From an uncultured bacterium (lineage in GTDB: Bacteria > UBA8481), in contig CAZWVM010000001.1 in NCBI GenBank assembly GCA_964637705.1, positions 29,985 to 93,984 on the forward strand: DNA of 64,000 nt. Reading direction: 5' to 3'. The position numbers and the translations under genes were made by a program. The stretch's first letter is position 1. Each line of letters opens with the position of its first letter. Below, in pieces: positions 1 through 64,000 of the stretch. Under the pieces are notes generated by a model, which worked only from the letters and a program-made list of their open reading frames with translations, was not told the DNA's origin and ran no database searches.

Positions 1-2688
1 GTCGATCATCGCGAACCGTTCCGAGGTCAGCCCGGGGCGTCCCCGGTACCCACGTGCCACGCCGTCTCCCCCGATGACGAGGTCGCCGGGAAGGCCGACC
101 GGGACCGGCTGCCCGGCGGCATCCAGGACGCGGACGATCGTCCCGCCGATCGGGCGGCCGATCGGGACGACGGGCACCGCCTCCCACGCCGACGGATGCC
201 CTTCGACCTTCATCGTCGTGGACCAGATGGTCGTCTCGGTCGGGCCGTACATGTTCCAGACCTCGCAGCCGGCGCGCAGGAGCTGCGCGACGAGGCGTCC
301 GGAGACGGCCTCTCCACCGACCAGGGCCTTGAAACCCGGGCGCGGTTTCCACCCGGCCATGAAGAGCATCTTCCAGGTGGCGGGCGTGGCCTGCATCACC
401 GTGGCGCCGCTCTCCCGCAGGAGCCCGGCGAGCCGCGCGGGCTCGGTCGCCTCGCGGCGCGTCGCGACCACGGTGCACGCCCCGGTGACGAGCGGGAGGA
501 AGAGCTCGAGGCCGGCGATGTCGAAGGAGACGGTGGTGACGGCGAGGAGCCGATCGTCGGCGCGCAGGCCCGGATCCTCCTGCATCGCGAGCAGGAAGTT
601 CGCGAGGTTGCGCTGCGTCACCTCGACGCCCTTGGGCGTGCCGGTCGATCCCGAGGTATAGATGATGTATGCGACGGCGTCGGGCCGGGCGGGCGGACGC
701 GGAGGCGCGTCGTTCCCGTCCGCGCACGCCTCCTCCAGCGTCATCGTGAGCGGGGCGCCGGGCGGCGCGGCTCCGTCGGCGAGCAGGAGTCGCGCGCCCG
801 CATCGCGGATCATGAAGTCGAGGCGATCGGCGGGAAAACCGGGATCGAGCGGCAGGTACGCGGCGCCGGCCTTCCAGATCCCGAGGAGCGCGGCCACCAT
901 GCGGCCCGTCCGCTCGGTGCAGACCGCCACCGTGTCCCCCGGGACGACGCCGCCCCGGGCCAGCCGCGCGGCCACGCGATCCGCGAGGCGTCCGAGCGCC
1001 CCGTACGTGAGCCGGTCCTGACCGCTCACGACCGCGATCGTGTCCGGGGAACGCTCGATGAGGCGCTCGATCATCTCGAGCGGCATCCGCTCGAGATCGT
1101 ACGCACCGTGCCGCGTCCCCCAGGTCTCGAGAAGCTCTCGGCGTTCACCGGCCGTGACATGCTCAAGCTGCGCGACCGGGCGGCGGGGGTTCGCGATCGC
1201 GTCGCGGATCAACGCGACCAGGTGCGTCCCCATGCGCCGGATGCGGGCGGGCGCGAAGAGATCGGTGCGATACTCGATGGCCGCCGCGATCCCGTCGGAT
1301 CCCTCGTGGAAGTTGAATGTCAGGTCGAATTTCGCGGTCCCCGTGTGCCCGCTCACCGCCTCCACCGCGACGTCCCGGAGCGCGAGACCGGAGGAGGCAG
1401 CCTGCTGGTTCTGCAGGATCACCATGACGTCGAAGAGCGGGGAGCGGCCGAGGTCGCGGTCGAGGGCGAGGTCGGAGACGAGGAGATCGAAGGGGTAGGA
1501 GGCGTGATCGAAGGCCTCGGCCGCGTTCCGCCCGACCGCGGCCAGGAAGTCCTCGAAGGGAAGAGCCCCGGGGATCGCGTCACGCAGGACGAGCGTGTTG
1601 ATGAAGAGACCGATGAGCGGTTCGATATCGACGTGGTCGCGGCCGGCGACGGGGGTTCCCACGAGGATCTCCGCGGCACCGGTGTAGCGATGGAGGAGCG
1701 CCTTGACCGCGGCGGCCAGGCCCATGAAGAGCGTGACACCGGCCTTGCGGCAGAGATCCTTCAGCCCGGCGGTCGTCGCGGCGTCGATCGGGAAGGTCTC
1801 CTCGGCGCCCGCGAAACCCTGCACGGCCGGGCGCGGGAAATCGGACGGAAGATCGAGAGCCGGGAGGGGCGCGGCCAGCCGGGCGGTCCAGTAGCGGCGC
1901 AGGTCGGCGAGACCGGCGGGATCATCGACGAGCCGGTTCCGCCAGGCCGCGTAGTCGCGGTATTGGACGCGAAGTTCCGGGAGGAGCGGCAGGCGGGCCT
2001 CCCGGATCGCGGCGTAGAACTCACCGATCTCCCTCCCGAGGACCGCAATGGAGACGCCGTCGGAGACGGCGTGGTGAAGTGAAACGGCGAGGAGATGGCG
2101 GGCGGGCGCCGCGCGATAGAGCTCGACGCCGAAGAGCGGCCCGCGCGCGAGATCGAAGGCGCGGCCGAGGAAGGCTCGCGCTCGCGCGACCGCCGCGGTC
2201 CCGGGATCGGGCTCACGGGTGAGGTCGAAGAAGGAGAAGAGAAGCTCGATCGACGGCGCCACACGCTGGAACGGCACGCCCTCGACCGACTCGATGACGG
2301 TCCGCAGCGACTCGTGGCGGGCCGCGATGCCCGCGAAGGCGGCGCGCAGGGCGTCGATGTCGAGGGGCCCGTTCAGCCAGTGCAGGAGCGGCACGTTGTA
2401 CGCGGCGGATGCGCCCTCGAGCCGCTCGAGGATCCAGAGTCGGCGCTGGCCCGGCGACGGTTCGTAGCGCGGTGCATCGGGCAGGCGCGGGATCTCCTCG
2501 CCCCCGGCACGCCCCCGCGCCTCGGCCTCGAGCCGGGCCAGGAGTTCCGCCTCGCAGGCCTTGATCCGGCCCTTGCGCTCGTCCGTCATAGCGCCCGCCG
2601 GCGCGCGGAAGCGGATGCGCCCTCCCTCGACCCACAACCGGATGCCCGCGCGCGCCATCTCCCCGAGGAGCTCGTCCACGCGGCTCAT
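1..2688 (-). CDS. NRPS, N-terminal 896 aa (partial; continues past window start). Domains: N-terminal beta-hairpin docking domain (TubC-like), condensation domain, adenylation domain through core A8.
   Basis: ATG at 2688..2686 overlaps the upstream PKS stop (ATGA). Hand translation of the reverse strand: MSRVDELLGEMARAGIRLWVEGGRIRFRAPAGAMTDERKGRIKACEAELLARLEAE (docking), PSPGQRRLWILERLEG (C1), RHESLRT, HHAVSDGVSI (C3), LTYGAL (A1), KAGAAYLPLDP (A2), YIIYTSGSTGTPKG (A3), NMYGPTETT (A5), GDLVIGGDGVARGYRGRPGLTSERF (A7/A8) reaching position 1. Not in ORF track because it has no in-window stop. Confidence 0.85.
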   Translation of the reverse strand, partial: MSRVDELLGEMARAGIRLWVEGGRIRFRAPAGAMTDERKGRIKACEAELLARLEAEARGRAGGEEIPRLPDAPRYEPSPGQRRLWILERLEGASAAYNVPLLHWLNGPLDIDALRAAFAGIAARHESLRTVIESVEGVPFQRVAPSIELLFSFFDLTREPDPGTAAVARARAFLGRAFDLARGPLFGVELYRAAPARHLLAVSLHHAVSDGVSIAVLGREIGEFYAAIREARLPLLPELRVQYRDYAAWRNRLVDDPAGLADLRRYWTARLAAPLPALDLPSDFPRPAVQGFAGAEETFPIDAATTAGLKDLCRKAGVTLFMGLAAAVKALLHRYTGAAEILVGTPVAGRDHVDIEPLIGLFINTLVLRDAIPGALPFEDFLAAVGRNAAEAFDHASYPFDLLVSDLALDRDLGRSPLFDVMVILQNQQAASSGLALRDVAVEAVSGHTGTAKFDLTFNFHEGSDGIAAAIEYRTDLFAPARIRRMGTHLVALIRDAIANPRRPVAQLEHVTAGERRELLETWGTRHGAYDLERMPLEMIERLIERSPDTIAVVSGQDRLTYGALGRLADRVAARLARGGVVPGDTVAVCTERTGRMVAALLGIWKAGAAYLPLDPGFPADRLDFMIRDAGARLLLADGAAPPGAPLTMTLEEACADGNDAPPRPPARPDAVAYIIYTSGSTGTPKGVEVTQRNLANFLLAMQEDPGLRADDRLLAVTTVSFDIAGLELFLPLVTGACTVVATRREATEPARLAGLLRESGATVMQATPATWKMLFMAGWKPRPGFKALVGGEAVSGRLVAQLLRAGCEVWNMYGPTETTIWSTTMKVEGHPSAWEAVPVVPIGRPIGGTIVRVLDAAGQPVPVGLPGDLVIGGDGVARGYRGRPGLTSERFAMID

Positions 2689-5600
2689 ATCGTGCCTTCC
2701 TCCTCGCCATCCGCGGGCGCGAGCAGGGCGTCGATGCGCGCGGCGAGCTTCGCCACGGTGCGGTCTTCGAAGAGGGCGCTGATCGGGAGCTTCACGCCGA
2801 GCGCCTTGCGGAGGCGCGCGACGACCTGAGCCCCCAGGAGCGAATCGCCCTGCAGGGCGAAGAAGTCGTCGTCGTCGCCGATCACGGCGCGGCCGAGAAG
2901 TTCCGACCAGATGCGCGCGACGATCCCCCGGGTGCCCGTCGGAGCGGCGGACGCGAGGACCGGCGTCTCCCCCGGAGCGCCGGCGATCTCCGCGAGGGAC
3001 TGGAGGCGTGAAGAGCCCGGGGCGAGGCTTGCGAGGCAGGCCTCGTGGTCGGAGAAGTCGAGCAGGAGCCGCCCGATATGCCGTCCCTTCGCCATCTCGC
3101 CGAAGGCCGCGGCGGCCGCGGCGGCGGAGAAGACGCGGAACGGGAGCGGCGGGAAATCCCCGGCCTCGATCCGGCCGCGGACCTCCGCCCAGGTCTCGTC
3201 GAAACCCGGCATGTCCGGGCCCACGTCGATCGCGATGAACGAGATCATCTTCGCGAAGCGCGCGAGCGAGATCGAGGTGCCGGCGAGGATGTCGCGCTTG
3301 CCCAATTCGAGGAAGCGGCCGCCCGGCGCGAGAACCGAGAGACCGAGATCGATCATCTCTCCTCCCAGGGAATTGAGCACAACGTCGACGCCCCGGCCGG
3401 CCGTTCGCTCCATCACGTCCCGTGCGAAAGAGCCGGTCCGGGAATCCATGACCGCGTCGATCCCGAGCGACCCCAGGTAATCCCGCTTCTCCCCGGTGCC
3501 GGCCGTGGCCAGGACGCGGGCGCCGACCGCGCGGGCCACGTTCACGGCCGCGAGCCCGACGCCACCGGCGGCCGAGTGGACGAGAACGGTCTCGCCGCGG
3601 CGCAGGTTCCCGCGCCGCACCAGGGCGGTGTAAGCCGTCATGTACGCGGCGGGCATCGTGGCGGCCTCCTCGAGGGAGAGCCCGGCGGGAACCGGAGCGA
3701 CCCGGGAGGCGGGCGCGGTCATGAAGAGGCGGGAAGCGCCGTTGGAGAAGGCCATGACGCGGTCGCCCGGGGCGACGGTCGTGACGCCCGGGCCGACGCG
3801 CGCGACGGTCCCGGCGCACTCGAGGCCGAAGCGCCAGCGGAGACCGGGCACGTCCGGCAACAGGTTGAGGGCGTAGAGGGTCTCGATGAAATTGAGGGCG
3901 ACGTGCTTGACCTCGATCTCGACCTCGCCCGGGCCGGGCTCGGGCCGCGGCGCCGACGCGAGTCCCATCGCATCGAACGAGCCGCGAACGGACAGCTCGA
4001 GCGCCGCGTTCTCCGGTCGCGCCGCGCCGGGAGCGGTCTCCACGCGGCGCAGGGCGTACCCCTCCGCCTCGAGAACCGGGCGGCCGCCATCGTCGGTCAC
4101 GCGGACCGCGTATGTCGCGGACTCGTCACCGGCCGGACCGGTCGCGTGCGCCGCGGCGCGCAGGCGTCCCTCGGCCGTTCCGTGGAAGCGCACGCGCGCG
4201 TAGGAGAACGGCAGGCGCGCGGAGCCGGCGGGGGCCGCGTGGATCGGGAGGAAACCGGTGGCGTTGTCGAGCAGGGCGGGATGCAGCGCGAAGGCGGCGG
4301 CCTCCTCGCGGTACGCCTCCGGCATCGCGAGCATCGCGGTTCCACGCGACCCGTCACCCGTGAAACGAACCTCCTCGATATTCGACCAGCGGGGCCCGAA
4401 TCCTTCCATCCGCGCGTGGAATTCCGGGGGCGCGTCATGGAACGTGCCGTGAGACGCCGCGGAGACGTCATCGGGGCGGGGCTTTTCATCCGCGGATCGC
4501 ATCACCTCGCCGCGGGCATGGAGTCGCCAGGATGCCTCCGCCTTCGGTGTCGATGAACTGGCGACGAAGAAGTCGCAGGACCCGGCGCGCTCCACCAGGA
4601 TCGTCCGCACCTCGCGCTCCTCCCCCGGATCCAGGACCAGCGGCTGGAGGAAGACCGCATCGCGGATCTCGACCGGACCCTCCCCTTTCATCTCGGCGAA
4701 GGCGGCGCGCGCCATCTCGAGATAGGCGGTGCCGACGAGCACGGGACGACCTTCGAGGCGGTGATCGTCGAGGAGACCGAGGTTCCCCGCCGAGAATCGG
4801 GCGCGGAAGTGAACCGCACCGTTCTCCTCGAGCCGCTCGCCCAGGAGCGGATGCGCCACCGGGCGGGCGACGGTGCGGGGAGGAATCGGTTCCGGCGAGA
4901 CGATGACCTCCGGCCCGAGCCGGCGGCGCAGGATCGCGCCGAGCACCTCCACGCCGGCGCCGGACCAGCCGCGCCGCCGGATCTCCCCGGCAATCCGCCT
5001 CTTCTCCTCCGCCGGCATGGCCGCCTGAGCGATCATCCCGAGGTCCTGCCAGAACCCCCACGCGATCGAGACGGCATAGGTTCCGGTCCTGCGCGCGAAG
5101 CGACGCGTCCAGGCGTCGAGCGCGGCGTTCGCGGCAACGTAATCGGCCTGCCCCGCCACCGGGATGCGAGTGGCGAGCGACGAGCAGGAGACGAGGAACT
5201 CGGGCGGGGACGAGGCGAGGGCCTCCTCGAGAGCGCGCGCCCCTCCGAGCTTTGGAGCGAAGACCGCGGCCGAGCCGTCCGTCGTCATGTCCCGGAGAAG
5301 CGCACCGCCGATGATGCCCGCGGTGTGGATCACGCCGACGAGCGGTCCCTGTTCTCGGGCGCGGGCCACGAGGGCGAAGACCGCGTGCGCGTCGGAGATG
5401 TCCACCGTCTCGATCTCGACCGTGGCGCCTCGTCGCCGGATCGCGTCCAGCCTCTCGCGTACCGCGCGGCCCGCCTCCCCTCCCGGAAGCACCGCCCGGT
5501 CGGCGAGAACGATCCGCGCCCGGCAATGACGCGCGATCCACTCGGCGAAGGCCAGTCCCATCGAACCGAGTCCGCCGGTGACGAGATAGACGCCGCCGTC

Positions 5601-8600
5601 GCGCCACGGCTCGAAGGTCGCGGTTCCGTTCCCGATGCGATGCGCATCGGGGAGTCGGCGGCGGCCCGCGCGATACGAGACGACCGGTTCGGTCTCGTCC
5701 GCGTCGAGGATCTCGTCCACGAGGCATCGCAACGTCTCCTCGTCCGCGCGGTCGATGCCGATCATCCGGCACGAGACGGCGGGATACTCGAGGGGCAGGA
5801 CGCGAAGGATTCCCTGGAGCGCGGCCTGCCCGGGCGAATCCTCCATGCGGGGGGCGACCGCCACGAGCCGGCACGGCCGGCTCCCGGCCCGTTCTCCCAG
5901 CGCTCGTGCCAGGCCGGCCAGCCGCCCATGAACGCGCGCGGGATCCGATTCATCCGCGCCCGCGAGGAAGACGAGTCGATCGGGGAGCGGATCGCCGAGA
6001 CAATCCGGCAGCGCGTCCGCGGTGCCGCCGCGCTCAAAGGAAACCCGCGTGACCACGGCGCCGCGCTTCGCGAGCGCGGCCGCCAGCGCGTCGCCGATTC
6101 CCTCCTCGGTCTCGACAACGGCCACGCGCCCGGCCTCCGCGACGGGAACGGGCGGTAATGCCTCGACCCAGGCCGGCTCGTAGAGCCAGGTCGCGACATC
6201 CGGTCCCGGCTCGACCGGCGCCGATACCTCCGGGCGATGCGGAGGTTCGATCCAGAACCGGCGACGCTCGAAGGGCGTCGTCGCCAGCGGCAGGCGGCGA
6301 CGCGACCCCGCCGGCTCCGCCGCCGCGTCGATCTCGACGCCGGCGACCCAGAGTTGGCCGGTCGTCCTGGCGAAGAACGCGGAGTCGTCGATCGGGTCCT
6401 CGGGATGGCGGATCGACGAGAGGACCGTGCAGGCCGATGCGGCGGGGTGGCGGGCGACCGGAGCGGCGAGAGTCCGGCCGGGTCCGATCTCGAGGAACAC
6501 CGCGCCCGGGTGCCGGCGCGCGAGCGCGGCGATCCCGTCGGAGAACCGGACGGGCGCGCGGAGGTGGCGCGCCCAGTAGTCGGGAGATGTCGCTTCCGCG
6601 GGATCCATCGGTGCGCCGGTGACGTTCGAGACGAGGGAGATCTTCGGCGGCGCGAGGGGCAGGCCCGCGACGACCTCGCGGAAGGGGCCCGTGATCGCAT
6701 CCATGAGCGGGGAGTGCGCCGCGCGATCGATCTCCACGGGCCGGCACTCGATCTCGTCCACCTCCGCGCGCTTCCGGAAATCCTCGACGGCCCCGGGATC
6801 GCCCGAGAGGACGCACATCCCGGGCGTCGTCATGACGGCCACCGCGAGATCACGGGAGGCTCCGAGGCGCGCGATCACTTCCTCCTCCGGGAGCGGGACG
6901 GCGAGCATGGCGCCCGGACGGGTCGAGCGGATGAGTCGTCCGCGCTCGGCCATCAGGCGCACTCCCTCTTCGGGCGAGAAGACACCGGCGGCGCAAGCGG
7001 CCGCGTATTCGCCGGCGCTGTGGCCCATCAGGGCCACCGGTCGGACGCCCCGCGATGCCCAGAGGCGAACCAGGGCGACCTGGAGGGCGAAGACCGCGGG
7101 CTGGGTCCACTCGATTCGGTGCACATCGTCGCCCATGATGATCTCGCGGATATCCCGTTTCGCGGTGGCTGACAGCGCCGCCGCGATCCCGTCGAGCGCC
7201 TCGCGGAAGACGGGTTCGTTCTCGTAGAGGCCGCGGCCCATGCCGGGATACTGCCCGCCGTGCCCGGAAAAGAGAAAGACAACCGGCGGCGTCGCAGACG
7301 CGGGCGGCACAGACGCGGGCGTCCCAGACGCAGGCGTCCCAGGCGCGGGCGGCACAGACGCAGGCGTCGTGTTCGACACGACGTGCTCCGCGTCGCGACA
7401 TCGAAGGTGGCGCGCGGCCTCGGCCGCGTCGCGCGCCACGACGACGCGACGGAACGGGAACCGGGCGCGGCCGGTTTGGAGCGTCCAGGCGGCATCCGCG
7501 AGCACGGACGGGTTCCCGTCGAGGCCGTCCAGCGACGCCGCCAGCCGGCCGGTCAGCGACTCCAGCGAGGAGGCCGATCGCGCCGAGATCGGAAGCCATT
7601 GCCACGGCTCCCGGGCGACTCCGGCCGCGGCGGACACGGATCCGCCGTGCGTCCCGCCCGCGTACTCCTCCAGCACCGCGTGCGCATTCGTGCCGCCCAG
7701 TCCGAACGAAGAGACTCCGGCCCGACGCGGAATCCCCCCCGTTTCCCACGGCACCGCCTTCGCCGCGACATGGAACGGGCTCGTCCCGAAGGCGCATTCC
7801 GGGTTGGGTGAGCGGAAGTGGAGCGTGGGGAAGACGCGGCGGTTCTCGAGCATGAGAACGGTCTTGATGAAGCCGGCCACGCCCGCCGCCTCGTCGAGGT
7901 GACCGAAGTTGGACTTCACCGACCCGATGGCGCAGTAACCGGTGCGGGTCGTCTTCTCCCGGAAGACGCGCGCCAGGGCGGCCAGCTCGATCGGATCGCC
8001 GACCCGCGTGCCGGTGCCGTGCGCCTCGACGTACGTGATCGTCGCCGGATCGACCTCGGCCGCGGCCAGGGCCAGCGCAATGGCATCGGCCTGGCCGTCC
8101 ACGCCCGGCGCGGTGAAGCCGATCTTGGCGTTCCCGTCGTTGTTGATCGCGCTGCCGCGCACGACGGCGCGAATCCGGTCGCCGTCGGCGACGGCCTCGT
8201 CGAGGCGCTTGAGGAGGACGACGCCGGCCCCGTTGCCGCTGATCGTCCCCTCCGCCGCCGCGTCGAAGGGACGGCAGTGCCCGTCGGGCGAAAGGATGCC
8301 GTCCGCGGCATAGAGGTAACCCTGGTCCTGCGGCAGCTGCACCGCGACGCCGCCGGCGAGCGCCATGTCGCACTCGTAGTTGAGCAGCGACTGGCAGGCC
8401 AGGTGGACGGCGACGAGCGAGGAGGAGCAGGCGCAGTTGACGTTGACGCTCGGCCCGCGCAGCCCGAGCTTGTACGAGACGCGGGTCGGGACGAAATGGT
8501 TGTTGTTGGCCATGAGCACCTGGAGCGGCGCGACGAACTCGAGGGCCCGCGGATTGCCGTGGAGGTGGTGGAGCAGGTACGTCGAGAGGTTGGCGGCGGC

Positions 8601-8951
8601 GAAGACGCCGATCTTCCGCCGGCACCGGGCCGGATCGATGCCGGCCGACTCGAGGCAGGTCCATGCCTCCTCGAGGAAGACGCGGTGCTGGGGGTCCATG
8701 ATCTCGGCCTCGCGCGGCGGGATCCCGAAGAAGTCCGCATCGAAATCCTCGATGCCCTCGAGCGCCGCGCAGGCCGGGACGTAGGCGGGATCGCGGCGGA
8801 CGGATTCCGGCACCCCGGCCGCGGCCAGTTCCTCGTCGGTGAAGGTGCGGATCGCCTCGCGCCCCTCCTCGAGGAGCCGCCGGTAGGCCTCGACGTCCGG
8901 CGCACCGGGGAAACGGCAGGCCATGCCGATGACCGCGATGAAATGGTTCAT
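2685..8951 (-). CDS. Type I PKS module, 2088 aa: KS-AT-KR(psiKR+KRc)-DH-ER-ACP
   Basis: ORF track 2685..8951. KS: GMACRFPG...CSSSLV...HGTGT. AT: GHSAGEYAAACAAGV with AAHS motif. KR: YLVTGGLGSMG...SSLATRIPVAGQADYVAANAALDAW. DH: HPLLGERLE...LDDHRLEGRPVLVGTAYLEMA. ER: VLVHSAAGGVGLAAVNVARAVGARV. ACP: ALQGDSLLGAQVV. Approximate domain coordinates: KR ~5050-6240, DH ~4030-4860, ER ~3010-3945, ACP ~2725-2955. Confidence 0.9.
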   Translation of the reverse strand: MNHFIAVIGMACRFPGAPDVEAYRRLLEEGREAIRTFTDEELAAAGVPESVRRDPAYVPACAALEGIEDFDADFFGIPPREAEIMDPQHRVFLEEAWTCLESAGIDPARCRRKIGVFAAANLSTYLLHHLHGNPRALEFVAPLQVLMANNNHFVPTRVSYKLGLRGPSVNVNCACSSSLVAVHLACQSLLNYECDMALAGGVAVQLPQDQGYLYAADGILSPDGHCRPFDAAAEGTISGNGAGVVLLKRLDEAVADGDRIRAVVRGSAINNDGNAKIGFTAPGVDGQADAIALALAAAEVDPATITYVEAHGTGTRVGDPIELAALARVFREKTTRTGYCAIGSVKSNFGHLDEAAGVAGFIKTVLMLENRRVFPTLHFRSPNPECAFGTSPFHVAAKAVPWETGGIPRRAGVSSFGLGGTNAHAVLEEYAGGTHGGSVSAAAGVAREPWQWLPISARSASSLESLTGRLAASLDGLDGNPSVLADAAWTLQTGRARFPFRRVVVARDAAEAARHLRCRDAEHVVSNTTPASVPPAPGTPASGTPASVPPASATPPVVFLFSGHGGQYPGMGRGLYENEPVFREALDGIAAALSATAKRDIREIIMGDDVHRIEWTQPAVFALQVALVRLWASRGVRPVALMGHSAGEYAAACAAGVFSPEEGVRLMAERGRLIRSTRPGAMLAVPLPEEEVIARLGASRDLAVAVMTTPGMCVLSGDPGAVEDFRKRAEVDEIECRPVEIDRAAHSPLMDAITGPFREVVAGLPLAPPKISLVSNVTGAPMDPAEATSPDYWARHLRAPVRFSDGIAALARRHPGAVFLEIGPGRTLAAPVARHPAASACTVLSSIRHPEDPIDDSAFFARTTGQLWVAGVEIDAAAEPAGSRRRLPLATTPFERRRFWIEPPHRPEVSAPVEPGPDVATWLYEPAWVEALPPVPVAEAGRVAVVETEEGIGDALAAALAKRGAVVTRVSFERGGTADALPDCLGDPLPDRLVFLAGADESDPARVHGRLAGLARALGERAGSRPCRLVAVAPRMEDSPGQAALQGILRVLPLEYPAVSCRMIGIDRADEETLRCLVDEILDADETEPVVSYRAGRRRLPDAHRIGNGTATFEPWRDGGVYLVTGGLGSMGLAFAEWIARHCRARIVLADRAVLPGGEAGRAVRERLDAIRRRGATVEIETVDISDAHAVFALVARAREQGPLVGVIHTAGIIGGALLRDMTTDGSAAVFAPKLGGARALEEALASSPPEFLVSCSSLATRIPVAGQADYVAANAALDAWTRRFARRTGTYAVSIAWGFWQDLGMIAQAAMPAEEKRRIAGEIRRRGWSGAGVEVLGAILRRRLGPEVIVSPEPIPPRTVARPVAHPLLGERLEENGAVHFRARFSAGNLGLLDDHRLEGRPVLVGTAYLEMARAAFAEMKGEGPVEIRDAVFLQPLVLDPGEEREVRTILVERAGSCDFFVASSSTPKAEASWRLHARGEVMRSADEKPRPDDVSAASHGTFHDAPPEFHARMEGFGPRWSNIEEVRFTGDGSRGTAMLAMPEAYREEAAAFALHPALLDNATGFLPIHAAPAGSARLPFSYARVRFHGTAEGRLRAAAHATGPAGDESATYAVRVTDDGGRPVLEAEGYALRRVETAPGAARPENAALELSVRGSFDAMGLASAPRPEPGPGEVEIEVKHVALNFIETLYALNLLPDVPGLRWRFGLECAGTVARVGPGVTTVAPGDRVMAFSNGASRLFMTAPASRVAPVPAGLSLEEAATMPAAYMTAYTALVRRGNLRRGETVLVHSAAGGVGLAAVNVARAVGARVLATAGTGEKRDYLGSLGIDAVMDSRTGSFARDVMERTAGRGVDVVLNSLGGEMIDLGLSVLAPGGRFLELGKRDILAGTSISLARFAKMISFIAIDVGPDMPGFDETWAEVRGRIEAGDFPPLPFRVFSAAAAAAAFGEMAKGRHIGRLLLDFSDHEACLASLAPGSSRLQSLAEIAGAPGETPVLASAAPTGTRGIVARIWSELLGRAVIGDDDDFFALQGDSLLGAQVVARLRKALGVKLPISALFEDRTVAKLAARIDALLAPADGEEEGTI
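7283..7375 (-). repeat. Degenerate ~15-18-bp tandem repeats (CAGACGCRGGCGKC) encoding a Pro/Ala/Ser/Thr linker (PASVPPAPGTPASGTPASVPPASATPP) between KS and AT
   Basis: Seen directly; low-complexity interdomain linker. Confidence 0.7.
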
Positions 8952-11900
8952 GGCCTCCTCCTCCTCTCCCGTGCCGCGCGCGCCTTCGCGGCGCGCTCGT
9001 CCGCTTCCGCCGTCACGCCGGAAGTCCCGGCCGCGCCCTCGAGGAACGACGCCAGCGCGCTCACCGTCGGATGCTGGTACAGGGCGATGAGCGGGAAGGT
9101 GCGGGCGAGCCGTTCTTTCAGTGTCGCATGGGCGCGGACGATGAGCAACGACTGCGCGCCGATGTCGAAGAAATTCTCGTGGCGGCCGACGCGCGCCGCG
9201 TTCAGTAGACCGGCGAAGATCTCGGCCACGAGGCGCTCCGTGTCCGAGCAGGGCTCCTCGGCGCCGCCGGAGCTCTCGAGGCGGGACGCGTCCGGATCGG
9301 GAAGCCGCCGGCGGTCGATCTTGCCGTGCTCGGTCAGCGGAAAGGACTCGATCGGCACGAAGACCGCGGGCACCATGTAATCCGGAAGCTTCGCCTTCAT
9401 GAAGGAGCGGAGCGCCGTCGGCTCCGGCCGGATGCCGGGCGCGGGCACGAGGTAGGCGACGAGCCGCGTCCCGTCCGGGCTCGTGCCCGGGACGATGAGC
9501 GCCTCGCGGACGTCGGCGTGGGCGGCGAGCACCGACTCGATCTCCCCGAGCTCGATCCGGAAGCCGCGGATCTTGACCTGGTGATCAATCCGGCCGAGAT
9601 ACTCGATGTCGCCGTCGGGCCGGTAACGCGCCAGGTCGCCCGAGCGGTAATGGATCGCCGCGCCGCCCTCCTCGAGCGCCACGAACTTCTCGGCCGTCAG
9701 TTCCGGCCGGTTCAGGTAGCCGTTCGAGACCCCCGCGCCCGCGACATACATCTCGCCGGCGATCCCGATCGGCACGGGCTGCCGCCGGGCATCGAGGATG
9801 CGCACCGTGAGATCGGGGATCGGGACGCCGATCACGCTCCCCTTGCCGTCGAGATCCGCCCGGCCCAGCGCGCGATACGTGACGTGGACCGTCGTCTCGG
9901 TGATGCCATACATGTTCACGAGGAGCGGCTCGCGGTCGCCGAAACGGTCGAACCACGGCCGGAGGTTCTCGAGGTCGAGCGCCTCGCCTCCGAAGACGAC
10001 CGTGCGAAGCGACGGTCGATCCGGGGCGGCCGTGGCCACGGGGATGAGCTGCCGGAATGCCGACGGCGTCTGGTTCAGGACCGTCACCCCCTCGGCGACG
10101 AGCAGGCGATGGAACTCCGCCGGGGAGCGGCTGATCCCGAAGGGGACGACGACGACGCGGCCGCCGTGGAGCAGTGCGCCCCAGATCTCCCAGACCGAGA
10201 AGTCGAAGGCCACGGAGTGGAAGAGCGTCCAGACATCGCTTTCATCGAACCCGAACCAGTGCCTCGTCGCGGAGAAGAGACGGGTGACGTTGCCATGGGT
10301 CACGAGGCAGCCCTTGGGCTGGCCCGTCGAGCCGGAGGTATAGATGACGTAGGCCACGTCGGCGCGCGCGACGGCTATGCCCGGGCGCGTCGCCTCCTCG
10401 TCCGCGAAGGCCGCGCCCCGGTCCATGAGCACGGTCGCGGCCGTGGCGCCGGCGAGCCGATCGAGAAGTTTCTCCTCCGTGACGATGACCGGCGCTTCCG
10501 CATCCTCCATGATGAAGCGCAGCCGCTCCGGGGGATAGGCCGGGTCCATCGGGACATAGGCCGCGCCGGCCTTCAGAATCCCGAGGAGCCCGACGACGAG
10601 ATCCGGCGAGCGCTCGAGGAAGAGACCGACCCGCCGGCCCGGCGCCACGCCGCGCCTCGCCAGGTGCCGGGCCAGCCGGTTCGAGATCTCGTCGAGCTCG
10701 CGGTAGGTCATCTCCCGGCGCGCCCCGACCGGTTCCCCCGATTCGGCGACCGGCTGGAAGGAGACGGCGACGCGATCCGGCGTCCGGCCGGCCTGCTCCT
10801 CGAACCAGGCGACGAGCGTCTCCGGCGGCGTCGGCAACGGGCCGGGACGCGGGTTGAAGTCGACGAGGACCCGATGCCGTTCGGCCTCGGGCAGGATCGG
10901 GAGGTCCCCGATCGCGCACTCCGGGTCCCGGGCCGCACCCCCCAGCAGTTCGAGCAGGTGGTCGCGCATCCGCTCGATCCGGTCGCGGTCGAAGAGGTCG
11001 GTGTTGAAGACGATCGAGGCCGCGAGACCGTCCTCACGCTCTTCGAAGTTGAACTGCAGGTCGTACTTGCTGACCGGGTAGTCGTCGAAGAAGGTCTTCA
11101 CGGCGACGCCCGGCATCGCGATCTCCACGCGCCCCGCGTTCTGCATCACCGCGACGACGTCGAAGAGCGGCATGCGCGAGACGTCCCGCTTCAGGTCGAG
11201 ATCGTCCACGAGCCGGTCGAATGGATACTCCTGCCGCTCGTACGCCTCGGTCGTGGTGGCGCGCACCCGGTCGAGGAGACGCGCGAAGGATTCACCGGCC
11301 CGCACGTCGTCGCGCAGGGCGAGCATGTTGATGAAGAACCCGATCTGGTCCTCGAGATCGGCATGGGTCCGCCCCGCAACCGGCGTCCCGACGACGATAT
11401 CCTCCTGGCCGGTGTAACGGTGGAGCAGGACCTTCACGCCGGCCAGGAGCGTCATGAAGAGGGTGGCCGTGCGGGCGCGCGCGAGCGCCGCGAGCCGATC
11501 CGCGACGTCACGCCCGACCCGGAAGGAAATCGCAGCGCCGTTGTAGGTCTTGACCGGAGGCCGCGGACGATCGGCGGGCAGGTCGAGAACCGGCAAGGTC
11601 CCCCCGAACCGATCCCGCCAGTAGCGCCGATCCCCGTCGGTCTCCTCCGCGCCGAGGCGCGCGGTCTGCCACGCGGCATAATCGCGGTACTGGATCCGGA
11701 GCGGCTTCCACGACGGCGCCCGCCCCTCGACGAGCTCGCGGTAGCGCCCGAGGAACTCGCGCGCCAGGACCCCGAGGCTCCAGTCGTCCGAGACGATGTG
11801 GTGCATGGTGAGGAGGAGCACGTGGCGGTCCGCGGCGAGCCGCAGGAGGCCGACCCGGATGAGCGGGCCCGTCTCCAGTTCGAAGGCGGCGGCCGCGTCG

Positions 11901-14900
11901 CGGGCCGCCCGCTCGCGGGCCTCGGCCTCGGGATCGGGCCCGCCGGACAGATCGACGACCTCGATCCGCGCCTCGCCCGGGGCCCTGACCTTCTGCCGCG
12001 CCGCCTCGCCCTCGAGGACGAAGGTCGTCCGCAGGGACTCGTGCCGCGCCACCGTATCGGCGTAGGCTTGTTCCAGGAGGTCGATCCTCAACGGTCCCTC
12101 CAGGAGCAGCGCGGCCGGCATGTTGTATGCGACCGATCCCTCCTCGAGGCGCGAGAGGAGCCAGAGCCGGCGCTGGGCGTGGGAGAGCGGATACGACTCC
12201 GCCTCGGGCGTGCGCGCGATGCCGCGGTACTCGGCGCGCTCCATCGTGTCGATGCGCGCCGCGAGCTCGGCCACGGTCGGACGACCGAAGATCTCGCGGA
12301 GCGGCAGTTCCACGCCGAGATCGCGGTTGACGCGCGAGACGACGAGCGTGGCCTTGAGGCTGTGGCCTCCGAGATCGAAGAAGTTGTCGCGGGCCCCGAC
12401 CCGCTCGACGCCGAGCACCTCGCCCCAGATCGCGGCGAGCCGCGCCTCCGTCCCGGCCGCGGGCTCGACGAAGACGTCGCCGCGCGCGACGCGGGTCCGC
12501 GAGGGCGACGGCAGGCGGCGACGATCGACCTTGCCGGCCGGAGTCTGGGGCAGGGACCCGAGGAGCACGAAGTCCGAGGGCACCATGTAGGCCGGAACCT
12601 TGTCGCGCAGGAAGTCCTTCCACTCCGGCACCAGGTCGCGCCCGAGCGCCTCGCGCAGCGGATCGTTCGCGAAGTGGCTCCACCCGACGGCCGCATCCGG
12701 CGGGTCGGTCATGAGCGGCGCAAACGGAAGACCGCGGCGCACGAAGACAGCGTCGAAGGCGCCGTCCGGGGCGCCCGAGGCGAGGCTGAGCCGTACCTCG
12801 AACGGCGTTTCATCGGCCAGGCGCCAGAGGTCCTCGGGCTCGATGCCGTCCACGCCCGCCCTCCCCTGTTCCTCGCGAAGCGCCGCCACGGTCGAGGGAC
12901 GCTCGCGCGAGGTCATGAGCCGGAGAGCCCGTTCCTCGGGAGCGACCCGCGCATTCGCGATGCCGCGCAGGGCCACCACGTCGTCGGTCGCCTTCGAGAG
13001 CCGGTCGCGGATCGCCTCGGCGGAGGGCCGGCCTTCGTCGGACCAGTCGCGCCAGGGGGGCCGCGACTCGGTCGTCGGCTCGCCGAGGCGCAGGATGACG
13101 TCGTAGCGGAAGCGCGTCATCTCGTTCAGGCCGCGCCCCCGCTTCGGGAGAATCTCGACCGAGCGGATCGCGGGCGTGCGCCGCTTCAAGGCGAGGAAGA
13201 ACGCCGGGTCCACCGCCATCTCCTGCTCCGCCTCCATCTGACGCCGGACCCGGTCGGCCAGCTCGCCGGTGGCGAGGGACTCCTCGCTCTTATAGAGCTG
13301 GACCGAGGCGTGGAAGGTCTCGAGCATCGGCAGGCTCCGGACGTCACCGACGAAGATCGAGCCGCCGGGCGAGAGCGCGGCAATCGCGCCCTCGAGCACC
13401 TTCACGAGGTACTCGGGGCCCGGGAAATACTGCACCACGGAAGACAGGATGACCGTATCGACCGAGCCGCGCGGGATGTCGGCGAGGTCGTCGGCACGAC
13501 GCGCCTCGAGGACGGCGCGGTCGAGCCCCGGGACCCGCCGGCCCAGCTCCTCGTCGGCGCGCAGTTCCTTCAACCGGTCGATGGCGACCTGCGAGAGGTC
13601 GATGCCGCGGTAGGATTCGAGGTGCGGGAGGAGCGGGAACATGATGAGCCCGGTGCCGCAACCGATCTCGAGCACGCGGCGCGGCGCGAGGCCGAGGATG
13701 CGGCCGGTCGTGCCGTCGACGTATTCCCTCATCTCCTCGCGCGGGAGCGGGGCGTTGGTGTAGTTCGAATCCCAGCCGATGACGTTGAAGGTCGGATCGC
13801 CGTAGGTGAGCGACTCCTGGTAGCTCTTCTCGTGGAGTTCCTCCCAGAGCTTCACCTGCGCGGCGCGGATCCGTTCGATCCGTTCCCGGTTCGCCTCCCG
13901 GTCGGGCACGACGTAGGCGACGAGGCGGCGATCCCCCGGCTCGTCCTCCCTCACCACGACCGCGTTTTCGCGGACGGCCACGTGCCGGCCGAGCACGGCC
14001 TCGATCTCGCCCAGCTCGATCCGGAAGCCCCGGATCTTCACCTGGTCGTCCATGCGCGAGAGGCACTCGAGCAGGCCGTCCGGCCTCCAGTACCCGATGT
14101 CTCCGGTCCGGTAGAGGACGTCGCCCCGCCCCTCGCCGGCGTACGGGTTCGGGACGAAGGCGGCCCGCGTCTTCTCCTCGTCGCGCCAGTATCCCTCGCC
14201 GACGCCGATCCCGGAGACGGCGATCTCGCCGCGCACGCCGGGCGGCACAAGCCGGAGGTTCCGATCGAGGACGTACATCGTGAGGTTCGGCTGCGCGGTT
14301 CCGACCGTGACCGTCGTCGCCGCCGCGGAAAGCGGCGCCTCGATGATCGACTCGCAGGTGTCGTCGGCGGCCTCGGTCGGGCCGTAGGCGTTGACCAGGC
14401 GCTTGTCCGGGAAGAGCGAGAGCCAGCGGTTGACGAGCGCCACGGAGACGGCCTCGCCGGTGGCCATGGCCCACTCCAGGGCGGGCAGGCGGCGCTCCTC
14501 GGGCGAGAGTCGCGCCGCGTGGTCGAGGAGCGCATTCATGACCACCGGCACGAGCTCGATCACGGTGACCGCTTCGCGCCGGATGAGCTCGAAGAGCCGC
14601 TCGGCGTCGCAGACCGTCTCGTAGTCCGCGATCACGGTCCGGCCGCCGCAGAGAAGGGGCCCGATGAACTGCCAGACGGAGATGTCCGACGAAGCGGGGG
14701 CGCTCTGGAGAAAGGCCGAATCCCGATGGAAGGCCATGCGCCGGAACTGCCCGTAGACATGGTTGATCTTGCCGTCGTGCCGGATGATGGCGCCCTTGGG
14801 GAGTCCGGTCGAGCCCGAGGTGTAGAGCATGTAGGCCCGGTCCGAGGCGAGGTTGACGTGGTCGGGTGTCGTCGCGGGCTGTCGGGCGATCTCCTCCGAC

Positions 14901-17900
14901 CCGAGGAAGACGGCGCGCACGGCTTCCTTCGCCGCGAGGCAGCCGAGGCGCGTCCAGGCCGGCTCGCTCGTCAGGACCAGCGGGACGCCCGAGTTCTCCA
15001 GCATGTACGCGATGCGATCCTCGGGATAACCCGGGTCGATCGGCACGTATGCGGCGCCCGCCTTGAGGATGCCCACGAGGGCCGCGAGGAAGCCGATGCC
15101 GCGCGGCTCGAGGATCCCGACGAAGTCGTTGCGCCGGATCCCGGCGCCCCGGAGGAGGTGCGCGATGCGGTTCGCCTCGGCATCGAGCTCCGCGTAGGTC
15201 ACCCGGCGCCCGTTGTGCACGGCCGCGATCCGGCCGGGACCGGCCGCGACCTCGTCCTCGAAGAGCTCGTGCAGGGTGCGATGAACCGGGAACGCGGCGC
15301 GCTCGCCCGTGCCCATCGCGAGCATCGCCCGCTCCCCGGCGGCGTCCAGTACCGGGATCTCTGAGGCGCGGAGCCCGGGCCGGTCCGCGACGGCCGCCAG
15401 GAGCGTCTCGAAGTGCCGCACGAGCCGCCGGGCCGTCGATTCGTCGAAGAGGTCGGTGCTGTACTCGAGGACGCCGAGGAGCCCGCCCCCCGTCTCCCAC
15501 ATGTCGAGGACGAGATCGAACTGGGCGGTCGTGCGGCCGAACTCGATCGTCGCGACGTCGAGCCCCGGCATCTCGAGATTTCTCATCGGCGCGTTCTGGA
15601 GCGCGAACATCACCTGGAAGACCGGGTTGCGGCTGAGATCGCGTTCCGGCTGGAGTTCGTCGACGAGGCGCTCGAAGGGTAGGTCCTGGTGGGCGTAGGC
15701 ATCGAGCGCGGCCTGCCGGGCCCGCTCGACCAGCGCGACGAAGGACGGGTCGTCCCCGAGATCGAGGCGCAGCGCGAGCGTGTTGACGAAGAAGCCGACG
15801 AGCGGCTCGACCTCGGAGCGCGTGCGGTTGGCGATCGGCGTGCCGATGACGATGTCGGCCTGGCCCGAGAGGCGGGAGAGCAGGACGCTGAAGGAGGCCT
15901 GGAGCGTCATGAAGAGCGTGGCCGACAAGCGGCGCGACAGGTCGTCGAGGCGGCGCCTCACCCCCGGATCGATCTCGAAGCGGATCGATCCGCCCCGGTA
16001 GCTCTGGAGCGCCGGGCGCGGCCGGTCGGTCGGCAGCTCGAGCTCGGCCGGGATCCCGGCGAGACGCTCCTTCCAGTAGTCCCATTGCTCCCGGTACCGT
16101 TCACCCGCGAGCCACTCCCTCTGCCAGGCCGCGAAGTCGGCGTACTGGACCGCGAGCGGCGCGAGCGGCGAGGGACGGCCGGCGCGGAAGGCCTCGTAGA
16201 GGAAGGAGAGCTCGCGGACGAGAATCCCCATGGACCAGCCGTCGGCCGCGATGTGATGCATGGTCAGGAAGAGCACCCACGCGGCCTCGCCCGTCGCGAG
16301 AAGCTTCGCGCGCAGGAGGGGGCCGCGCTCCAGGTCGAAGACGCCCCGCGCCTCCTCGGCCCCGAGCCGCCGCACCTCGGCCTCGCCATCGACCGCTCCG
16401 CGCACGTCGATCCGCTCGAGCGCGAAGGACCCCTCCGGGTGGATGACCTGGACCGTCCGCCCTCCCTCCTCGCGGTACGTCGTCCTCAGGATCTCGTGCC
16501 GCCGCACGATCTCGGCCAGGCTTCCTTCCAGCGCGGCCTCATCGAGGTCTCCGCGGATCGCGAGCGCCACGGCGACGTTGTAGAAGGGATTGTCCGGCTC
16601 GAGTCGGTTGAGGAACCAGAGCCGCTCCTGGGCGTAGGAGAGCGGAAGGGACTCGGCGCGCGAACGAACGATCATCGGCATCGGCCCGGCCGGGCTCGCC
16701 GCGACCGGGCCGGCCTCTTCCTCGACGGCCGCGGCCAGTTGCTCCACGCGGGAGCCGGAGAAAATCCGACGGAGCGGCAGGTCGATGGAGAAGCGCTTCC
16801 GGAGCCGCGAGACGAGCTGGGTGGCGAGGAGCGAGTTGCCCCCGATCGCGAAGAAGTCGTCGCGCAGGCCGACCCGTTCCCGGCCCAGCACCTCGGCGCA
16901 GATCGCGGCGACCGCCGCCTCCGTCTCGCTCCGCGGCGGCACGAACCCCTGCTCCGCGTCGGAGCGGCCGGGCGCCGGGAGCGCCCGCCGGTCGAGCTTG
17001 CCGTTCGCGGTGATGGGCAGGGCGTCGAGCACGACGATGTGAGACGGCACCATGAAGTCCGGCAGAACCCGGGCGAGATCCTCCCGGCCCGGCCCGGCCC
17101 TCGATACGTCCCGGCGGACGACGTAGGCGACGATCTCCTTCCGGCCCGGCGCGTCCTCGCGCACCAGGACGCACGCCTCCCGGGCGTTCTCGTGGCGGAG
17201 CAGCGCGGCCTCGATCTCCACCGGTTCGACCCGGAAGCCGCGGATCTTGGCCTGGTCGTCGAAGCGGCCGAGAAACTCGATCGCTCCGCCCGCGAGCCAG
17301 CGCGCGCGATCGCCGGTCCGGTAGAGGCGATGGCTCTCACCGTCGAGCGAAACCTCGAAGAACCGTTCCGCGGTCAATTCGGGCCGGTTCACGTACCCGA
17401 TCGCCAGGCCGTCCCCGCCGGTGTACAGCTCGCCCGGCACGCCGACCGGGACGCGGTTCCGGCGGGCATCGAGGATGAAGACCGAGGTGTTCGCGATGGG
17501 GCGGCCGATCGGGATCGAGCCCGCGTATTCCCGTCCCCGCTCCGCCTCGTGGCAGCACGTGAACGTCGTGTTCTCGGTGGGGCCGTAGCCGTTGACGAAG
17601 CGGCACGTCAACTCCGCCAGCACGCGATTCACGTGCGGCACGGATAGGACGTCGCCGCCGGCCAGGAGCCATTTCAGGGAGCGAAGGTCCTCGAGGCACT
17701 CGTCCACGACGAGGCTGAAAAGGCTCGCGGTGAGCCAGAGCGTCGTGACGCCGTGATCGCGGACGAGCGCGCCGATCTCGGCGGGCGTCAAGAGTCCCGG
17801 CGGCGCGATCACCAGCCGCCCGCCATTGAGGAGCGGGCCCCAGATCTCGAGCGTGGAGGCGTCGAAGGAGATCGGGGCGAGCTGGAGAAAGACATCCGCG

Positions 17901-19948
17901 GCCGTGTATGCGATGAAGTCCGTGCCCCGGACGAGCCGGACGACGGCGCGGTGAGGAACCACGACGCCCTTGGGCCGTCCGGTCGATCCGGAGGTGAAGA
18001 GGATGTAGGCGGGATCCTCGGGCCGGACGGGCGGGCTGGCACCGCCGTCCGCGTGATCCGACGGTCGATCGATCTCGAGCAGGCGGCAGGAAAGCCCGGT
18101 CGTCAACGACGCGCACCGGTCCCTCTCCGCGGTCCGCGTCACGATGATCCCGATGCCCGCCTCCGCGATCATGACGCGGAGCCGCTCGTCCGGATGGGTG
18201 GGATCGAGGGGCACGTAGGCGCCGCCCGCCTTCAGGATCGCGAGGATCGAGACGATCATCTCGAAGGAGCGATCGATGCAGATCCCGACCGGCCCGCCCC
18301 GTTCCACGCCGTGGTGCCGCAGGTGAACCGCGAGTTGGTCCGAGGCGGCACGGAGTTCCCCGTAAGTTTGGGTCCGACCGCCGCACTCGAGGGCGATCGC
18401 GCCCGGGGCGTGCGCGGCCGTCTCGTCGAAAAGCTCCACGATCGTCCGCTCGCGCGGATAAGCCGTCCGCGTGACTCTCCACGCGTCGAGCCGTTCGCGG
18501 TCGCCGGGCGGCAGCAGGTCGAGCTCCGAGAGACGCGCATCCGGCCGGCGCACGACCTCCGCCAGCAACCCGGTGAAGAGCCCGACCATCCGCCTCGTGG
18601 TCTCCCCGTCGAAGAGATCCCGGTTGTACTCGAGCAGTCCCGCGAGGCCGGTCCGCGATTCCTCGACGACGAAGGTCAGGTCGTATTTCGCGGTACGGCT
18701 CGCGATCCTCATGGGCGCGATCTCGAGACCCTCGAGCCCGAGCGTTCCCGACGAGGCGTTCCGGAGGGCGAGCACCACCTGGTAGAAGGGCGTGTGGCTC
18801 ATGTCGCGCTCCGGGATCAGCTCCTGGACGAGCCTCTCGAAGGGAATGCCCTGGTGCTCGACCGCGCCGAGCGTCGCCTGCCGTGCGCGCTCCAGCAGCT
18901 GCCGGAACGACGGATCGTCGCCGATGCCGACGCGAAGGGGCAGCGTGTTCACGAAGAACCCGATCAGGGGCTCGAGCGCCGGGTGAGCACGGTTCGCCAT
19001 CGGTGCGCCGACCACGATCTCCTCCATGCCGCTGAACCGGTGGAGGAGCGCGTCCAGGGCGGCGAGGAGCGCCATGAAGAGACTGGATCCCGTCGCATCC
19101 GCGAGCGCGCGGAGACCGTCGAGGACGGGACCCGCAACCTCGAAGCGCTCCGAGGCGCCGCGGTAGGTCATGACCGCCGGGCGCGGCCGGTCCGTGACGA
19201 GTTCCAGGAGCGGCGGAGCGCCGGACAGCGTCTCGCGCCAGAAGCGCAGGTCGTCCTCGATCCGGTCGGGCGTCAGTGTCGCGCGCTCCCACGCGGCGTA
19301 GTCCGCATACTGGATCTCCAGCGCGGGCAGGGACGGCGTTACGCCGGCGGCGAAGGCCTTGTAGCACGCGCCAAGCTCGGAGATCAGGAGGTCGATGCTC
19401 CAACCATCTCCGACGATGTGGTGCAGGGTGACGAGCAGGACGTGCGAGGCGTCGGAGAGCCGGAGCAGCCGGGCGCGGATGAGAGGTACGCGCGCGAGGT
19501 CGAAGGGTTCCTCAGCCTCGGCCAAAGCGATCCGCTCGACCTCGGCCATCCGCTCGGCGTCACTCCCCTTCTCCAGGTCCACCCGGGCGAGCGCGAAGGG
19601 GACCTCGTCATGGATGCGCTGGACGGGCAGGCCCGCGGCATCGCGATGAAACGAGGTCCGCAGGATCTCGTGCCGCCGGACGACGGCGTCGAAGCTCTTC
19701 TCGAGCGCGTCCGCATCGAGAGGCCCCCGGAGATCCAGTGCGAAGGGCATGTTGTAGGTCGCGCCGGGTCCCTCGAGCTCGTAGAGAACCCAGAGCCGCT
19801 GCTGGGCAAAGGAGAGCGGCAGGTCCGTTCCTCGCGGCACGCGGGGGATGGAGGAGGCATCCCGTCCGGCGCGCTCGCGCAGGCGGCGCATGACGAGCGC
19901 CCGCTTCTCGGGTGAGAGAGACTCCAGCCTCTGCCGCAGGTCGGTCAT
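8948..19948 (-). CDS. NRPS, 3666 aa, three modules: C-A-T / C-A(embedded methyltransferase)-T / C-A-T
   Basis: ORF track 8948..19948; ATGA overlap with neighbours at both ends. C motifs: HHIVGDGWS, MHHIAADGWS, MHHIVSDDWS. A motifs: FTSGSTGRPKG, LYTSGSTGLPKG, YTSGSTGQPKG, each followed by NxYGPTE, GELxxGGxGxxxGYxNRPELTAExF and KIRGFRIE(L/P)(G/V)EIE. T motifs: FFAIGGNSLL, FFDLGGHSLK, FFDIGAQSLL. Confidence 0.9.
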   Translation of the reverse strand: MTDLRQRLESLSPEKRALVMRRLRERAGRDASSIPRVPRGTDLPLSFAQQRLWVLYELEGPGATYNMPFALDLRGPLDADALEKSFDAVVRRHEILRTSFHRDAAGLPVQRIHDEVPFALARVDLEKGSDAERMAEVERIALAEAEEPFDLARVPLIRARLLRLSDASHVLLVTLHHIVGDGWSIDLLISELGACYKAFAAGVTPSLPALEIQYADYAAWERATLTPDRIEDDLRFWRETLSGAPPLLELVTDRPRPAVMTYRGASERFEVAGPVLDGLRALADATGSSLFMALLAALDALLHRFSGMEEIVVGAPMANRAHPALEPLIGFFVNTLPLRVGIGDDPSFRQLLERARQATLGAVEHQGIPFERLVQELIPERDMSHTPFYQVVLALRNASSGTLGLEGLEIAPMRIASRTAKYDLTFVVEESRTGLAGLLEYNRDLFDGETTRRMVGLFTGLLAEVVRRPDARLSELDLLPPGDRERLDAWRVTRTAYPRERTIVELFDETAAHAPGAIALECGGRTQTYGELRAASDQLAVHLRHHGVERGGPVGICIDRSFEMIVSILAILKAGGAYVPLDPTHPDERLRVMIAEAGIGIIVTRTAERDRCASLTTGLSCRLLEIDRPSDHADGGASPPVRPEDPAYILFTSGSTGRPKGVVVPHRAVVRLVRGTDFIAYTAADVFLQLAPISFDASTLEIWGPLLNGGRLVIAPPGLLTPAEIGALVRDHGVTTLWLTASLFSLVVDECLEDLRSLKWLLAGGDVLSVPHVNRVLAELTCRFVNGYGPTENTTFTCCHEAERGREYAGSIPIGRPIANTSVFILDARRNRVPVGVPGELYTGGDGLAIGYVNRPELTAERFFEVSLDGESHRLYRTGDRARWLAGGAIEFLGRFDDQAKIRGFRVEPVEIEAALLRHENAREACVLVREDAPGRKEIVAYVVRRDVSRAGPGREDLARVLPDFMVPSHIVVLDALPITANGKLDRRALPAPGRSDAEQGFVPPRSETEAAVAAICAEVLGRERVGLRDDFFAIGGNSLLATQLVSRLRKRFSIDLPLRRIFSGSRVEQLAAAVEEEAGPVAASPAGPMPMIVRSRAESLPLSYAQERLWFLNRLEPDNPFYNVAVALAIRGDLDEAALEGSLAEIVRRHEILRTTYREEGGRTVQVIHPEGSFALERIDVRGAVDGEAEVRRLGAEEARGVFDLERGPLLRAKLLATGEAAWVLFLTMHHIAADGWSMGILVRELSFLYEAFRAGRPSPLAPLAVQYADFAAWQREWLAGERYREQWDYWKERLAGIPAELELPTDRPRPALQSYRGGSIRFEIDPGVRRRLDDLSRRLSATLFMTLQASFSVLLSRLSGQADIVIGTPIANRTRSEVEPLVGFFVNTLALRLDLGDDPSFVALVERARQAALDAYAHQDLPFERLVDELQPERDLSRNPVFQVMFALQNAPMRNLEMPGLDVATIEFGRTTAQFDLVLDMWETGGGLLGVLEYSTDLFDESTARRLVRHFETLLAAVADRPGLRASEIPVLDAAGERAMLAMGTGERAAFPVHRTLHELFEDEVAAGPGRIAAVHNGRRVTYAELDAEANRIAHLLRGAGIRRNDFVGILEPRGIGFLAALVGILKAGAAYVPIDPGYPEDRIAYMLENSGVPLVLTSEPAWTRLGCLAAKEAVRAVFLGSEEIARQPATTPDHVNLASDRAYMLYTSGSTGLPKGAIIRHDGKINHVYGQFRRMAFHRDSAFLQSAPASSDISVWQFIGPLLCGGRTVIADYETVCDAERLFELIRREAVTVIELVPVVMNALLDHAARLSPEERRLPALEWAMATGEAVSVALVNRWLSLFPDKRLVNAYGPTEAADDTCESIIEAPLSAAATTVTVGTAQPNLTMYVLDRNLRLVPPGVRGEIAVSGIGVGEGYWRDEEKTRAAFVPNPYAGEGRGDVLYRTGDIGYWRPDGLLECLSRMDDQVKIRGFRIELGEIEAVLGRHVAVRENAVVVREDEPGDRRLVAYVVPDREANRERIERIRAAQVKLWEELHEKSYQESLTYGDPTFNVIGWDSNYTNAPLPREEMREYVDGTTGRILGLAPRRVLEIGCGTGLIMFPLLPHLESYRGIDLSQVAIDRLKELRADEELGRRVPGLDRAVLEARRADDLADIPRGSVDTVILSSVVQYFPGPEYLVKVLEGAIAALSPGGSIFVGDVRSLPMLETFHASVQLYKSEESLATGELADRVRRQMEAEQEMAVDPAFFLALKRRTPAIRSVEILPKRGRGLNEMTRFRYDVILRLGEPTTESRPPWRDWSDEGRPSAEAIRDRLSKATDDVVALRGIANARVAPEERALRLMTSRERPSTVAALREEQGRAGVDGIEPEDLWRLADETPFEVRLSLASGAPDGAFDAVFVRRGLPFAPLMTDPPDAAVGWSHFANDPLREALGRDLVPEWKDFLRDKVPAYMVPSDFVLLGSLPQTPAGKVDRRRLPSPSRTRVARGDVFVEPAAGTEARLAAIWGEVLGVERVGARDNFFDLGGHSLKATLVVSRVNRDLGVELPLREIFGRPTVAELAARIDTMERAEYRGIARTPEAESYPLSHAQRRLWLLSRLEEGSVAYNMPAALLLEGPLRIDLLEQAYADTVARHESLRTTFVLEGEAARQKVRAPGEARIEVVDLSGGPDPEAEARERAARDAAAAFELETGPLIRVGLLRLAADRHVLLLTMHHIVSDDWSLGVLAREFLGRYRELVEGRAPSWKPLRIQYRDYAAWQTARLGAEETDGDRRYWRDRFGGTLPVLDLPADRPRPPVKTYNGAAISFRVGRDVADRLAALARARTATLFMTLLAGVKVLLHRYTGQEDIVVGTPVAGRTHADLEDQIGFFINMLALRDDVRAGESFARLLDRVRATTTEAYERQEYPFDRLVDDLDLKRDVSRMPLFDVVAVMQNAGRVEIAMPGVAVKTFFDDYPVSKYDLQFNFEEREDGLAASIVFNTDLFDRDRIERMRDHLLELLGGAARDPECAIGDLPILPEAERHRVLVDFNPRPGPLPTPPETLVAWFEEQAGRTPDRVAVSFQPVAESGEPVGARREMTYRELDEISNRLARHLARRGVAPGRRVGLFLERSPDLVVGLLGILKAGAAYVPMDPAYPPERLRFIMEDAEAPVIVTEEKLLDRLAGATAATVLMDRGAAFADEEATRPGIAVARADVAYVIYTSGSTGQPKGCLVTHGNVTRLFSATRHWFGFDESDVWTLFHSVAFDFSVWEIWGALLHGGRVVVVPFGISRSPAEFHRLLVAEGVTVLNQTPSAFRQLIPVATAAPDRPSLRTVVFGGEALDLENLRPWFDRFGDREPLLVNMYGITETTVHVTYRALGRADLDGKGSVIGVPIPDLTVRILDARRQPVPIGIAGEMYVAGAGVSNGYLNRPELTAEKFVALEEGGAAIHYRSGDLARYRPDGDIEYLGRIDHQVKIRGFRIELGEIESVLAAHADVREALIVPGTSPDGTRLVAYLVPAPGIRPEPTALRSFMKAKLPDYMVPAVFVPIESFPLTEHGKIDRRRLPDPDASRLESSGGAEEPCSDTERLVAEIFAGLLNAARVGRHENFFDIGAQSLLIVRAHATLKERLARTFPLIALYQHPTVSALASFLEGAAGTSGVTAEADERAAKARAARERRRRP
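12690..13890 (-). other. SAM-dependent methyltransferase domain inserted in adenylation domain 2 of the 3-module NRPS, between cores A8 and A10
   Basis: aa ~2020-2420 of the 3666-aa protein: RVLEIGCGTGLIMFPLLP (MT motif I) ...VDTVILSSVVQYF...LSPGGSIFVGDV. It is flanked by KIRGFRIELGEIE (A8) upstream and VPSDFVLLGSLPQTPAGKVDRRRLP (A10) downstream. Confidence 0.75.
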
Positions 19949-22900
19949 CGGTCGTCACCCGGTCCCGGCGCGGAAGCCAGCAGGGCGCGGGCCTCCTCTT
20001 CCGTCAGGGATTCCACCTCGGCCAGCAGGTCCTCGAGGCCGTCTGTCGATCCAAGGTCCGGGGCGCAGGCCGCCTGGGCGGCCACGGTCGGCTTCCCGAA
20101 GAACTCGCGGATCGTCATCGCGACACCCGCCTCCTCGGCGAGGCGAGCCACGATGCGCATGGCCAGGAGCGAATGCCCGCCGAGTTCAAAGAAGTTGTCG
20201 TGCACGCCGACCTTCTCCAGGCCCAGGACGTCGGCCCAGACCGCGGCCACGGCCCGCTCCGCCTCGTTGCGCGGCGCGACCCGCTCCCGGTCCCCCGGCG
20301 ACGAGACCGGCTCCGGCAGGGCGCGGCGGTCGATCTTGCCGGAGGGAGTCAGCGGCAGAGCGTCGAGTCGGACGAACCACGAGGGCACCATGTAGTCGGG
20401 CAGGACGGCGGCCGCATGCGACCTCAGTGCCTCGTCCGACACGGGGCCGTCCTCGACGATGTAGGCGGCCAGGGCGTCCCCGGTTTCCCGGCGGCGCGCG
20501 GCGACCACGGCATCCCTGACCGCGGGATGGTCCCTGAGCCGGGCCTCGATCTCACCGGGTTCGATCCGGAAGCCGCGCACCTTGACCTGGAAATCGATCC
20601 GGCCGAGGAACTCGATCGTGCCGTCGGGCCGCCAGCGTCCACGATCCCCCGTGCGGTACATCATCGATCCGGTATCGCCCGCGAAGGGATCGGGAACGAA
20701 CCGGGCCTCGGTCAGTTCCGGATCGCCGACGTAGCCCGCCCCGACGCCGACACCACCGACCACGATCTCGCCCGGAGCCCCGATCGGCACCGGTTTCAAA
20801 TCGCCGTCCAGGACATACATGCGCGTATTCGGAACCGGGCACCCGATGGGCACGACGGGCAGCGGCACCGCGGTCGCCCGGGGGACTTCGCACCAACCGC
20901 AGATGTCGGTGCACTCGGTGGGCCCGTAATTATTGAAGAGACGCGCCGCGCAGGAGGGGTTCTTGAACCAGGGCCAGAGGCGGGCCGCGTCGACCGGTTC
21001 TCCTCCGAGGTGAACCGCCCTAAGCGAGGACAGCCGGCTCCATGACCCGGGGCCGATGTTTTCGAGGAGCGCGTACAGCATGCTCGGGGTGCCGTTGAAG
21101 AGCGTCACCGATTCCTTCTCGACGAGGGCCGCGGTCTCGCGCGCGTCGAACGGACCGTCGGGGCGGAAGAGCACGCGACCGCCGACGAGCAAGGGAGCGA
21201 AGAGATTCTTCTGGGTGAGATCGAAGCTCAAGGACGTGACCACGAGACCCGCGGTCGAAGCGTCGAGCGCGCTCGCCTCGATGTACCAGTTGAGCAGGTT
21301 GACGAAGCCGCGATGGCGCACGGCCGCGCCCTTGGGACGACCGGTGGAACCCGAGGTGTAGATGGCATACACCAGGTCGTCCTCTTCCCCCTCGGGCAGA
21401 CCGACCGGTTCATCGCCACCGGTCTCGACCCGCGACGCGTCGATCACGGGGCCGGTGAAGACACCGTCGGGAATCTCGTGCCTCCCGTCGGTCACGGCCG
21501 CGACCGCGCCGCAGTCCGAGAGCATGAACGCGACGCGATCGCGCGGATAGTCCGGGCTCACGGGAACATACGCGGCGCGGGTCTTCAGGATCCCGAGGAT
21601 CCCCACGAGGGCGAGCTCGGAACGGCCGGCGAAAAGCGCGACCTTGTCGCCGGGTTTCACGCCCCGGTCCACGAGCCGCGCCGCCAGGCGCGCGGACCGT
21701 CGTTCCAGCTCGGCGTAAGTCAGGCGCCCGTCACCGCACGCGACCGCGATCGCATCGGGCGTGCGCGCGGCCTGGGCCGCGACGAGCCGGGTGACGGTTC
21801 CGCGCGGGCTCTCGCCGCCCCGATCGTTGAATCCATGAAGCACCGCCGCGCGCTCCTCCGGCGGCAGCGCCAGCAGGTTCCCGAGAGGCGCGGCGGGATC
21901 GGCGGCGGCGAGGAAGAGCAACAGGTGGTCGATGATGCGCCGGATGGTCCGGGCGTCCAGAATCGCCGCGTTGTAGAAGAAGATGACGGAGAGATCGTCC
22001 GCGCGCTCCTCGACCTCCAGGTCGATGTCGAATTTCACGCCGGAAGAATCGAGCGGGAAGTGCGCACACGTGAGCCCCGCCATCGACATCTCCACGGGAC
22101 CGCCGGGAAGCCAGCTCACCGAGGCCTGGAAGAGGGGCGCCGCATCGAGATGGCGGTCCGGCTGGAGCGCGTCCACGACGCGCTCGAACGGGGCCTCGCG
22201 GTTCGCGTAGGCCTCCAGCGCGGCCTGGCGCGCACTCTCGACGAGCGCCGCGAAGGTCCGGTCGCGGGCGACCTCGATCCGCAGGACGAGCGTGTTCACG
22301 AAGAGGCCGAGCAGGGATTCGGTGCCGGGTTCCAGCCGGTTCTCCACGGGGAAGCCGATGCAGACCTCCTCCTGCCCGCCGAACCGCGCCAGCACCGCGG
22401 CCCAGGCCGCCGCGAAGATCATGAAGAGGCTGGCGCCGGCCGACGAAGCCATCGCGCGGAGACGAGCGGTCACCGCGGGATCGATCGTGAATGTTTCCCT
22501 CGCCCCGTGGGGGATCGAGCCGGCGCGCGGCCGGTCGAGGGGCAGGTCGAGGAGCTGCGGCGCGCCGGCGAGCCGCTGCTTCCAGTAATCGACCTGGGCC
22601 TCGAACGCCCCCGTCTCGACGCGCTGTCGCATGGCGACGGCATAATCCGCGTAGGCGAAGGAACCCGGGGGCGCCGATGGTTCCCGGCCCACGCGTCGCG
22701 CCTCGTAGGCGGCCGCCAGTTCGTCGCGAAGGACCCGGACGGACCTCCCGTCCGCGATGATGTGATGCAGGACGAGGAGCAGGACGTGATCCTCATCGTC
22801 CAGGCGATACAGGCGGGCGCGCAGGAGCGGGGCGTCCGTCAGCGTGAAGGGAATCGAGGCCTCGAGCGCGGCCAGCCTCCGCGCCTCGCGCTCGGCCGCC

Positions 22901-25900
22901 GGCCACGACCGGAGATCGACGAGCGGAAGCGAAACCGGTGTCGACGGATGAATCCTCTGGCGCGGCTCTCCCCGGAACGATTCGAAGGATGTGCGCAGGA
23001 CTTCGTGCCTCTTCACCAGGTCCTCGAGGCATCGGCCCAGCACATCCGCGTCGAGGGCGCCCCGGAGCCGCATCGACTGGATCACGTTGTAGCTCGCGTC
23101 GGCGGGTTCGAGTTGCTGGAGGAACCAGAGGCGCTCCTGGGCCGGAGAAAGCGGGATAGGTTCGTCGCGCGAGACGATCGGGATCGCGGCGGAACCGGCC
23201 GGTACAACCGGCTCAGCCGGCGCAACCGGCGCGGCCGGCGCAACCGGTGCAGCCGGCTCCGCGCCGGGCGTCGTTTCCCGGCGCGATTCCACGAAGGCCG
23301 CGAGGCGCGCCACGGTCGGGTTCTCGTAGATCGTGCGCACCGTCACCGGCGCGCCGGTCCTCTCCCGAATCCGCGCCGCCAGGCGGACCGCCAGCAGGGA
23401 ATCGCCGCCGACCCGGCCGAAGTCGTCGTCCCGGCCGAGATCCTCCAGCCCGAGCACCTCGATCCATGCGTTCGCGACGACGTGCTCGACCTCGCTCCCC
23501 GCCCACCGCGCGTGCCCCGCCCGATCATCCGATCGTTGGTTCGCCGCAGCGACTCCTTCCTCCGCCACGAGGCAGCGGTCCGCGGTGCGGGACGACTGCT
23601 TCATGTCGAAGGGCGTCACGATGATGTTTCCGACGCCGGAGGCGATCACGCGCGTGAAGGCCCGTCTCCCCTCCTCGGCCGCCAGGCCGGGCGGCAGATC
23701 CTGTCCAGTCAGGGCGCGGTGAAGCCGGGCGGTCTCGACGGCCATGCCGATCTCGTGCCAGCGGCCCCACGCGATCGAGACGAGCGGAGGCCCCTCGACC
23801 TCGGCGAGAGCGTTCATGAAGGCGGCCGAGGCGGCATACGCCGATTGGCCGAGACCCCCGAGGAATGCGTTCGTGGAGGAACAGAGCGCGATGAAGTCCG
23901 GAGCGTCGCCGGCGAGCGCGGCCCGGAGGCCGATCGTCCCGTGGATCTTCGCCGCGAACTCGGCCTCGACCGATTCCCGGCTTCTCGTCGCGATCAATCC
24001 CCCCCCGGGAATCCCCGCGGCGTGGATCACCCCGTCGATCCGCCCTCGCCGCCGGCGCGTCTCCGCGACGAGCGATGCCGTCCACGACGCGTCCGCGACA
24101 TCGCCCGTCACGACGGAGACCTCCGCGCCGAGAGCCTCGAGTTCTCTCACGGCCCGGGTCCGCGCATCGGCCTCGTCGCCCGGCAGGCCCTGCCGCGCCA
24201 CGAGGATCAACGACACGCCGCGGGCGCCCTCCGCCACGGAGCGAGCCAATTCCCGTCCGACACCGCCGAGACCGCCCGTGACGAGATACGTGCCCCCGTC
24301 CCGGAAAGCGGGCCGGACGGAAGCGAGCGGCCGGCCGGAGAACGTCTCGCCCCACCGCTCGCCGCCGCGAATCGCCACCAGGGGCTCGTCGTGCGGGACC
24401 TCGGCCTCGGCTAGAATCCTCGCCGGCAGGCCAGGGGCGCCCAGGTCCTCATCCCGCAGGTCGAGACCGCGGCAGACGAGGTGGGCGTTTTCCTGCGGCA
24501 CGACGCGGATCAGCCCCAGAACGGCTGAGCGCCCGGGCGCGATCGGTTCGTCACCGAGGACGCGCTTCATCCGCGTCGAGAGAAGGGTGACACGGCAGGA
24601 CGACGGTTGAACGGCGAGCGCCTGAACGAGGCGGAAGAGGCTGAAGAACCCGCGCTCGAGATCGTCTTCGACGCTTTCCTCACCGCGCCCGACCAGGCCC
24701 GCGTGAAAGACGTGATCCGGCGCGCGTCCCGAGGGATCGGTGATCGATGCGAAGTCATCACGGACATCCCGGCGCGCGACGACGGCGCCCCGCGCCGCCA
24801 GAAGGGCCTCGATCCTGTCCCCCATCCCGCCACCGCCGACGACGAGACAGGACCGCCCTTCCCACGATACCGGCGCGGTGGCCGGCAAGGCGGGCAGGCG
24901 AATCCAGGTCGATGCCTCGAAGACATCGTCGTGCGTTCGACGGGAAACCGACGCCGCCCGCGCGCCCTCTCCTCCCGCGGCCTCGATCCAGTGGCGATGC
25001 CCGTCGCGGGGGTGACCCGGCAGGACGACCTTGCGCCGCTCCTCCGGTGCGAAGAGCCCGGCCTCATCCAGCGCCGCGCCGGCCATCCACGCCTCGCCCA
25101 GCGACGAGAGCAGGAACGTGGCGTCGTCGTGGAGTTCGTCGGCGTTGCGAAGCGAGGTGAGAATGACGTGGCGGGGATGACGCGCGGGATGGTGTCGGAC
25201 CGCGTTCGCCAGCGACCGTCCCGGACCGATCTCCACGAAGATGCGGTCGGGGTCATCCATCACCGCGGACAAACCGTCCTGGAAACGCACCGTCTCGCGA
25301 AGGTGCCGGGCCCAGTAGGAGGGATCGCAGGCCTCGTCGGGGGTCATGAAACGACCGTCGAGGTTCGAGACGATCGGGATGTGCGGCGCCGAGAGGCGCA
25401 CGCGTCCCATCACGGCCGCGAAGGCGTCGCGCACGGGATCGAGGAGAGGCGAATGGGCGGCCCGGCGGACCGGGAGGTCGTGGACCTCGAACCCCTTCGC
25501 CGCCATCTCCTGAGCGAAACGGGCGACGTCCTCGGCGAGACCCGAGACCGCGCAGAGCCCGGGCGAGTTGACGGCGGCGAGGGCGAGGTGAGCGGGCAGA
25601 AGGGGCCGGAGATCATTCTCCCCGAGCCGCACGGCGAGCATGGCTCCCGCGGGGGTGGAGTCCATCAGGCGACCGCGTTCGTGCACGGCGAAGAGGGCAT
25701 CTTCGCGCGAGAGGATCCCGGCGACGCAGGCCGCGGCGAAGTCTCCCCCGCTGTGCCCGATCAGCGCGTCAGGTCGGAGACCCCGGTCCATCCAGAACCG
25801 GGCCAGGGCGAGTTGGAGCGCGAGGAGCGCGGGCTGGCTCGCGGCCTGCGACCAGGACGCGGCGGGCGGGCCGGCCGCATCGAAGAGAAGAGCGCGGACG

Positions 25901-28900
25901 TCATGACCGGAGAACGACGATACGTGAGCGGCGCACGCGTCGATCTCGTCCCGGAACCCGGCAAAGGCGTCGTAGATCCCGCGCGCCATGCCGGGATACT
26001 GGCCTCCCTGTCCCGAGCAGGCGAAGACCACGCTCCGGCCCGCACTGTCGTCGGCGCGCGTGAAGACGCGTTCCGGATCCCGCGCGCGGAGAGCGGTCGC
26101 CGCCTGCGCCGCATCGCGGCAGACCGCGATCCGGCGATGGTGATGGCGCTTCCGACCCGCGACCAGCGTGAAGGCCGCGGCCGGCAGGCCGGGCGCGCCT
26201 GGGCGGGCGAAGGTCTCGGCGAGGTCGTCGGTCAGGCGTTCGAGCGCCGCGGGGGTCCGGGCGGAGAGGACGAGGAGACGCGGCTCATCCACGGGCGGCA
26301 CCGCGGCGTGGGGAGGCGGTTCCTCGAGGATCACGTGGGCGTTCGTGCCGCCGAGCCCGAAGGAACTGACCGCCGCGATCCTCGGCCGATCCTCGGTCCA
26401 CGGCGCGAGCGCCGTGTTGACGCGGAACGGACCCGCGGCGAGATCGAGCCGCGGATTCGGGCTCGCAAAGTGGAGGCTCGGCGGGATCGCGCCGTGCTTC
26501 ACCGCCAGCACGGCCTTGATCAGGCCGGCCACGCCCGCGGCCGCGTCGAGGTGACCGATGTTCGTCTTGACCGATCCCAGGGCGCAGGGTTCGTCGCGCC
26601 GGGCGCCGCCGCAGGCGCGCCAGGCGCGCGCCAACGCCGCGATCTCGATGGGATCGCCGATCGGGGTGGCCGTGCCGTGAGCCTCGACGTAGCCGATGGC
26701 CGAGGGCGCGACGCCCGCCCGGCGCAGGGCGGCCTCGATCACCGCGCTCTGCCCCTCGACGCTCGGCGCGGTGTAGCCCGCCTTCACCGCGCCGTCATTG
26801 TTGATCGCCGCGCCGCGGATGACGGCGTGGATCTCGTCGCCGTCGGCAAGGGCGTCGTCCAGCCGCTTGAGCAGCACGGCGCCGGCGCCGCTCCCGGAGA
26901 CGATGCCGGCGGCCGCCGCGTCGAAGGCGCGGCAGTGTCCGTCCGGCGAGAAGATCATCCCCTCCTCGTACCGGTATCCGGCGACCTGGGGCACCCGCAC
27001 CGAGACGCCGCCCGCGATCGCGGCATCGCACTCTCCGCGCGCCAGGCTCTCGCACGCCAGCGTGACCGCGACGAGCGAGGTCGAGCAGGCGGTCTGCACG
27101 TTCACGCTCGGACCCTTCAGGTTCAGCTTGTACGAGACGCGGGTCGGGAGGTAGTCCTTGTCGTTCGTGATCATGAGCTGGAACCCGCCCACGGAGCGGA
27201 CGACGTCCTCGCGCGTGGCGATGTGGCGCAGCAGGTAGGTGTTCATCGCCGACCCGGCGAAGACGCCGATCGGGCCCGCGGCGCGCTCCGGATCGATCCC
27301 GGCGTTCTCGAGCGCCTCCCGCGCGACCTCGAGGAAGAGCCTCTGCTGCGGATCGATCAGCTCCGCCTCGCGGGGGCTGTAGTCGAAGAAGGCCGCGTCG
27401 AACTCGTCGATCGGGACGGGGAGCGGCGCGTAGGCGCGGACATAGTCCGGCTGCGCGATGAGCGACGGACCCTCGCCCGCGGCGAGCAGTTCCTCGTCCG
27501 TGAAGAACCGCACCGACTCGACCCCGTCCCGCAGGTTGAGCCAGTATTCGTCGGTGTTCCGCGCGCCCGGGAAGCGGCAGGCCATGCCGATCACGGCGAT
27601 CGCGCCCGCGCCGGACACCGCCCGTCGCGCGCCGACGCCGGGGCGGACACCGTCGCCCTTCTCGCCGTCCTTCCCGGCCAGGTGCCGCGCCAGCCGCCGG
27701 ATCGTCGGGTGCTCGAAGAGCTCGACGAGCGTCAGCGCCGGGCCGAAGGTCTCCTGGAGCCGAGCGTGGACGCGGATCATCTTCAGGGAGTGCCCGCCCA
27801 CGTCGAAGAAGTTCTCGTCCGCGCCGACCTTCTCGATCCCGAGCACCTCCCGCCACGCCGCCGCGATCGATTCCTCGGCGGCCCCCCGGAGCAGGCCCTC
27901 CCCCTTCGCGGCGAGCGCCGCCTCGTCCGGCAGGCTCCGGCGATCGACCTTGCCGTTGGAGAGGAGCGGCAGGCGCGCGAGGAAGACGAAACGGGCCGGG
28001 ACCATCGCCTCCGGCAGGCGCTCGCGGAGCGCAGCGCGCATCTTCGCCTCGGAAGGCGGGGCGTCGGGTGACGCGACCCACGCGACGAGCGTCTTCTCGC
28101 CGGCCGCCTCCCGCGCCATGACGATCGCGTCGGCCACGCCCTCGCAGTTCCTCAGCGCCGCCTCGATCTCGCCCAGCTCGATCCGGAAGCCGCGGATCTT
28201 GACCTGGTGATCGATGCGGCCGAGGTATTCGATGGCCCCGTCGTCCCGGTAGCGGGCCAGGTCGCCGGTGCGGTACAGGACCCGCTCACGCCGGCCCGGG
28301 ATCCCGGGATCGACCCGGACGAACTTCTCCGCCGTCAATTCCGGCCGATTCCAGTAGCCGCGCGCCAGGCCGATGCCCCCGATGAAGAGTTCGCCCGGCA
28401 CGCCGGGCGGAACCGGCCGGCGACGGTGATCGAGGATGCACAGCTCCACGTTCGCGATCGGGCGCCCGATCGGAACCGGCACGCCCTCGCCCTTCCGGCA
28501 CGGCCACGAGGAGACATCCACCGCCGCCTCGGTGGGGCCGTACAGGTTGTGCAGCTCCGCCCCGAAGCGCTCGAGGAAGCGGTCGCGGAGATCGGCGGTG
28601 AGTTCCTCGCCGCTGGCCATCACGCGCTCGAGTCCCGGGCAGCGCCCCGCTCCGACGGCCTCGACGAAGGCGCGGAGCATCGACGGCACGAAGTGGATCG
28701 TGGTGACGCCGTGCCGCTCGACGCACTCCACGATGTACTGCGGATCGCGATGCCCGCCCGGTTGCGCCACGACGAGACGGGCCCCGGCCATGAGCGGCCA
28801 GAAGAATTCCCAGACCGAGACATCGAAGCCGAAGGGCGTCTTCTGCAGGACCGCGTCCGAGGCGTCGAGCCGATACTCGTCCTGCATCCAGAGGAGGCGG

Positions 28901-31900
28901 TTGGCGATACCCGCGTGGGTGTTCATGGCGCCCTTGGGTTCCCCGGTCGAACCCGAGGTGTAGATGACGTAGGCCAGGTTCCACGGCTCGAGGCGGCGCG
29001 CCGGCGGCTCGGACGGGAGCTCGGACAGCGCGGCACGCGCGGTATCGAGGGCGATGACCGCTCCGCCGAATCCTTCGGCGGCCTCGGTCACGACGGGCGC
29101 CAGCCGCGACGAGGTCAGGATGACGGTCGGCCTCGCGTCCCGGATCATGAACGCGAGGCGCGGACGAGGCAGATCGGGATCGAGCGGGACATACGCCGCC
29201 GCCGCCTTCAAGGCCCCGTAGAGCGCCTCGACCATCTCGATCGAGCGCTCCAGGGCCACGCCGACGAGCGTCTCCGGGCCGACGCCCAGCGACCGCAGGC
29301 GATGCGCCAGCCGGTTCGCGCGGACATCCAGCTCGCGGTAGGTCATGCTCCCCGCGCCGTCCATCACCAACGCCGGCGCATCCGGCGTTCGCCGGGCCTG
29401 TTCCTCGAAGTGATCGATGATCGTCTTCTCGAGCGGGTAGTCGCGCCGCGTCGCGTTCCACTCCACGAGCACGCGCCGTTCTTCCTCCGCCGTCATCGCG
29501 CTCACGTCGCCGACCGGCGCATCCTCCCGCGCGGCCCTCACCAGCGTCTCCAGCACGGTCTCGAAATGCCGGAGGATCCGGCCTGCATCCGGCGCTCCGA
29601 TCCGTGCCTCGTCGAAGATGACGGCCACGTCGAGACGCGTGCCCGCGGTCACGACGACGCTCAAGGGGTAGTTGGTCCGCTCGAAGACCCCCACGTCCTC
29701 GACGCCGAGCCGACCGCATCGACCTCGGAGCGATTCGTCCACGGGATAGTTTTCGAGCACGACGAGGCTCTCGAAGAGTTCCGAGCCGCGCGGCAAGTCG
29801 GTGAATTCCCTGAGGTGAGCGAGCGGGTCGTGGGCATGGGCCTCGCGCGCGGCTTGCCGGGCCTGGATCGCCGAGAGCCACTCCGGGACCGCCGCGTCCT
29901 CCTCGATGCGCAGCCGGACCGGCACGGTGCCGATGAAGAGCCCGGCCATATCCCCGGAGCCGGAAAGATCCGCGGGCCGGCCCGCGTGGGCCGTGCCGAA
30001 GCAGACGTCGGTGCGGCCGGTCAGGCGCGAGAGGAGCAGGCCCCAGGCCGTGGAGAGGAAGGTGTGAAGCGTCACGCGGCGCGAGCGCGCCAACTCCCTG
30101 ATCTCGGCAAAGAGCCCGGGCGAAAGGGCGGCGCGGATCTCCCCCCTCCGCGACGCGCCTCGTCGCGGCTTCTCGAAGGGCAGCGGGGTCGGCTCGGAGA
30201 AGCCGCCCAGTTCCGCGCGCCAGAACTCCTCGGAGCCCGCGGCATCACGCCGCTCGTGCCAAGCCAGGAAATCGCTGAAGGGACGCACCGGCGGCAATAC
30301 CGGCTCGCGTCGTTCTTCGGCCGCCGCAAGATATTCCATCACGTCCCTCAGGACGTTCGCGAGGCTCCAGCCGTCGAGAAGAACATGGTGGCTGCTCCAG
30401 GTGAAATGCCACCGGTCCTCGGCAAGCCGCGCATCGGCAAGCCGCGCATCGGCAAGCCGCGCATCGGCAAGCCGCGCGAGCGTGAAACGAAGCGGCGGAC
30501 CCGCGGCCAGGTCGAAACCCGCGGCGCGATCCTCCTCCAGGAACGTCTCGATACGCGCGGTCTGCGCCGCCGCGTCGAGGCCGGACCAGTCCTCGTCCCG
30601 CCAGGCCGGCTCGGCATGCTTCAACTCAACGATCACGGGATCCCCGTCCGACGTCCTCCGTATGACCGACCTCAAGGCCGCGTGGCGCCTGATCGCGGCC
30701 TGCCACGCGGAACGGAAGGCCGCGGGATCGAGCGCCCCTTTGAGTCTCATCGCGACCTGGGTGAAATACATGTCCGGCTCCCGGGCCAGGAGCGCATGGA
30801 AGAGAATCCCCTCCTGGGCGGGCGAGAGACGGTCGATCGACTCGACATTGCGCCGGAAGATCGGTTCGGCGAGCAGGCGATCGAGTTCCGACAGGGCGAG
30901 AGGAATGCGGAAATCGGCGGGCGAGTAGCGGCCGGCGCCGGGCGCGCGGCAGGTTGCGACGATCGACGCGAGCGACTGGCGCAGGTCCTCGACCAGCGCC
31001 TCGACCCTCCCGCGGGCAAGAGCGCGCCCGTTGAAGGCGACATCGATCTTCATGTGCCCTCCCGCGAGCACCGCGCTCACCTCCAGCGCGTGGCGGCGGC
31101 GGCGCGACGGGGCGACCGAGAGCCCGGCGAGATCGGGAAGGAACCGGAGTCGGGATCCGGCCGGAAGAAGCGCATCGAGACGACCCAGGTAATTGAAGAC
31201 GACCGCGCCGCGGCGATCCGCACAGCGGCGATCCGCGCAGCGGCAATCCGCGCGGAGCCTCTCCTTGACCGCGATCAGGAAATCCTCGAGCGGGCCGGAG
31301 ACCGGGCCGGAGAGTTCCACGCGGGAGATCGAGGTGAACCAGCCCGTCGTGCGCGTCAGGTCCAGCTCCTCCCCTCCGCGATCACGGCCGTGCCCCTCGA
31401 TCTCGATCGCGTGGCTCCCCCGGCCGGTCCAACGCGTGAGCGCCTCCACGAGCCCGGCCACGATCGTCTCGGGCACCTGCAGGTTGAAAGCCTGCTGAGG
31501 TTCCGCGACGAGCGCGGCCGTGGTCTCGACATCGAGGACGAGGCCGACCTTGTCCTGGTCGCCGAAGGTTCCCGGGTCTCCGAGGAGCTCGCGTTCGTCC
31601 GCTCCGATGCCGCTCGGGGCCGACGCGTCGGAACCGGCCGTCGTCACGGCCCACTCCTGGTACGACGCGGTCCGGTCCGGGAGGCGGATGGCCTCCCCGG
31701 CCAGGACCTGGCGCAGGGCGGTGTCGAGGTCCTCGGCCAGGATGCGCCAGGAGACGCCGTCGATCACGAGATGATGGGCGACCAGGATCAGGCGGCGGGG
31801 CACGCCTTCCCGCTCGACCAGCGCCGCCCGGAAGAGCGGGCCGGTCTCGAGGTTCATCTCCTCGTTGAGCGCGCGCACGCGCGCCGCGGCGACCGGCGCG

Positions 31901-34900
31901 CCGGCCTCCTCGTTCGAGGTCGCGATGAGTTCCAGCCGCGCACCCGCCTCCGCGGCATGCCATTGCCGCCAGCCGTCCTCGGCCGCGGCGAACCTGAGGC
32001 GCAGGCTGTCGTGGTGATCGGCGACCGCCGCGACCGCGGCCCCGAGCGCGGCCGGCGGAACCGCGTCGTCGACCTCGAAGCCGACATGCTGGTTGAAATG
32101 CGCGATCCCCGGCGCGTCATCCTCGAAGAACCAGCGCTGGATCGGCGCCAGGGGCACCGCGCCATCCGGCCGCGCGAAGGCGCACGCGACCGACTTGTCC
32201 CCGCAGGCCGCGGCCAGCTCCGCCACGGTCTGGTGCTTGAAGAGCATGGCGGGGCGAACGTCGAGACCCGCGGTGCGGGCCCGGGCGACGATCCTCATCC
32301 CGAGGATCGAGTCGCCGCCCAGCGCGAAGAAGTTGTCGTGACGCCCGACGCGCTCGAGGCCCAGCGCCTCGCTCCACGCCTCGGCCAGCTGCGCCTCGAC
32401 CTCGGTCCGGGGCGGTTCGTGCTCGTGCCTCCCCTCGTCCCGGCCGGGCTCGGGCAGGGCCTTGCGGTCGATCTTGCCGTTCGGCGTCATGGGAAGCCGT
32501 TCCATCTTCACGAAGACCGGCGGCACCATGAACTCCGGCAAGCTCTTCCGGAGCGCGACCCGAAGATCTCCCGCATCCGCCGATCCGCTGAAGTAGCCGA
32601 CGAGCCGCTTGCCGCCGCCGGACTCCTCCCGCGCATGCACCACGCACTCCGCGACACCCGGCAGGGCGAGAAGGGCGTTCTCGATCTCGCCCAGCTCGAT
32701 CCGGAAACCGCGGATCTTGACCTGGTGATCGAGCCGGCCGAGATACTCGATCTGGCCGTCCGGCCACCAGCGGCCGAGATCCCCCGTGCGATAGGCGCGC
32801 AACGGTTCTCCCGGCGCGATCGTCACGTATCGCTCCGCCGTCAGCTCCGGCCGGTTCCAGTACCCCCTCGTCACGCCCGCGCCCGAGAGGTGGATCTCGC
32901 CCGGCACCCCGATCGGCACGGGCGCGCCCTCGCGATCGAGGATGAAGGCCTTCGTGTTCGCGATCGGTCGCCCGATCGTCTCGCGGCCCCCCGGCACGCG
33001 GCGTGCGAATGTCGAGTAGGTCGTGTCCTCGCCGGGACCGTAGAGGTCGTAGACGTGGCGCACGTGACCGAGCGCGTAGATGCCGTCGGCGAGACGGGCC
33101 TTCAGGGGCTCCCCGGCGAGATTCACGGTGATGACCGAGCGCGGCACGCCTCCCGACCGGAGCAGTTCGGCCATGGCCGAGGGCACGGTGTTGACGAGCG
33201 TGACACGCCCCGCGGCCGGGAGTTCCGGCAGGACCAGCGCATTCTCGGCGAGGATCACGGTCCCGCCGGTGACGAGCGGCAGGAAGATCTCGAAGATCGA
33301 GAGGTCGAAGCAGATCGAGGTCGAGAAGAGCGTGCCGCGGAGTTCCTCGGCCGTGAAGACGGTCCGCGCCCAGGCGAGGAAGGCCACGGTGTTCCGGTGC
33401 TCGATCATGATCCCCTTGGGCCGCCCCGTGGAGCCCGAGGTGTAGATGACGTAGGCGAGGTTTTCCGGCGTGATGCCGGGATCGAGCCGCGTCGCCGGCT
33501 CCCGCGCGATCGCGTCGGACTCCGCGTCGAGCGCCAGGAGGTTCGTGCCCCCGGGCAGGCCGGGCGCGAGATCCGAGCGCGTCACGATGATCTCCATCCG
33601 CGCGTCCTCCGCCACGAAGCGGATCCGCTCGGCCGGGTAGGCCGGGTCCAGCGGCACGTAGGCGCCGCCCGCCTTGAGGATCGCGAGGACCGCCACGACG
33701 AGATCCGCGGTGCGCGGCAGGCAGACGCCGACGAGCGTCTCGGGTCCCACGCCCCGCGCACGCAGGCGGTGCGCAAGGCGGCAGGCCCGAGCCTCGAGGT
33801 CCGCGTAGGTGATCTCGTTGCGGCCGTCGATGAGCGCGGTCTCGTTCGGATGCCGCGCGGCGCACGCCTCCAGGAGATCCATGATCGTCCGGTCTTCCGG
33901 CCAATCCGCCTCGGTCCGGTTCCACTCCACGAGAATCCGCTCCCGTTCCTCCGGCGCCATGAGGTCCATCCGGCCTATCGCCTCGTCCGGGTTCCGCACC
34001 GCCGACTCCAGGAGCCGGACGAGATGGCCGGCCATCCGCCGGATCGTCGCGGCATCGAAGAGATCGAGGGCGTATTCCCACTCGCCCCGGAGCCCCCCGG
34101 GCGTCTCCTCGAAGGAGAGATACATGTCGAACATCGAGCGAGTCCGCTCGGCCTTGAACGGCCGCAGCACGACCTCCTTCATGCGGAGCGAAGCGGGCGG
34201 CGTGTTCTGGAGCGCGAACATCACCTGGAAGAGAGGGCTGTGGGCGAGATTGCGCTCGGGCTGGAGGGCGGAGACCACGGCCTCGAAGGGAAGTTCCTGG
34301 TGCGCGTACGATTCGAGCGTCCCGGTCCGGACCCGCTCGAGAAGGTCGCGGAAGGAGACCGTGCCGTCGAGATCCGCGCGCAGGACGAGCGTATTGACGA
34401 AGAAGCCGACGAGGTTCTCGATCTCCGGCCGGTTGCGATTCGCCACCGGGCAGCCGACGAGAATCGTCTCCTGGCCGCTGTAGCGATGGAGGAGCACCTG
34501 GAAGGCGGCGAGGAGCGTCATGAAGAGCGTGGTGCCGCTCCCGCGGCCGAGCCCGCGCAGACGCTCGAGCAGTTCACCCCCGATCTCGAAGCGCTCCATG
34601 CCGCCCCGGAAGCTCTGCTCCGCTTGGCGCGGCCGGTCCGCCGGCAACTCGAGAACCGAGGGCGCCCCGGCCAGCCTCCGCTTCCAGAAATCCACCTCGG
34701 ACTCGAGACGATCCCCGGAGAACTCCTCCCGCTGCCGCCGCGCGAAACCGGCGTACGTGACGGGAAGTTCGGGCAGGACGGCGGGGCGACGCTCTAGCGA
34801 AGCCGCGTAGAGCTCGGTCAGCTCGCGGAGAAGCACGGCCACGGACCAGCCGTCCGCCGCGATGTGATGGAGGCAGAGGACCAGGGCGTGCCGATCGGTG

Positions 34901-35465
34901 CCGAGGCGGATGAGCGCGGCCCGCATGAGGGGGGCGGAGGCCAGGCTGAAGGGACGCGTCGTGATCTCGCCGACGAGGCGCTCGAGCTCGGACTCGGCGC
35001 CGGACGATCCGGCCAGGTCGATTCTCTCGAGCCGGAACGACGGATCGGGATCCACGACCTGCACCGCCCGGCCCTCGCGAACCTCGAACCTCGTCCGAAG
35101 AGGCTCGTGACGACGGACGATCGCCCGCAGGGCCTCCTCGAGCGCATCCGCATCGAGCGGACCGTCGAGATGCGCGCAGGCCGGGATGTTGTAGGTCGCC
35201 GAGGGTCCCTCGAGCTGGTCGAGGAACCAGAGACGCTGCTGGGAGAAGGAAAGCGGCGCCTCACCGTCGCCTCCCGGGCTCCCGCCGGGCGCGCCCCGGG
35301 GCGCCTCGGCCTTCAACGCGGCGACGAGTTCCTCCTTCGCGCCGGCGAGATGCTGCCGCAGCTCGTCCGTGAGCGCATGTTTCGGCGCGCGCACCCGAAG
35401 ATGCTCGCCCTCGAGCTCGATGAGGACGCCCCGCTCCGCGAGGAGCCGCCGCAGCTCGGACGTCG

Positions 35466-35469
<4 letters not shown>
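19945..35469 (-). CDS. Hybrid NRPS-PKS megasynthase (~5174 aa): Ndock-C-A-T-E / C-A-T / KS-AT-KR-ACP / C-A-T-Cdock
   Basis: The ORF track frame is open to 36018, but a GTG at ~35469 overlaps the upstream PKS stop (GTGA) and is preceded by GGAGGAG. That GTG begins a TubC-like docking domain, VTTSELRRLLAERGVLIELEGEHLRVRAPKHALTDELRQHL. Motifs: LHHIAADGWS (C), YVIYTSGSTGRPKG (A), FFALGGDSILG (T), AHHLVIDGVSW (E), SHHVLLDGWS (C), YVIYTSGSTGEPKG (A), VGGHSLKM (T), IAVIGMACRFPG...GHSGGDFAAACVAGI...TYLVTGGLGGVGRELA...FGRVGGDSLLAV (KS-AT-KR-ACP), LHHIIADGRS (C), YAIYTSGSTGRPKG (A), LGGHSLLAM (T). Confidence 0.85.
23195..23265 (-). repeat. 18-bp tandem repeats encoding the (AAPVAP)n ACP-to-C interdomain linker
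   Basis: ccggcgcaaccggcgcgg / ccggcgcaaccggtgcag; translation AAPVAPAAPVAPAEPVVPAG. Confidence 0.7.
30418..30480 (-). repeat. Perfect in-frame tandem repeat, 15 bp x 4 (CGGCAAGCCGCGCAT), encoding (LADAR)4 in a condensation domain
   Basis: Seen directly: ggcaagccgcgcatcggcaagccgcgcatcggcaagccgcgcatcggcaagccgcgcgag. The translation ARLADARLADARLADARLAED lies just N-terminal to the SHHVLLDGWS core. Confidence 0.9.
30870..32170 (-). other. Epimerization (E) domain following module 1 of the hybrid gene
   Basis: aa ~1100-1530 (real numbering): PIQRWFFEDDAPGIAHFNQ...AHHLVIDGVSWRILAEDL...VVFNYLGRLD. The next C domain (SHHVLLDGWS) has the expected DCL-type position. Confidence 0.7.
31205..31256 (-). 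repeat. Imperfect in-frame tandem repeat, 15 bp x 3 (GCGGCGATCCGCACA / GCGGCGATCCGCGCA / GCGGCAATCCGCGCG), encoding RCADRRCADRR in the E domain
   Basis: Seen directly in the sequence and in the track translation (DCRCADRRCADRRGAVVFNY). Confidence 0.85.
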
Positions 35470-39875
<4,406 letters not shown>

Positions 39876-39886
39876 CGACGCGCCGC

Positions 39887-40834
39887 TCACGGGATCCGCG
39901 TCCACAGGGGATCGAGCGCCGGCAGGGAACCCGAGGCCCGCATCCGTTCCATCCGCCCCGATGCGTCCGGTTCGAAGGCGAGGAGAATGCACGTCCCCTC
40001 CACCTCGAACGTCCTCTCCCCCGAGGGGAAGAGAAGGGCGCCGTCCGTCGCCCTCAGGAGACCGTCCGAGGCCGTGATCGTCATCTCGTTCCCGGTGCCG
40101 ACGGCGCGGTACGTGCCCGCGAAACGCTCCGCGCCCGCGATCCGCGGCGGGCGCGCATCCAGGGGCGGCAGTTCGAGGAAGGCGCAGATCCTGTCAAGGT
40201 GGCTCGCCCAGTCGCCGGCGTCGGTCTCGATCGCCAGGCACGGCATCTCCAAGCGTTGCGCGAGCGTATCGACGAGATCCTGGTAGCGGCGGAAGTATTC
40301 CTCGAGGCCGGGGAGACCCGTGAGCCCGAGCCGCGCCCCGAGCGGCGAGGCGGCGATGCGCGCGGAGAGGAACGGCGCGAACCACTCTCCCCTCTTCTCG
40401 TAGGTCCGGGGTAGCGCCGTCGCGAGGTCCGCATGGCGCAGGAGAACGAGCCTCGGGTCGCAGGGCCTCACGGTCGCGACGACCCGGTCGACGTACTTCG
40501 AAATCTCGTCGAGGGACCGATCGTTGAAGAAGAAAACGTGGAGCGGCGTCTGGAAGAAGGTACTCTCGAAGAGGGTCGTCGCGGTCGCGCCCGGTCCATT
40601 CACGTGGCGCGACCAATTCTCGAGAGCCAGCGCATGAAGCGCCGGGTCGAGCGGTCCGCCGTTGAGCACATCGACGACGCGCGCATGCTCGATGACCGGG
40701 TGCGGCGTCTCGTGCTCGTAGACCCAGCGGGCATCGCGCCCCAGCGAGCGAAGATGGCGGCAGAGGCGATGGGCGGTCGCGGACTTGCCCGTGCCGGGAA
40801 TCCCGTCGATGAAGATGAGCCGCGACGTGGTCAT
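39887..40834 (-). CDS. P-loop NTPase, nucleoside/nucleotide-kinase-like (315 aa), embedded between PKS genes
   Basis: Walker A LIFIDGIPGTGKSATAHRL at the N-terminus; ESTFFQTP and LLRHADLATALPRTYEKRGEWF resemble deoxynucleoside-kinase ERS/lid motifs. ATG at 40834 overlaps the FAAL-PKS stop (ATGA). There is a ~120 aa C-terminal extension with no recognisable motif. Confidence 0.7.
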   Translation of the reverse strand: MTTSRLIFIDGIPGTGKSATAHRLCRHLRSLGRDARWVYEHETPHPVIEHARVVDVLNGGPLDPALHALALENWSRHVNGPGATATTLFESTFFQTPLHVFFFNDRSLDEISKYVDRVVATVRPCDPRLVLLRHADLATALPRTYEKRGEWFAPFLSARIAASPLGARLGLTGLPGLEEYFRRYQDLVDTLAQRLEMPCLAIETDAGDWASHLDRICAFLELPPLDARPPRIAGAERFAGTYRAVGTGNEMTITASDGLLRATDGALLFPSGERTFEVEGTCILLAFEPDASGRMERMRASGSLPALDPLWTRIP

Positions 40835-43800
40835 TCGATCCCCACCAGGCTCTCCAGCCGGCGCAGGCTCTCCTCGAAGCCGTCGCCCCCGGCACGGGCC
40901 GAGGCGGCCGACGGCGCCGCGGCGCGCGGCGCGGGCCGGTCCACCGGGGCTGATGGCGCGATCGCGCCCACGAGATGATCCGCGAGCGCGTTGACGTTCG
41001 GGTAGTTGAAGACGGCAGTCGCGGGAAGGGAACGGCCCATCCCCTTCTCGAGGCGGCGCTTGAACTGCATGGCCGTGATCGAGTCCATGCCCATCGCGAA
41101 GAATCCCGCGTCCCGGTCGAGGTTCTCCGCATCGAGGCGCAGGACATCGGCCAGCGCGGCGGCGAGGTGACGCGCCAGCCGCTCGCGGGCCGCTCCGGGA
41201 TCGAGACCCTCAAGCGCATCCACGAAGGTCGCGCGCGGCGCCGCAGGCGCTATGGGCGCCGCAGGCGCTATGGGCGCCGCGGCCGTAGTCGCGACCGGCT
41301 GAGAACCCAGCCGGCTGAAGAGCGGACGCGAACGACGCGCCTCGTGCACCCCGCGGTAGGTGGCCCAGTCGATCCGCGCCGCGACGATGCGCGGCAGGCG
41401 CGATCCGGCTCGCCGCAGCACCACTTCGACCGCTTCGTCGACGGTCCAGAAAGCCAACCCCATCCGCTCGAGGTTCCCGGCGCCGCCCTCGTGGAGCATG
41501 CCGGCGCCGGAGACCGGGCCGAGCCCGATCGAGACGGTCGGCGCGCCGGCGGCCGAGCGACGAGCCGCGAAGAGGTCGAGGAAGTGGTTCGTCGCGACGT
41601 AGTGCGCCTGCTCCGCCGCGCCCCACGCGGCGACCATCGAAGAGAGGCAGGCGAAGAAATCGAGTGTCCGGCCGCGGGCGAGGCGGTCGAGGTTGAGGGC
41701 GCCGCGCGCCTTGGCGGCGAGAAGCGGTTCCAGGTCCTCGGCCGTCAAGCCGTCGATCCGCCGCTTCCGGCCCGATCCGGCGGCATGGATGATACCGCGG
41801 AGCGGCGGCAAGCCGTCCAGCGCCTGCTCCAGCGTCGCGACGATCGCCGTGTCGCCCACGTCCGCGGCCCGCACCGCGACGCGCGCGCCCAGCGCCTCGA
41901 TCGCCTCCACCGCCGCGCGACGTTCCGCCGTGGCGGCCCCGGTGCGACCGACGAGGAGGAGCTGACTCGCGCCCCGCCGGGCGAGACCGCGCGCCAGCCC
42001 GAGCCCCAGGCCGCCGAGGCCGCCCGTGACGAGGTAGGTCGCATCGCGGCGGATCGCGACCGGACGCGTATCCGGAACGCCCGGCTCGATCCGAGCCCCG
42101 TGCCGCGCGCCGGCGCGATACGCGATCTCCTCCTCGTCATCCCCCGAGCCGAGCTCGGCGATGATCTCGTTCGCACCGGCCTCGGCATCGAGGTCTACGA
42201 GCCGGACGACGACATCGGGATGCTCGAGAGGTATGTTGCGCCCGAGACCCCAGAGCCAGGACTGGCTCAAACCCGCGACGCGGTCGTCCGGCCGAACCTG
42301 CTGGGCATCGCGGGTCACGATGAGGAGCCGTGCGCCGTCCGGTCGTCCGGTCATTGCCTTCGCGAGTCCGGCCACGCGGAGGAAATCCTCTCCGCAAGGT
42401 TCAGGATCCCCGCCGCGATCCGGCGCGAGGAGGATCGCCGCAGTCGCATCCGCCGCCCTCGACTCGTCGAGGACGATCCCGCCGCGCGCCTCGATGAGCG
42501 CCGCGAGTTCGTTGCGCAGGGCTTCGCCCGCACCCGAGATCAGGCACGCTCCGGGAGCACGTTCCGGCCGCGATGCCGCCACCGCGGGCCACGCGACCGA
42601 AGAAAGGTTGTCGGAGGCTTCGTGCGGGCGGGGAACGGCAGCCGGTCCCTCGCCCCGTATCCAGTAGCGCCTCCGCTGGAACGGGTAGGTCGGCAGGGCG
42701 ATGCGTCGTCCGCCGCTCGCGCGGAGCAAGGCCGCATCGTCGATCGCGATGCCTCCGGCGAAGAGCGCGCCGAGCGCCAGGCGGATCTGCCGCGCCGCCG
42801 GTCGCTCGCGGTCGAGTGAGGCCGCCCGGCAGCGCCCCGTCCGCCCCACGTTCTCCTCGGCGATCCCGAGGAGCGTCGGGTGAGGTCCGATCTCGAGGAA
42901 GACCCGGTGACCGGCGCCGTCGAGCGCGCGCAGGTTCTCGCCGAAGCGCACCGTCTCGCGGAAGTGACGCACCCAGTACCCGGCCGTCGTCACCTCGTCG
43001 CCCGCCGCGCCCCCGCTCACGTTCGACATCAGGGGGATCCTCGGCCTCGAGAACCGGACGCCTCCCGCGAAGCGTTCGAACGCGGCCAGGATCGGTTCGA
43101 CGAGCGGCGAGTGGGCCGCGACCGGGATCTCGAGCCTCGTGCACTTGAGGCCGCGCGCCGCGAGCTTCGCGATCGCGGACTCGAGCGCGGCGCGCCGGCC
43201 CGAGAGGATCGTGTTGACCGGCGAGTTCGAGACCGCGACGGCGAGGTCCTCACCCTCCGGTATCGCCTCCCGGACCACCGCCTCGTCCGCCATGACCGCG
43301 GCCATGGCACCGTCGGGCGGCAGCGTCTGCATCAGGCGGCCGCGCTCGGCGACGAGCGCCAATCCGTCTTCGAAGGTCATCACGCCGGCCGCGCAGGCCG
43401 CCGCGTACTCGCCGGCGCTGTGCCCCGCGACGGCCGCGGGCCGCACGCCCCAGGAGCCCCAGAGCTCGGTCAGCGCGTACTGGAGGGCGAAGAGCGCGGG
43501 CTGGGACCAGTCCATGCGCTTCAGGCGATCGGTATCGCGATAGAGCGCGTCGCAGAGCGAGGCGTCGAGGAGCGGCCGCAGGATCGCGTCGCACCGGTCG
43601 ATCGTGCGGCGGAACACGGGCTCGCGCTCGTAAAGGTCGGCACCCATCCCCGGGTAGATCGAACCGTGGCCTGTGTAGAGGAAGACGACGCCGGGATCGC
43701 CCGGGAGAACCTCTCCCGTGACCAGCCCCTCGTGCTCCTCGCCCCGTGCCGCCGCCTCGAGCGCCGCCGCCATCGAGGCCGCGTTCTCCGCGACGACACC

Positions 43801-46800
43801 CAGGCGCTTCGGGCAACGCGAGCGGCCGAGGCTCGAGGTGACGGCGAGATCCGTGAGCGGGATCTTCGGGCGCTCGGCGAGGAACGCGGCGTAGCGGGCC
43901 GCGAGTTCCCGCAGGGCGGGTTCGGTACGAGCCGAGAGCCACAGGTGATTCCAGGTCGTGCCGTCTCGCCTCTCGTCCCGGTCCTCGCCCGGTCCTCCCT
44001 CCACGATGGCATGTGCGTTCGTGCCCCCGAAGCCGAACGAACTGACGCCCGCCAGTCGCTCACCCTCCCACGGCCGGCGCTCCGACGCGATCGTGAACGC
44101 CGTCCCCGCGATCGGGAGGCGCGGATTCATCGACGTGTAATGCAGTTGCCGGGGAATCTCGGCATGGCCGAGCATCAGGACGACCTTGATGAGACCCGCG
44201 ATCCCGGCCGCGCTCTCGAGGTGACCGATGTTCGCCTTCACCGACCCGATGATGCAGGGAGCCCCGTCCCGTCCCTCGCCGAGCGCCTCCCGGATCGCCC
44301 CGACCTCGATGGGGTCGCCGAGAGCCGTGCCCGTGCCGTGTGCCTCGACATAGCCGATCGCGCCCGGTTCGACCCCTGCGTCGCGGAGTGCGCGGCGGAT
44401 CACGTCCACCTGGGCCGGCCCGTTCGGCGCGGTCAGGCCGTTCGAACGGCCGTCCTGGTTCACGGCCGTGCCGCGAATGACGGCGAGGACGCGGTCCCCG
44501 TCGCGCCGGGCGTCCGCGAGGCGCTTCAGCACCACGATGCCGCACCCCTCGGACCTCACGTACCCGTCGGCCTTCGCGTCGAAGGCCTTGCACCGGCCGT
44601 CCGGCGCCATGAGGCCCGCCTTCGAGAAGGAGATGGTGTACTCGGGCGAGAGGACGAGGTTCACCCCGCCGGAGAGAACCAGGTCGCATTCGCCGCCGCG
44701 CAGGGCCCGAACGCCCTGGTGGAGAGCCACGAGCGAGGAGGAGCAGGCCGTGTCGACCGCGACGCTCGGTCCACGCAGGTCGAGGAAATAGGAGAGGCGG
44801 TTGGCGGTGACGGAGAGCGCGGTGCCGGTCCCGGCATAGATGTCCGTCCCGCCGTTGGACGCCAGCAGCATCCGGGCGTAGTCGAAGTTGCTCACGCCGA
44901 CGAAGACCCCGGTGTTCGTGCCGGCCAGGCCGTCGGCCGCCACGCCCGCGTCCTCCAGCGCCTCCCAGCTCACCTCCAGGAGCAGGCGTTGCTGCGGGTC
45001 CAGGCTCTCCGCCTCGCGCGGCGATAGCCCGAAGAAGTCGGCGTCGAAGTCGCCGACGCCGTCGAGAAAGCCGCCCCATTTCGTCGTCGTCTTACCCGTC
45101 GCGTCCGGGTCGGGATCGTAGAGCGCCGCCGCATCCCACCGGTCCGCCGGCACCTCGCGGACCGCGTCCACGCCGTCGCGCAGGAGGTTCCAGAACGATT
45201 CCGCGTCCGGCGCGCCGGGGAAGCGGCAGGCCAGGCCGATGACCGCGACCGGTTCGCGGTCGCCTGGATCCGTCGGTTTCGCTGAGGCACGGCGCGCTGC
45301 GCCCCCGCGCGTCTCTCCGCCCAGGAACGAGACGAGCGCCGAGACGGTCGGGTGGTCGTAGAGAAGGGTCGGCGGCAGATCGCGGCCGAGCATCGCGGCC
45401 ATTTCGCCCGAGACCTGGACCGCGCCGGCGGAGTCGAGGCCGTAGGAAGCGAAGGAGGCCCGGGGATCGATCGAGGAGGCGGGAATACCGAAGCGCCGCG
45501 CCAGGATCCCGAGGAGTTTCGTCCGGATGTCGTCGCCCGAGGCGGTCTCCCCCGCCCCGGCCGGCCCCGGCTCACGCCTGACCGCCACCGCCTCGAGCGT
45601 TCCGTCGAGGAACGCCTTCCGGCAGGCGCCGCGCATCACCTTGCCGCTCGAGGTCTTGGGCAGGGCGTTGGGCTTCAACAGGACGACGGCGTGCACGGGC
45701 ACGCCGTGTTCCTCGACGATTCTCTCGCGCAGGCGCCCCAGGACCTCGTCGGCGTCGATCCTGCGGAGCCAGGTCCGCTCGACTTCCTGGACGACGACGA
45801 TCCGTTCCCCCTCCCCGGTCTCGATCGCGAAGGCCGCGGCGCCGGAGGCGCGCAGGGCGGGGTGAGCCGTCTCCGAGGTCAGTTCCAGGTCCTGCGGGTA
45901 ATGGTTGAGACCGTTGACGATGATCATGTCCTTGATCCGGCCCGTCACGAAGAGCTCGCCGCCGTGCAGGAATCCCAGGTCGCCGGTGCGCAGCATCGGC
46001 CCCTCGCCGGAACCGGCGATCCGGCCGTCGAACACGTCCCGAGTCTCTCCGGGCCTGTTCCAGTAGCCGCCGGCCACGATCCGGCCCCCGACCCAGATCT
46101 CTCCGACCCGATCCTCCGGGCACGCATCGCACGACTCCGGTTCCACGATCCGGACCGTCGTCTCGGAGACCGGCACTCCGCAGCCCACGATCGGCACCGC
46201 GCCGGGTGCATGCTCAGCGATGGCCCGGACCCGGTGTCGCGCCAATTCCTCCGCGTCCACGTAGAGGACCGTGGCCGCCCGGTCCGCGGGATTCGTCGTC
46301 ACCTTCAGCGTCGATTCGGCGAGACCGAAGCCCGGGGTGAGAACGTTGCGCCCCAGGCCGCACGGCGCAAAGGCCTCGTGGAAACGGTCGAGCGTCTCGG
46401 CGCGCACCGTCTCCGCCGCGTTCAGGGCGACGCGCCAGCTCGAGAGATCGAGCCCGGCCTTCTGCTCGCCGGTGATCTTCTTCGCGCAGAGATCGTAGGC
46501 GAAGTTCGGCGCGGCCGCGTGGGTGCCGCGGTAGCGCGAGATCGCGGCCAACCACCGGCGAGGTCTCTGCAGGAAGGCCGCGGGCGGCATCATGACGCAG
46601 GTGAAGCCCATGAGGAGCGGCTGCAGGAGACCGTAGATCAGCCCCATGTCATGGAAGAGCGGCAGCCAGGTCACCATGACGCTTCCGGGCGCATGTCCCC
46701 AGTTCGCGTCCATGTCGCGGACGTTGTCGAGGATGTGCCGGTGCGTGACCATGACCCCGCGCGGCGCCGAGGTCGAGCCCGAGGTGTATTGCAGGAGCGC

Positions 46801-47280
46801 GAGCGTCTCCGGCCCGATCGCGGGCCGCTGCCACGCGGGGATCTCCTCCCCGCCCTCGGCATCGGTCGCGATCCAGTCGAGCGCACCGAGTTCCGGGTAG
46901 TGCGCGACCTGGGTGTCACGCGCCGCCATCACCCGTGTCGTGGTCAGGACCCGGCGCGCGCCGGCGTCGGAAGCGATGACCGGGAGCCGTCGGTCCGGCC
47001 GGAGACGGCCGGGCGGATAGCATGGGACCGGCACGACGCCGGCGTAGAGGCAGCCGCAGTAGGCGGTGACGAACTCGAGGCCCGAGGGATACAGGAGCAG
47101 GGCCCGGTCTCCCGTCATGCCCCCGGTCGCCAGGCGGGCCGCCAGGACCCGAGCCCGGTGATCCAGGTCACGGAAGGTCAGCCGGCCCGCTTCGGTCTCT
47201 CCGTCCTCCAGGAAGATGCAAGCCGTTCCGCCCGGGTCGGTTTCCGCCCGGCGCGCAAGGACCTCGACAACGGTTCTCAC
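40831..47280 (-). CDS. Loading/first-extension megasynthase, 2149 aa: FAAL-ACP-KS-AT-KR-ACP-Cdock
   Basis: ORF track 40831..47280; start codon is GTG. FAAL: LTFRDLDHRARVLAARL, LQYTSGSTSAPRGVMVTH, ILPKRGRGL-free long insertion region, GDLGFLHGGELFVTGR. ACP: YGLDSAGAVQV. KS: VIGLACRFPG...CSSSLVALH. AT: GHSAGEYAAACAAGV, VAAHSPL. KR: TYLVTGGLGGLGLGLARGL. ACP: FFAMGMDSITAM. C-terminal LRRLESLVGIE. Confidence 0.9.
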   Translation of the reverse strand: MRTVVEVLARRAETDPGGTACIFLEDGETEAGRLTFRDLDHRARVLAARLATGGMTGDRALLLYPSGLEFVTAYCGCLYAGVVPVPCYPPGRLRPDRRLPVIASDAGARRVLTTTRVMAARDTQVAHYPELGALDWIATDAEGGEEIPAWQRPAIGPETLALLQYTSGSTSAPRGVMVTHRHILDNVRDMDANWGHAPGSVMVTWLPLFHDMGLIYGLLQPLLMGFTCVMMPPAAFLQRPRRWLAAISRYRGTHAAAPNFAYDLCAKKITGEQKAGLDLSSWRVALNAAETVRAETLDRFHEAFAPCGLGRNVLTPGFGLAESTLKVTTNPADRAATVLYVDAEELARHRVRAIAEHAPGAVPIVGCGVPVSETTVRIVEPESCDACPEDRVGEIWVGGRIVAGGYWNRPGETRDVFDGRIAGSGEGPMLRTGDLGFLHGGELFVTGRIKDMIIVNGLNHYPQDLELTSETAHPALRASGAAAFAIETGEGERIVVVQEVERTWLRRIDADEVLGRLRERIVEEHGVPVHAVVLLKPNALPKTSSGKVMRGACRKAFLDGTLEAVAVRREPGPAGAGETASGDDIRTKLLGILARRFGIPASSIDPRASFASYGLDSAGAVQVSGEMAAMLGRDLPPTLLYDHPTVSALVSFLGGETRGGAARRASAKPTDPGDREPVAVIGLACRFPGAPDAESFWNLLRDGVDAVREVPADRWDAAALYDPDPDATGKTTTKWGGFLDGVGDFDADFFGLSPREAESLDPQQRLLLEVSWEALEDAGVAADGLAGTNTGVFVGVSNFDYARMLLASNGGTDIYAGTGTALSVTANRLSYFLDLRGPSVAVDTACSSSLVALHQGVRALRGGECDLVLSGGVNLVLSPEYTISFSKAGLMAPDGRCKAFDAKADGYVRSEGCGIVVLKRLADARRDGDRVLAVIRGTAVNQDGRSNGLTAPNGPAQVDVIRRALRDAGVEPGAIGYVEAHGTGTALGDPIEVGAIREALGEGRDGAPCIIGSVKANIGHLESAAGIAGLIKVVLMLGHAEIPRQLHYTSMNPRLPIAGTAFTIASERRPWEGERLAGVSSFGFGGTNAHAIVEGGPGEDRDERRDGTTWNHLWLSARTEPALRELAARYAAFLAERPKIPLTDLAVTSSLGRSRCPKRLGVVAENAASMAAALEAAARGEEHEGLVTGEVLPGDPGVVFLYTGHGSIYPGMGADLYEREPVFRRTIDRCDAILRPLLDASLCDALYRDTDRLKRMDWSQPALFALQYALTELWGSWGVRPAAVAGHSAGEYAAACAAGVMTFEDGLALVAERGRLMQTLPPDGAMAAVMADEAVVREAIPEGEDLAVAVSNSPVNTILSGRRAALESAIAKLAARGLKCTRLEIPVAAHSPLVEPILAAFERFAGGVRFSRPRIPLMSNVSGGAAGDEVTTAGYWVRHFRETVRFGENLRALDGAGHRVFLEIGPHPTLLGIAEENVGRTGRCRAASLDRERPAARQIRLALGALFAGGIAIDDAALLRASGGRRIALPTYPFQRRRYWIRGEGPAAVPRPHEASDNLSSVAWPAVAASRPERAPGACLISGAGEALRNELAALIEARGGIVLDESRAADATAAILLAPDRGGDPEPCGEDFLRVAGLAKAMTGRPDGARLLIVTRDAQQVRPDDRVAGLSQSWLWGLGRNIPLEHPDVVVRLVDLDAEAGANEIIAELGSGDDEEEIAYRAGARHGARIEPGVPDTRPVAIRRDATYLVTGGLGGLGLGLARGLARRGASQLLLVGRTGAATAERRAAVEAIEALGARVAVRAADVGDTAIVATLEQALDGLPPLRGIIHAAGSGRKRRIDGLTAEDLEPLLAAKARGALNLDRLARGRTLDFFACLSSMVAAWGAAEQAHYVATNHFLDLFAARRSAAGAPTVSIGLGPVSGAGMLHEGGAGNLERMGLAFWTVDEAVEVVLRRAGSRLPRIVAARIDWATYRGVHEARRSRPLFSRLGSQPVATTAAAPIAPAAPIAPAAPRATFVDALEGLDPGAARERLARHLAAALADVLRLDAENLDRDAGFFAMGMDSITAMQFKRRLEKGMGRSLPATAVFNYPNVNALADHLVGAIAPSAPVDRPAPRAAAPSAASARAGGDGFEESLRRLESLVGIE
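41235..41292 (-). repeat. 18-bp x 3 tandem repeat encoding (IAPAAP)2-TTAAAP linker before the C-terminal ACP of the loading gene
   Basis: ggcgccgcaggcgctatg x2 plus a degenerate third copy. Confidence 0.7.
45510..47280 (-). other. Fatty acyl-AMP ligase (FAAL) starter domain
   Basis: N-terminal ~590 aa of the loading gene, with adenylate-forming cores and a downstream ACP instead of a CoA-ligase context. This architecture is established for lipopeptide/lipoketide initiation. Confidence 0.75.
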
Positions 47281-47634
47281 GACCGGACCGCCGGGGGATC
47301 GGCATGGGCGCGAAAAGCGCCCGTGTCGAAAGGACTATGAAAACGGCCGAGTGCAGACACGCGCGAACACCACCTCTTGGGGAAGTCATGGGTTGAGAAT
47401 GAAAGTGATGACGACAGGACCGCGGCCCTGCCCTTCACTCACTTTTTAACCCCGAAGGGGGTTCGCTGGAGCGTGCGTTACTCGATGTGGTTTGCTGGGG
47501 ATGTCGCGTCCTCTGGAGGAACGCGAACGATCAACCCCGTGCCGTATTCAGTGCTTCGTGATCGTGCCTCGTAGTCGCCACATTTCTACAGGAGAAGGGG
47601 GGGCGATTCAAGGCTGATCTTCGGGAGGTTGGAC
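47281..47634. promoter_or_regulatory. 354-bp lower-GC intergenic region upstream of the FAAL gene; presumed promoter/operator of the megasynthase operon
   Basis: Only sizeable non-coding gap for 47 kb. Contains the hairpin AACCCC-GAAG-GGGGTT (~47448-47463) and a G7 run. No promoter hexamers could be assigned with confidence. Confidence 0.3.
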
Positions 47635-48174
47635 CTAGATTTCCGGCAGTTTCGCGGCTTCCTTGCCCTTCTTCTGCTCCTGCATGTGGCTGGCGACCTT
47701 CTGTCCTTCCTCGAACTGGTCGATGAAGTACTGGTGCATCCGGGCCGGGTCGAAATCCAGGAGCGTGCCGCCCGTCTCGAAGTGCATGATGAAGACCTTG
47801 CCCACGGCATACGTCGTGGCTCCGGCGAAGATCGGCATCGAGACGGCCCCGATGAAGGTGCCGACGACGGGCACGAGCTTCAGGAGGCTCCCGATCGCCC
47901 CTTGAGCGATCGTGGTCGCCACGAGGCTACCGATGAGAGAAGCGATGATGGCCTTGCCCCGGTTCTCGGAATACTTGATGTCGTAGTGACCGGCGATCTC
48001 CTCGACCAGTTTCAACTGCACCGCGGTGACGGCGAGGATATCCGCGAAAGGATAGGGAATGAGCCCCGCACCCATGGCCCACCACATGTAATTCCGAGTC
48101 GCCTGCTTCGCCCGCGTTTCGCGGGAAAGCTCGGCGGCAGGATCCTTTTCCGGGTTGTCGTTCGTGCTCGTCAT
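47635..48174 (-). CDS. DUF697/YcjF-like small protein, paralogue 1 (179 aa)
   Basis: ORF track. Core YMWWAMGAGLIPYPFADILAVTAVQ...TYAVGKVFIMHFETGGTLLDFDP is shared with the two other paralogues. AGGAGA sits 5-10 nt upstream of the ATG. Confidence 0.7.
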   Translation of the reverse strand: MTSTNDNPEKDPAAELSRETRAKQATRNYMWWAMGAGLIPYPFADILAVTAVQLKLVEEIAGHYDIKYSENRGKAIIASLIGSLVATTIAQGAIGSLLKLVPVVGTFIGAVSMPIFAGATTYAVGKVFIMHFETGGTLLDFDPARMHQYFIDQFEEGQKVASHMQEQKKGKEAAKLPEI

Positions 48175-48240
48175 ATATCTCCTGAAAATTCTGCGCCCGG
48201 CGGCGTAAAAAGCAAGCGGAATTATCGTCGGGGATAATCA

Positions 48241-48269
48241 TTGACTCCCTCGAGGCCCGGGCGTACATT
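48241..48269 (+). promoter_or_regulatory. Candidate sigma70-type promoter TTGACT-N17-TACATT for the DUF697-small TM-secretin operon
   Basis: Read directly in the divergent 48175-48347 gap, ~80 nt upstream of the GGAGG-preceded ATG at 48348. Confidence 0.3.
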
Positions 48270-48347
48270 TTCCCCGTTCGAGGTCGATTTCCCATGGAGT
48301 TTCGCGATGGAGATTGGCCGAGCCTCAAAGACCCCCGGAGGTGCGTG

Positions 48348-48845
48348 ATGACAGAAACGGCGACAGTGGTGGAATCGAAGGACGCCAAGGCGAAGGAAAT
48401 CGTCAAGAACTACATGTATTGGACCATGGGAGCGGGGCTGATTCCCTATCCGTTGGTCGATCTTGCGGCCGTCATCGGAATCCAGATCAAGATGACCAAG
48501 GATTTGGCCGAACTGTATGAGGTTCCCTTCCGTGAGAACGCCGTGAAGTCGATCGTCGGATCGCTCCTGGGCGGCGTCACGTCCTCCTCCATCGCTTTCG
48601 GCAGCATCGGCCTGCTCGCGGCGAGCCTCGTGAAGATGGTTCCCTTCATCGGGACGGCCCCCGGTCTCGTCACCGTGCCCCTGATCTCCGGCGCCGTGAC
48701 CTACGCCGTGGGCAAGGTCTTCATCATGCACTTCGACACGGGTGGCACGCTCCTGGACTTCGACCCGGTGAAGGTCCGCGAGTATTTCCGCGAGTCCCTC
48801 AAGGAAGGCGAGAAACTGGCCAAGGAGATGAAGAGCTCCAAGTAG
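48348..48845 (+). CDS. DUF697/YcjF-like small protein, paralogue 2 (~165 aa)
   Basis: ORF track frame 48294..48845; start moved to the internal ATG at 48348 (MTETATVVESKD), preceded by GGAGG and matching the N-termini of the paralogues. Core NYMYWTMGAGLIPYPLVDLAAV...TYAVGKVFIMHFDTGGTLLDFDP. Confidence 0.7.
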   Translation: MTETATVVESKDAKAKEIVKNYMYWTMGAGLIPYPLVDLAAVIGIQIKMTKDLAELYEVPFRENAVKSIVGSLLGGVTSSSIAFGSIGLLAASLVKMVPFIGTAPGLVTVPLISGAVTYAVGKVFIMHFDTGGTLLDFDPVKVREYFRESLKEGEKLAKEMKSSK

Positions 48846-48941
48846 GCGTCAAGCGGGGCCATGCGGGCCTTTCGTGTCTTCCCTCGCGGAAGAGACGGAC
48901 GCCGCATGGCCCCGGTCGTTTAGGGAGGCAGGAGCGGACCC

Positions 48942-49127
48942 ATGATCAACGTCGTCGTCCCTACGCTCTACGTGGCACTGAGCCTCATGGTCGGGCTCCT
49001 GGGCAGGAAGAAGCTCCTCGGGTTCTGGGGATTCTTCCTGGGCTCCCTCATCCTGACTCCGGTCATGGGTTTTCTCGGCTTGATCTTCTTCGAAATGATC
49101 TCCCTCGTGGGAGAATCGAAAAACTGA
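48942..49127 (+). CDS. Small hydrophobic two-TM membrane protein (61 aa)
   Basis: ORF track. GGAGG/AGGAG RBS 7-17 nt upstream; GC3-rich codons; two predicted TM helices (VVPTLYVALSLMVGLLG; LGSLILTPVMGFLGLIFF). Confidence 0.5.
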   Translation: MINVVVPTLYVALSLMVGLLGRKKLLGFWGFFLGSLILTPVMGFLGLIFFEMISLVGESKN

Positions 49128-49173
49128 CGCGTTCCGGCCGCCGCGCGCGGACGCGATCCAAGGAGCGATTGCG

Positions 49174-50388
49174 ATGACGACGAGACTGATCGACGGGCTG
49201 AATCGCGCCGGCGCGTTCCGGCGCGGACTCGGGACCTGCCTGCTCGGGGCGCTCCTTCTCCTGGCCGGTTCCACGAGCACGACGGCCCAGGCCCAGGAAT
49301 CTCCCGCCCGCTATCGCACGGTCGTGTATTACCTCGAGAACGCCGACGCCGCCAAGCTCGTCACCGTCCTCAACGCCGTCTACAGCCCCGGCAGCGGCGG
49401 AGCCCTCGGGCTCGGAAACCAAGGCGTCTCCATCGTCGCCGATGTCGGTACCAATTCCCTCGTCCTGAGCGCGCCCGAGGAGACCATCGACGCGGTCCTG
49501 GAGACGGTCAAGAAGCTCGACATCGCCCCCTTCCAGGTGCTCATCGAATGCATCATCCTGGAAGTGCGGCTCGACGCCGCGAAGAACCTCGGCGTGGACT
49601 GGACCTGGAAGAACTCCAACGTGGACTTCGGCATCCGCGGGAACGCGCCCGGCGTGGGCGTTCTCGAGGCCCTCGCCTTCACGGGTCTCAAGCAGGGCGT
49701 GATCGGCGACCAGCGCACGCTCCAGGGGGTCATCCAGGCTCTCGTCCGCGACAATCGCACCCGCATCGTGGCCACGCCGCGCATCTTCGCGGCGAACAAC
49801 CGGGAGGCCTCGATCACGATCGGCGACAACGTCCCCGTTCTCTTGAACCAGGCCACGACCGTGGGCGGCGTGACGCAGAACACCTTCAGCTACACCGATC
49901 TCGGGATCAAGCTGGTCGTGACGCCCCACATCAACCGGCGGCGCCAGACCGTGCTCGAGGTCTTCCAGGAGATCAAGTCCTTCTACGACATGAACAACCT
50001 CCCCACGGGCGTCAACGTCCAGAACGCGAACCCCATCATCTCCACGCGCAACAGCCGCACCGTGGTCACACTCGGGGACAGCGAATCGGTCGTCATCGGC
50101 GGCCTCATCCGGACCGACCGGACGAGGTTGGAGAGCCGCGTGCCGGTCCTGGGAGATATCCCGATCATCGGCGCGGCCTTTCGTTCCAAGCAGTATCGCG
50201 AAGAGAAGACGGAACTGCTCGTCTTCCTCACCACGCGCGTCGTCACGAACGGCGACGAACTGCGATCCATGGTGAGCGAGCAGGTCGACGACTCCATCTA
50301 CATGGAACAGAGGGCCCAGGACTTCTTCAGCGACACGCACTCGATCCGGAACGGCGCGGGATTCGTGGAGAGTCACATCCTCAGGTAG
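49174..50388 (+). CDS. Secretin (GspD/PilQ/CpaC/pIV superfamily), 404 aa with signal peptide
   Basis: ORF track. N-terminal signal peptide. C-terminal secretin signature SVVIGGLIRTDRTRLESRVPVLGDIPIIGAAFRSKQYREEKTELLVFLTTRVV. Confidence 0.85.
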   Translation: MTTRLIDGLNRAGAFRRGLGTCLLGALLLLAGSTSTTAQAQESPARYRTVVYYLENADAAKLVTVLNAVYSPGSGGALGLGNQGVSIVADVGTNSLVLSAPEETIDAVLETVKKLDIAPFQVLIECIILEVRLDAAKNLGVDWTWKNSNVDFGIRGNAPGVGVLEALAFTGLKQGVIGDQRTLQGVIQALVRDNRTRIVATPRIFAANNREASITIGDNVPVLLNQATTVGGVTQNTFSYTDLGIKLVVTPHINRRRQTVLEVFQEIKSFYDMNNLPTGVNVQNANPIISTRNSRTVVTLGDSESVVIGGLIRTDRTRLESRVPVLGDIPIIGAAFRSKQYREEKTELLVFLTTRVVTNGDELRSMVSEQVDDSIYMEQRAQDFFSDTHSIRNGAGFVESHILR

Positions 50389-50425
50389 TCGAGCGCGCCG
50401 CGCCTCCCGGGGCGGTCGCGGCCGG
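50389..50425. terminator. Possible GC-rich bidirectional terminator hairpin between convergent secretin and binding-protein genes
   Basis: CCGCGCCTCCCGGGGCGGTCGCGG is an imperfect inverted repeat with no U-tract. Confidence 0.2.
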
Positions 50426-51586
50426 TCAGTGGATCTCGGGGTAGATGAACTTTCCGTCCCGGAGAACCTTGAAGAAGACGTGCTCGTCCACGAGGTCCCC
50501 GTTCTCGTCGAAGTCGATCGGGCCCGTCACGCCCTCCGCGGAATAGTTCACCCGGAGTGTGTCCTGCACCGTGACCGGGACCGTGCTCCGGCAGCGATTC
50601 ATGGCCCCCGCCAGCGTCATGACGGCGTCGTAGCCGCGCGCCGCGCGCACGTCCGGGACTTCGCCGTAACGCGCGATGAACTTCTCGTGGAAATCCAGGG
50701 CCGCCGGGCGAATCTCCCGGGGCGAGTAGTTCGTCGCGATCATCGTGCCGTTCGACGCCACCCCCGCCTCGTTCCAGAGGTCGAGCGTGTCCAGCGCGCT
50801 TTTGCCGATGAACGGCGCCGTGATTCCCATCTCCCGGGCCTGGCGCATGAGGAGCGCCGCGGCCGTGGCCGGGCTCTGCAGGAGGATCACGTCGTAGGTG
50901 ACGTCGGACAGCTTGGACAGGAGCGTCCGGAAGTTGGTCTCCTCGGGGTTGAAATGCTGGACCGAGACGATGTCCATGGCCTGCGACTCCCGCGACAGCT
51001 GATACTGGATGGTCGTGGCGAAGGAATTGCCGTCGACATCGTCGGTGTGGATGATCACCGCGCGGCGGATGGGCTTGTATCCGCGGTAGAGTCTCAGGCC
51101 GGCGATCGCCCTGCTGTAATCCTCGTCGCTGGGCAGGAGACGGAAAACGTTTTTGAAGCCGTGCAGGGTGAGATAGGGATCCGTGGCGCCCGTCGACAGG
51201 AACGTGATGCCGCTCTGCTCGTAGATGATCGAGGCGGGCAGGGCCACCTCGGAACTGCGATGGCCGATCACCGCGACCAGGTCCGGATCGGCCGCGAAAC
51301 GCCGGGCGACCCGGCGTCCCTCTTCAGCGGTCACGCCCTCGTCCTCGACCCGGATCACCATGGGCCGGCCCATCACGCCGCCCTTCGCGTTCACCTCGTC
51401 CAGCGCCAGCTGGACCCCCTCGAGAAACCTGTGGGACGGACTGGCCGCGAACGACCAGGCCACGCCCACGACGACATCACCCTTGGAGAAGTAGGCCCGG
51501 ACGGCTCGGTCGTAGGCCGCGTCGTTCCCGCCGCAGGCGGCCAGGAGGACGGCGGCCGCCAGGGCGGCGCCGAGACGCCGGAACAC
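50426..51586 (-). CDS. Periplasmic binding protein type 1 lipoprotein (Leu/Ile/Val-binding, LivJ-like), 386 aa
   Basis: ORF track. Lipobox LLAACGG. PBP1 fold features: alternating beta-alpha pattern and typical Liv-family length. Confidence 0.75.
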   Translation of the reverse strand: MFRRLGAALAAAVLLAACGGNDAAYDRAVRAYFSKGDVVVGVAWSFAASPSHRFLEGVQLALDEVNAKGGVMGRPMVIRVEDEGVTAEEGRRVARRFAADPDLVAVIGHRSSEVALPASIIYEQSGITFLSTGATDPYLTLHGFKNVFRLLPSDEDYSRAIAGLRLYRGYKPIRRAVIIHTDDVDGNSFATTIQYQLSRESQAMDIVSVQHFNPEETNFRTLLSKLSDVTYDVILLQSPATAAALLMRQAREMGITAPFIGKSALDTLDLWNEAGVASNGTMIATNYSPREIRPAALDFHEKFIARYGEVPDVRAARGYDAVMTLAGAMNRCRSTVPVTVQDTLRVNYSAEGVTGPIDFDENGDLVDEHVFFKVLRDGKFIYPEIH

Positions 51587-51593
51587 GCGCGGC

Positions 51594-52565
51594 CTACGGT
51601 TCCGGATTCAGGATGACGGGGAGACCGCCCCGGCCCGATCCGATGACGATGACCTTCGAGTTGGTGCAGGTGGCCAGGTCCCGGGTCGCACGGATGCCTT
51701 CCCACCGCAGGAGGTTCTCGCCGAGCGAGGCCGTCACGGTGCGGTTGTATTGCTCGATCCCGCGCGCCTCGATGGCCTTGCGTTCCGCCTCCCGCTGCTC
51801 GCGGTTGAGCCGGAAGTCGTATTCGAGCATCAACTGCTCCTGCGTCAACTTCGCCTCGATCGCCGACGTCAGGTTCTGCGGCAGCGTGATCCGGCGGACC
51901 ACCACGTTGTCGAGCGTGATGAAGTTCTTTCCCACCGCCGTGAAGGCGCCGACCACCAGCCGCTCCAGCACGCCGCCCTGCGTCGTGAAGAGCTCCTCGG
52001 GCGTGAAGCGCCCGATGACGTTGCGGATCACCGCCTCCACTTCCGGCAGGACGATCACGTTGAGGTAGTCGGGACCGATGCGCTGGTGCAGCACCGGCAG
52101 GAACTGATACTCCGGCTGGTAGCGGATCGAGAGGCTGATCTGGACCGGGAGCCCGTTCACCGTCAGGGCCGTCATCTCGTGGCTGACCGTCTGCTTCCGG
52201 ATGTTGTATACGAAGAACTTGTTGAAGGGATTGATCAGGTGCGTCCCTTCCGGGTAGACCCGGTCCAGGATCGTGCCCCCCTGGAAGCGGCTCCACTCGA
52301 CCCCCGCCTCGCCCGCGTGGACGGTCACCACGAAGAAGGGCCAGAAGAAGAGGACGAAGAGCGTCAGGAGCATCATCCAGATGTAGAAGGAGATCCGGTT
52401 CCGGCGGTAGTAGTCCTTCCCCCACCGGGTCACGGGATTGTCGCGCAGGTGGCCATAGGCGATCCCCAGGCCCCGGGCCGTGGCACGGACCGCGTTCACG
52501 AGATGCGCCCAGGCCCGCGAAAGCGCGCCGGGGACCGCGTCAACAGGTTCCATGCTGGACGACAC
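51594..52565 (-). CDS. SPFH/band-7 (prohibitin/HflK/C-like) membrane protein, 323 aa
   Basis: ORF track. One N-terminal TM (ISFYIWMMLLTLFVLFFWPFFVV), then an SPFH domain and coiled coil EAKLTQEQLMLEYDFRLNREQREAERKAIEARGIE. Confidence 0.8.
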   Translation of the reverse strand: MSSSMEPVDAVPGALSRAWAHLVNAVRATARGLGIAYGHLRDNPVTRWGKDYYRRNRISFYIWMMLLTLFVLFFWPFFVVTVHAGEAGVEWSRFQGGTILDRVYPEGTHLINPFNKFFVYNIRKQTVSHEMTALTVNGLPVQISLSIRYQPEYQFLPVLHQRIGPDYLNVIVLPEVEAVIRNVIGRFTPEELFTTQGGVLERLVVGAFTAVGKNFITLDNVVVRRITLPQNLTSAIEAKLTQEQLMLEYDFRLNREQREAERKAIEARGIEQYNRTVTASLGENLLRWEGIRATRDLATCTNSKVIVIGSGRGGLPVILNPEP

Positions 52566-53316
52566 CTCCCATCGCGGCCCGGGAACAGGTTGCGGCCGGG
52601 CGGGCGGGATCGCACCCCAAGGCCGCGTTCACGAGTCCGGCGAGTTCCTGGACATGATCATTGATGAAGAAATGCCCGCCGTCAAACTCCTTGATCGTCA
52701 CCGGCTCCGTGCTCGCCTCCTGCCACCGCCGGGCCTCCTCGCGGGTCACGTCGTCTCGCCGCCCGATCCAGGCCGAGAGGGGCACGGGCAGGGCCGCGAT
52801 GACCGGCGCCGGTTCGTAGGTGTCGGCCGCCTCGAAATCCGCGCGCAGGATGGGCAGGAAGAGTTCCATCAGTTCCTCGTTCCCGAGGATCTCCTCCGCG
52901 CTGCCGCCCATCGCGCGCAACTCGGCGATCAGGCGGTCCTGCGACATGAGGTGGCGGGGTTCCCCGGTGCGCTTCACGCCCGGGCCGCCGCGGCCCGAGA
53001 CGAACAGGTGCTGCGGGCGCGGTGCGCCGGCCTCGACGGCGCGTAGCGCCAGGAGGTAGGCCAGCAGCGCTCCGAGGCTGTGGCCGAAGACGGCCCAGCG
53101 TTCCGGCCAGCGCCCTTCCATCTGGGCGGCCAGGTCGCATGTCATCGCGTGGACATCGTCGAGAAGCGGCTCGGCCATGCGCCGACCGTGGCCCGGCAGT
53201 TCCAGGGCGATCGGTTCGACGAACGGCGCGAGGTGCGAACAGAGCGCGCGGTAGCCGTAGGCGTTTCCGCCGGAATACGGAAGGCAGACGAGCGCCACCC
53301 GATCCCCGGAGGTCAC
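52540..53316 (-). CDS. Type II thioesterase (alpha/beta hydrolase, GHSLG), ~258 aa
   Basis: C-terminal part of ORF 52540..53790: ALVCLPYSGGNAYGYRAL...WAVFGHSLGALLAYLLA...EFDGGHFF. The first 156 codons of the track ORF overlap the DUF697 gene and are junk. Proposed GTG start is 2 nt after the DUF697 TGA. Confidence 0.8.
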   Translation of the reverse strand: MTSGDRVALVCLPYSGGNAYGYRALCSHLAPFVEPIALELPGHGRRMAEPLLDDVHAMTCDLAAQMEGRWPERWAVFGHSLGALLAYLLALRAVEAGAPRPQHLFVSGRGGPGVKRTGEPRHLMSQDRLIAELRAMGGSAEEILGNEELMELFLPILRADFEAADTYEPAPVIAALPVPLSAWIGRRDDVTREEARRWQEASTEPVTIKEFDGGHFFINDHVQELAGLVNAALGCDPARPAATCSRAAMGGVVQHGTC

Positions 53317-53318
53317 GA

Positions 53319-54005
53319 TCAGGCCCTGCCCGGGGCCTCGGCGCGCGCACCGCGCGCGGGAGAAACCCGGCCGCCCACGCGGAACTCCGCCTCGTAATGC
53401 TCCTTCATCTTCTCGGGGCGGAACGTCAGGAGCGTGCCTCCCGACTCGAAATGCTGGATGAAGACGCGACCGACGGCGTAGGTCGAGGCGGCCGCGACGC
53501 CGGACACGGCGGCCGCACCCGTCAGGTAACCGAGGATCGGGATGGCCTTGAGAATCGAGGCCTTGGCGACGGGCATCCCTCCCACGACGCTCGCGATCAG
53601 GGACTTGCCCAGGTCCCGGCTGAACGGGACACCGTAGAGGAAGGTGAGGCGGCGGAGCATGAGCAGTTGAAGGGCGGAGACCGCGACGAAATCGAGCGCG
53701 ACGGCCGGTATGAGCGCCCCGGCGCCCGCCGACCAGCACATGTACCGCTTGACGATGTCCTCGGCGCGACGCACCCGCTCCGCCTCCCACGCGCGACCCG
53801 CCGTCACCTCGCTCGTCGCGGAGGGAACCGGCAGCCTTCGCTCCGACCGTTCGACGGGCGCCGCGACGGATCGCGCCTTCCGCGCGGGCCGCACGATCTC
53901 GGGCTCGAGCGGAATCGGCGATTCATCGCTCCCGGGGAGCTGGTAGAGGCGTGTCCGTTCCCGCTTCACCTTGCGGCGCGCGGACGGGACACCGGTCTCA
54001 GTCAT
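53319..54005 (-). CDS. DUF697/YcjF-like small protein, paralogue 3 (228 aa, N-terminally extended)
   Basis: ORF track. Core RYMCWSAGAGALIPAVALDFVAV...TYAVGRVFIQHFESGGTLLTF. The start overlaps the ParA-like stop by 8 nt (ATGACTGA). Confidence 0.7.
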   Translation of the reverse strand: MTETGVPSARRKVKRERTRLYQLPGSDESPIPLEPEIVRPARKARSVAAPVERSERRLPVPSATSEVTAGRAWEAERVRRAEDIVKRYMCWSAGAGALIPAVALDFVAVSALQLLMLRRLTFLYGVPFSRDLGKSLIASVVGGMPVAKASILKAIPILGYLTGAAAVSGVAAASTYAVGRVFIQHFESGGTLLTFRPEKMKEHYEAEFRVGGRVSPARGARAEAPGRA

Positions 54006-55149
54006 AGCTCATCTCCTCGTCCGATCTCCTCCGCGGCTTCACGCGGGGCTCCGCCTCCTCGTCGCCGGCGGGCGAAGCCGCCTCGAAGGAGGAAAGCCCG
54101 GTCGCGATGTCGCGTGCCGGTTCGGGCGGCTTCTCCCGGACCCGGGCCGGCTCCGGGGCGCGCACCGGAACCTCCTTGACGAGTTCCGGCGCCGCCTCGA
54201 GGAGAGGATCAAGCCCCAGCGCCAGGCGGACGTAACCGTCGTAATCCTCCTTGGCGCGGCTGCGGCCGGGCGCGGAGAAGATGGTGCGCCCTCCGTCCAG
54301 CGCCCTCACGTATTCCGCGCTCGTGCGGATCACCTCGGGCAGGAGCTGCCCGGGATAATCCCGCTTCAGGCGCTCGAGGGCCTCGATCGAGGTCTTCTCG
54401 CGGCGGTCATAGCGCGAGTAGAGGATCTTCACGGCCGGCGGATCCACGTGGAAGGTGTCGCAGATCGACGCGATCTCGCGCATCGTCAGCTCGATGCCCT
54501 TGAATGAGAAGGCGTCGGCGCCCGTGGGGATCGTCACCGCGTCGGCGGCGCAGATGGTGGAGATGACGGCCGCGCCGAGCGACGGCGGGCAGTCGATGAC
54601 GACGAGGTCGAAGCCGAGGGCGCGGAGCGCCTCGCAGACGCCCTTCACGGCGTTCTTTTGCGAAACGGGGCTGGCGAGCGCGGAATCGAGGAGCCCGTTC
54701 TGGAGCGAGGACGGGAGGAGCGAGAGGCCGGGAGCGATCTCGCGCAGCGCCGCCGCCGTGTCCGCCTCCGGGTCCTGCCACGTGTCGTAGAAGACCGGGT
54801 CGTCCTCCTCCGCCGTCACGCCCAGGGCGAGGGAGGCCGAGGCCTGGGAATCGAGGTCGAGGAGGCAGGTGCGAAACCCGGCCTGGGCGGCGCGCACGGC
54901 GAGAGCGACCGAGGCCGTGGTCTTGCCGATCCCGCCCCTCATATTCACGTGGGCGATGACGCGGAAGGAGAAATCCGCGCCGCGTTCCTCCAAGAACCCG
55001 CGGACGCGCGCCGAGGATATCGCGCGGGCCTCGGCCGCGCCGGCGCCGAGCGCCCGTGCGGCCAGCGGGGCGGGCATCCTCAGGAATCCGGCCAAGTCAT
55101 GGAGCGTCGGTCCGGACGTCTCCCCTGCCGTGTGCTCGACTTCGTTCAT
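53998..55149 (-). CDS. ParA/MinD-family deviant Walker-A ATPase, ~383 aa
   Basis: ORF track frame 53998..55326. Start trimmed to M60 (MNEVEHT; ATGA overlap with the ABC exporter stop). Motifs NMRGGIGKTTASVALA and VVIDCPPSLG; Pro/Glu-rich C-terminal tail. Confidence 0.8.
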   Translation of the reverse strand: MNEVEHTAGETSGPTLHDLAGFLRMPAPLAARALGAGAAEARAISSARVRGFLEERGADFSFRVIAHVNMRGGIGKTTASVALAVRAAQAGFRTCLLDLDSQASASLALGVTAEEDDPVFYDTWQDPEADTAAALREIAPGLSLLPSSLQNGLLDSALASPVSQKNAVKGVCEALRALGFDLVVIDCPPSLGAAVISTICAADAVTIPTGADAFSFKGIELTMREIASICDTFHVDPPAVKILYSRYDRREKTSIEALERLKRDYPGQLLPEVIRTSAEYVRALDGGRTIFSAPGRSRAKEDYDGYVRLALGLDPLLEAAPELVKEVPVRAPEPARVREKPPEPARDIATGLSSFEAASPAGDEEAEPRVKPRRRSDEEMSYD

Positions 55150-56804
55150 GACGGGCCTCCGTTCGCCGCGATCCGGCCGTAATCCATCTTGATGACCCGG
55201 TCCGCGACCGGGAAATACCTGTCGTCGTGAGTCGCCGCGATCACCGTCTTGCCGCGGCGCTTGAAGTCCGCGAGGATCTCCTCGTAGAAGAACCGCCGGA
55301 ACGCCGGGTCCTGGTCGGCCGCCCACTCGTCGAAGACATACACCGGCTTGTCGTCGAGCATGGCGACGAGAAGCGCGAGGCGCTTCTTCTGCCCGCTCGA
55401 GAGATCCTGGTGGGTGAACCTCCCGTCACGGAAGGACGTCTTCCGGTCCAGCTCCAGCATCTTCAGGAGCTCGTTCACGCGCGCTTCGTCGATCCCGTTT
55501 CCGCCGTAGATGCGATCAAAGAGGTGGTAGTCCGAGAAGATGGCCGCGTAGAGCTCCCGGTACTCGCCGATGTTCTGCGGCGAAAGCACCCAGCCGTCCC
55601 AGCGGATGATGCCGCCCTCGGCGGCGTAGAGTCCCGTCAAGAGCTTCAGGAAGGTCGACTTGCCGCTGCCGTTTCCGCCGACGAGGAAGACCGTCTCGCC
55701 GCCGCGAATCGTGAGATCGATCGGGCCGACGTTAAAAAGCGCCCTTCCCTCCTCGTCACGATACGCGAAAACCACGTCCTCGAAGTGGATCTCCCGCGGC
55801 GCCGCGCACTTGCCTCTCACGGGCACCGGTTCGGCCGGTTCGCCCAGCGCCTCCTCGAGCCGGTAAAGGTTGGAGATCGACACGTTGGCCATGGCGAAGA
55901 CCTGGATCGACGAGACGACGGCGGTGAGCGGCCCGACGATGAAGAGGATGGCGGCCGTGATCCTCACCATCTGGTCCGTGTAGGTGGCGCTGAAGCGGGG
56001 CAGGATGAAGACCAGGATCCCGATCAGGACGTAGAAGAAGGATTGCGAAAACGTGGCCATCCCGGCGAACTGCGTGCCCGTGCGGATCTTCAGGTCACGC
56101 GTGCTGTTCGAGATCCCGCTCAGGACGTCGAAGACGTCGTCGCTCTTGCGGCGGTTCAGCCGGATCTCCTTGAATCCGTTCAGGACGTTGGTGAGCGAGC
56201 CGAAGAACTCGATCTCCCTCTGCGTCGAAAGCTGGAGCGCGGACCGGATCGTCTTCTTCTCCTTGAAATAGTGCGCGATCCCGGCGGCGACGATCGCGGC
56301 AGCCAGGAGGAAGGCCGACGGCGAAAGCCAGGCGATGTAGAGGCTGCAGAAGAGAACCATCACGCCGTTCTGGAAGGTCTGGATGATGAAGGGAGCCGCC
56401 TGCGATATCGTCTGCGTCTCCGTCGTGATGCGCGTGTAGATCTGCGCCTGCCCCAGGCGTTCGAGGAGGAGGAGCTCCGAGTTCCGGACCTTGTTCGAGA
56501 GACGTACGCGCATCTTGTTGATCATCGTCTCCGCCAGGACGATGGACCGCACGAGGATGACACGGTTCGTGAGGATGTAGAGCGCCATCGCGACGAGGAA
56601 GATGAGGAAGAGGCGGGGGCTGGGATGGCTCGGATCCGCGGCCGTCGAGCCGGCGTTGATCAGGCCGAGAAGCAGCGCGTTGGCGATTCCGGAGATCACG
56701 GAAATCGTCACGAGCTGCGCGACCGAATCCTCGGATTCGCGTCTCACCAGGTCCAGGATCTGGGTGTATTGCTTCGGCTTCACGCCCTCACCGTCGTCGT
56801 TCAC
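55146..56804 (-). CDS. ABC exporter, fused TMD-NBD, SyrD/PvdE-type 'cyclic peptide transporter' family, 552 aa
   Basis: ORF track. Six N-terminal TM helices. NBD motifs: GGNGSGKST (Walker A), LSSGQKKRLALL (signature), VYVFDEWAADQD (Walker B). Confidence 0.85.
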   Translation of the reverse strand: MNDDGEGVKPKQYTQILDLVRRESEDSVAQLVTISVISGIANALLLGLINAGSTAADPSHPSPRLFLIFLVAMALYILTNRVILVRSIVLAETMINKMRVRLSNKVRNSELLLLERLGQAQIYTRITTETQTISQAAPFIIQTFQNGVMVLFCSLYIAWLSPSAFLLAAAIVAAGIAHYFKEKKTIRSALQLSTQREIEFFGSLTNVLNGFKEIRLNRRKSDDVFDVLSGISNSTRDLKIRTGTQFAGMATFSQSFFYVLIGILVFILPRFSATYTDQMVRITAAILFIVGPLTAVVSSIQVFAMANVSISNLYRLEEALGEPAEPVPVRGKCAAPREIHFEDVVFAYRDEEGRALFNVGPIDLTIRGGETVFLVGGNGSGKSTFLKLLTGLYAAEGGIIRWDGWVLSPQNIGEYRELYAAIFSDYHLFDRIYGGNGIDEARVNELLKMLELDRKTSFRDGRFTHQDLSSGQKKRLALLVAMLDDKPVYVFDEWAADQDPAFRRFFYEEILADFKRRGKTVIAATHDDRYFPVADRVIKMDYGRIAANGGPS

Positions 56805-56987
56805 GTTGCCGCCCCGCCGCGTTCCCGGGGCGCGGCAGGCCGGGAACCTCGGGTTCCGGGACCGCCGTCCCTATCAAACAGCAGCTTCCCCCGGACGGCA
56901 AGCGGTTTCAACGAACAGGGCACGTTCGACAACGCTTACGACCCGTGATGAATGCGGCGGAGCGGTTTTCGAGGCGCGACCGTCTCG

Positions 56988-59114
56988 TCAATAGAAGTGG
57001 AAGGCCGTGACCAGGAGGATCGAGAAGCAGAGCAGGGGCCAGAAGACGACCTTCGGCAGGAAATTGTCCCGGTACTGGACCAGCTTCAGCGGGGTCTTCG
57101 CTCCCACCAGAGCCACGTCCACCACCACGCCCAGGGCCGCCATGTACATGAGGAAGTAGAAATACTCGAGGTAGATCAGCTGGTTCAGCCCGCCCATGTC
57201 GTTCCGCAGGCGGATGTGAGCGAGGAGCACGGCGAAGAAGAGGGCCGCGCTCGTGCCGGTCACGCGTCCTCCGCGGGCGTCGAAGGCCGTGATCCGCTCC
57301 GGCTGGCCCGAGATCATGAAGAGGAGGGCGAAGATGATGCCGCCGATCAAAAAGAGCGGAAGGATGTTCGAGATGAAAGGGGCCAGGAAGGAACGGCGGA
57401 GAATGACATTGTAGGAGAGCACCGGGTAGTCGGTCTGCCCCACGAAATGGTCGATCCCGAAATTCGTGTTCAACCTTTCGTTCATGAAATCGAAGAAGCA
57501 CTTCTCGGCGCGCCAGCCCGCCGTCAGGAAGTTCGGGGAGAGGCCGGGAAGGGTCTGGGGAATGAGGGAGTCATAGGCATCGATGTCGGGCACAAGGATG
57601 ACGTTGCTGGAAAAATCACGGCGCGAAACGTAGAGCCAGACGTTCTGGGGATCGAGAGGATACTGCGAGAAATCGAAGTGCTGTCTCAGGGTCAGCCGGA
57701 AGTCCCACCCCACCGTCACGGTACTGCCGTCGGCGTGCCCGTGCTCGAAGGCCGGGTCGAGCCGCGTTTCGACCGCCTCCGGGAAGCTCACGCCGCGGAT
57801 CACGCCATCGTGCCATCCCTTCTCGAACTTCTGCCAGATCGTGCCGCAAACCACGACGTCCGTCGTGCTCTTGAATTCGATCGAGCGCAGGAAGACTCCC
57901 GTCGGCACGAATATCGGCTCCGGCTCGCCGCGCGCCGCCGCCCGATCGCTCCGCTCGGTCATGAAATCCTGCAGACCCGTGCGGTCATGGATCAAGCGTC
58001 TCTTGCAGGACTCGAAGAAGCGCTGGTCGAACGAAAGGCTCCAGATGTATGCCGTAGCAAGGGTCATGAAGAAGGCCGAGAGAATGGAACCCGCCATGAG
58101 GCGCGCCGTCGCCCCCTCTTCCGCGCGCAGGAGCAGGAGGCAGGAGGCGGAGAGGAAGAGGGCCAGGGCGATGGCGATCAGGATCTTGTCCTGCCTCGTC
58201 TCCGTCACCCCGCCGATCATCTCGTCCCTCATGAAGAGAAGCGACAGGCTCCAGTCCGTGCCGGGGATCTGGCGGTAGTAGGTCCAGGCCATTTCCCCGG
58301 TCAGGTACGCCTTCCGCTCCATCATGCCCGGAATGCCGCTCGCGACACGCTCCGCGAGCTGCGCGAGATCCGGATCGGCATTCTCCTCCCCGAGGCTTCT
58401 CAGCGACTTCCTGTCCAGGACGTAATCCTCGTTGGGATGGTAGATGAAGCACCCGTCGCCCGAGGTGATGAACCCGTAGCCCTCCTCGCCGAGCGCGATC
58501 CGGGAGAGGATCTGGCGCAGGCCGCGGATCGCGTAGTTGACGCGGACCACGCCGATCGGCGCCGCCCCGGGCGCGTCGCCGGGACGCCGGACGGGGACGA
58601 GACAGCCCACCGTCCACTGCTTCGTGGCCTGGCCGAAGCTCGGCTCGCTCCATGTCACGCCGGAGTCCAGGGCGCTGCGATACCAGGAGGACTTCGTGTA
58701 GTCGTAGAACTGCTCGACCCGGAAGGCCTGTCGCCTCCCCTCGCGCATCCCGTAGTGAGGAGCGAAGAGCCGGTGGCCGGCGGCGGCGGAACCGGGCTCG
58801 AAGGCGACACCCGCCTCCAGGATCAGCGAATCCGATTCCACCGCGGCGCGGAAGAGCTCGGTCAGGGCTTCCTCGTCCAGGGTTTCCCGGCCCAGGGTGT
58901 CGGCCAGGGCATGCGCCAGCACCCCGATCCGGGAGATCTCGAGCGAGAGGTCCTGGGCCGCGTTCTGTGTCAGGAGATCGAGCCGTGCCTGGACGGAACG
59001 CGCGCGATGCTCACGGTGGACGATGTAGTAGGCGAGCGTGGCGGCGAAGAAGATGAAGGAACCGAGCGCGAGAAACCTGACCGCCCTGCGGACCGAATCC
59101 GACCGTTCCGTCAT
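56988..59114 (-). CDS. Membrane protein with periplasmic Cache-like sensor domain and large C-terminal multi-TM region; no recognisable output domain (~708 aa)
   Basis: ORF track frame 56988..59828. Real start ATG at ~59114 (MTERSDSVRRAVRFLALGSFIFFAATLAYY). The 238 upstream codons are Arg/Gly/Pro junk. Confidence 0.65.
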   Translation of the reverse strand: MTERSDSVRRAVRFLALGSFIFFAATLAYYIVHREHRARSVQARLDLLTQNAAQDLSLEISRIGVLAHALADTLGRETLDEEALTELFRAAVESDSLILEAGVAFEPGSAAAGHRLFAPHYGMREGRRQAFRVEQFYDYTKSSWYRSALDSGVTWSEPSFGQATKQWTVGCLVPVRRPGDAPGAAPIGVVRVNYAIRGLRQILSRIALGEEGYGFITSGDGCFIYHPNEDYVLDRKSLRSLGEENADPDLAQLAERVASGIPGMMERKAYLTGEMAWTYYRQIPGTDWSLSLLFMRDEMIGGVTETRQDKILIAIALALFLSASCLLLLRAEEGATARLMAGSILSAFFMTLATAYIWSLSFDQRFFESCKRRLIHDRTGLQDFMTERSDRAAARGEPEPIFVPTGVFLRSIEFKSTTDVVVCGTIWQKFEKGWHDGVIRGVSFPEAVETRLDPAFEHGHADGSTVTVGWDFRLTLRQHFDFSQYPLDPQNVWLYVSRRDFSSNVILVPDIDAYDSLIPQTLPGLSPNFLTAGWRAEKCFFDFMNERLNTNFGIDHFVGQTDYPVLSYNVILRRSFLAPFISNILPLFLIGGIIFALLFMISGQPERITAFDARGGRVTGTSAALFFAVLLAHIRLRNDMGGLNQLIYLEYFYFLMYMAALGVVVDVALVGAKTPLKLVQYRDNFLPKVVFWPLLCFSILLVTAFHFY

Positions 59115-59167
59115 CACGCCCTTCGCGTCATCCTTTCTCGCTCCCGCCGCCCCGGTTCGCGGCGCCG

Positions 59168-59908
59168 CTAGGGTATATCCTCGAACGTCCGAATTGGCAA
59201 GGCGCCCCCCTCCAGGCAAAGAGCCGCCGCGTAGCCGGGGGCCACGTCGAGCCCGGTCAGGCTCCAGCGCGAGGCCTCGTTGGCGTCGCCCCCGATCGCC
59301 GTGAGCGCGGCCGGAACGCCCGGCCTCAACTCGACATCGAAGGAATCGAGCGGCATCGAGAGCCCCTCGCCCACGGCCTTGATGAACGCCTCCTTGCGCG
59401 TCCAGCAGAGGTAGAAGGCCTGCCGCCGGTCCTCCCCTTCGATCGTGTCCCAGGCCGCGCGCTCGCGCGCCGAGAAGTTCTGCCGGGCGATGTCGTCCAT
59501 CTCGTCGATCTCCCGGACGGCGTGCTCCACGTCCACGCCGATGCGGCGGTCGCGGACGGCGGCCAGGAGGACGTAATCGCCGGAGTGGGAAAGGTTGAAG
59601 CGCACCGGAGGCGAGGATATGGGTGCGGCGACCTCCGGCTTCCCGCGAGGGCCCGTCGAAAAACGAACCCGGCCGGGGTCCTCGCCCAGGTAGCGCGCCA
59701 GGATCGTCCTCTGGCGCGCCCGCGCGATCGTGAAGGCGCGGGCCAGGTGATCGAAGCGGAACCGCGCCGCGCGTTCCCGCTCGGCGGGATCGAGAAGCGA
59801 AGCCAGCTTCTCGGAGCAGAAATGCCACGTCCGGAGATCGATCCTCCAGGCATGAACCTCTCCCTCCGGAAGCCGGTCCTTCTCCTCCATGGGAATCCGC
59901 CAGGTCAT
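59168..59908 (-). CDS. Sfp-type 4'-phosphopantetheinyl transferase, 246 aa
   Basis: C-terminal 246 aa of track ORF 59168..62275. Motifs FNLSHSGDYVLLA, IGVDVEH, WTRKEAFIKAVG. The upstream part of the track ORF is antisense to the cyclase gene. Confidence 0.8.
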   Translation of the reverse strand: MTWRIPMEEKDRLPEGEVHAWRIDLRTWHFCSEKLASLLDPAERERAARFRFDHLARAFTIARARQRTILARYLGEDPGRVRFSTGPRGKPEVAAPISSPPVRFNLSHSGDYVLLAAVRDRRIGVDVEHAVREIDEMDDIARQNFSARERAAWDTIEGEDRRQAFYLCWTRKEAFIKAVGEGLSMPLDSFDVELRPGVPAALTAIGGDANEASRWSLTGLDVAPGYAAALCLEGGALPIRTFEDIP

Positions 59909-60031
59909 CGGCTGACAGGATAATCCCGCAAGCCGCTCCGGGAAAGCCCGGGCGGCCGGGAACTCGACCTCGGGGCGTGGGGCGAGATCCCTTGGCGGGA
60001 CGGCGGGATCTGATATTCTGGCCTCGATGTC

Positions 60032-62212
60032 ATGAGGTCCCCGGACACAGGCTTGCTGAAAGGCGTATCGGTCCGCTCCGGCGGTCGCGTCAGCATCCGG
60101 TTCTCCCTCGCGACCCTGGTCAGCTTCTGCGTCGTGGTCGCGGCCTTCCTGACGCTCGTCCTCGTCTTCTCGGCCGCCCGCGACTCCGCCCGCATGCTCC
60201 TCGTCCAGGTCATGCGCGAACTGAATCAGAACCTGCGCTCCCAGGCCTCTCTCTACCTCAACCAGGCCGGCCGCGCGCTCGAGACCGTCCGGACGCTTCA
60301 TGACGCGGGCGGCTTCGAGGAATCCGGCCGGCGCGCCCTGGATCGTTTTCTCGTCACCCTCATGGAGAACAACCCCCAGTTCGCCGATGTCTTCGTGGCG
60401 TCGCGGGACGGGCAATACATCGGGCTCAAGCGCATGCCCGACGGATCCCTGAGCGTTCGCAGCGTGAGGCGCGAAGCCGGTCGCGTGCTCACGCGGTGGA
60501 ATCACGCCGCGGCCGCGTGGACCGCGTCCTTCCCCGACGCGGATGAGCCGGTGAGCAGCGGGTATGACCCCCGGACGCGCCCCTGGTATCGTGCCGCCGT
60601 CGAGTCGAAGGGCCTGGCCTGGTCCGACGTCTACTTCTTCTCCACGACGCGCCGCCCCGGCGTCACCTGCTCCCTCCCGATCTACGGAGACGACACCGCG
60701 ACGCCCCGCTTCGTCGTCGGCATCAACATCGGGCTCGAGGCCTTCTCCCATTTCCTGGGCACGAAGCTCCGGGACCGGATCTTCGTCGTCATCCTGGATG
60801 ACGCGCGCCGCGTCGTCGCCCTCCCTCTCGCCCCGGGGGATGAAATGCCCGTGTCGAACGACGGCACGGCCACGGGGGGAGACGAACCCGGGCTCCCGAG
60901 GCTGGAGGAGAGCGGAAAGGCGGACCTGGTCGCCATGCTCATGTCTCTCGAGGGCGCCGATCCGCTCGAGGAAGCGACGGCCGGCGCGCGGGAGTTCATC
61001 GGCGAATTCGAGACCGCGGGCGAGCCTCATCTCGGGCTTCGCTACTCCCTCGCCGGCGAGACCCCCTGGAACTGGACGGTCCACGTCATGGTCCCGGAGG
61101 GGATCTACATGGATGCCGTGCAGGACCGGATCATCGCGGCGGTCCTCGCCTCGCTCCTCCTCATCGCCCTCGCCCTCGCGCTCGGTCTCGTGCTCTCCCG
61201 CCGCATCGCCGAACCCATGAAGCGGCTGGCGGCGGACATGGCGCGCGTCGAGCACTTCGACCTCGACGGGGATCATGGCGTGACGAGCCAGATCCGTGAG
61301 ATCGACGGGATCGCCAAGGCTTTCGACCGCATGAAGACCGGTCTTCGTTCCTTCCGCAAGTACGTGCCGGCCGATCTCGTCAAGAGCCTCGTCCGGCTCG
61401 GGCAGGAGGCGGACCTGGGCGGAGAGAGGCGCGAGATGACGGTCTACTTCTCGGACATCGCCGGCTTCACGACGATCTCGGAGCGCATGGACCCGGAGCA
61501 GCTCGTCCACCATCTCTCCGCCTATTTCTCCGACCTCGGCACCGTCTTCCGCGAGAACCGCGGCACGATCGACAAGTACATCGGCGACGCGATCATGGCC
61601 TTCTGGAACGCCCCGGAACGCGCCGAGAACCACGCGGAGCTGGGCTGCCGCACGGCGCTCCAGGTCCAGGCGCGCCTCGCCGTCCTCAACAGCCGCTGGC
61701 GCTCCGAGGGCCGGCCCGAGCTCGGCACCCGTTGCGGTCTCTCCACGGGGGAGGTCATCGTCGGCAACATGGGTTCCGAGGACCGGTTGAACTACACGGT
61801 GATCGGTGACACCGCCAACCTGGCCAGCCGCCTCGAGGGCCTGAACAAGTATTACGGCACGAGGATCATGCTGAGCGAGTCGACCTGGGAGCGCGTCAAG
61901 GAGTCGTTCCGAGCCCGGCGGCTCGATTACGTCGCGGTCAAGGGCAAGACGAAGCCGGTCGCCGTCTACGAGTTGCTCGCGGAGGGGCGGATCCTTCCGC
62001 CCGAGGAAGAGCGTTTCGTCGCGGTCTACGAGGAGGCCCTCTCGCTCCACGTCGCTCGCCGCTGGACCGACGCGATCCGGAAGCTCGATGAAGCCCTCCG
62101 CTTGAGACCGGACGACCTGGCCTCGCGCGGCCTGCGCGAGCGGTGCGAGGACTGCATCACCTCGCCGCCTCCCCCCGACTGGAACGGCAGCCACGTCATG
62201 GAGTCGAAGTAG
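60032..62212 (+). CDS. Membrane-bound class III adenylate/guanylate cyclase with periplasmic Cache-like sensor and HAMP domain, 726 aa
   Basis: ORF track. Two TM helices flank a ~300 aa periplasmic domain; HAMP follows. Cyclase core: MTVYFSDIAGFTTISE...KYIGDAIMAFWNAP...GNMGSEDRLNYTVIGDTANLASRLE. Confidence 0.85.
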   Translation: MRSPDTGLLKGVSVRSGGRVSIRFSLATLVSFCVVVAAFLTLVLVFSAARDSARMLLVQVMRELNQNLRSQASLYLNQAGRALETVRTLHDAGGFEESGRRALDRFLVTLMENNPQFADVFVASRDGQYIGLKRMPDGSLSVRSVRREAGRVLTRWNHAAAAWTASFPDADEPVSSGYDPRTRPWYRAAVESKGLAWSDVYFFSTTRRPGVTCSLPIYGDDTATPRFVVGINIGLEAFSHFLGTKLRDRIFVVILDDARRVVALPLAPGDEMPVSNDGTATGGDEPGLPRLEESGKADLVAMLMSLEGADPLEEATAGAREFIGEFETAGEPHLGLRYSLAGETPWNWTVHVMVPEGIYMDAVQDRIIAAVLASLLLIALALALGLVLSRRIAEPMKRLAADMARVEHFDLDGDHGVTSQIREIDGIAKAFDRMKTGLRSFRKYVPADLVKSLVRLGQEADLGGERREMTVYFSDIAGFTTISERMDPEQLVHHLSAYFSDLGTVFRENRGTIDKYIGDAIMAFWNAPERAENHAELGCRTALQVQARLAVLNSRWRSEGRPELGTRCGLSTGEVIVGNMGSEDRLNYTVIGDTANLASRLEGLNKYYGTRIMLSESTWERVKESFRARRLDYVAVKGKTKPVAVYELLAEGRILPPEEERFVAVYEEALSLHVARRWTDAIRKLDEALRLRPDDLASRGLRERCEDCITSPPPPDWNGSHVMESK

Positions 62213-62267
62213 CCGTCCGGCGGCGCCGGGTTGCGGGGCGTATCCCGCGCAGCCTGCCCTTGATTCC

Positions 62268-63254
62268 ATGAACACAGGGACTTATGATCGAGGCATGAAG
62301 GAAGAGATCCCGAGCGAAACTCCTGCGAGGTCGGCCCCGCGCACGATCCGTTTCCTGATCGGGATGGCGCTCGGCTGTCTCGTCGTCGTCTCCTTCATGC
62401 TCTGGACGCAGGACAGGGACGAGGCCACGCTGGGATCACCCGGCCACCCGGTCATCTTCATGCTCTCGCCCGAGCACGGGCGCAACCTCACTTCGGAGGA
62501 CCGGACGGCGCTGGTCGATCTCCTCGAGAAGGGGAGCGGACTGAGAATCGAGATCCTCGTGGCCGCGACTCCCCTCGCCGCCATCGAATCCTTCGGCGCC
62601 CACGCGGACGTCGGGCTCCTGAACCTCTTCGAATACATCCTGGCCCGCCGCGAGTACGGCGTCTCCGCGGCGCTCCAGGCCACGCGCGACGACGGGCGGT
62701 CGCACTACGCGGGCGCAATCGCAGTCCGCGCGGCCGACGACTTCCAGTCCCCGGCCGACCTGGCCGGGAAGACCGTCGCCTATGTCGATCCCTTCTCCAC
62801 CTCCGGGTTCGTCTTCCCGGCCCGGCTCTTCCGGGACGGAGGCTACGACGTGAAGCCGCTGTTCTGCGGCAGTCACGAGGGCGTGCTCGATGGCCTGATC
62901 GAGGGAAAGGCCGAGGCGGCGGCCACCTATGCCGCCGCCGTCGAGAACGACTCGCGCTTCCGCATCATCGCGCGGACCGAGCACATTCCCCACGAACCTC
63001 TGTTCTTCAGGAACTCGGTCCGCGATGAGAAGCGCGCGCGCCTCATCGCGGCCTTCACCGGCCTTGCGGGGTCGTCCGAGGGCGCCCGGCTTCTCGCTCT
63101 CCTCGCCGACATCAGGGGTTTCAGGGCGACGACGGACGAGGATTACGCGCCCGTGATGACCGCGGTCCGTCGCGCCGGCGTCTCGGTTTACTCGCTCGTT
63201 CCGGAAGGCATCCACGTCGAATCGCGGCGGCGGGGCATCGAGATTCTCTACTGA
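62268..63254 (+). CDS. PhnD/SsuA-family (phosphonate/phosphate-type) periplasmic substrate-binding protein, 328 aa
   Basis: ORF track. Signal/[17 protein letters not shown]. Family-like segments [38 protein letters not shown]. Confidence 0.7.
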
Positions 63255-63270
63255 CCGGAGCCGCCTCTTC

Positions 63271-64000
63271 ATGAACGACATCGCCCATCGTCGCACCTTC
63301 GCCATCATCTCGCACCCCGACGCCGGCAAGACGACCCTGACCGAGAAACTTCTCCTCTACGGCGGCGCCCTGCGGCTCGCGGGCACGGTCACGGCCCGGA
63401 AGCACGAGCGCGCGACGGCGTCGGACTGGATGGAACTGGAGAAACAGCGCGGCATCTCCATCAGTTCGACCCTCCTGCAGTTCGACTACAGCGGCTTCAA
63501 GGTGAACCTCCTCGACACGCCCGGCCACCGCGACTTCTCCGAGGACACCTACCGCGTCCTCACCGCCGTCGACTCGGCCATCATGGTGATCGACGCGGGC
63601 AAGGGCATCGAGGCGCAGACGAGGAAGCTCTTCGAGGTCTGCCGACGGCGCGGCGTCCCGATCTTCACCTTCATGAACAAGCTCGACCGCCCCGCCCTCT
63701 CCCCTCTCGACCTTCTCGACGAACTGGAGAAGATCCTCGGCATCGGATCGGTGCCGATGAACTGGCCGCTCGGGTCCGGTCCCGGCTTCCGCGGGGTGTA
63801 TGACCGGCAGGAGAGGAAAGTCTGCCTCTTCGAACGCACGCCCGGCGGAGCCTACAAGGCGCCGATCAACGTCATGGACCTGCACGATCCCCTGATCCGC
63901 GAGAAATGCCTGCCGGAGGACTACACGCGGTTCATCGAGGAGGCGGAGATCCTCGACGCGGCCTGCGCGCCCTTCGACCGCGACGCCGTGCTGGCGGGGA
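63271..64000 (+). CDS. prfC: Peptide chain release factor 3, N-terminal 243 aa (partial; runs off window end)
   Basis: ATG at 63271. [33 protein letters not shown] (G1 motif), DTPGHRDF (G3), NKLD (G4). Not in ORF track because it has no in-window stop. Confidence 0.9.

What the first reader, a model, noticed from the sequence alone, without database searches (positions are those of the whole stretch)
48348..50388. Orphan short secretin in an operon with a DUF697 protein and a 61-aa two-TM protein
A 404-aa secretin with a canonical C-terminal signature is co-oriented and tightly spaced with DUF697 paralogue 2 and a tiny membrane protein. Nothing within 10 kb encodes other T2SS, T4P, Tad or T3SS components or phage genes. 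A stand-alone outer-membrane channel next to a lipopeptide cluster and exporter could be the outer-membrane exit route for the product, or a filamentous-phage pIV relic.
Basis: inference. Interest (0 to 1): 0.55.

Follow-up and report, generated by a model that had tools for sequence, protein, structure and literature searches.

The report
Minimal secretin inside a lipopeptide gene cluster
A real but unusually stripped-down outer-membrane secretin channel sits inside a polyketide-peptide antibiotic-type gene cluster, attached to a widespread and unstudied set of membrane genes that accompanies such clusters in many bacteria. It may therefore be the first secretin used to release a small molecule rather than a protein, pilus or phage.

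Summary
DUF697 (48348-48845), a 61-aa two-TM protein (48942-49127) and a 404-aa secretin (49174-50388) are real, co-oriented and under purifying selection. The mature secretin has only an N3 domain, the secretin domain and a two-helix tail.

It is of GspD lineage. Its nearest relatives (50-56% identity) are the C-terminal thirds of ~1000-aa TPR-N0-Nx secretins in ordinary T2SS/T4P-like operons. It is not a phage pIV relic.

Only six orthologues turned up in 5.8 billion protein clusters. Every one with readable flanks lies next to DUF697, against 0 of 160 ordinary secretin loci.

DUF697 and the mini-TM protein are not secretin-specific. The closest stand-alone DUF697 genes sit in NRPS/PKS clusters in 9 of 10 contexts, including cultured Azospirillum, Tistrella and Skermanella. 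Their usual neighbours are an SPFH protein, a cyclic-peptide ABC exporter and a type II thioesterase.

The outer-membrane partner in these loci varies: none, DUF481 barrel, small OMP barrel, FhaC-like protein, or this secretin.

Best reading: the secretin is a lineage-specific outer-membrane exit added to an uncharacterised NRPS/PKS envelope module. The anatomy and association are shown. The cargo and mechanism are inferred.

The parts
2685..47280 (-). Hybrid PKS/NRPS assembly line. It begins with FAAL-ACP-KS-AT-KR-ACP (40831-47280), followed by a PKS module, NRPS modules with an embedded PKS module, three C-A-T modules with a methyltransferase, and a KS-AT-KR-DH-ER-ACP module.
   Evidence: ORFs; Pfam domain counts; the FAAL-PKS has 46-47% identical orthologues next to the secretin in L004 and L006.
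47635..48174 (-). DUF697 paralogue 1. It lies at the head of the megasynthase transcription direction and is divergent from DUF697-2.
   Evidence: Pfam PF05128 52.1 bits; 84% identical orthologue in L001 and 41-66% in L004, L006 and L008.
48241..48269 (+). Sigma-70-like promoter match (TTGACT-17-TACATT) in the 173-bp divergent region between DUF697-1 and DUF697-2.
   Evidence: This is a consensus match only: 1 found against 0.5 expected.
48348..48845 (+). DUF697 paralogue 2, 165 aa. It is a six-helix protein with a moderately hydrophobic Gly/Ser/Ala-rich central hairpin, no signal peptide and charged termini. It is probably inner-membrane-embedded with both ends in the cytoplasm (inferred).
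   Evidence: Pfam; RBS and ATG; AF2 model with pLDDT 85 and pTM 0.80; no PDB fold match, best E = 0.6; hydropathy; dN/dS 0.12.
48855..48913 (+). GC-rich stem-loop between DUF697-2 and the 61-aa gene, with no T-run. It could be an intra-operon attenuator or an mRNA-stability element.
   Evidence: Sequence; -53.2 kcal/mol, z = -3.64, 0 of 200 shuffles fold as well; L001 has a different 10-bp GC stem at the same position.
48942..49127 (+). 61-aa two-TM protein with a conserved G-x2-G-R/K-K-x3-GFWGFF loop and TM2 motif. It is part of the general NRPS/PKS-associated module.
   Evidence: Alignment A3, 40-69% identity over 6 loci; tblastn hits in L172, L176 and L178; no Pfam, NCBIfam or PADLOC hit; dN/dS 0.13.
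49174..50388 (+). Minimal secretin, 404 aa: Sec signal peptide (about residues 1-40, AQA|QE), one N3-type domain (47-115), secretin domain (121-357) and two C-terminal helices (360-403, S-domain-like). It has no N0, N1 or N2 domain.
   Evidence: Pfam and NCBIfam; AF2 model; PDB fold and profile searches, best match GspD; alignment to the C-terminal third of long secretins.
50426..51586 (-). LivK-type periplasmic binding protein with a lipoprotein signal (LAAC). It is orphan (no permease genes) and convergent with the secretin across a 37-nt gap.
   Evidence: Pfam Peripla_BP_6 129 bits; sequence; orthologues follow the secretin in L001, L004 and L006.
51594..52565 (-). SPFH/Band 7 (prohibitin-type) protein with one N-terminal TM. 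The positive-inside rule predicts a periplasmic SPFH domain, the HflK/C-like topology (inferred).
   Evidence: Pfam Band_7 80.4 bits; TM at about residues 65-80; homologues next to DUF697 in L172, L176, L177, L178, L179 and L180.
52540..53316 (-). Type II thioesterase.
   Evidence: Pfam Thioesterase 129 bits; conserved in L001 and L006, and alpha/beta hydrolases occupy the same position in L176-L178.
53319..54005 (-). DUF697 paralogue 3. It overlaps the stop of the ParA-like gene by 8 nt.
   Evidence: Pfam 50.9 bits; coordinates; orthologues in L001 and L006.
53998..55149 (-). ParA/MinD-type P-loop ATPase. Its ATG overlaps the ABC stop codon (ATGA), which suggests translational coupling.
   Evidence: Pfam AAA_31 103 bits and CbiA; below every NCBIfam cut-off; orthologues in L001 and L006, and a ParA-like gene in L174.
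55146..56804 (-). Cyclic-peptide export ABC transporter (fused permease-ATPase).
   Evidence: TIGR01194, 353.6 bits against a cut-off of 286.2; orthologues or homologues in L001, L006, L172 and L176-L180.
56988..59114 (-). dCache_1 membrane sensor whose C-terminal half of about 400 aa has no Pfam hit.
   Evidence: full-length homologues in L008 and L174.
59168..59908 (-). Sfp/HetI-type phosphopantetheinyl transferase (start coordinate approximate).
   Evidence: Pfam ACPS and AASDHPPT_N; NCBIfam HetI-like, 150.9 bits, below cut-off.
60032..62212 (+). Cache-sensor adenylate/guanylate cyclase.
   Evidence: Pfam Guanylate_cyc 86 bits plus dCache_1; orthologues at the same cassette edge in L001 and L006.

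Best explanation
The 404-aa protein is a functional, minimal secretin of GspD lineage. After signal-peptide cleavage it has an N3 domain, the secretin barrel with its central gate retained, and a two-helix tail.

It arose as a truncated paralogue of the ~1000-aa TPR-N0-Nx secretins that serve ordinary T2SS/T4P-like machines in related uncultured bacteria. Having lost N0-N2, it cannot dock to a GspC/PilP-type inner-membrane platform.

It has instead been recruited, in one rare lineage, as the outer-membrane component of an uncharacterised envelope module that accompanies NRPS/PKS clusters in many phyla. The module's core is DUF697 protein(s), a ~60-70-aa two-TM protein, an SPFH/prohibitin protein, a cyclic-peptide ABC exporter and a type II thioesterase. 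A ParA-like ATPase, an orphan binding protein and Cache sensors are often present too.

Proposed mechanism:
1. The ABC exporter moves the FAAL-primed polyketide-peptide across the inner membrane.
2. The DUF697/mini-TM/SPFH proteins organise or protect the membrane patch where this happens.
3. The secretin provides the passage through the outer membrane. Other lineages use a DUF481 barrel, a small OMP barrel or an FhaC-like barrel for this step, or no dedicated protein.

Status of each step:
- Shown: the gene anatomy, the lineage of the secretin, its rarity, its strict adjacency to DUF697, and the NRPS/PKS association of the module.
- Inferred: the cargo, the direction of transport, the way the gate opens, and any physical contact between secretin and module.
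For: (1) Domain anatomy and lineage.
- Pfam, NCBIfam, the AF2 model and PDB searches agree.
- The GspD model matches only over its positions 233-599 of 600, and no N0 domain is detected.
- Identity is 50-56% to the last N domain, secretin domain and tail of ~1000-aa secretins. Those are flanked by GspE-, PilN/M- and GspF-type genes.

(2) Rarity.
- Six orthologues were found, then a gap from E = 1e-125 to 1e-57.
- The clade collapses to a single 50%-identity representative among 1.84 billion.
- The genome and metagenome scans found no further short member.

(3) Specific adjacency.
- DUF697 lies next to the secretin in all 5 independent orthologous contexts.
- It lies next to 0 of 160 ordinary secretin loci, 1.9 Mb in all.

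(4) Link to biosynthesis in this window.
- ABC, ParA, DUF697-3, TE-II, SPFH and PBP form one tightly packed or overlapping gene string.
- DUF697-1 heads the megasynthase direction and shares a 173-bp divergent region with the secretin operon.
- The same cassette occurs with a FAAL-PKS in L004 and L006, and with TE, PPTase and ABC in L001.

(5) Generality of the module. Ten further small-DUF697 contexts were chosen blind to their content.
- Eight carry clear NRPS or PKS genes, one is probable, and one has none within 12 kb.
- SPFH, the cyclic-peptide-type ABC exporter, TE and the mini-TM protein recur in them.

(6) Non-homologous outer-membrane proteins appear next to these DUF697 genes.
- DUF481 in L169, L170 and L174/L175.
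- An FhaC-like protein in L177.
- An OMP_b-brl protein directly upstream of the secretin in L004 and L006.

(7) Purifying selection acts on all three genes of the finding.
Against: - All functional inference rests on gene neighbourhood. No expression, localisation or cargo data exist.
- Most DUF697 modules, including all cultured alphaproteobacterial ones, have no secretin, and several have no adjacent outer-membrane gene. An outer-membrane channel is therefore not essential to the module.
- The gate-forming hairpin aligns to E. coli GspD without gaps, so the channel is probably closed at rest. No pseudopilus, pilus or phage filament is available to push it open. From general knowledge of secretins, no small-molecule cargo has been demonstrated for any of them, and a channel this wide is far larger than a molecule of about 1-2 kDa needs.
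- No periplasmic adaptor (MFP) links the ABC exporter to the outer membrane.
- Two orthologous contigs (L007, L008) show DUF697 plus secretin without visible NRPS/PKS genes, but they are only 7-8.5 kb long.
- The rest of the host genome could not be searched for a secretin-less T2SS or T4P.
Confidence: 0.45

Rival explanations
1. The secretin belongs to the cluster-associated envelope module but does not carry the metabolite. The module would be a self-protection or membrane-organisation system against a membrane-active product. The secretin would serve another envelope task, such as releasing a protein, venting periplasmic material or vesicles, or taking up a signal or precursor together with the orphan binding protein.
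For: - SPFH, ParA-like and DUF697 proteins look like membrane scaffolding or stress components rather than transport components.
- The module functions without any outer-membrane gene in Azospirillum, Tistrella and the Rhodobacteraceae plasmid.
- The gate region of the secretin is intact.
- An orphan lipoprotein PBP and two Cache sensors are conserved nearby.
Against: - No candidate protein cargo is conserved next to the secretin.
- Diverse unrelated outer-membrane proteins recur at this position next to a cyclic-peptide exporter, which fits product exit more simply.
- There are no permease genes for uptake.
Confidence: 0.25
2. It is an auxiliary secretin for a T2SS, T4P or Tad machine encoded elsewhere in the genome. 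On this view its position in the biosynthetic cluster reflects inherited gene order in a narrow lineage, not function.
For: - It is clearly of GspD lineage, and close long paralogues serve canonical machines.
- Only six orthologues are known, so the conserved synteny samples limited diversity.
- The rest of the genome could not be examined.
Against: - The N0-N2 domains that connect secretins to inner-membrane platforms are missing.
- Adjacency to DUF697 survived inversions, PPTase relocation, insertion of an OMP gene, and divergence to 56% identity and 57-70% GC.
- DUF697 is absent from 160 canonical secretin loci.
Confidence: 0.15
3. It is a relic of a filamentous-phage pIV gene.
For: Its size (404 aa) and its lack of partner genes resemble pIV. 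Phage secretins are detectable homologues at 26-30% identity.
Against: - The profile E-value is 2e-59 for GspD against 9e-25 for pIV, and the fold search ranks pIV 20th.
- pIV has N0 and N3 domains; this protein has only N3.
- No Zot/pI, coat or replication genes occur in the 64 kb.
- Its nearest relatives are cellular ~1000-aa secretins at 50-56% identity.
- dN/dS of 0.23 argues against a decaying relic.
Confidence: 0.03

Closest known systems
T2SS secretin GspD/PulD (TIGR02517; PDB 5wq7, 5zdh, 6hcg)
   Same: It gives the best sequence and fold match over N3, the secretin domain and the C-terminal helices. The gate hairpin and the GGL motif region are conserved. It has a Sec signal peptide.
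   Different: It lacks N0, N1 and N2 and scores 239 bits against a cut-off of 351. There are no gspC-M genes in the window. It is embedded in an NRPS/PKS cluster next to DUF697 genes.
Long TPR-N0-(N)4-5 secretins of 'Candidatus Lindowbacteria'-type MAGs (L009, L010, L089)
   Same: These are the closest relatives: 50-56% identity over the last N domain, the secretin domain and the tail.
   Different: They are about 1000 aa long and lie in operons with GspE-, PilN/M- and GspF-type genes. No DUF697 gene lies nearby.
Filamentous-phage pIV (PDB 7ofh)
   Same: It is a compact secretin of similar length that works without a pseudopilus machine of its own kind.
   Different: pIV keeps an N0 domain and works with phage pI/pXI. 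Similarity is much weaker, and the context here is not phage.
Dedicated outer-membrane exits for non-ribosomal peptides, such as TolC-type OpmQ with PvdRT or NodT/OprM-type proteins with MacAB-like lipopeptide exporters in Pseudomonas (from general knowledge)
   Same: The logic proposed here is the same: a cluster-encoded exporter plus a cluster-encoded outer-membrane channel.
   Different: Those systems use a TolC-fold trimer coupled through a periplasmic adaptor. Here there is no adaptor, and the channel is a secretin.
E. coli YcjX-YcjF (P-loop NTPase + DUF697 membrane protein) and GTPase-DUF697 fusions such as the slr1306 family
   Same: A DUF697 membrane protein is genetically coupled to a P-loop NTPase. 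Here the ParA-like gene overlaps DUF697-3. There is a weak NCBIfam slr1306 match over the DUF697 region.
   Different: These DUF697 proteins are small (165-228 aa), stand alone, occur as three paralogues and are linked to NRPS/PKS clusters. The function of YcjF itself is unknown.
HflK/HflC and other SPFH membrane scaffolds
   Same: The SPFH protein has one N-terminal TM and a predicted periplasmic SPFH domain, like HflK/C.
   Different: No FtsH or NfeD partner is present. It is paired with a mini-TM protein, DUF697 and a peptide exporter.

Membership tests
Secretin superfamily (PF00263) | C-terminal secretin domain | tested here: met
   147.6 bits against a cut-off of 27.5, residues 189-357, profile positions 1-168 of 169. 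The fold matches all solved secretins.
Secretin superfamily (PF00263) | At least one N3-type (Secretin_N) ring-forming domain before the barrel | tested here: met
   PF03958, 58.7 bits, residues 49-121. The AF2 model shows a beta-alpha-beta-beta-alpha unit at residues 47-115.
Secretin superfamily (PF00263) | Sec signal peptide and outer-membrane multimer (12-15-mer) | not testable with these tools
   An N-terminal hydrophobic stretch ending in AQA|QE is visible in the sequence. Oligomerisation needs experiment or multimer modelling.
T2SS secretin GspD (TIGR02517) | Score above the equivalog cut-off | tested here: not met
   239 bits against 351.35. The match covers model positions 233-599 of 600 only.
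T2SS secretin GspD (TIGR02517) | N0-N1-N2 domains that bind GspC | tested here: not met
   No PF21305 N0 hit and a single Secretin_N. The mature N-terminus starts about 5 residues before N3.
T2SS secretin GspD (TIGR02517) | Encoded with, or serving, gspC-M genes | tested here: inconclusive
   None in the 64-kb window. The rest of the genome is not available.
Filamentous-phage pIV | N0 + N3 + secretin architecture, next to pI/Zot and other phage genes | tested here: not met
   No N0 domain, no phage families in the window, and at most 30% identity to phage secretins.
T4P PilQ / Tad RcpA / T3SS SctC | Family-specific model above cut-off, with AMIN/N0 domains or the cognate operon | tested here: not met
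   PilQ 167 against 284, SctC 123 against 238, MshL 120 against 250. RcpA gives E = 8e-20 in PDB. The ParA-like gene matches ParA/AAA_31 rather than a TadZ/CpaE equivalog.
DUF697 (PF05128) | Pfam model above gathering score | tested here: met
   52.1, 37.4 and 50.9 bits against 27.7 for the three paralogues.
Cyclic-peptide export ABC transporter (TIGR01194) | Score above cut-off, fused TMD-NBD | tested here: met
   353.6 against 286.2, full length.
NRPS/PKS-associated 'DUF697 - mini-TM - SPFH - ABC' module (proposed here, not a curated family) | Small stand-alone DUF697 gene adjacent to an SPFH gene, a cyclic-peptide-type ABC exporter and a ~60-70-aa GFWGFF two-TM gene, inside or beside an NRPS/PKS cluster | tested here: met
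   The window has all of these. The same combination, in part or in full, occurs in L001, L004, L006, L170, L172, L176, L177, L178 and L179.

The most novel reading that the evidence does not exclude
The short secretin and the inner-membrane module together form a new kind of secretin-based trans-envelope system whose cargo is a small natural product, not a protein, pilus, DNA or phage.

In this reading the SPFH protein builds an HflK/C-like periplasmic cage over the cyclic-peptide ABC exporter, held in place by DUF697, the mini-TM protein and the ParA-like ATPase. The N3 ring of the minimal secretin docks onto it or is gated by it. The membrane-active lipopeptide would then be handed from the inner to the outer membrane without touching the producer's own membranes.

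More broadly, DUF697/mini-TM/SPFH would be a general and so far unrecognised export or self-protection device of NRPS/PKS clusters. It could be tested in cultured Azospirillum and Tistrella.
Probability: 0.12. Interest if true: 0.88.

Novelty: new variant of a known kind. Interest (0 to 1): 0.62.

Why it matters
Secretins are known only as exits for folded proteins, pili, DNA-uptake fibres and filamentous phages. They are always driven by a dedicated inner-membrane machine. An N3-only secretin that is genetically tied to a natural-product assembly line and its ABC exporter would extend that cargo range to small molecules. It would also raise the question of how a gated secretin opens without a piston.

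The work also exposes a recurrent set of accessory genes in NRPS/PKS clusters from Bacteroidota-like MAGs to Alphaproteobacteria: DUF697, a ~65-aa two-TM protein and an SPFH protein. The searchable literature says nothing about this association. It gives DUF697 (the E. coli YcjF family) its first consistent functional context.

Because the module is present in cultured, genetically tractable Azospirillum brasilense and Tistrella mobilis, its role in product export, producer self-protection or membrane organisation can be tested directly. It is also a practical marker for defining cluster boundaries and for engineering export in heterologous hosts.

Tried and rejected
- pIV relic: rejected.
- Anti-phage defence system: PADLOC gave only two marginal hits, E = 6e-4 and 1.2e-3.
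- Lipoprotein or self-piloting secretin: the Cys in the signal region is not in a lipobox and is not conserved among the orthologues.
- DUF697 as a secretin-specific partner: rejected, because close DUF697 homologues occur widely without secretins.
- Homology between the L004/L006 OMP and DUF481: none.
- Identifying the organism: the window's own secretin is in the protein collection but has no accession or name, and its contig could not be retrieved. The species is not among the GTDB representatives scanned.
- Expanding the short-secretin clade: the genome and metagenome scans returned only long relatives.
- Literature: DUF697 (8 papers), DUF481 (22 papers) and secretin plus non-ribosomal peptide (8 papers) gave nothing on this association. 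The didemnin maturation and secretion paper PMC10811503 mentions none of prohibitin, DUF, ABC transporter or outer membrane, so the Tistrella locus could not be tied to a known product. No paper mentions pTM3.
- dN/dS for the more distant pairs (L004, L006) is unreliable because synonymous sites are saturated.
Full report
**1. What is at the coordinates**

The window is about 70% G+C. Three co-oriented ORFs lie on the + strand between 48348 and 50388.

- A 165-aa DUF697 protein at 48348-48845. GGAGG lies 6 nt before the ATG. An upstream in-frame ATG at 48294 lacks such a site.
- A 61-aa protein at 48942-49127 with two hydrophobic segments.
- A 404-aa secretin at 49174-50388.

Pfam places the secretin domain at residues 189-357 (147.6 bits) and one Secretin_N domain at 49-121 (58.7 bits). 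DUF697 is recognised in this gene and in two paralogues, 47635-48174 (-) and 53319-54005 (-).

The gaps are 96 and 46 nt. The first gap holds a very stable GC-rich hairpin (-53 kcal/mol, z = -3.6). Against the closest orthologous locus (L001), dN/dS is 0.12 for DUF697-2, 0.13 for the 61-aa gene and 0.23 for the secretin.

**2. Anatomy and lineage of the secretin**

The AF2 model (mean pLDDT 68.5, core well above 80) shows four parts.
- A disordered signal region, residues 1-43.
- One beta-alpha-beta-beta-alpha N3 domain, 47-115.
- The double-walled secretin domain, 121-357.
- Two C-terminal helices, 360-403, resembling an S-domain.

The signal sequence ends in AQA|QE. The Cys within it is not a conserved lipobox.

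The GspD equivalog model matches only over its positions 233-599 of 600 and scores below its cut-off (239 against 351). The PilQ, SctC, MshL and HofQ models score lower still. A profile of the six orthologues finds GspD structures at 2e-59, PilQ at 1e-33, f1 pIV at 9e-25, RcpA at 8e-20 and InvG at 3e-8. The hairpin region that forms the central gate aligns to E. coli GspD without gaps. Foldseek ranks nine GspD-type entries first and pIV twentieth. Phage genomes contain nothing above 30% identity.

The nearest relatives outside the orthologue group share 50-56% identity across N3, the secretin domain and the tail. They are the C-terminal thirds of ~1000-aa proteins carrying TPR, N0 and four or five N domains. 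They come from a 'Candidatus Lindowbacteria' MAG and other uncultured bacteria, where they sit beside GspE-, PilN/M-like and GspF-type genes. The short secretin is thus a truncated paralogue of a cellular long secretin, not a pIV relic.

**3. Rarity**

The word-indexed search of 5.8 billion clusters found six proteins at 56-100% identity (373-429 aa). E-values then jump from 1e-125 to 1e-57. A full HMMER pass over 1.84 billion 50%-identity representatives returns a single representative for the clade. Scans of 185,579 species genomes and of JGI metagenomes found only long relatives.

**4. The conserved neighbourhood**

*The cassette in the window.* On the minus strand, convergent with the secretin, a tightly packed or overlapping string runs in this order.

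| Gene | Coordinates | Note |
|---|---|---|
| Cyclic-peptide ABC exporter | 55146-56804 | TIGR01194, 353.6 against 286.2 |
| ParA-like ATPase | 53998-55149 | ATGA overlap with the ABC stop |
| DUF697-3 | 53319-54005 | 8-nt overlap with ParA |
| Type II thioesterase | 52540-53316 | |
| SPFH/Band 7 | 51594-52565 | |
| LivK-type lipoprotein PBP | 50426-51586 | |

Further along are a Cache sensor, an Sfp/HetI-type PPTase and a Cache-adenylate cyclase. On the other side, DUF697-1 heads the direction of a roughly 45-kb FAAL-primed hybrid PKS/NRPS line at 2685-47280. It shares a 173-bp divergent region with the secretin operon.

*The orthologous loci.*
- L001-L003 (secretin 74% identical) carry the same cassette in the same order, except that MltA rather than the PKS lies beyond DUF697-1.
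- L004 and L006 (61-64%) have FAAL-PKS, DUF697, PPTase, mini-TM, DUF697, a 246-259-aa OMP beta-barrel, then the secretin, followed by PBP and SPFH; L006 continues with TE, DUF697, ParA, ABC and cyclase, while the L004 contig ends within the SPFH gene. Here DUF697 and the mini-TM gene are divergent from the secretin.
- The short contigs L007 and L008 (56-59%) still have DUF697 directly beside the secretin.

tblastn with the window's three DUF697 paralogues finds nothing in 160 ordinary secretin loci, 1.9 Mb in all. Adjacency to DUF697 is therefore specific. It has survived inversions, insertions and divergence across 57-70% GC.

**5. DUF697 and the mini-TM protein are not secretin-specific**

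The closest homologues of DUF697-2 outside the secretin loci (39-56% identity) are small stand-alone DUF697 proteins from very different organisms, 34-70% GC. I inspected ten independent contexts.

| Locus | Source | Gene content |
|---|---|---|
| L169 | metagenome | DUF697, AT, DUF481, NRPS |
| L170 | metagenome | DUF697, 71-aa mini-TM, DUF481, DUF697, PKS |
| L171 | metagenome | DUF697, DUF481-like, NRPS |
| L172/L173 | metagenome | RND pump, DUF697, mini-TM, Band 7, ABC, trans-AT PKS |
| L174/L175 | metagenome | NRPS-TE, DUF697, DUF481, ParA-like, Cache, Peripla_BP_6 |
| L176 | Tistrella mobilis pTM3 | FAAL/NRPS, DUF697, mini-TM, cyclic-peptide-type ABC, SPFH, TE, PPTase |
| L177 | Skermanella plasmid | NRPS, MbtH, prohibitin, cyclic-peptide ABC, hydrolase, DUF697, FhaC-like OMP |
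| L178 | Azospirillum brasilense p2 | NRPS, TauD, ABC, cyclic-peptide ABC, hydrolase, DUF697, 65-aa protein, prohibitin, Cache protein |
| L179 | Rhodobacteraceae plasmid | PKS-like genes, ABC, prohibitin, DUF697 |
| L180 | A. brasilense Sp7 p1 | DUF697, ABC, SPFH, ABC; no NRPS/PKS within 12 kb |

That gives eight clear megasynthase associations, one probable and one exception. The mini-TM protein shares a G-x2-G-R/K-K-x3-GFWGFF motif across these loci.

The recurrent core is DUF697, the mini-TM protein, SPFH, a cyclic-peptide-type ABC exporter and TE-II. The outer-membrane gene next to it varies and the variants are not homologous to one another: none, DUF481, OMP_b-brl, FhaC-like, or the short secretin.

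The searchable literature holds nothing on this association.

**6. What the module proteins look like**

- DUF697-2 folds confidently into six helices (pLDDT 85, pTM 0.80). Its central hairpin is Gly/Ser/Ala-rich and moderately hydrophobic, its termini are charged, and it has no signal peptide. No solved structure resembles it. I infer an inner-membrane-embedded protein with both termini in the cytoplasm, so direct contact with the secretin is unlikely.
- The SPFH protein has one TM preceded by an Arg/Lys cluster. This predicts a periplasmic SPFH domain, as in HflK/C (inferred).
- The PBP has a lipobox (LAAC) and no permease partners. It could be a periplasmic carrier or a co-sensor for the Cache proteins. 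In L174 a PBP directly follows the Cache gene.

**7. Mechanism**

The best-supported reading is that the secretin is a lineage-specific outer-membrane exit attached to a general NRPS/PKS envelope module. The ABC exporter crosses the inner membrane. DUF697, the mini-TM protein, SPFH and the ParA-like ATPase organise or protect that membrane site. The secretin, or a beta-barrel in other lineages, handles the outer membrane.

The anatomy, lineage, rarity and associations are shown. The cargo, the direction of transport and the gating are inferred.

The main objections are these.
- The gate appears intact and nothing is available to push it open.
- No adaptor protein is present.
- The module often lacks any outer-membrane gene.
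- The rest of the genome is unseen.

I put this reading at about 0.45. The rivals are:
- a non-cargo role within the same module, 0.25;
- an auxiliary secretin for a distant T2SS or T4P, 0.15;
- a pIV relic, 0.03.

**8. Comparison with known systems and verdict**

The protein is a member of the secretin superfamily: the domain tests are met. It is not a member of the GspD, PilQ, SctC, RcpA or pIV families as defined, because cut-offs, N0 domains and partner genes are not met. It may work like the cluster-encoded TolC-type exits of Pseudomonas peptide exporters, but with a different fold and no adaptor.

I rate it a new variant of a known kind. The secretin is ordinary in fold. It is unusual in being N3-only, orphan, and fixed inside a natural-product cluster beside a previously unnoticed accessory module.

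Interest is 0.62. The secretin hypothesis is unproven, but both it and the broader DUF697/mini-TM/SPFH module can be tested directly, the latter in cultured bacteria.

Noticed in passing
Proteins P0241-P0388; not in the window: The profile search returned well over a hundred giant secretins of roughly 900-5,500 aa (most above 2,000), each with about 5-45 matched stretches. These are long tandem arrays of Secretin_N-like domains ahead of a single C-terminal secretin domain; one example is P0241, 5,532 aa with 45 stretches. Such lengths would span far more than a normal periplasm.
   Followed up: no
L176 (Tistrella mobilis pTM3, about 654.7-685.1 kb), L177 (Skermanella sp. TT6 pTT6-2), L178 (Azospirillum brasilense p2, D3869_RS24250-24295), L179 (Rhodobacteraceae SC52 pSC52_2): Cultured Alphaproteobacteria carry the same string of DUF697, a ~65-aa two-TM protein, prohibitin/SPFH, a cyclic-peptide ABC exporter and an alpha/beta hydrolase beside NRPS/PKS genes. 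This gives DUF697 (the YcjF family) a consistent and testable context.
   Followed up: partly
window 48855-48913 (+): A GC-rich hairpin (-53 kcal/mol, z = -3.6) without a T-run lies between DUF697-2 and the 61-aa gene. L001 has an unrelated perfect 10-bp GC stem at the same position. It may set the expression ratio within the operon.
   Followed up: partly
window 56988-59114 (-): A dCache_1 membrane protein has a C-terminal half of about 400 aa with no Pfam hit. Full-length homologues (27-29% identity) lie next to DUF697 in L008 and L174, so it is another recurrent but uncharacterised component.
   Followed up: partly
L004 9192-9971 and L006 9234-9974 (+): A 246-259-aa OMP beta-barrel gene ends 26-29 nt before the short secretin in these two loci. 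The two copies are 70% identical, end in an aromatic residue, and hit OMP_b-brl at 31 bits in L006. The gene is absent from the window and from L001. It could be an assembly partner or co-channel.
   Followed up: partly
window 55146-55149 and 53998-54005 (-): The ABC stop and the ParA start overlap as ATGA, and ParA overlaps DUF697-3 by 8 nt. This indicates translational coupling of a P-loop ATPase with a DUF697 protein, reminiscent of E. coli ycjX-ycjF.
   Followed up: no
window 196-2082 (+) and 2095-2829 (+): Two sizeable ORFs (628 and 244 aa) at the far end of the assembly line have no Pfam or NCBIfam hit. In this high-GC sequence they may be spurious or may be novel tailoring genes.
   Followed up: no
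window 39887-40834 (-): A 315-aa ORF lies between the FAAL-PKS and the next PKS gene. Its only hit is a marginal AAA_16 match, E = 5e-4.
   Followed up: no
L180 (Azospirillum brasilense Sp7 plasmid p1, 16.8-41.3 kb): A second DUF697-ABC-SPFH-ABC locus occurs in the same species, with no NRPS/PKS within 12 kb. It is the one exception among the ten contexts sampled.
   Followed up: partly
L010 11144-13974 (+): The long TPR-N0-Nx secretin of this uncultured bacterium is followed by an asparagine synthase and a CAAX/Rce1-like protease. This is an unusual tail for a T2SS/T4P-like operon.
   Followed up: no
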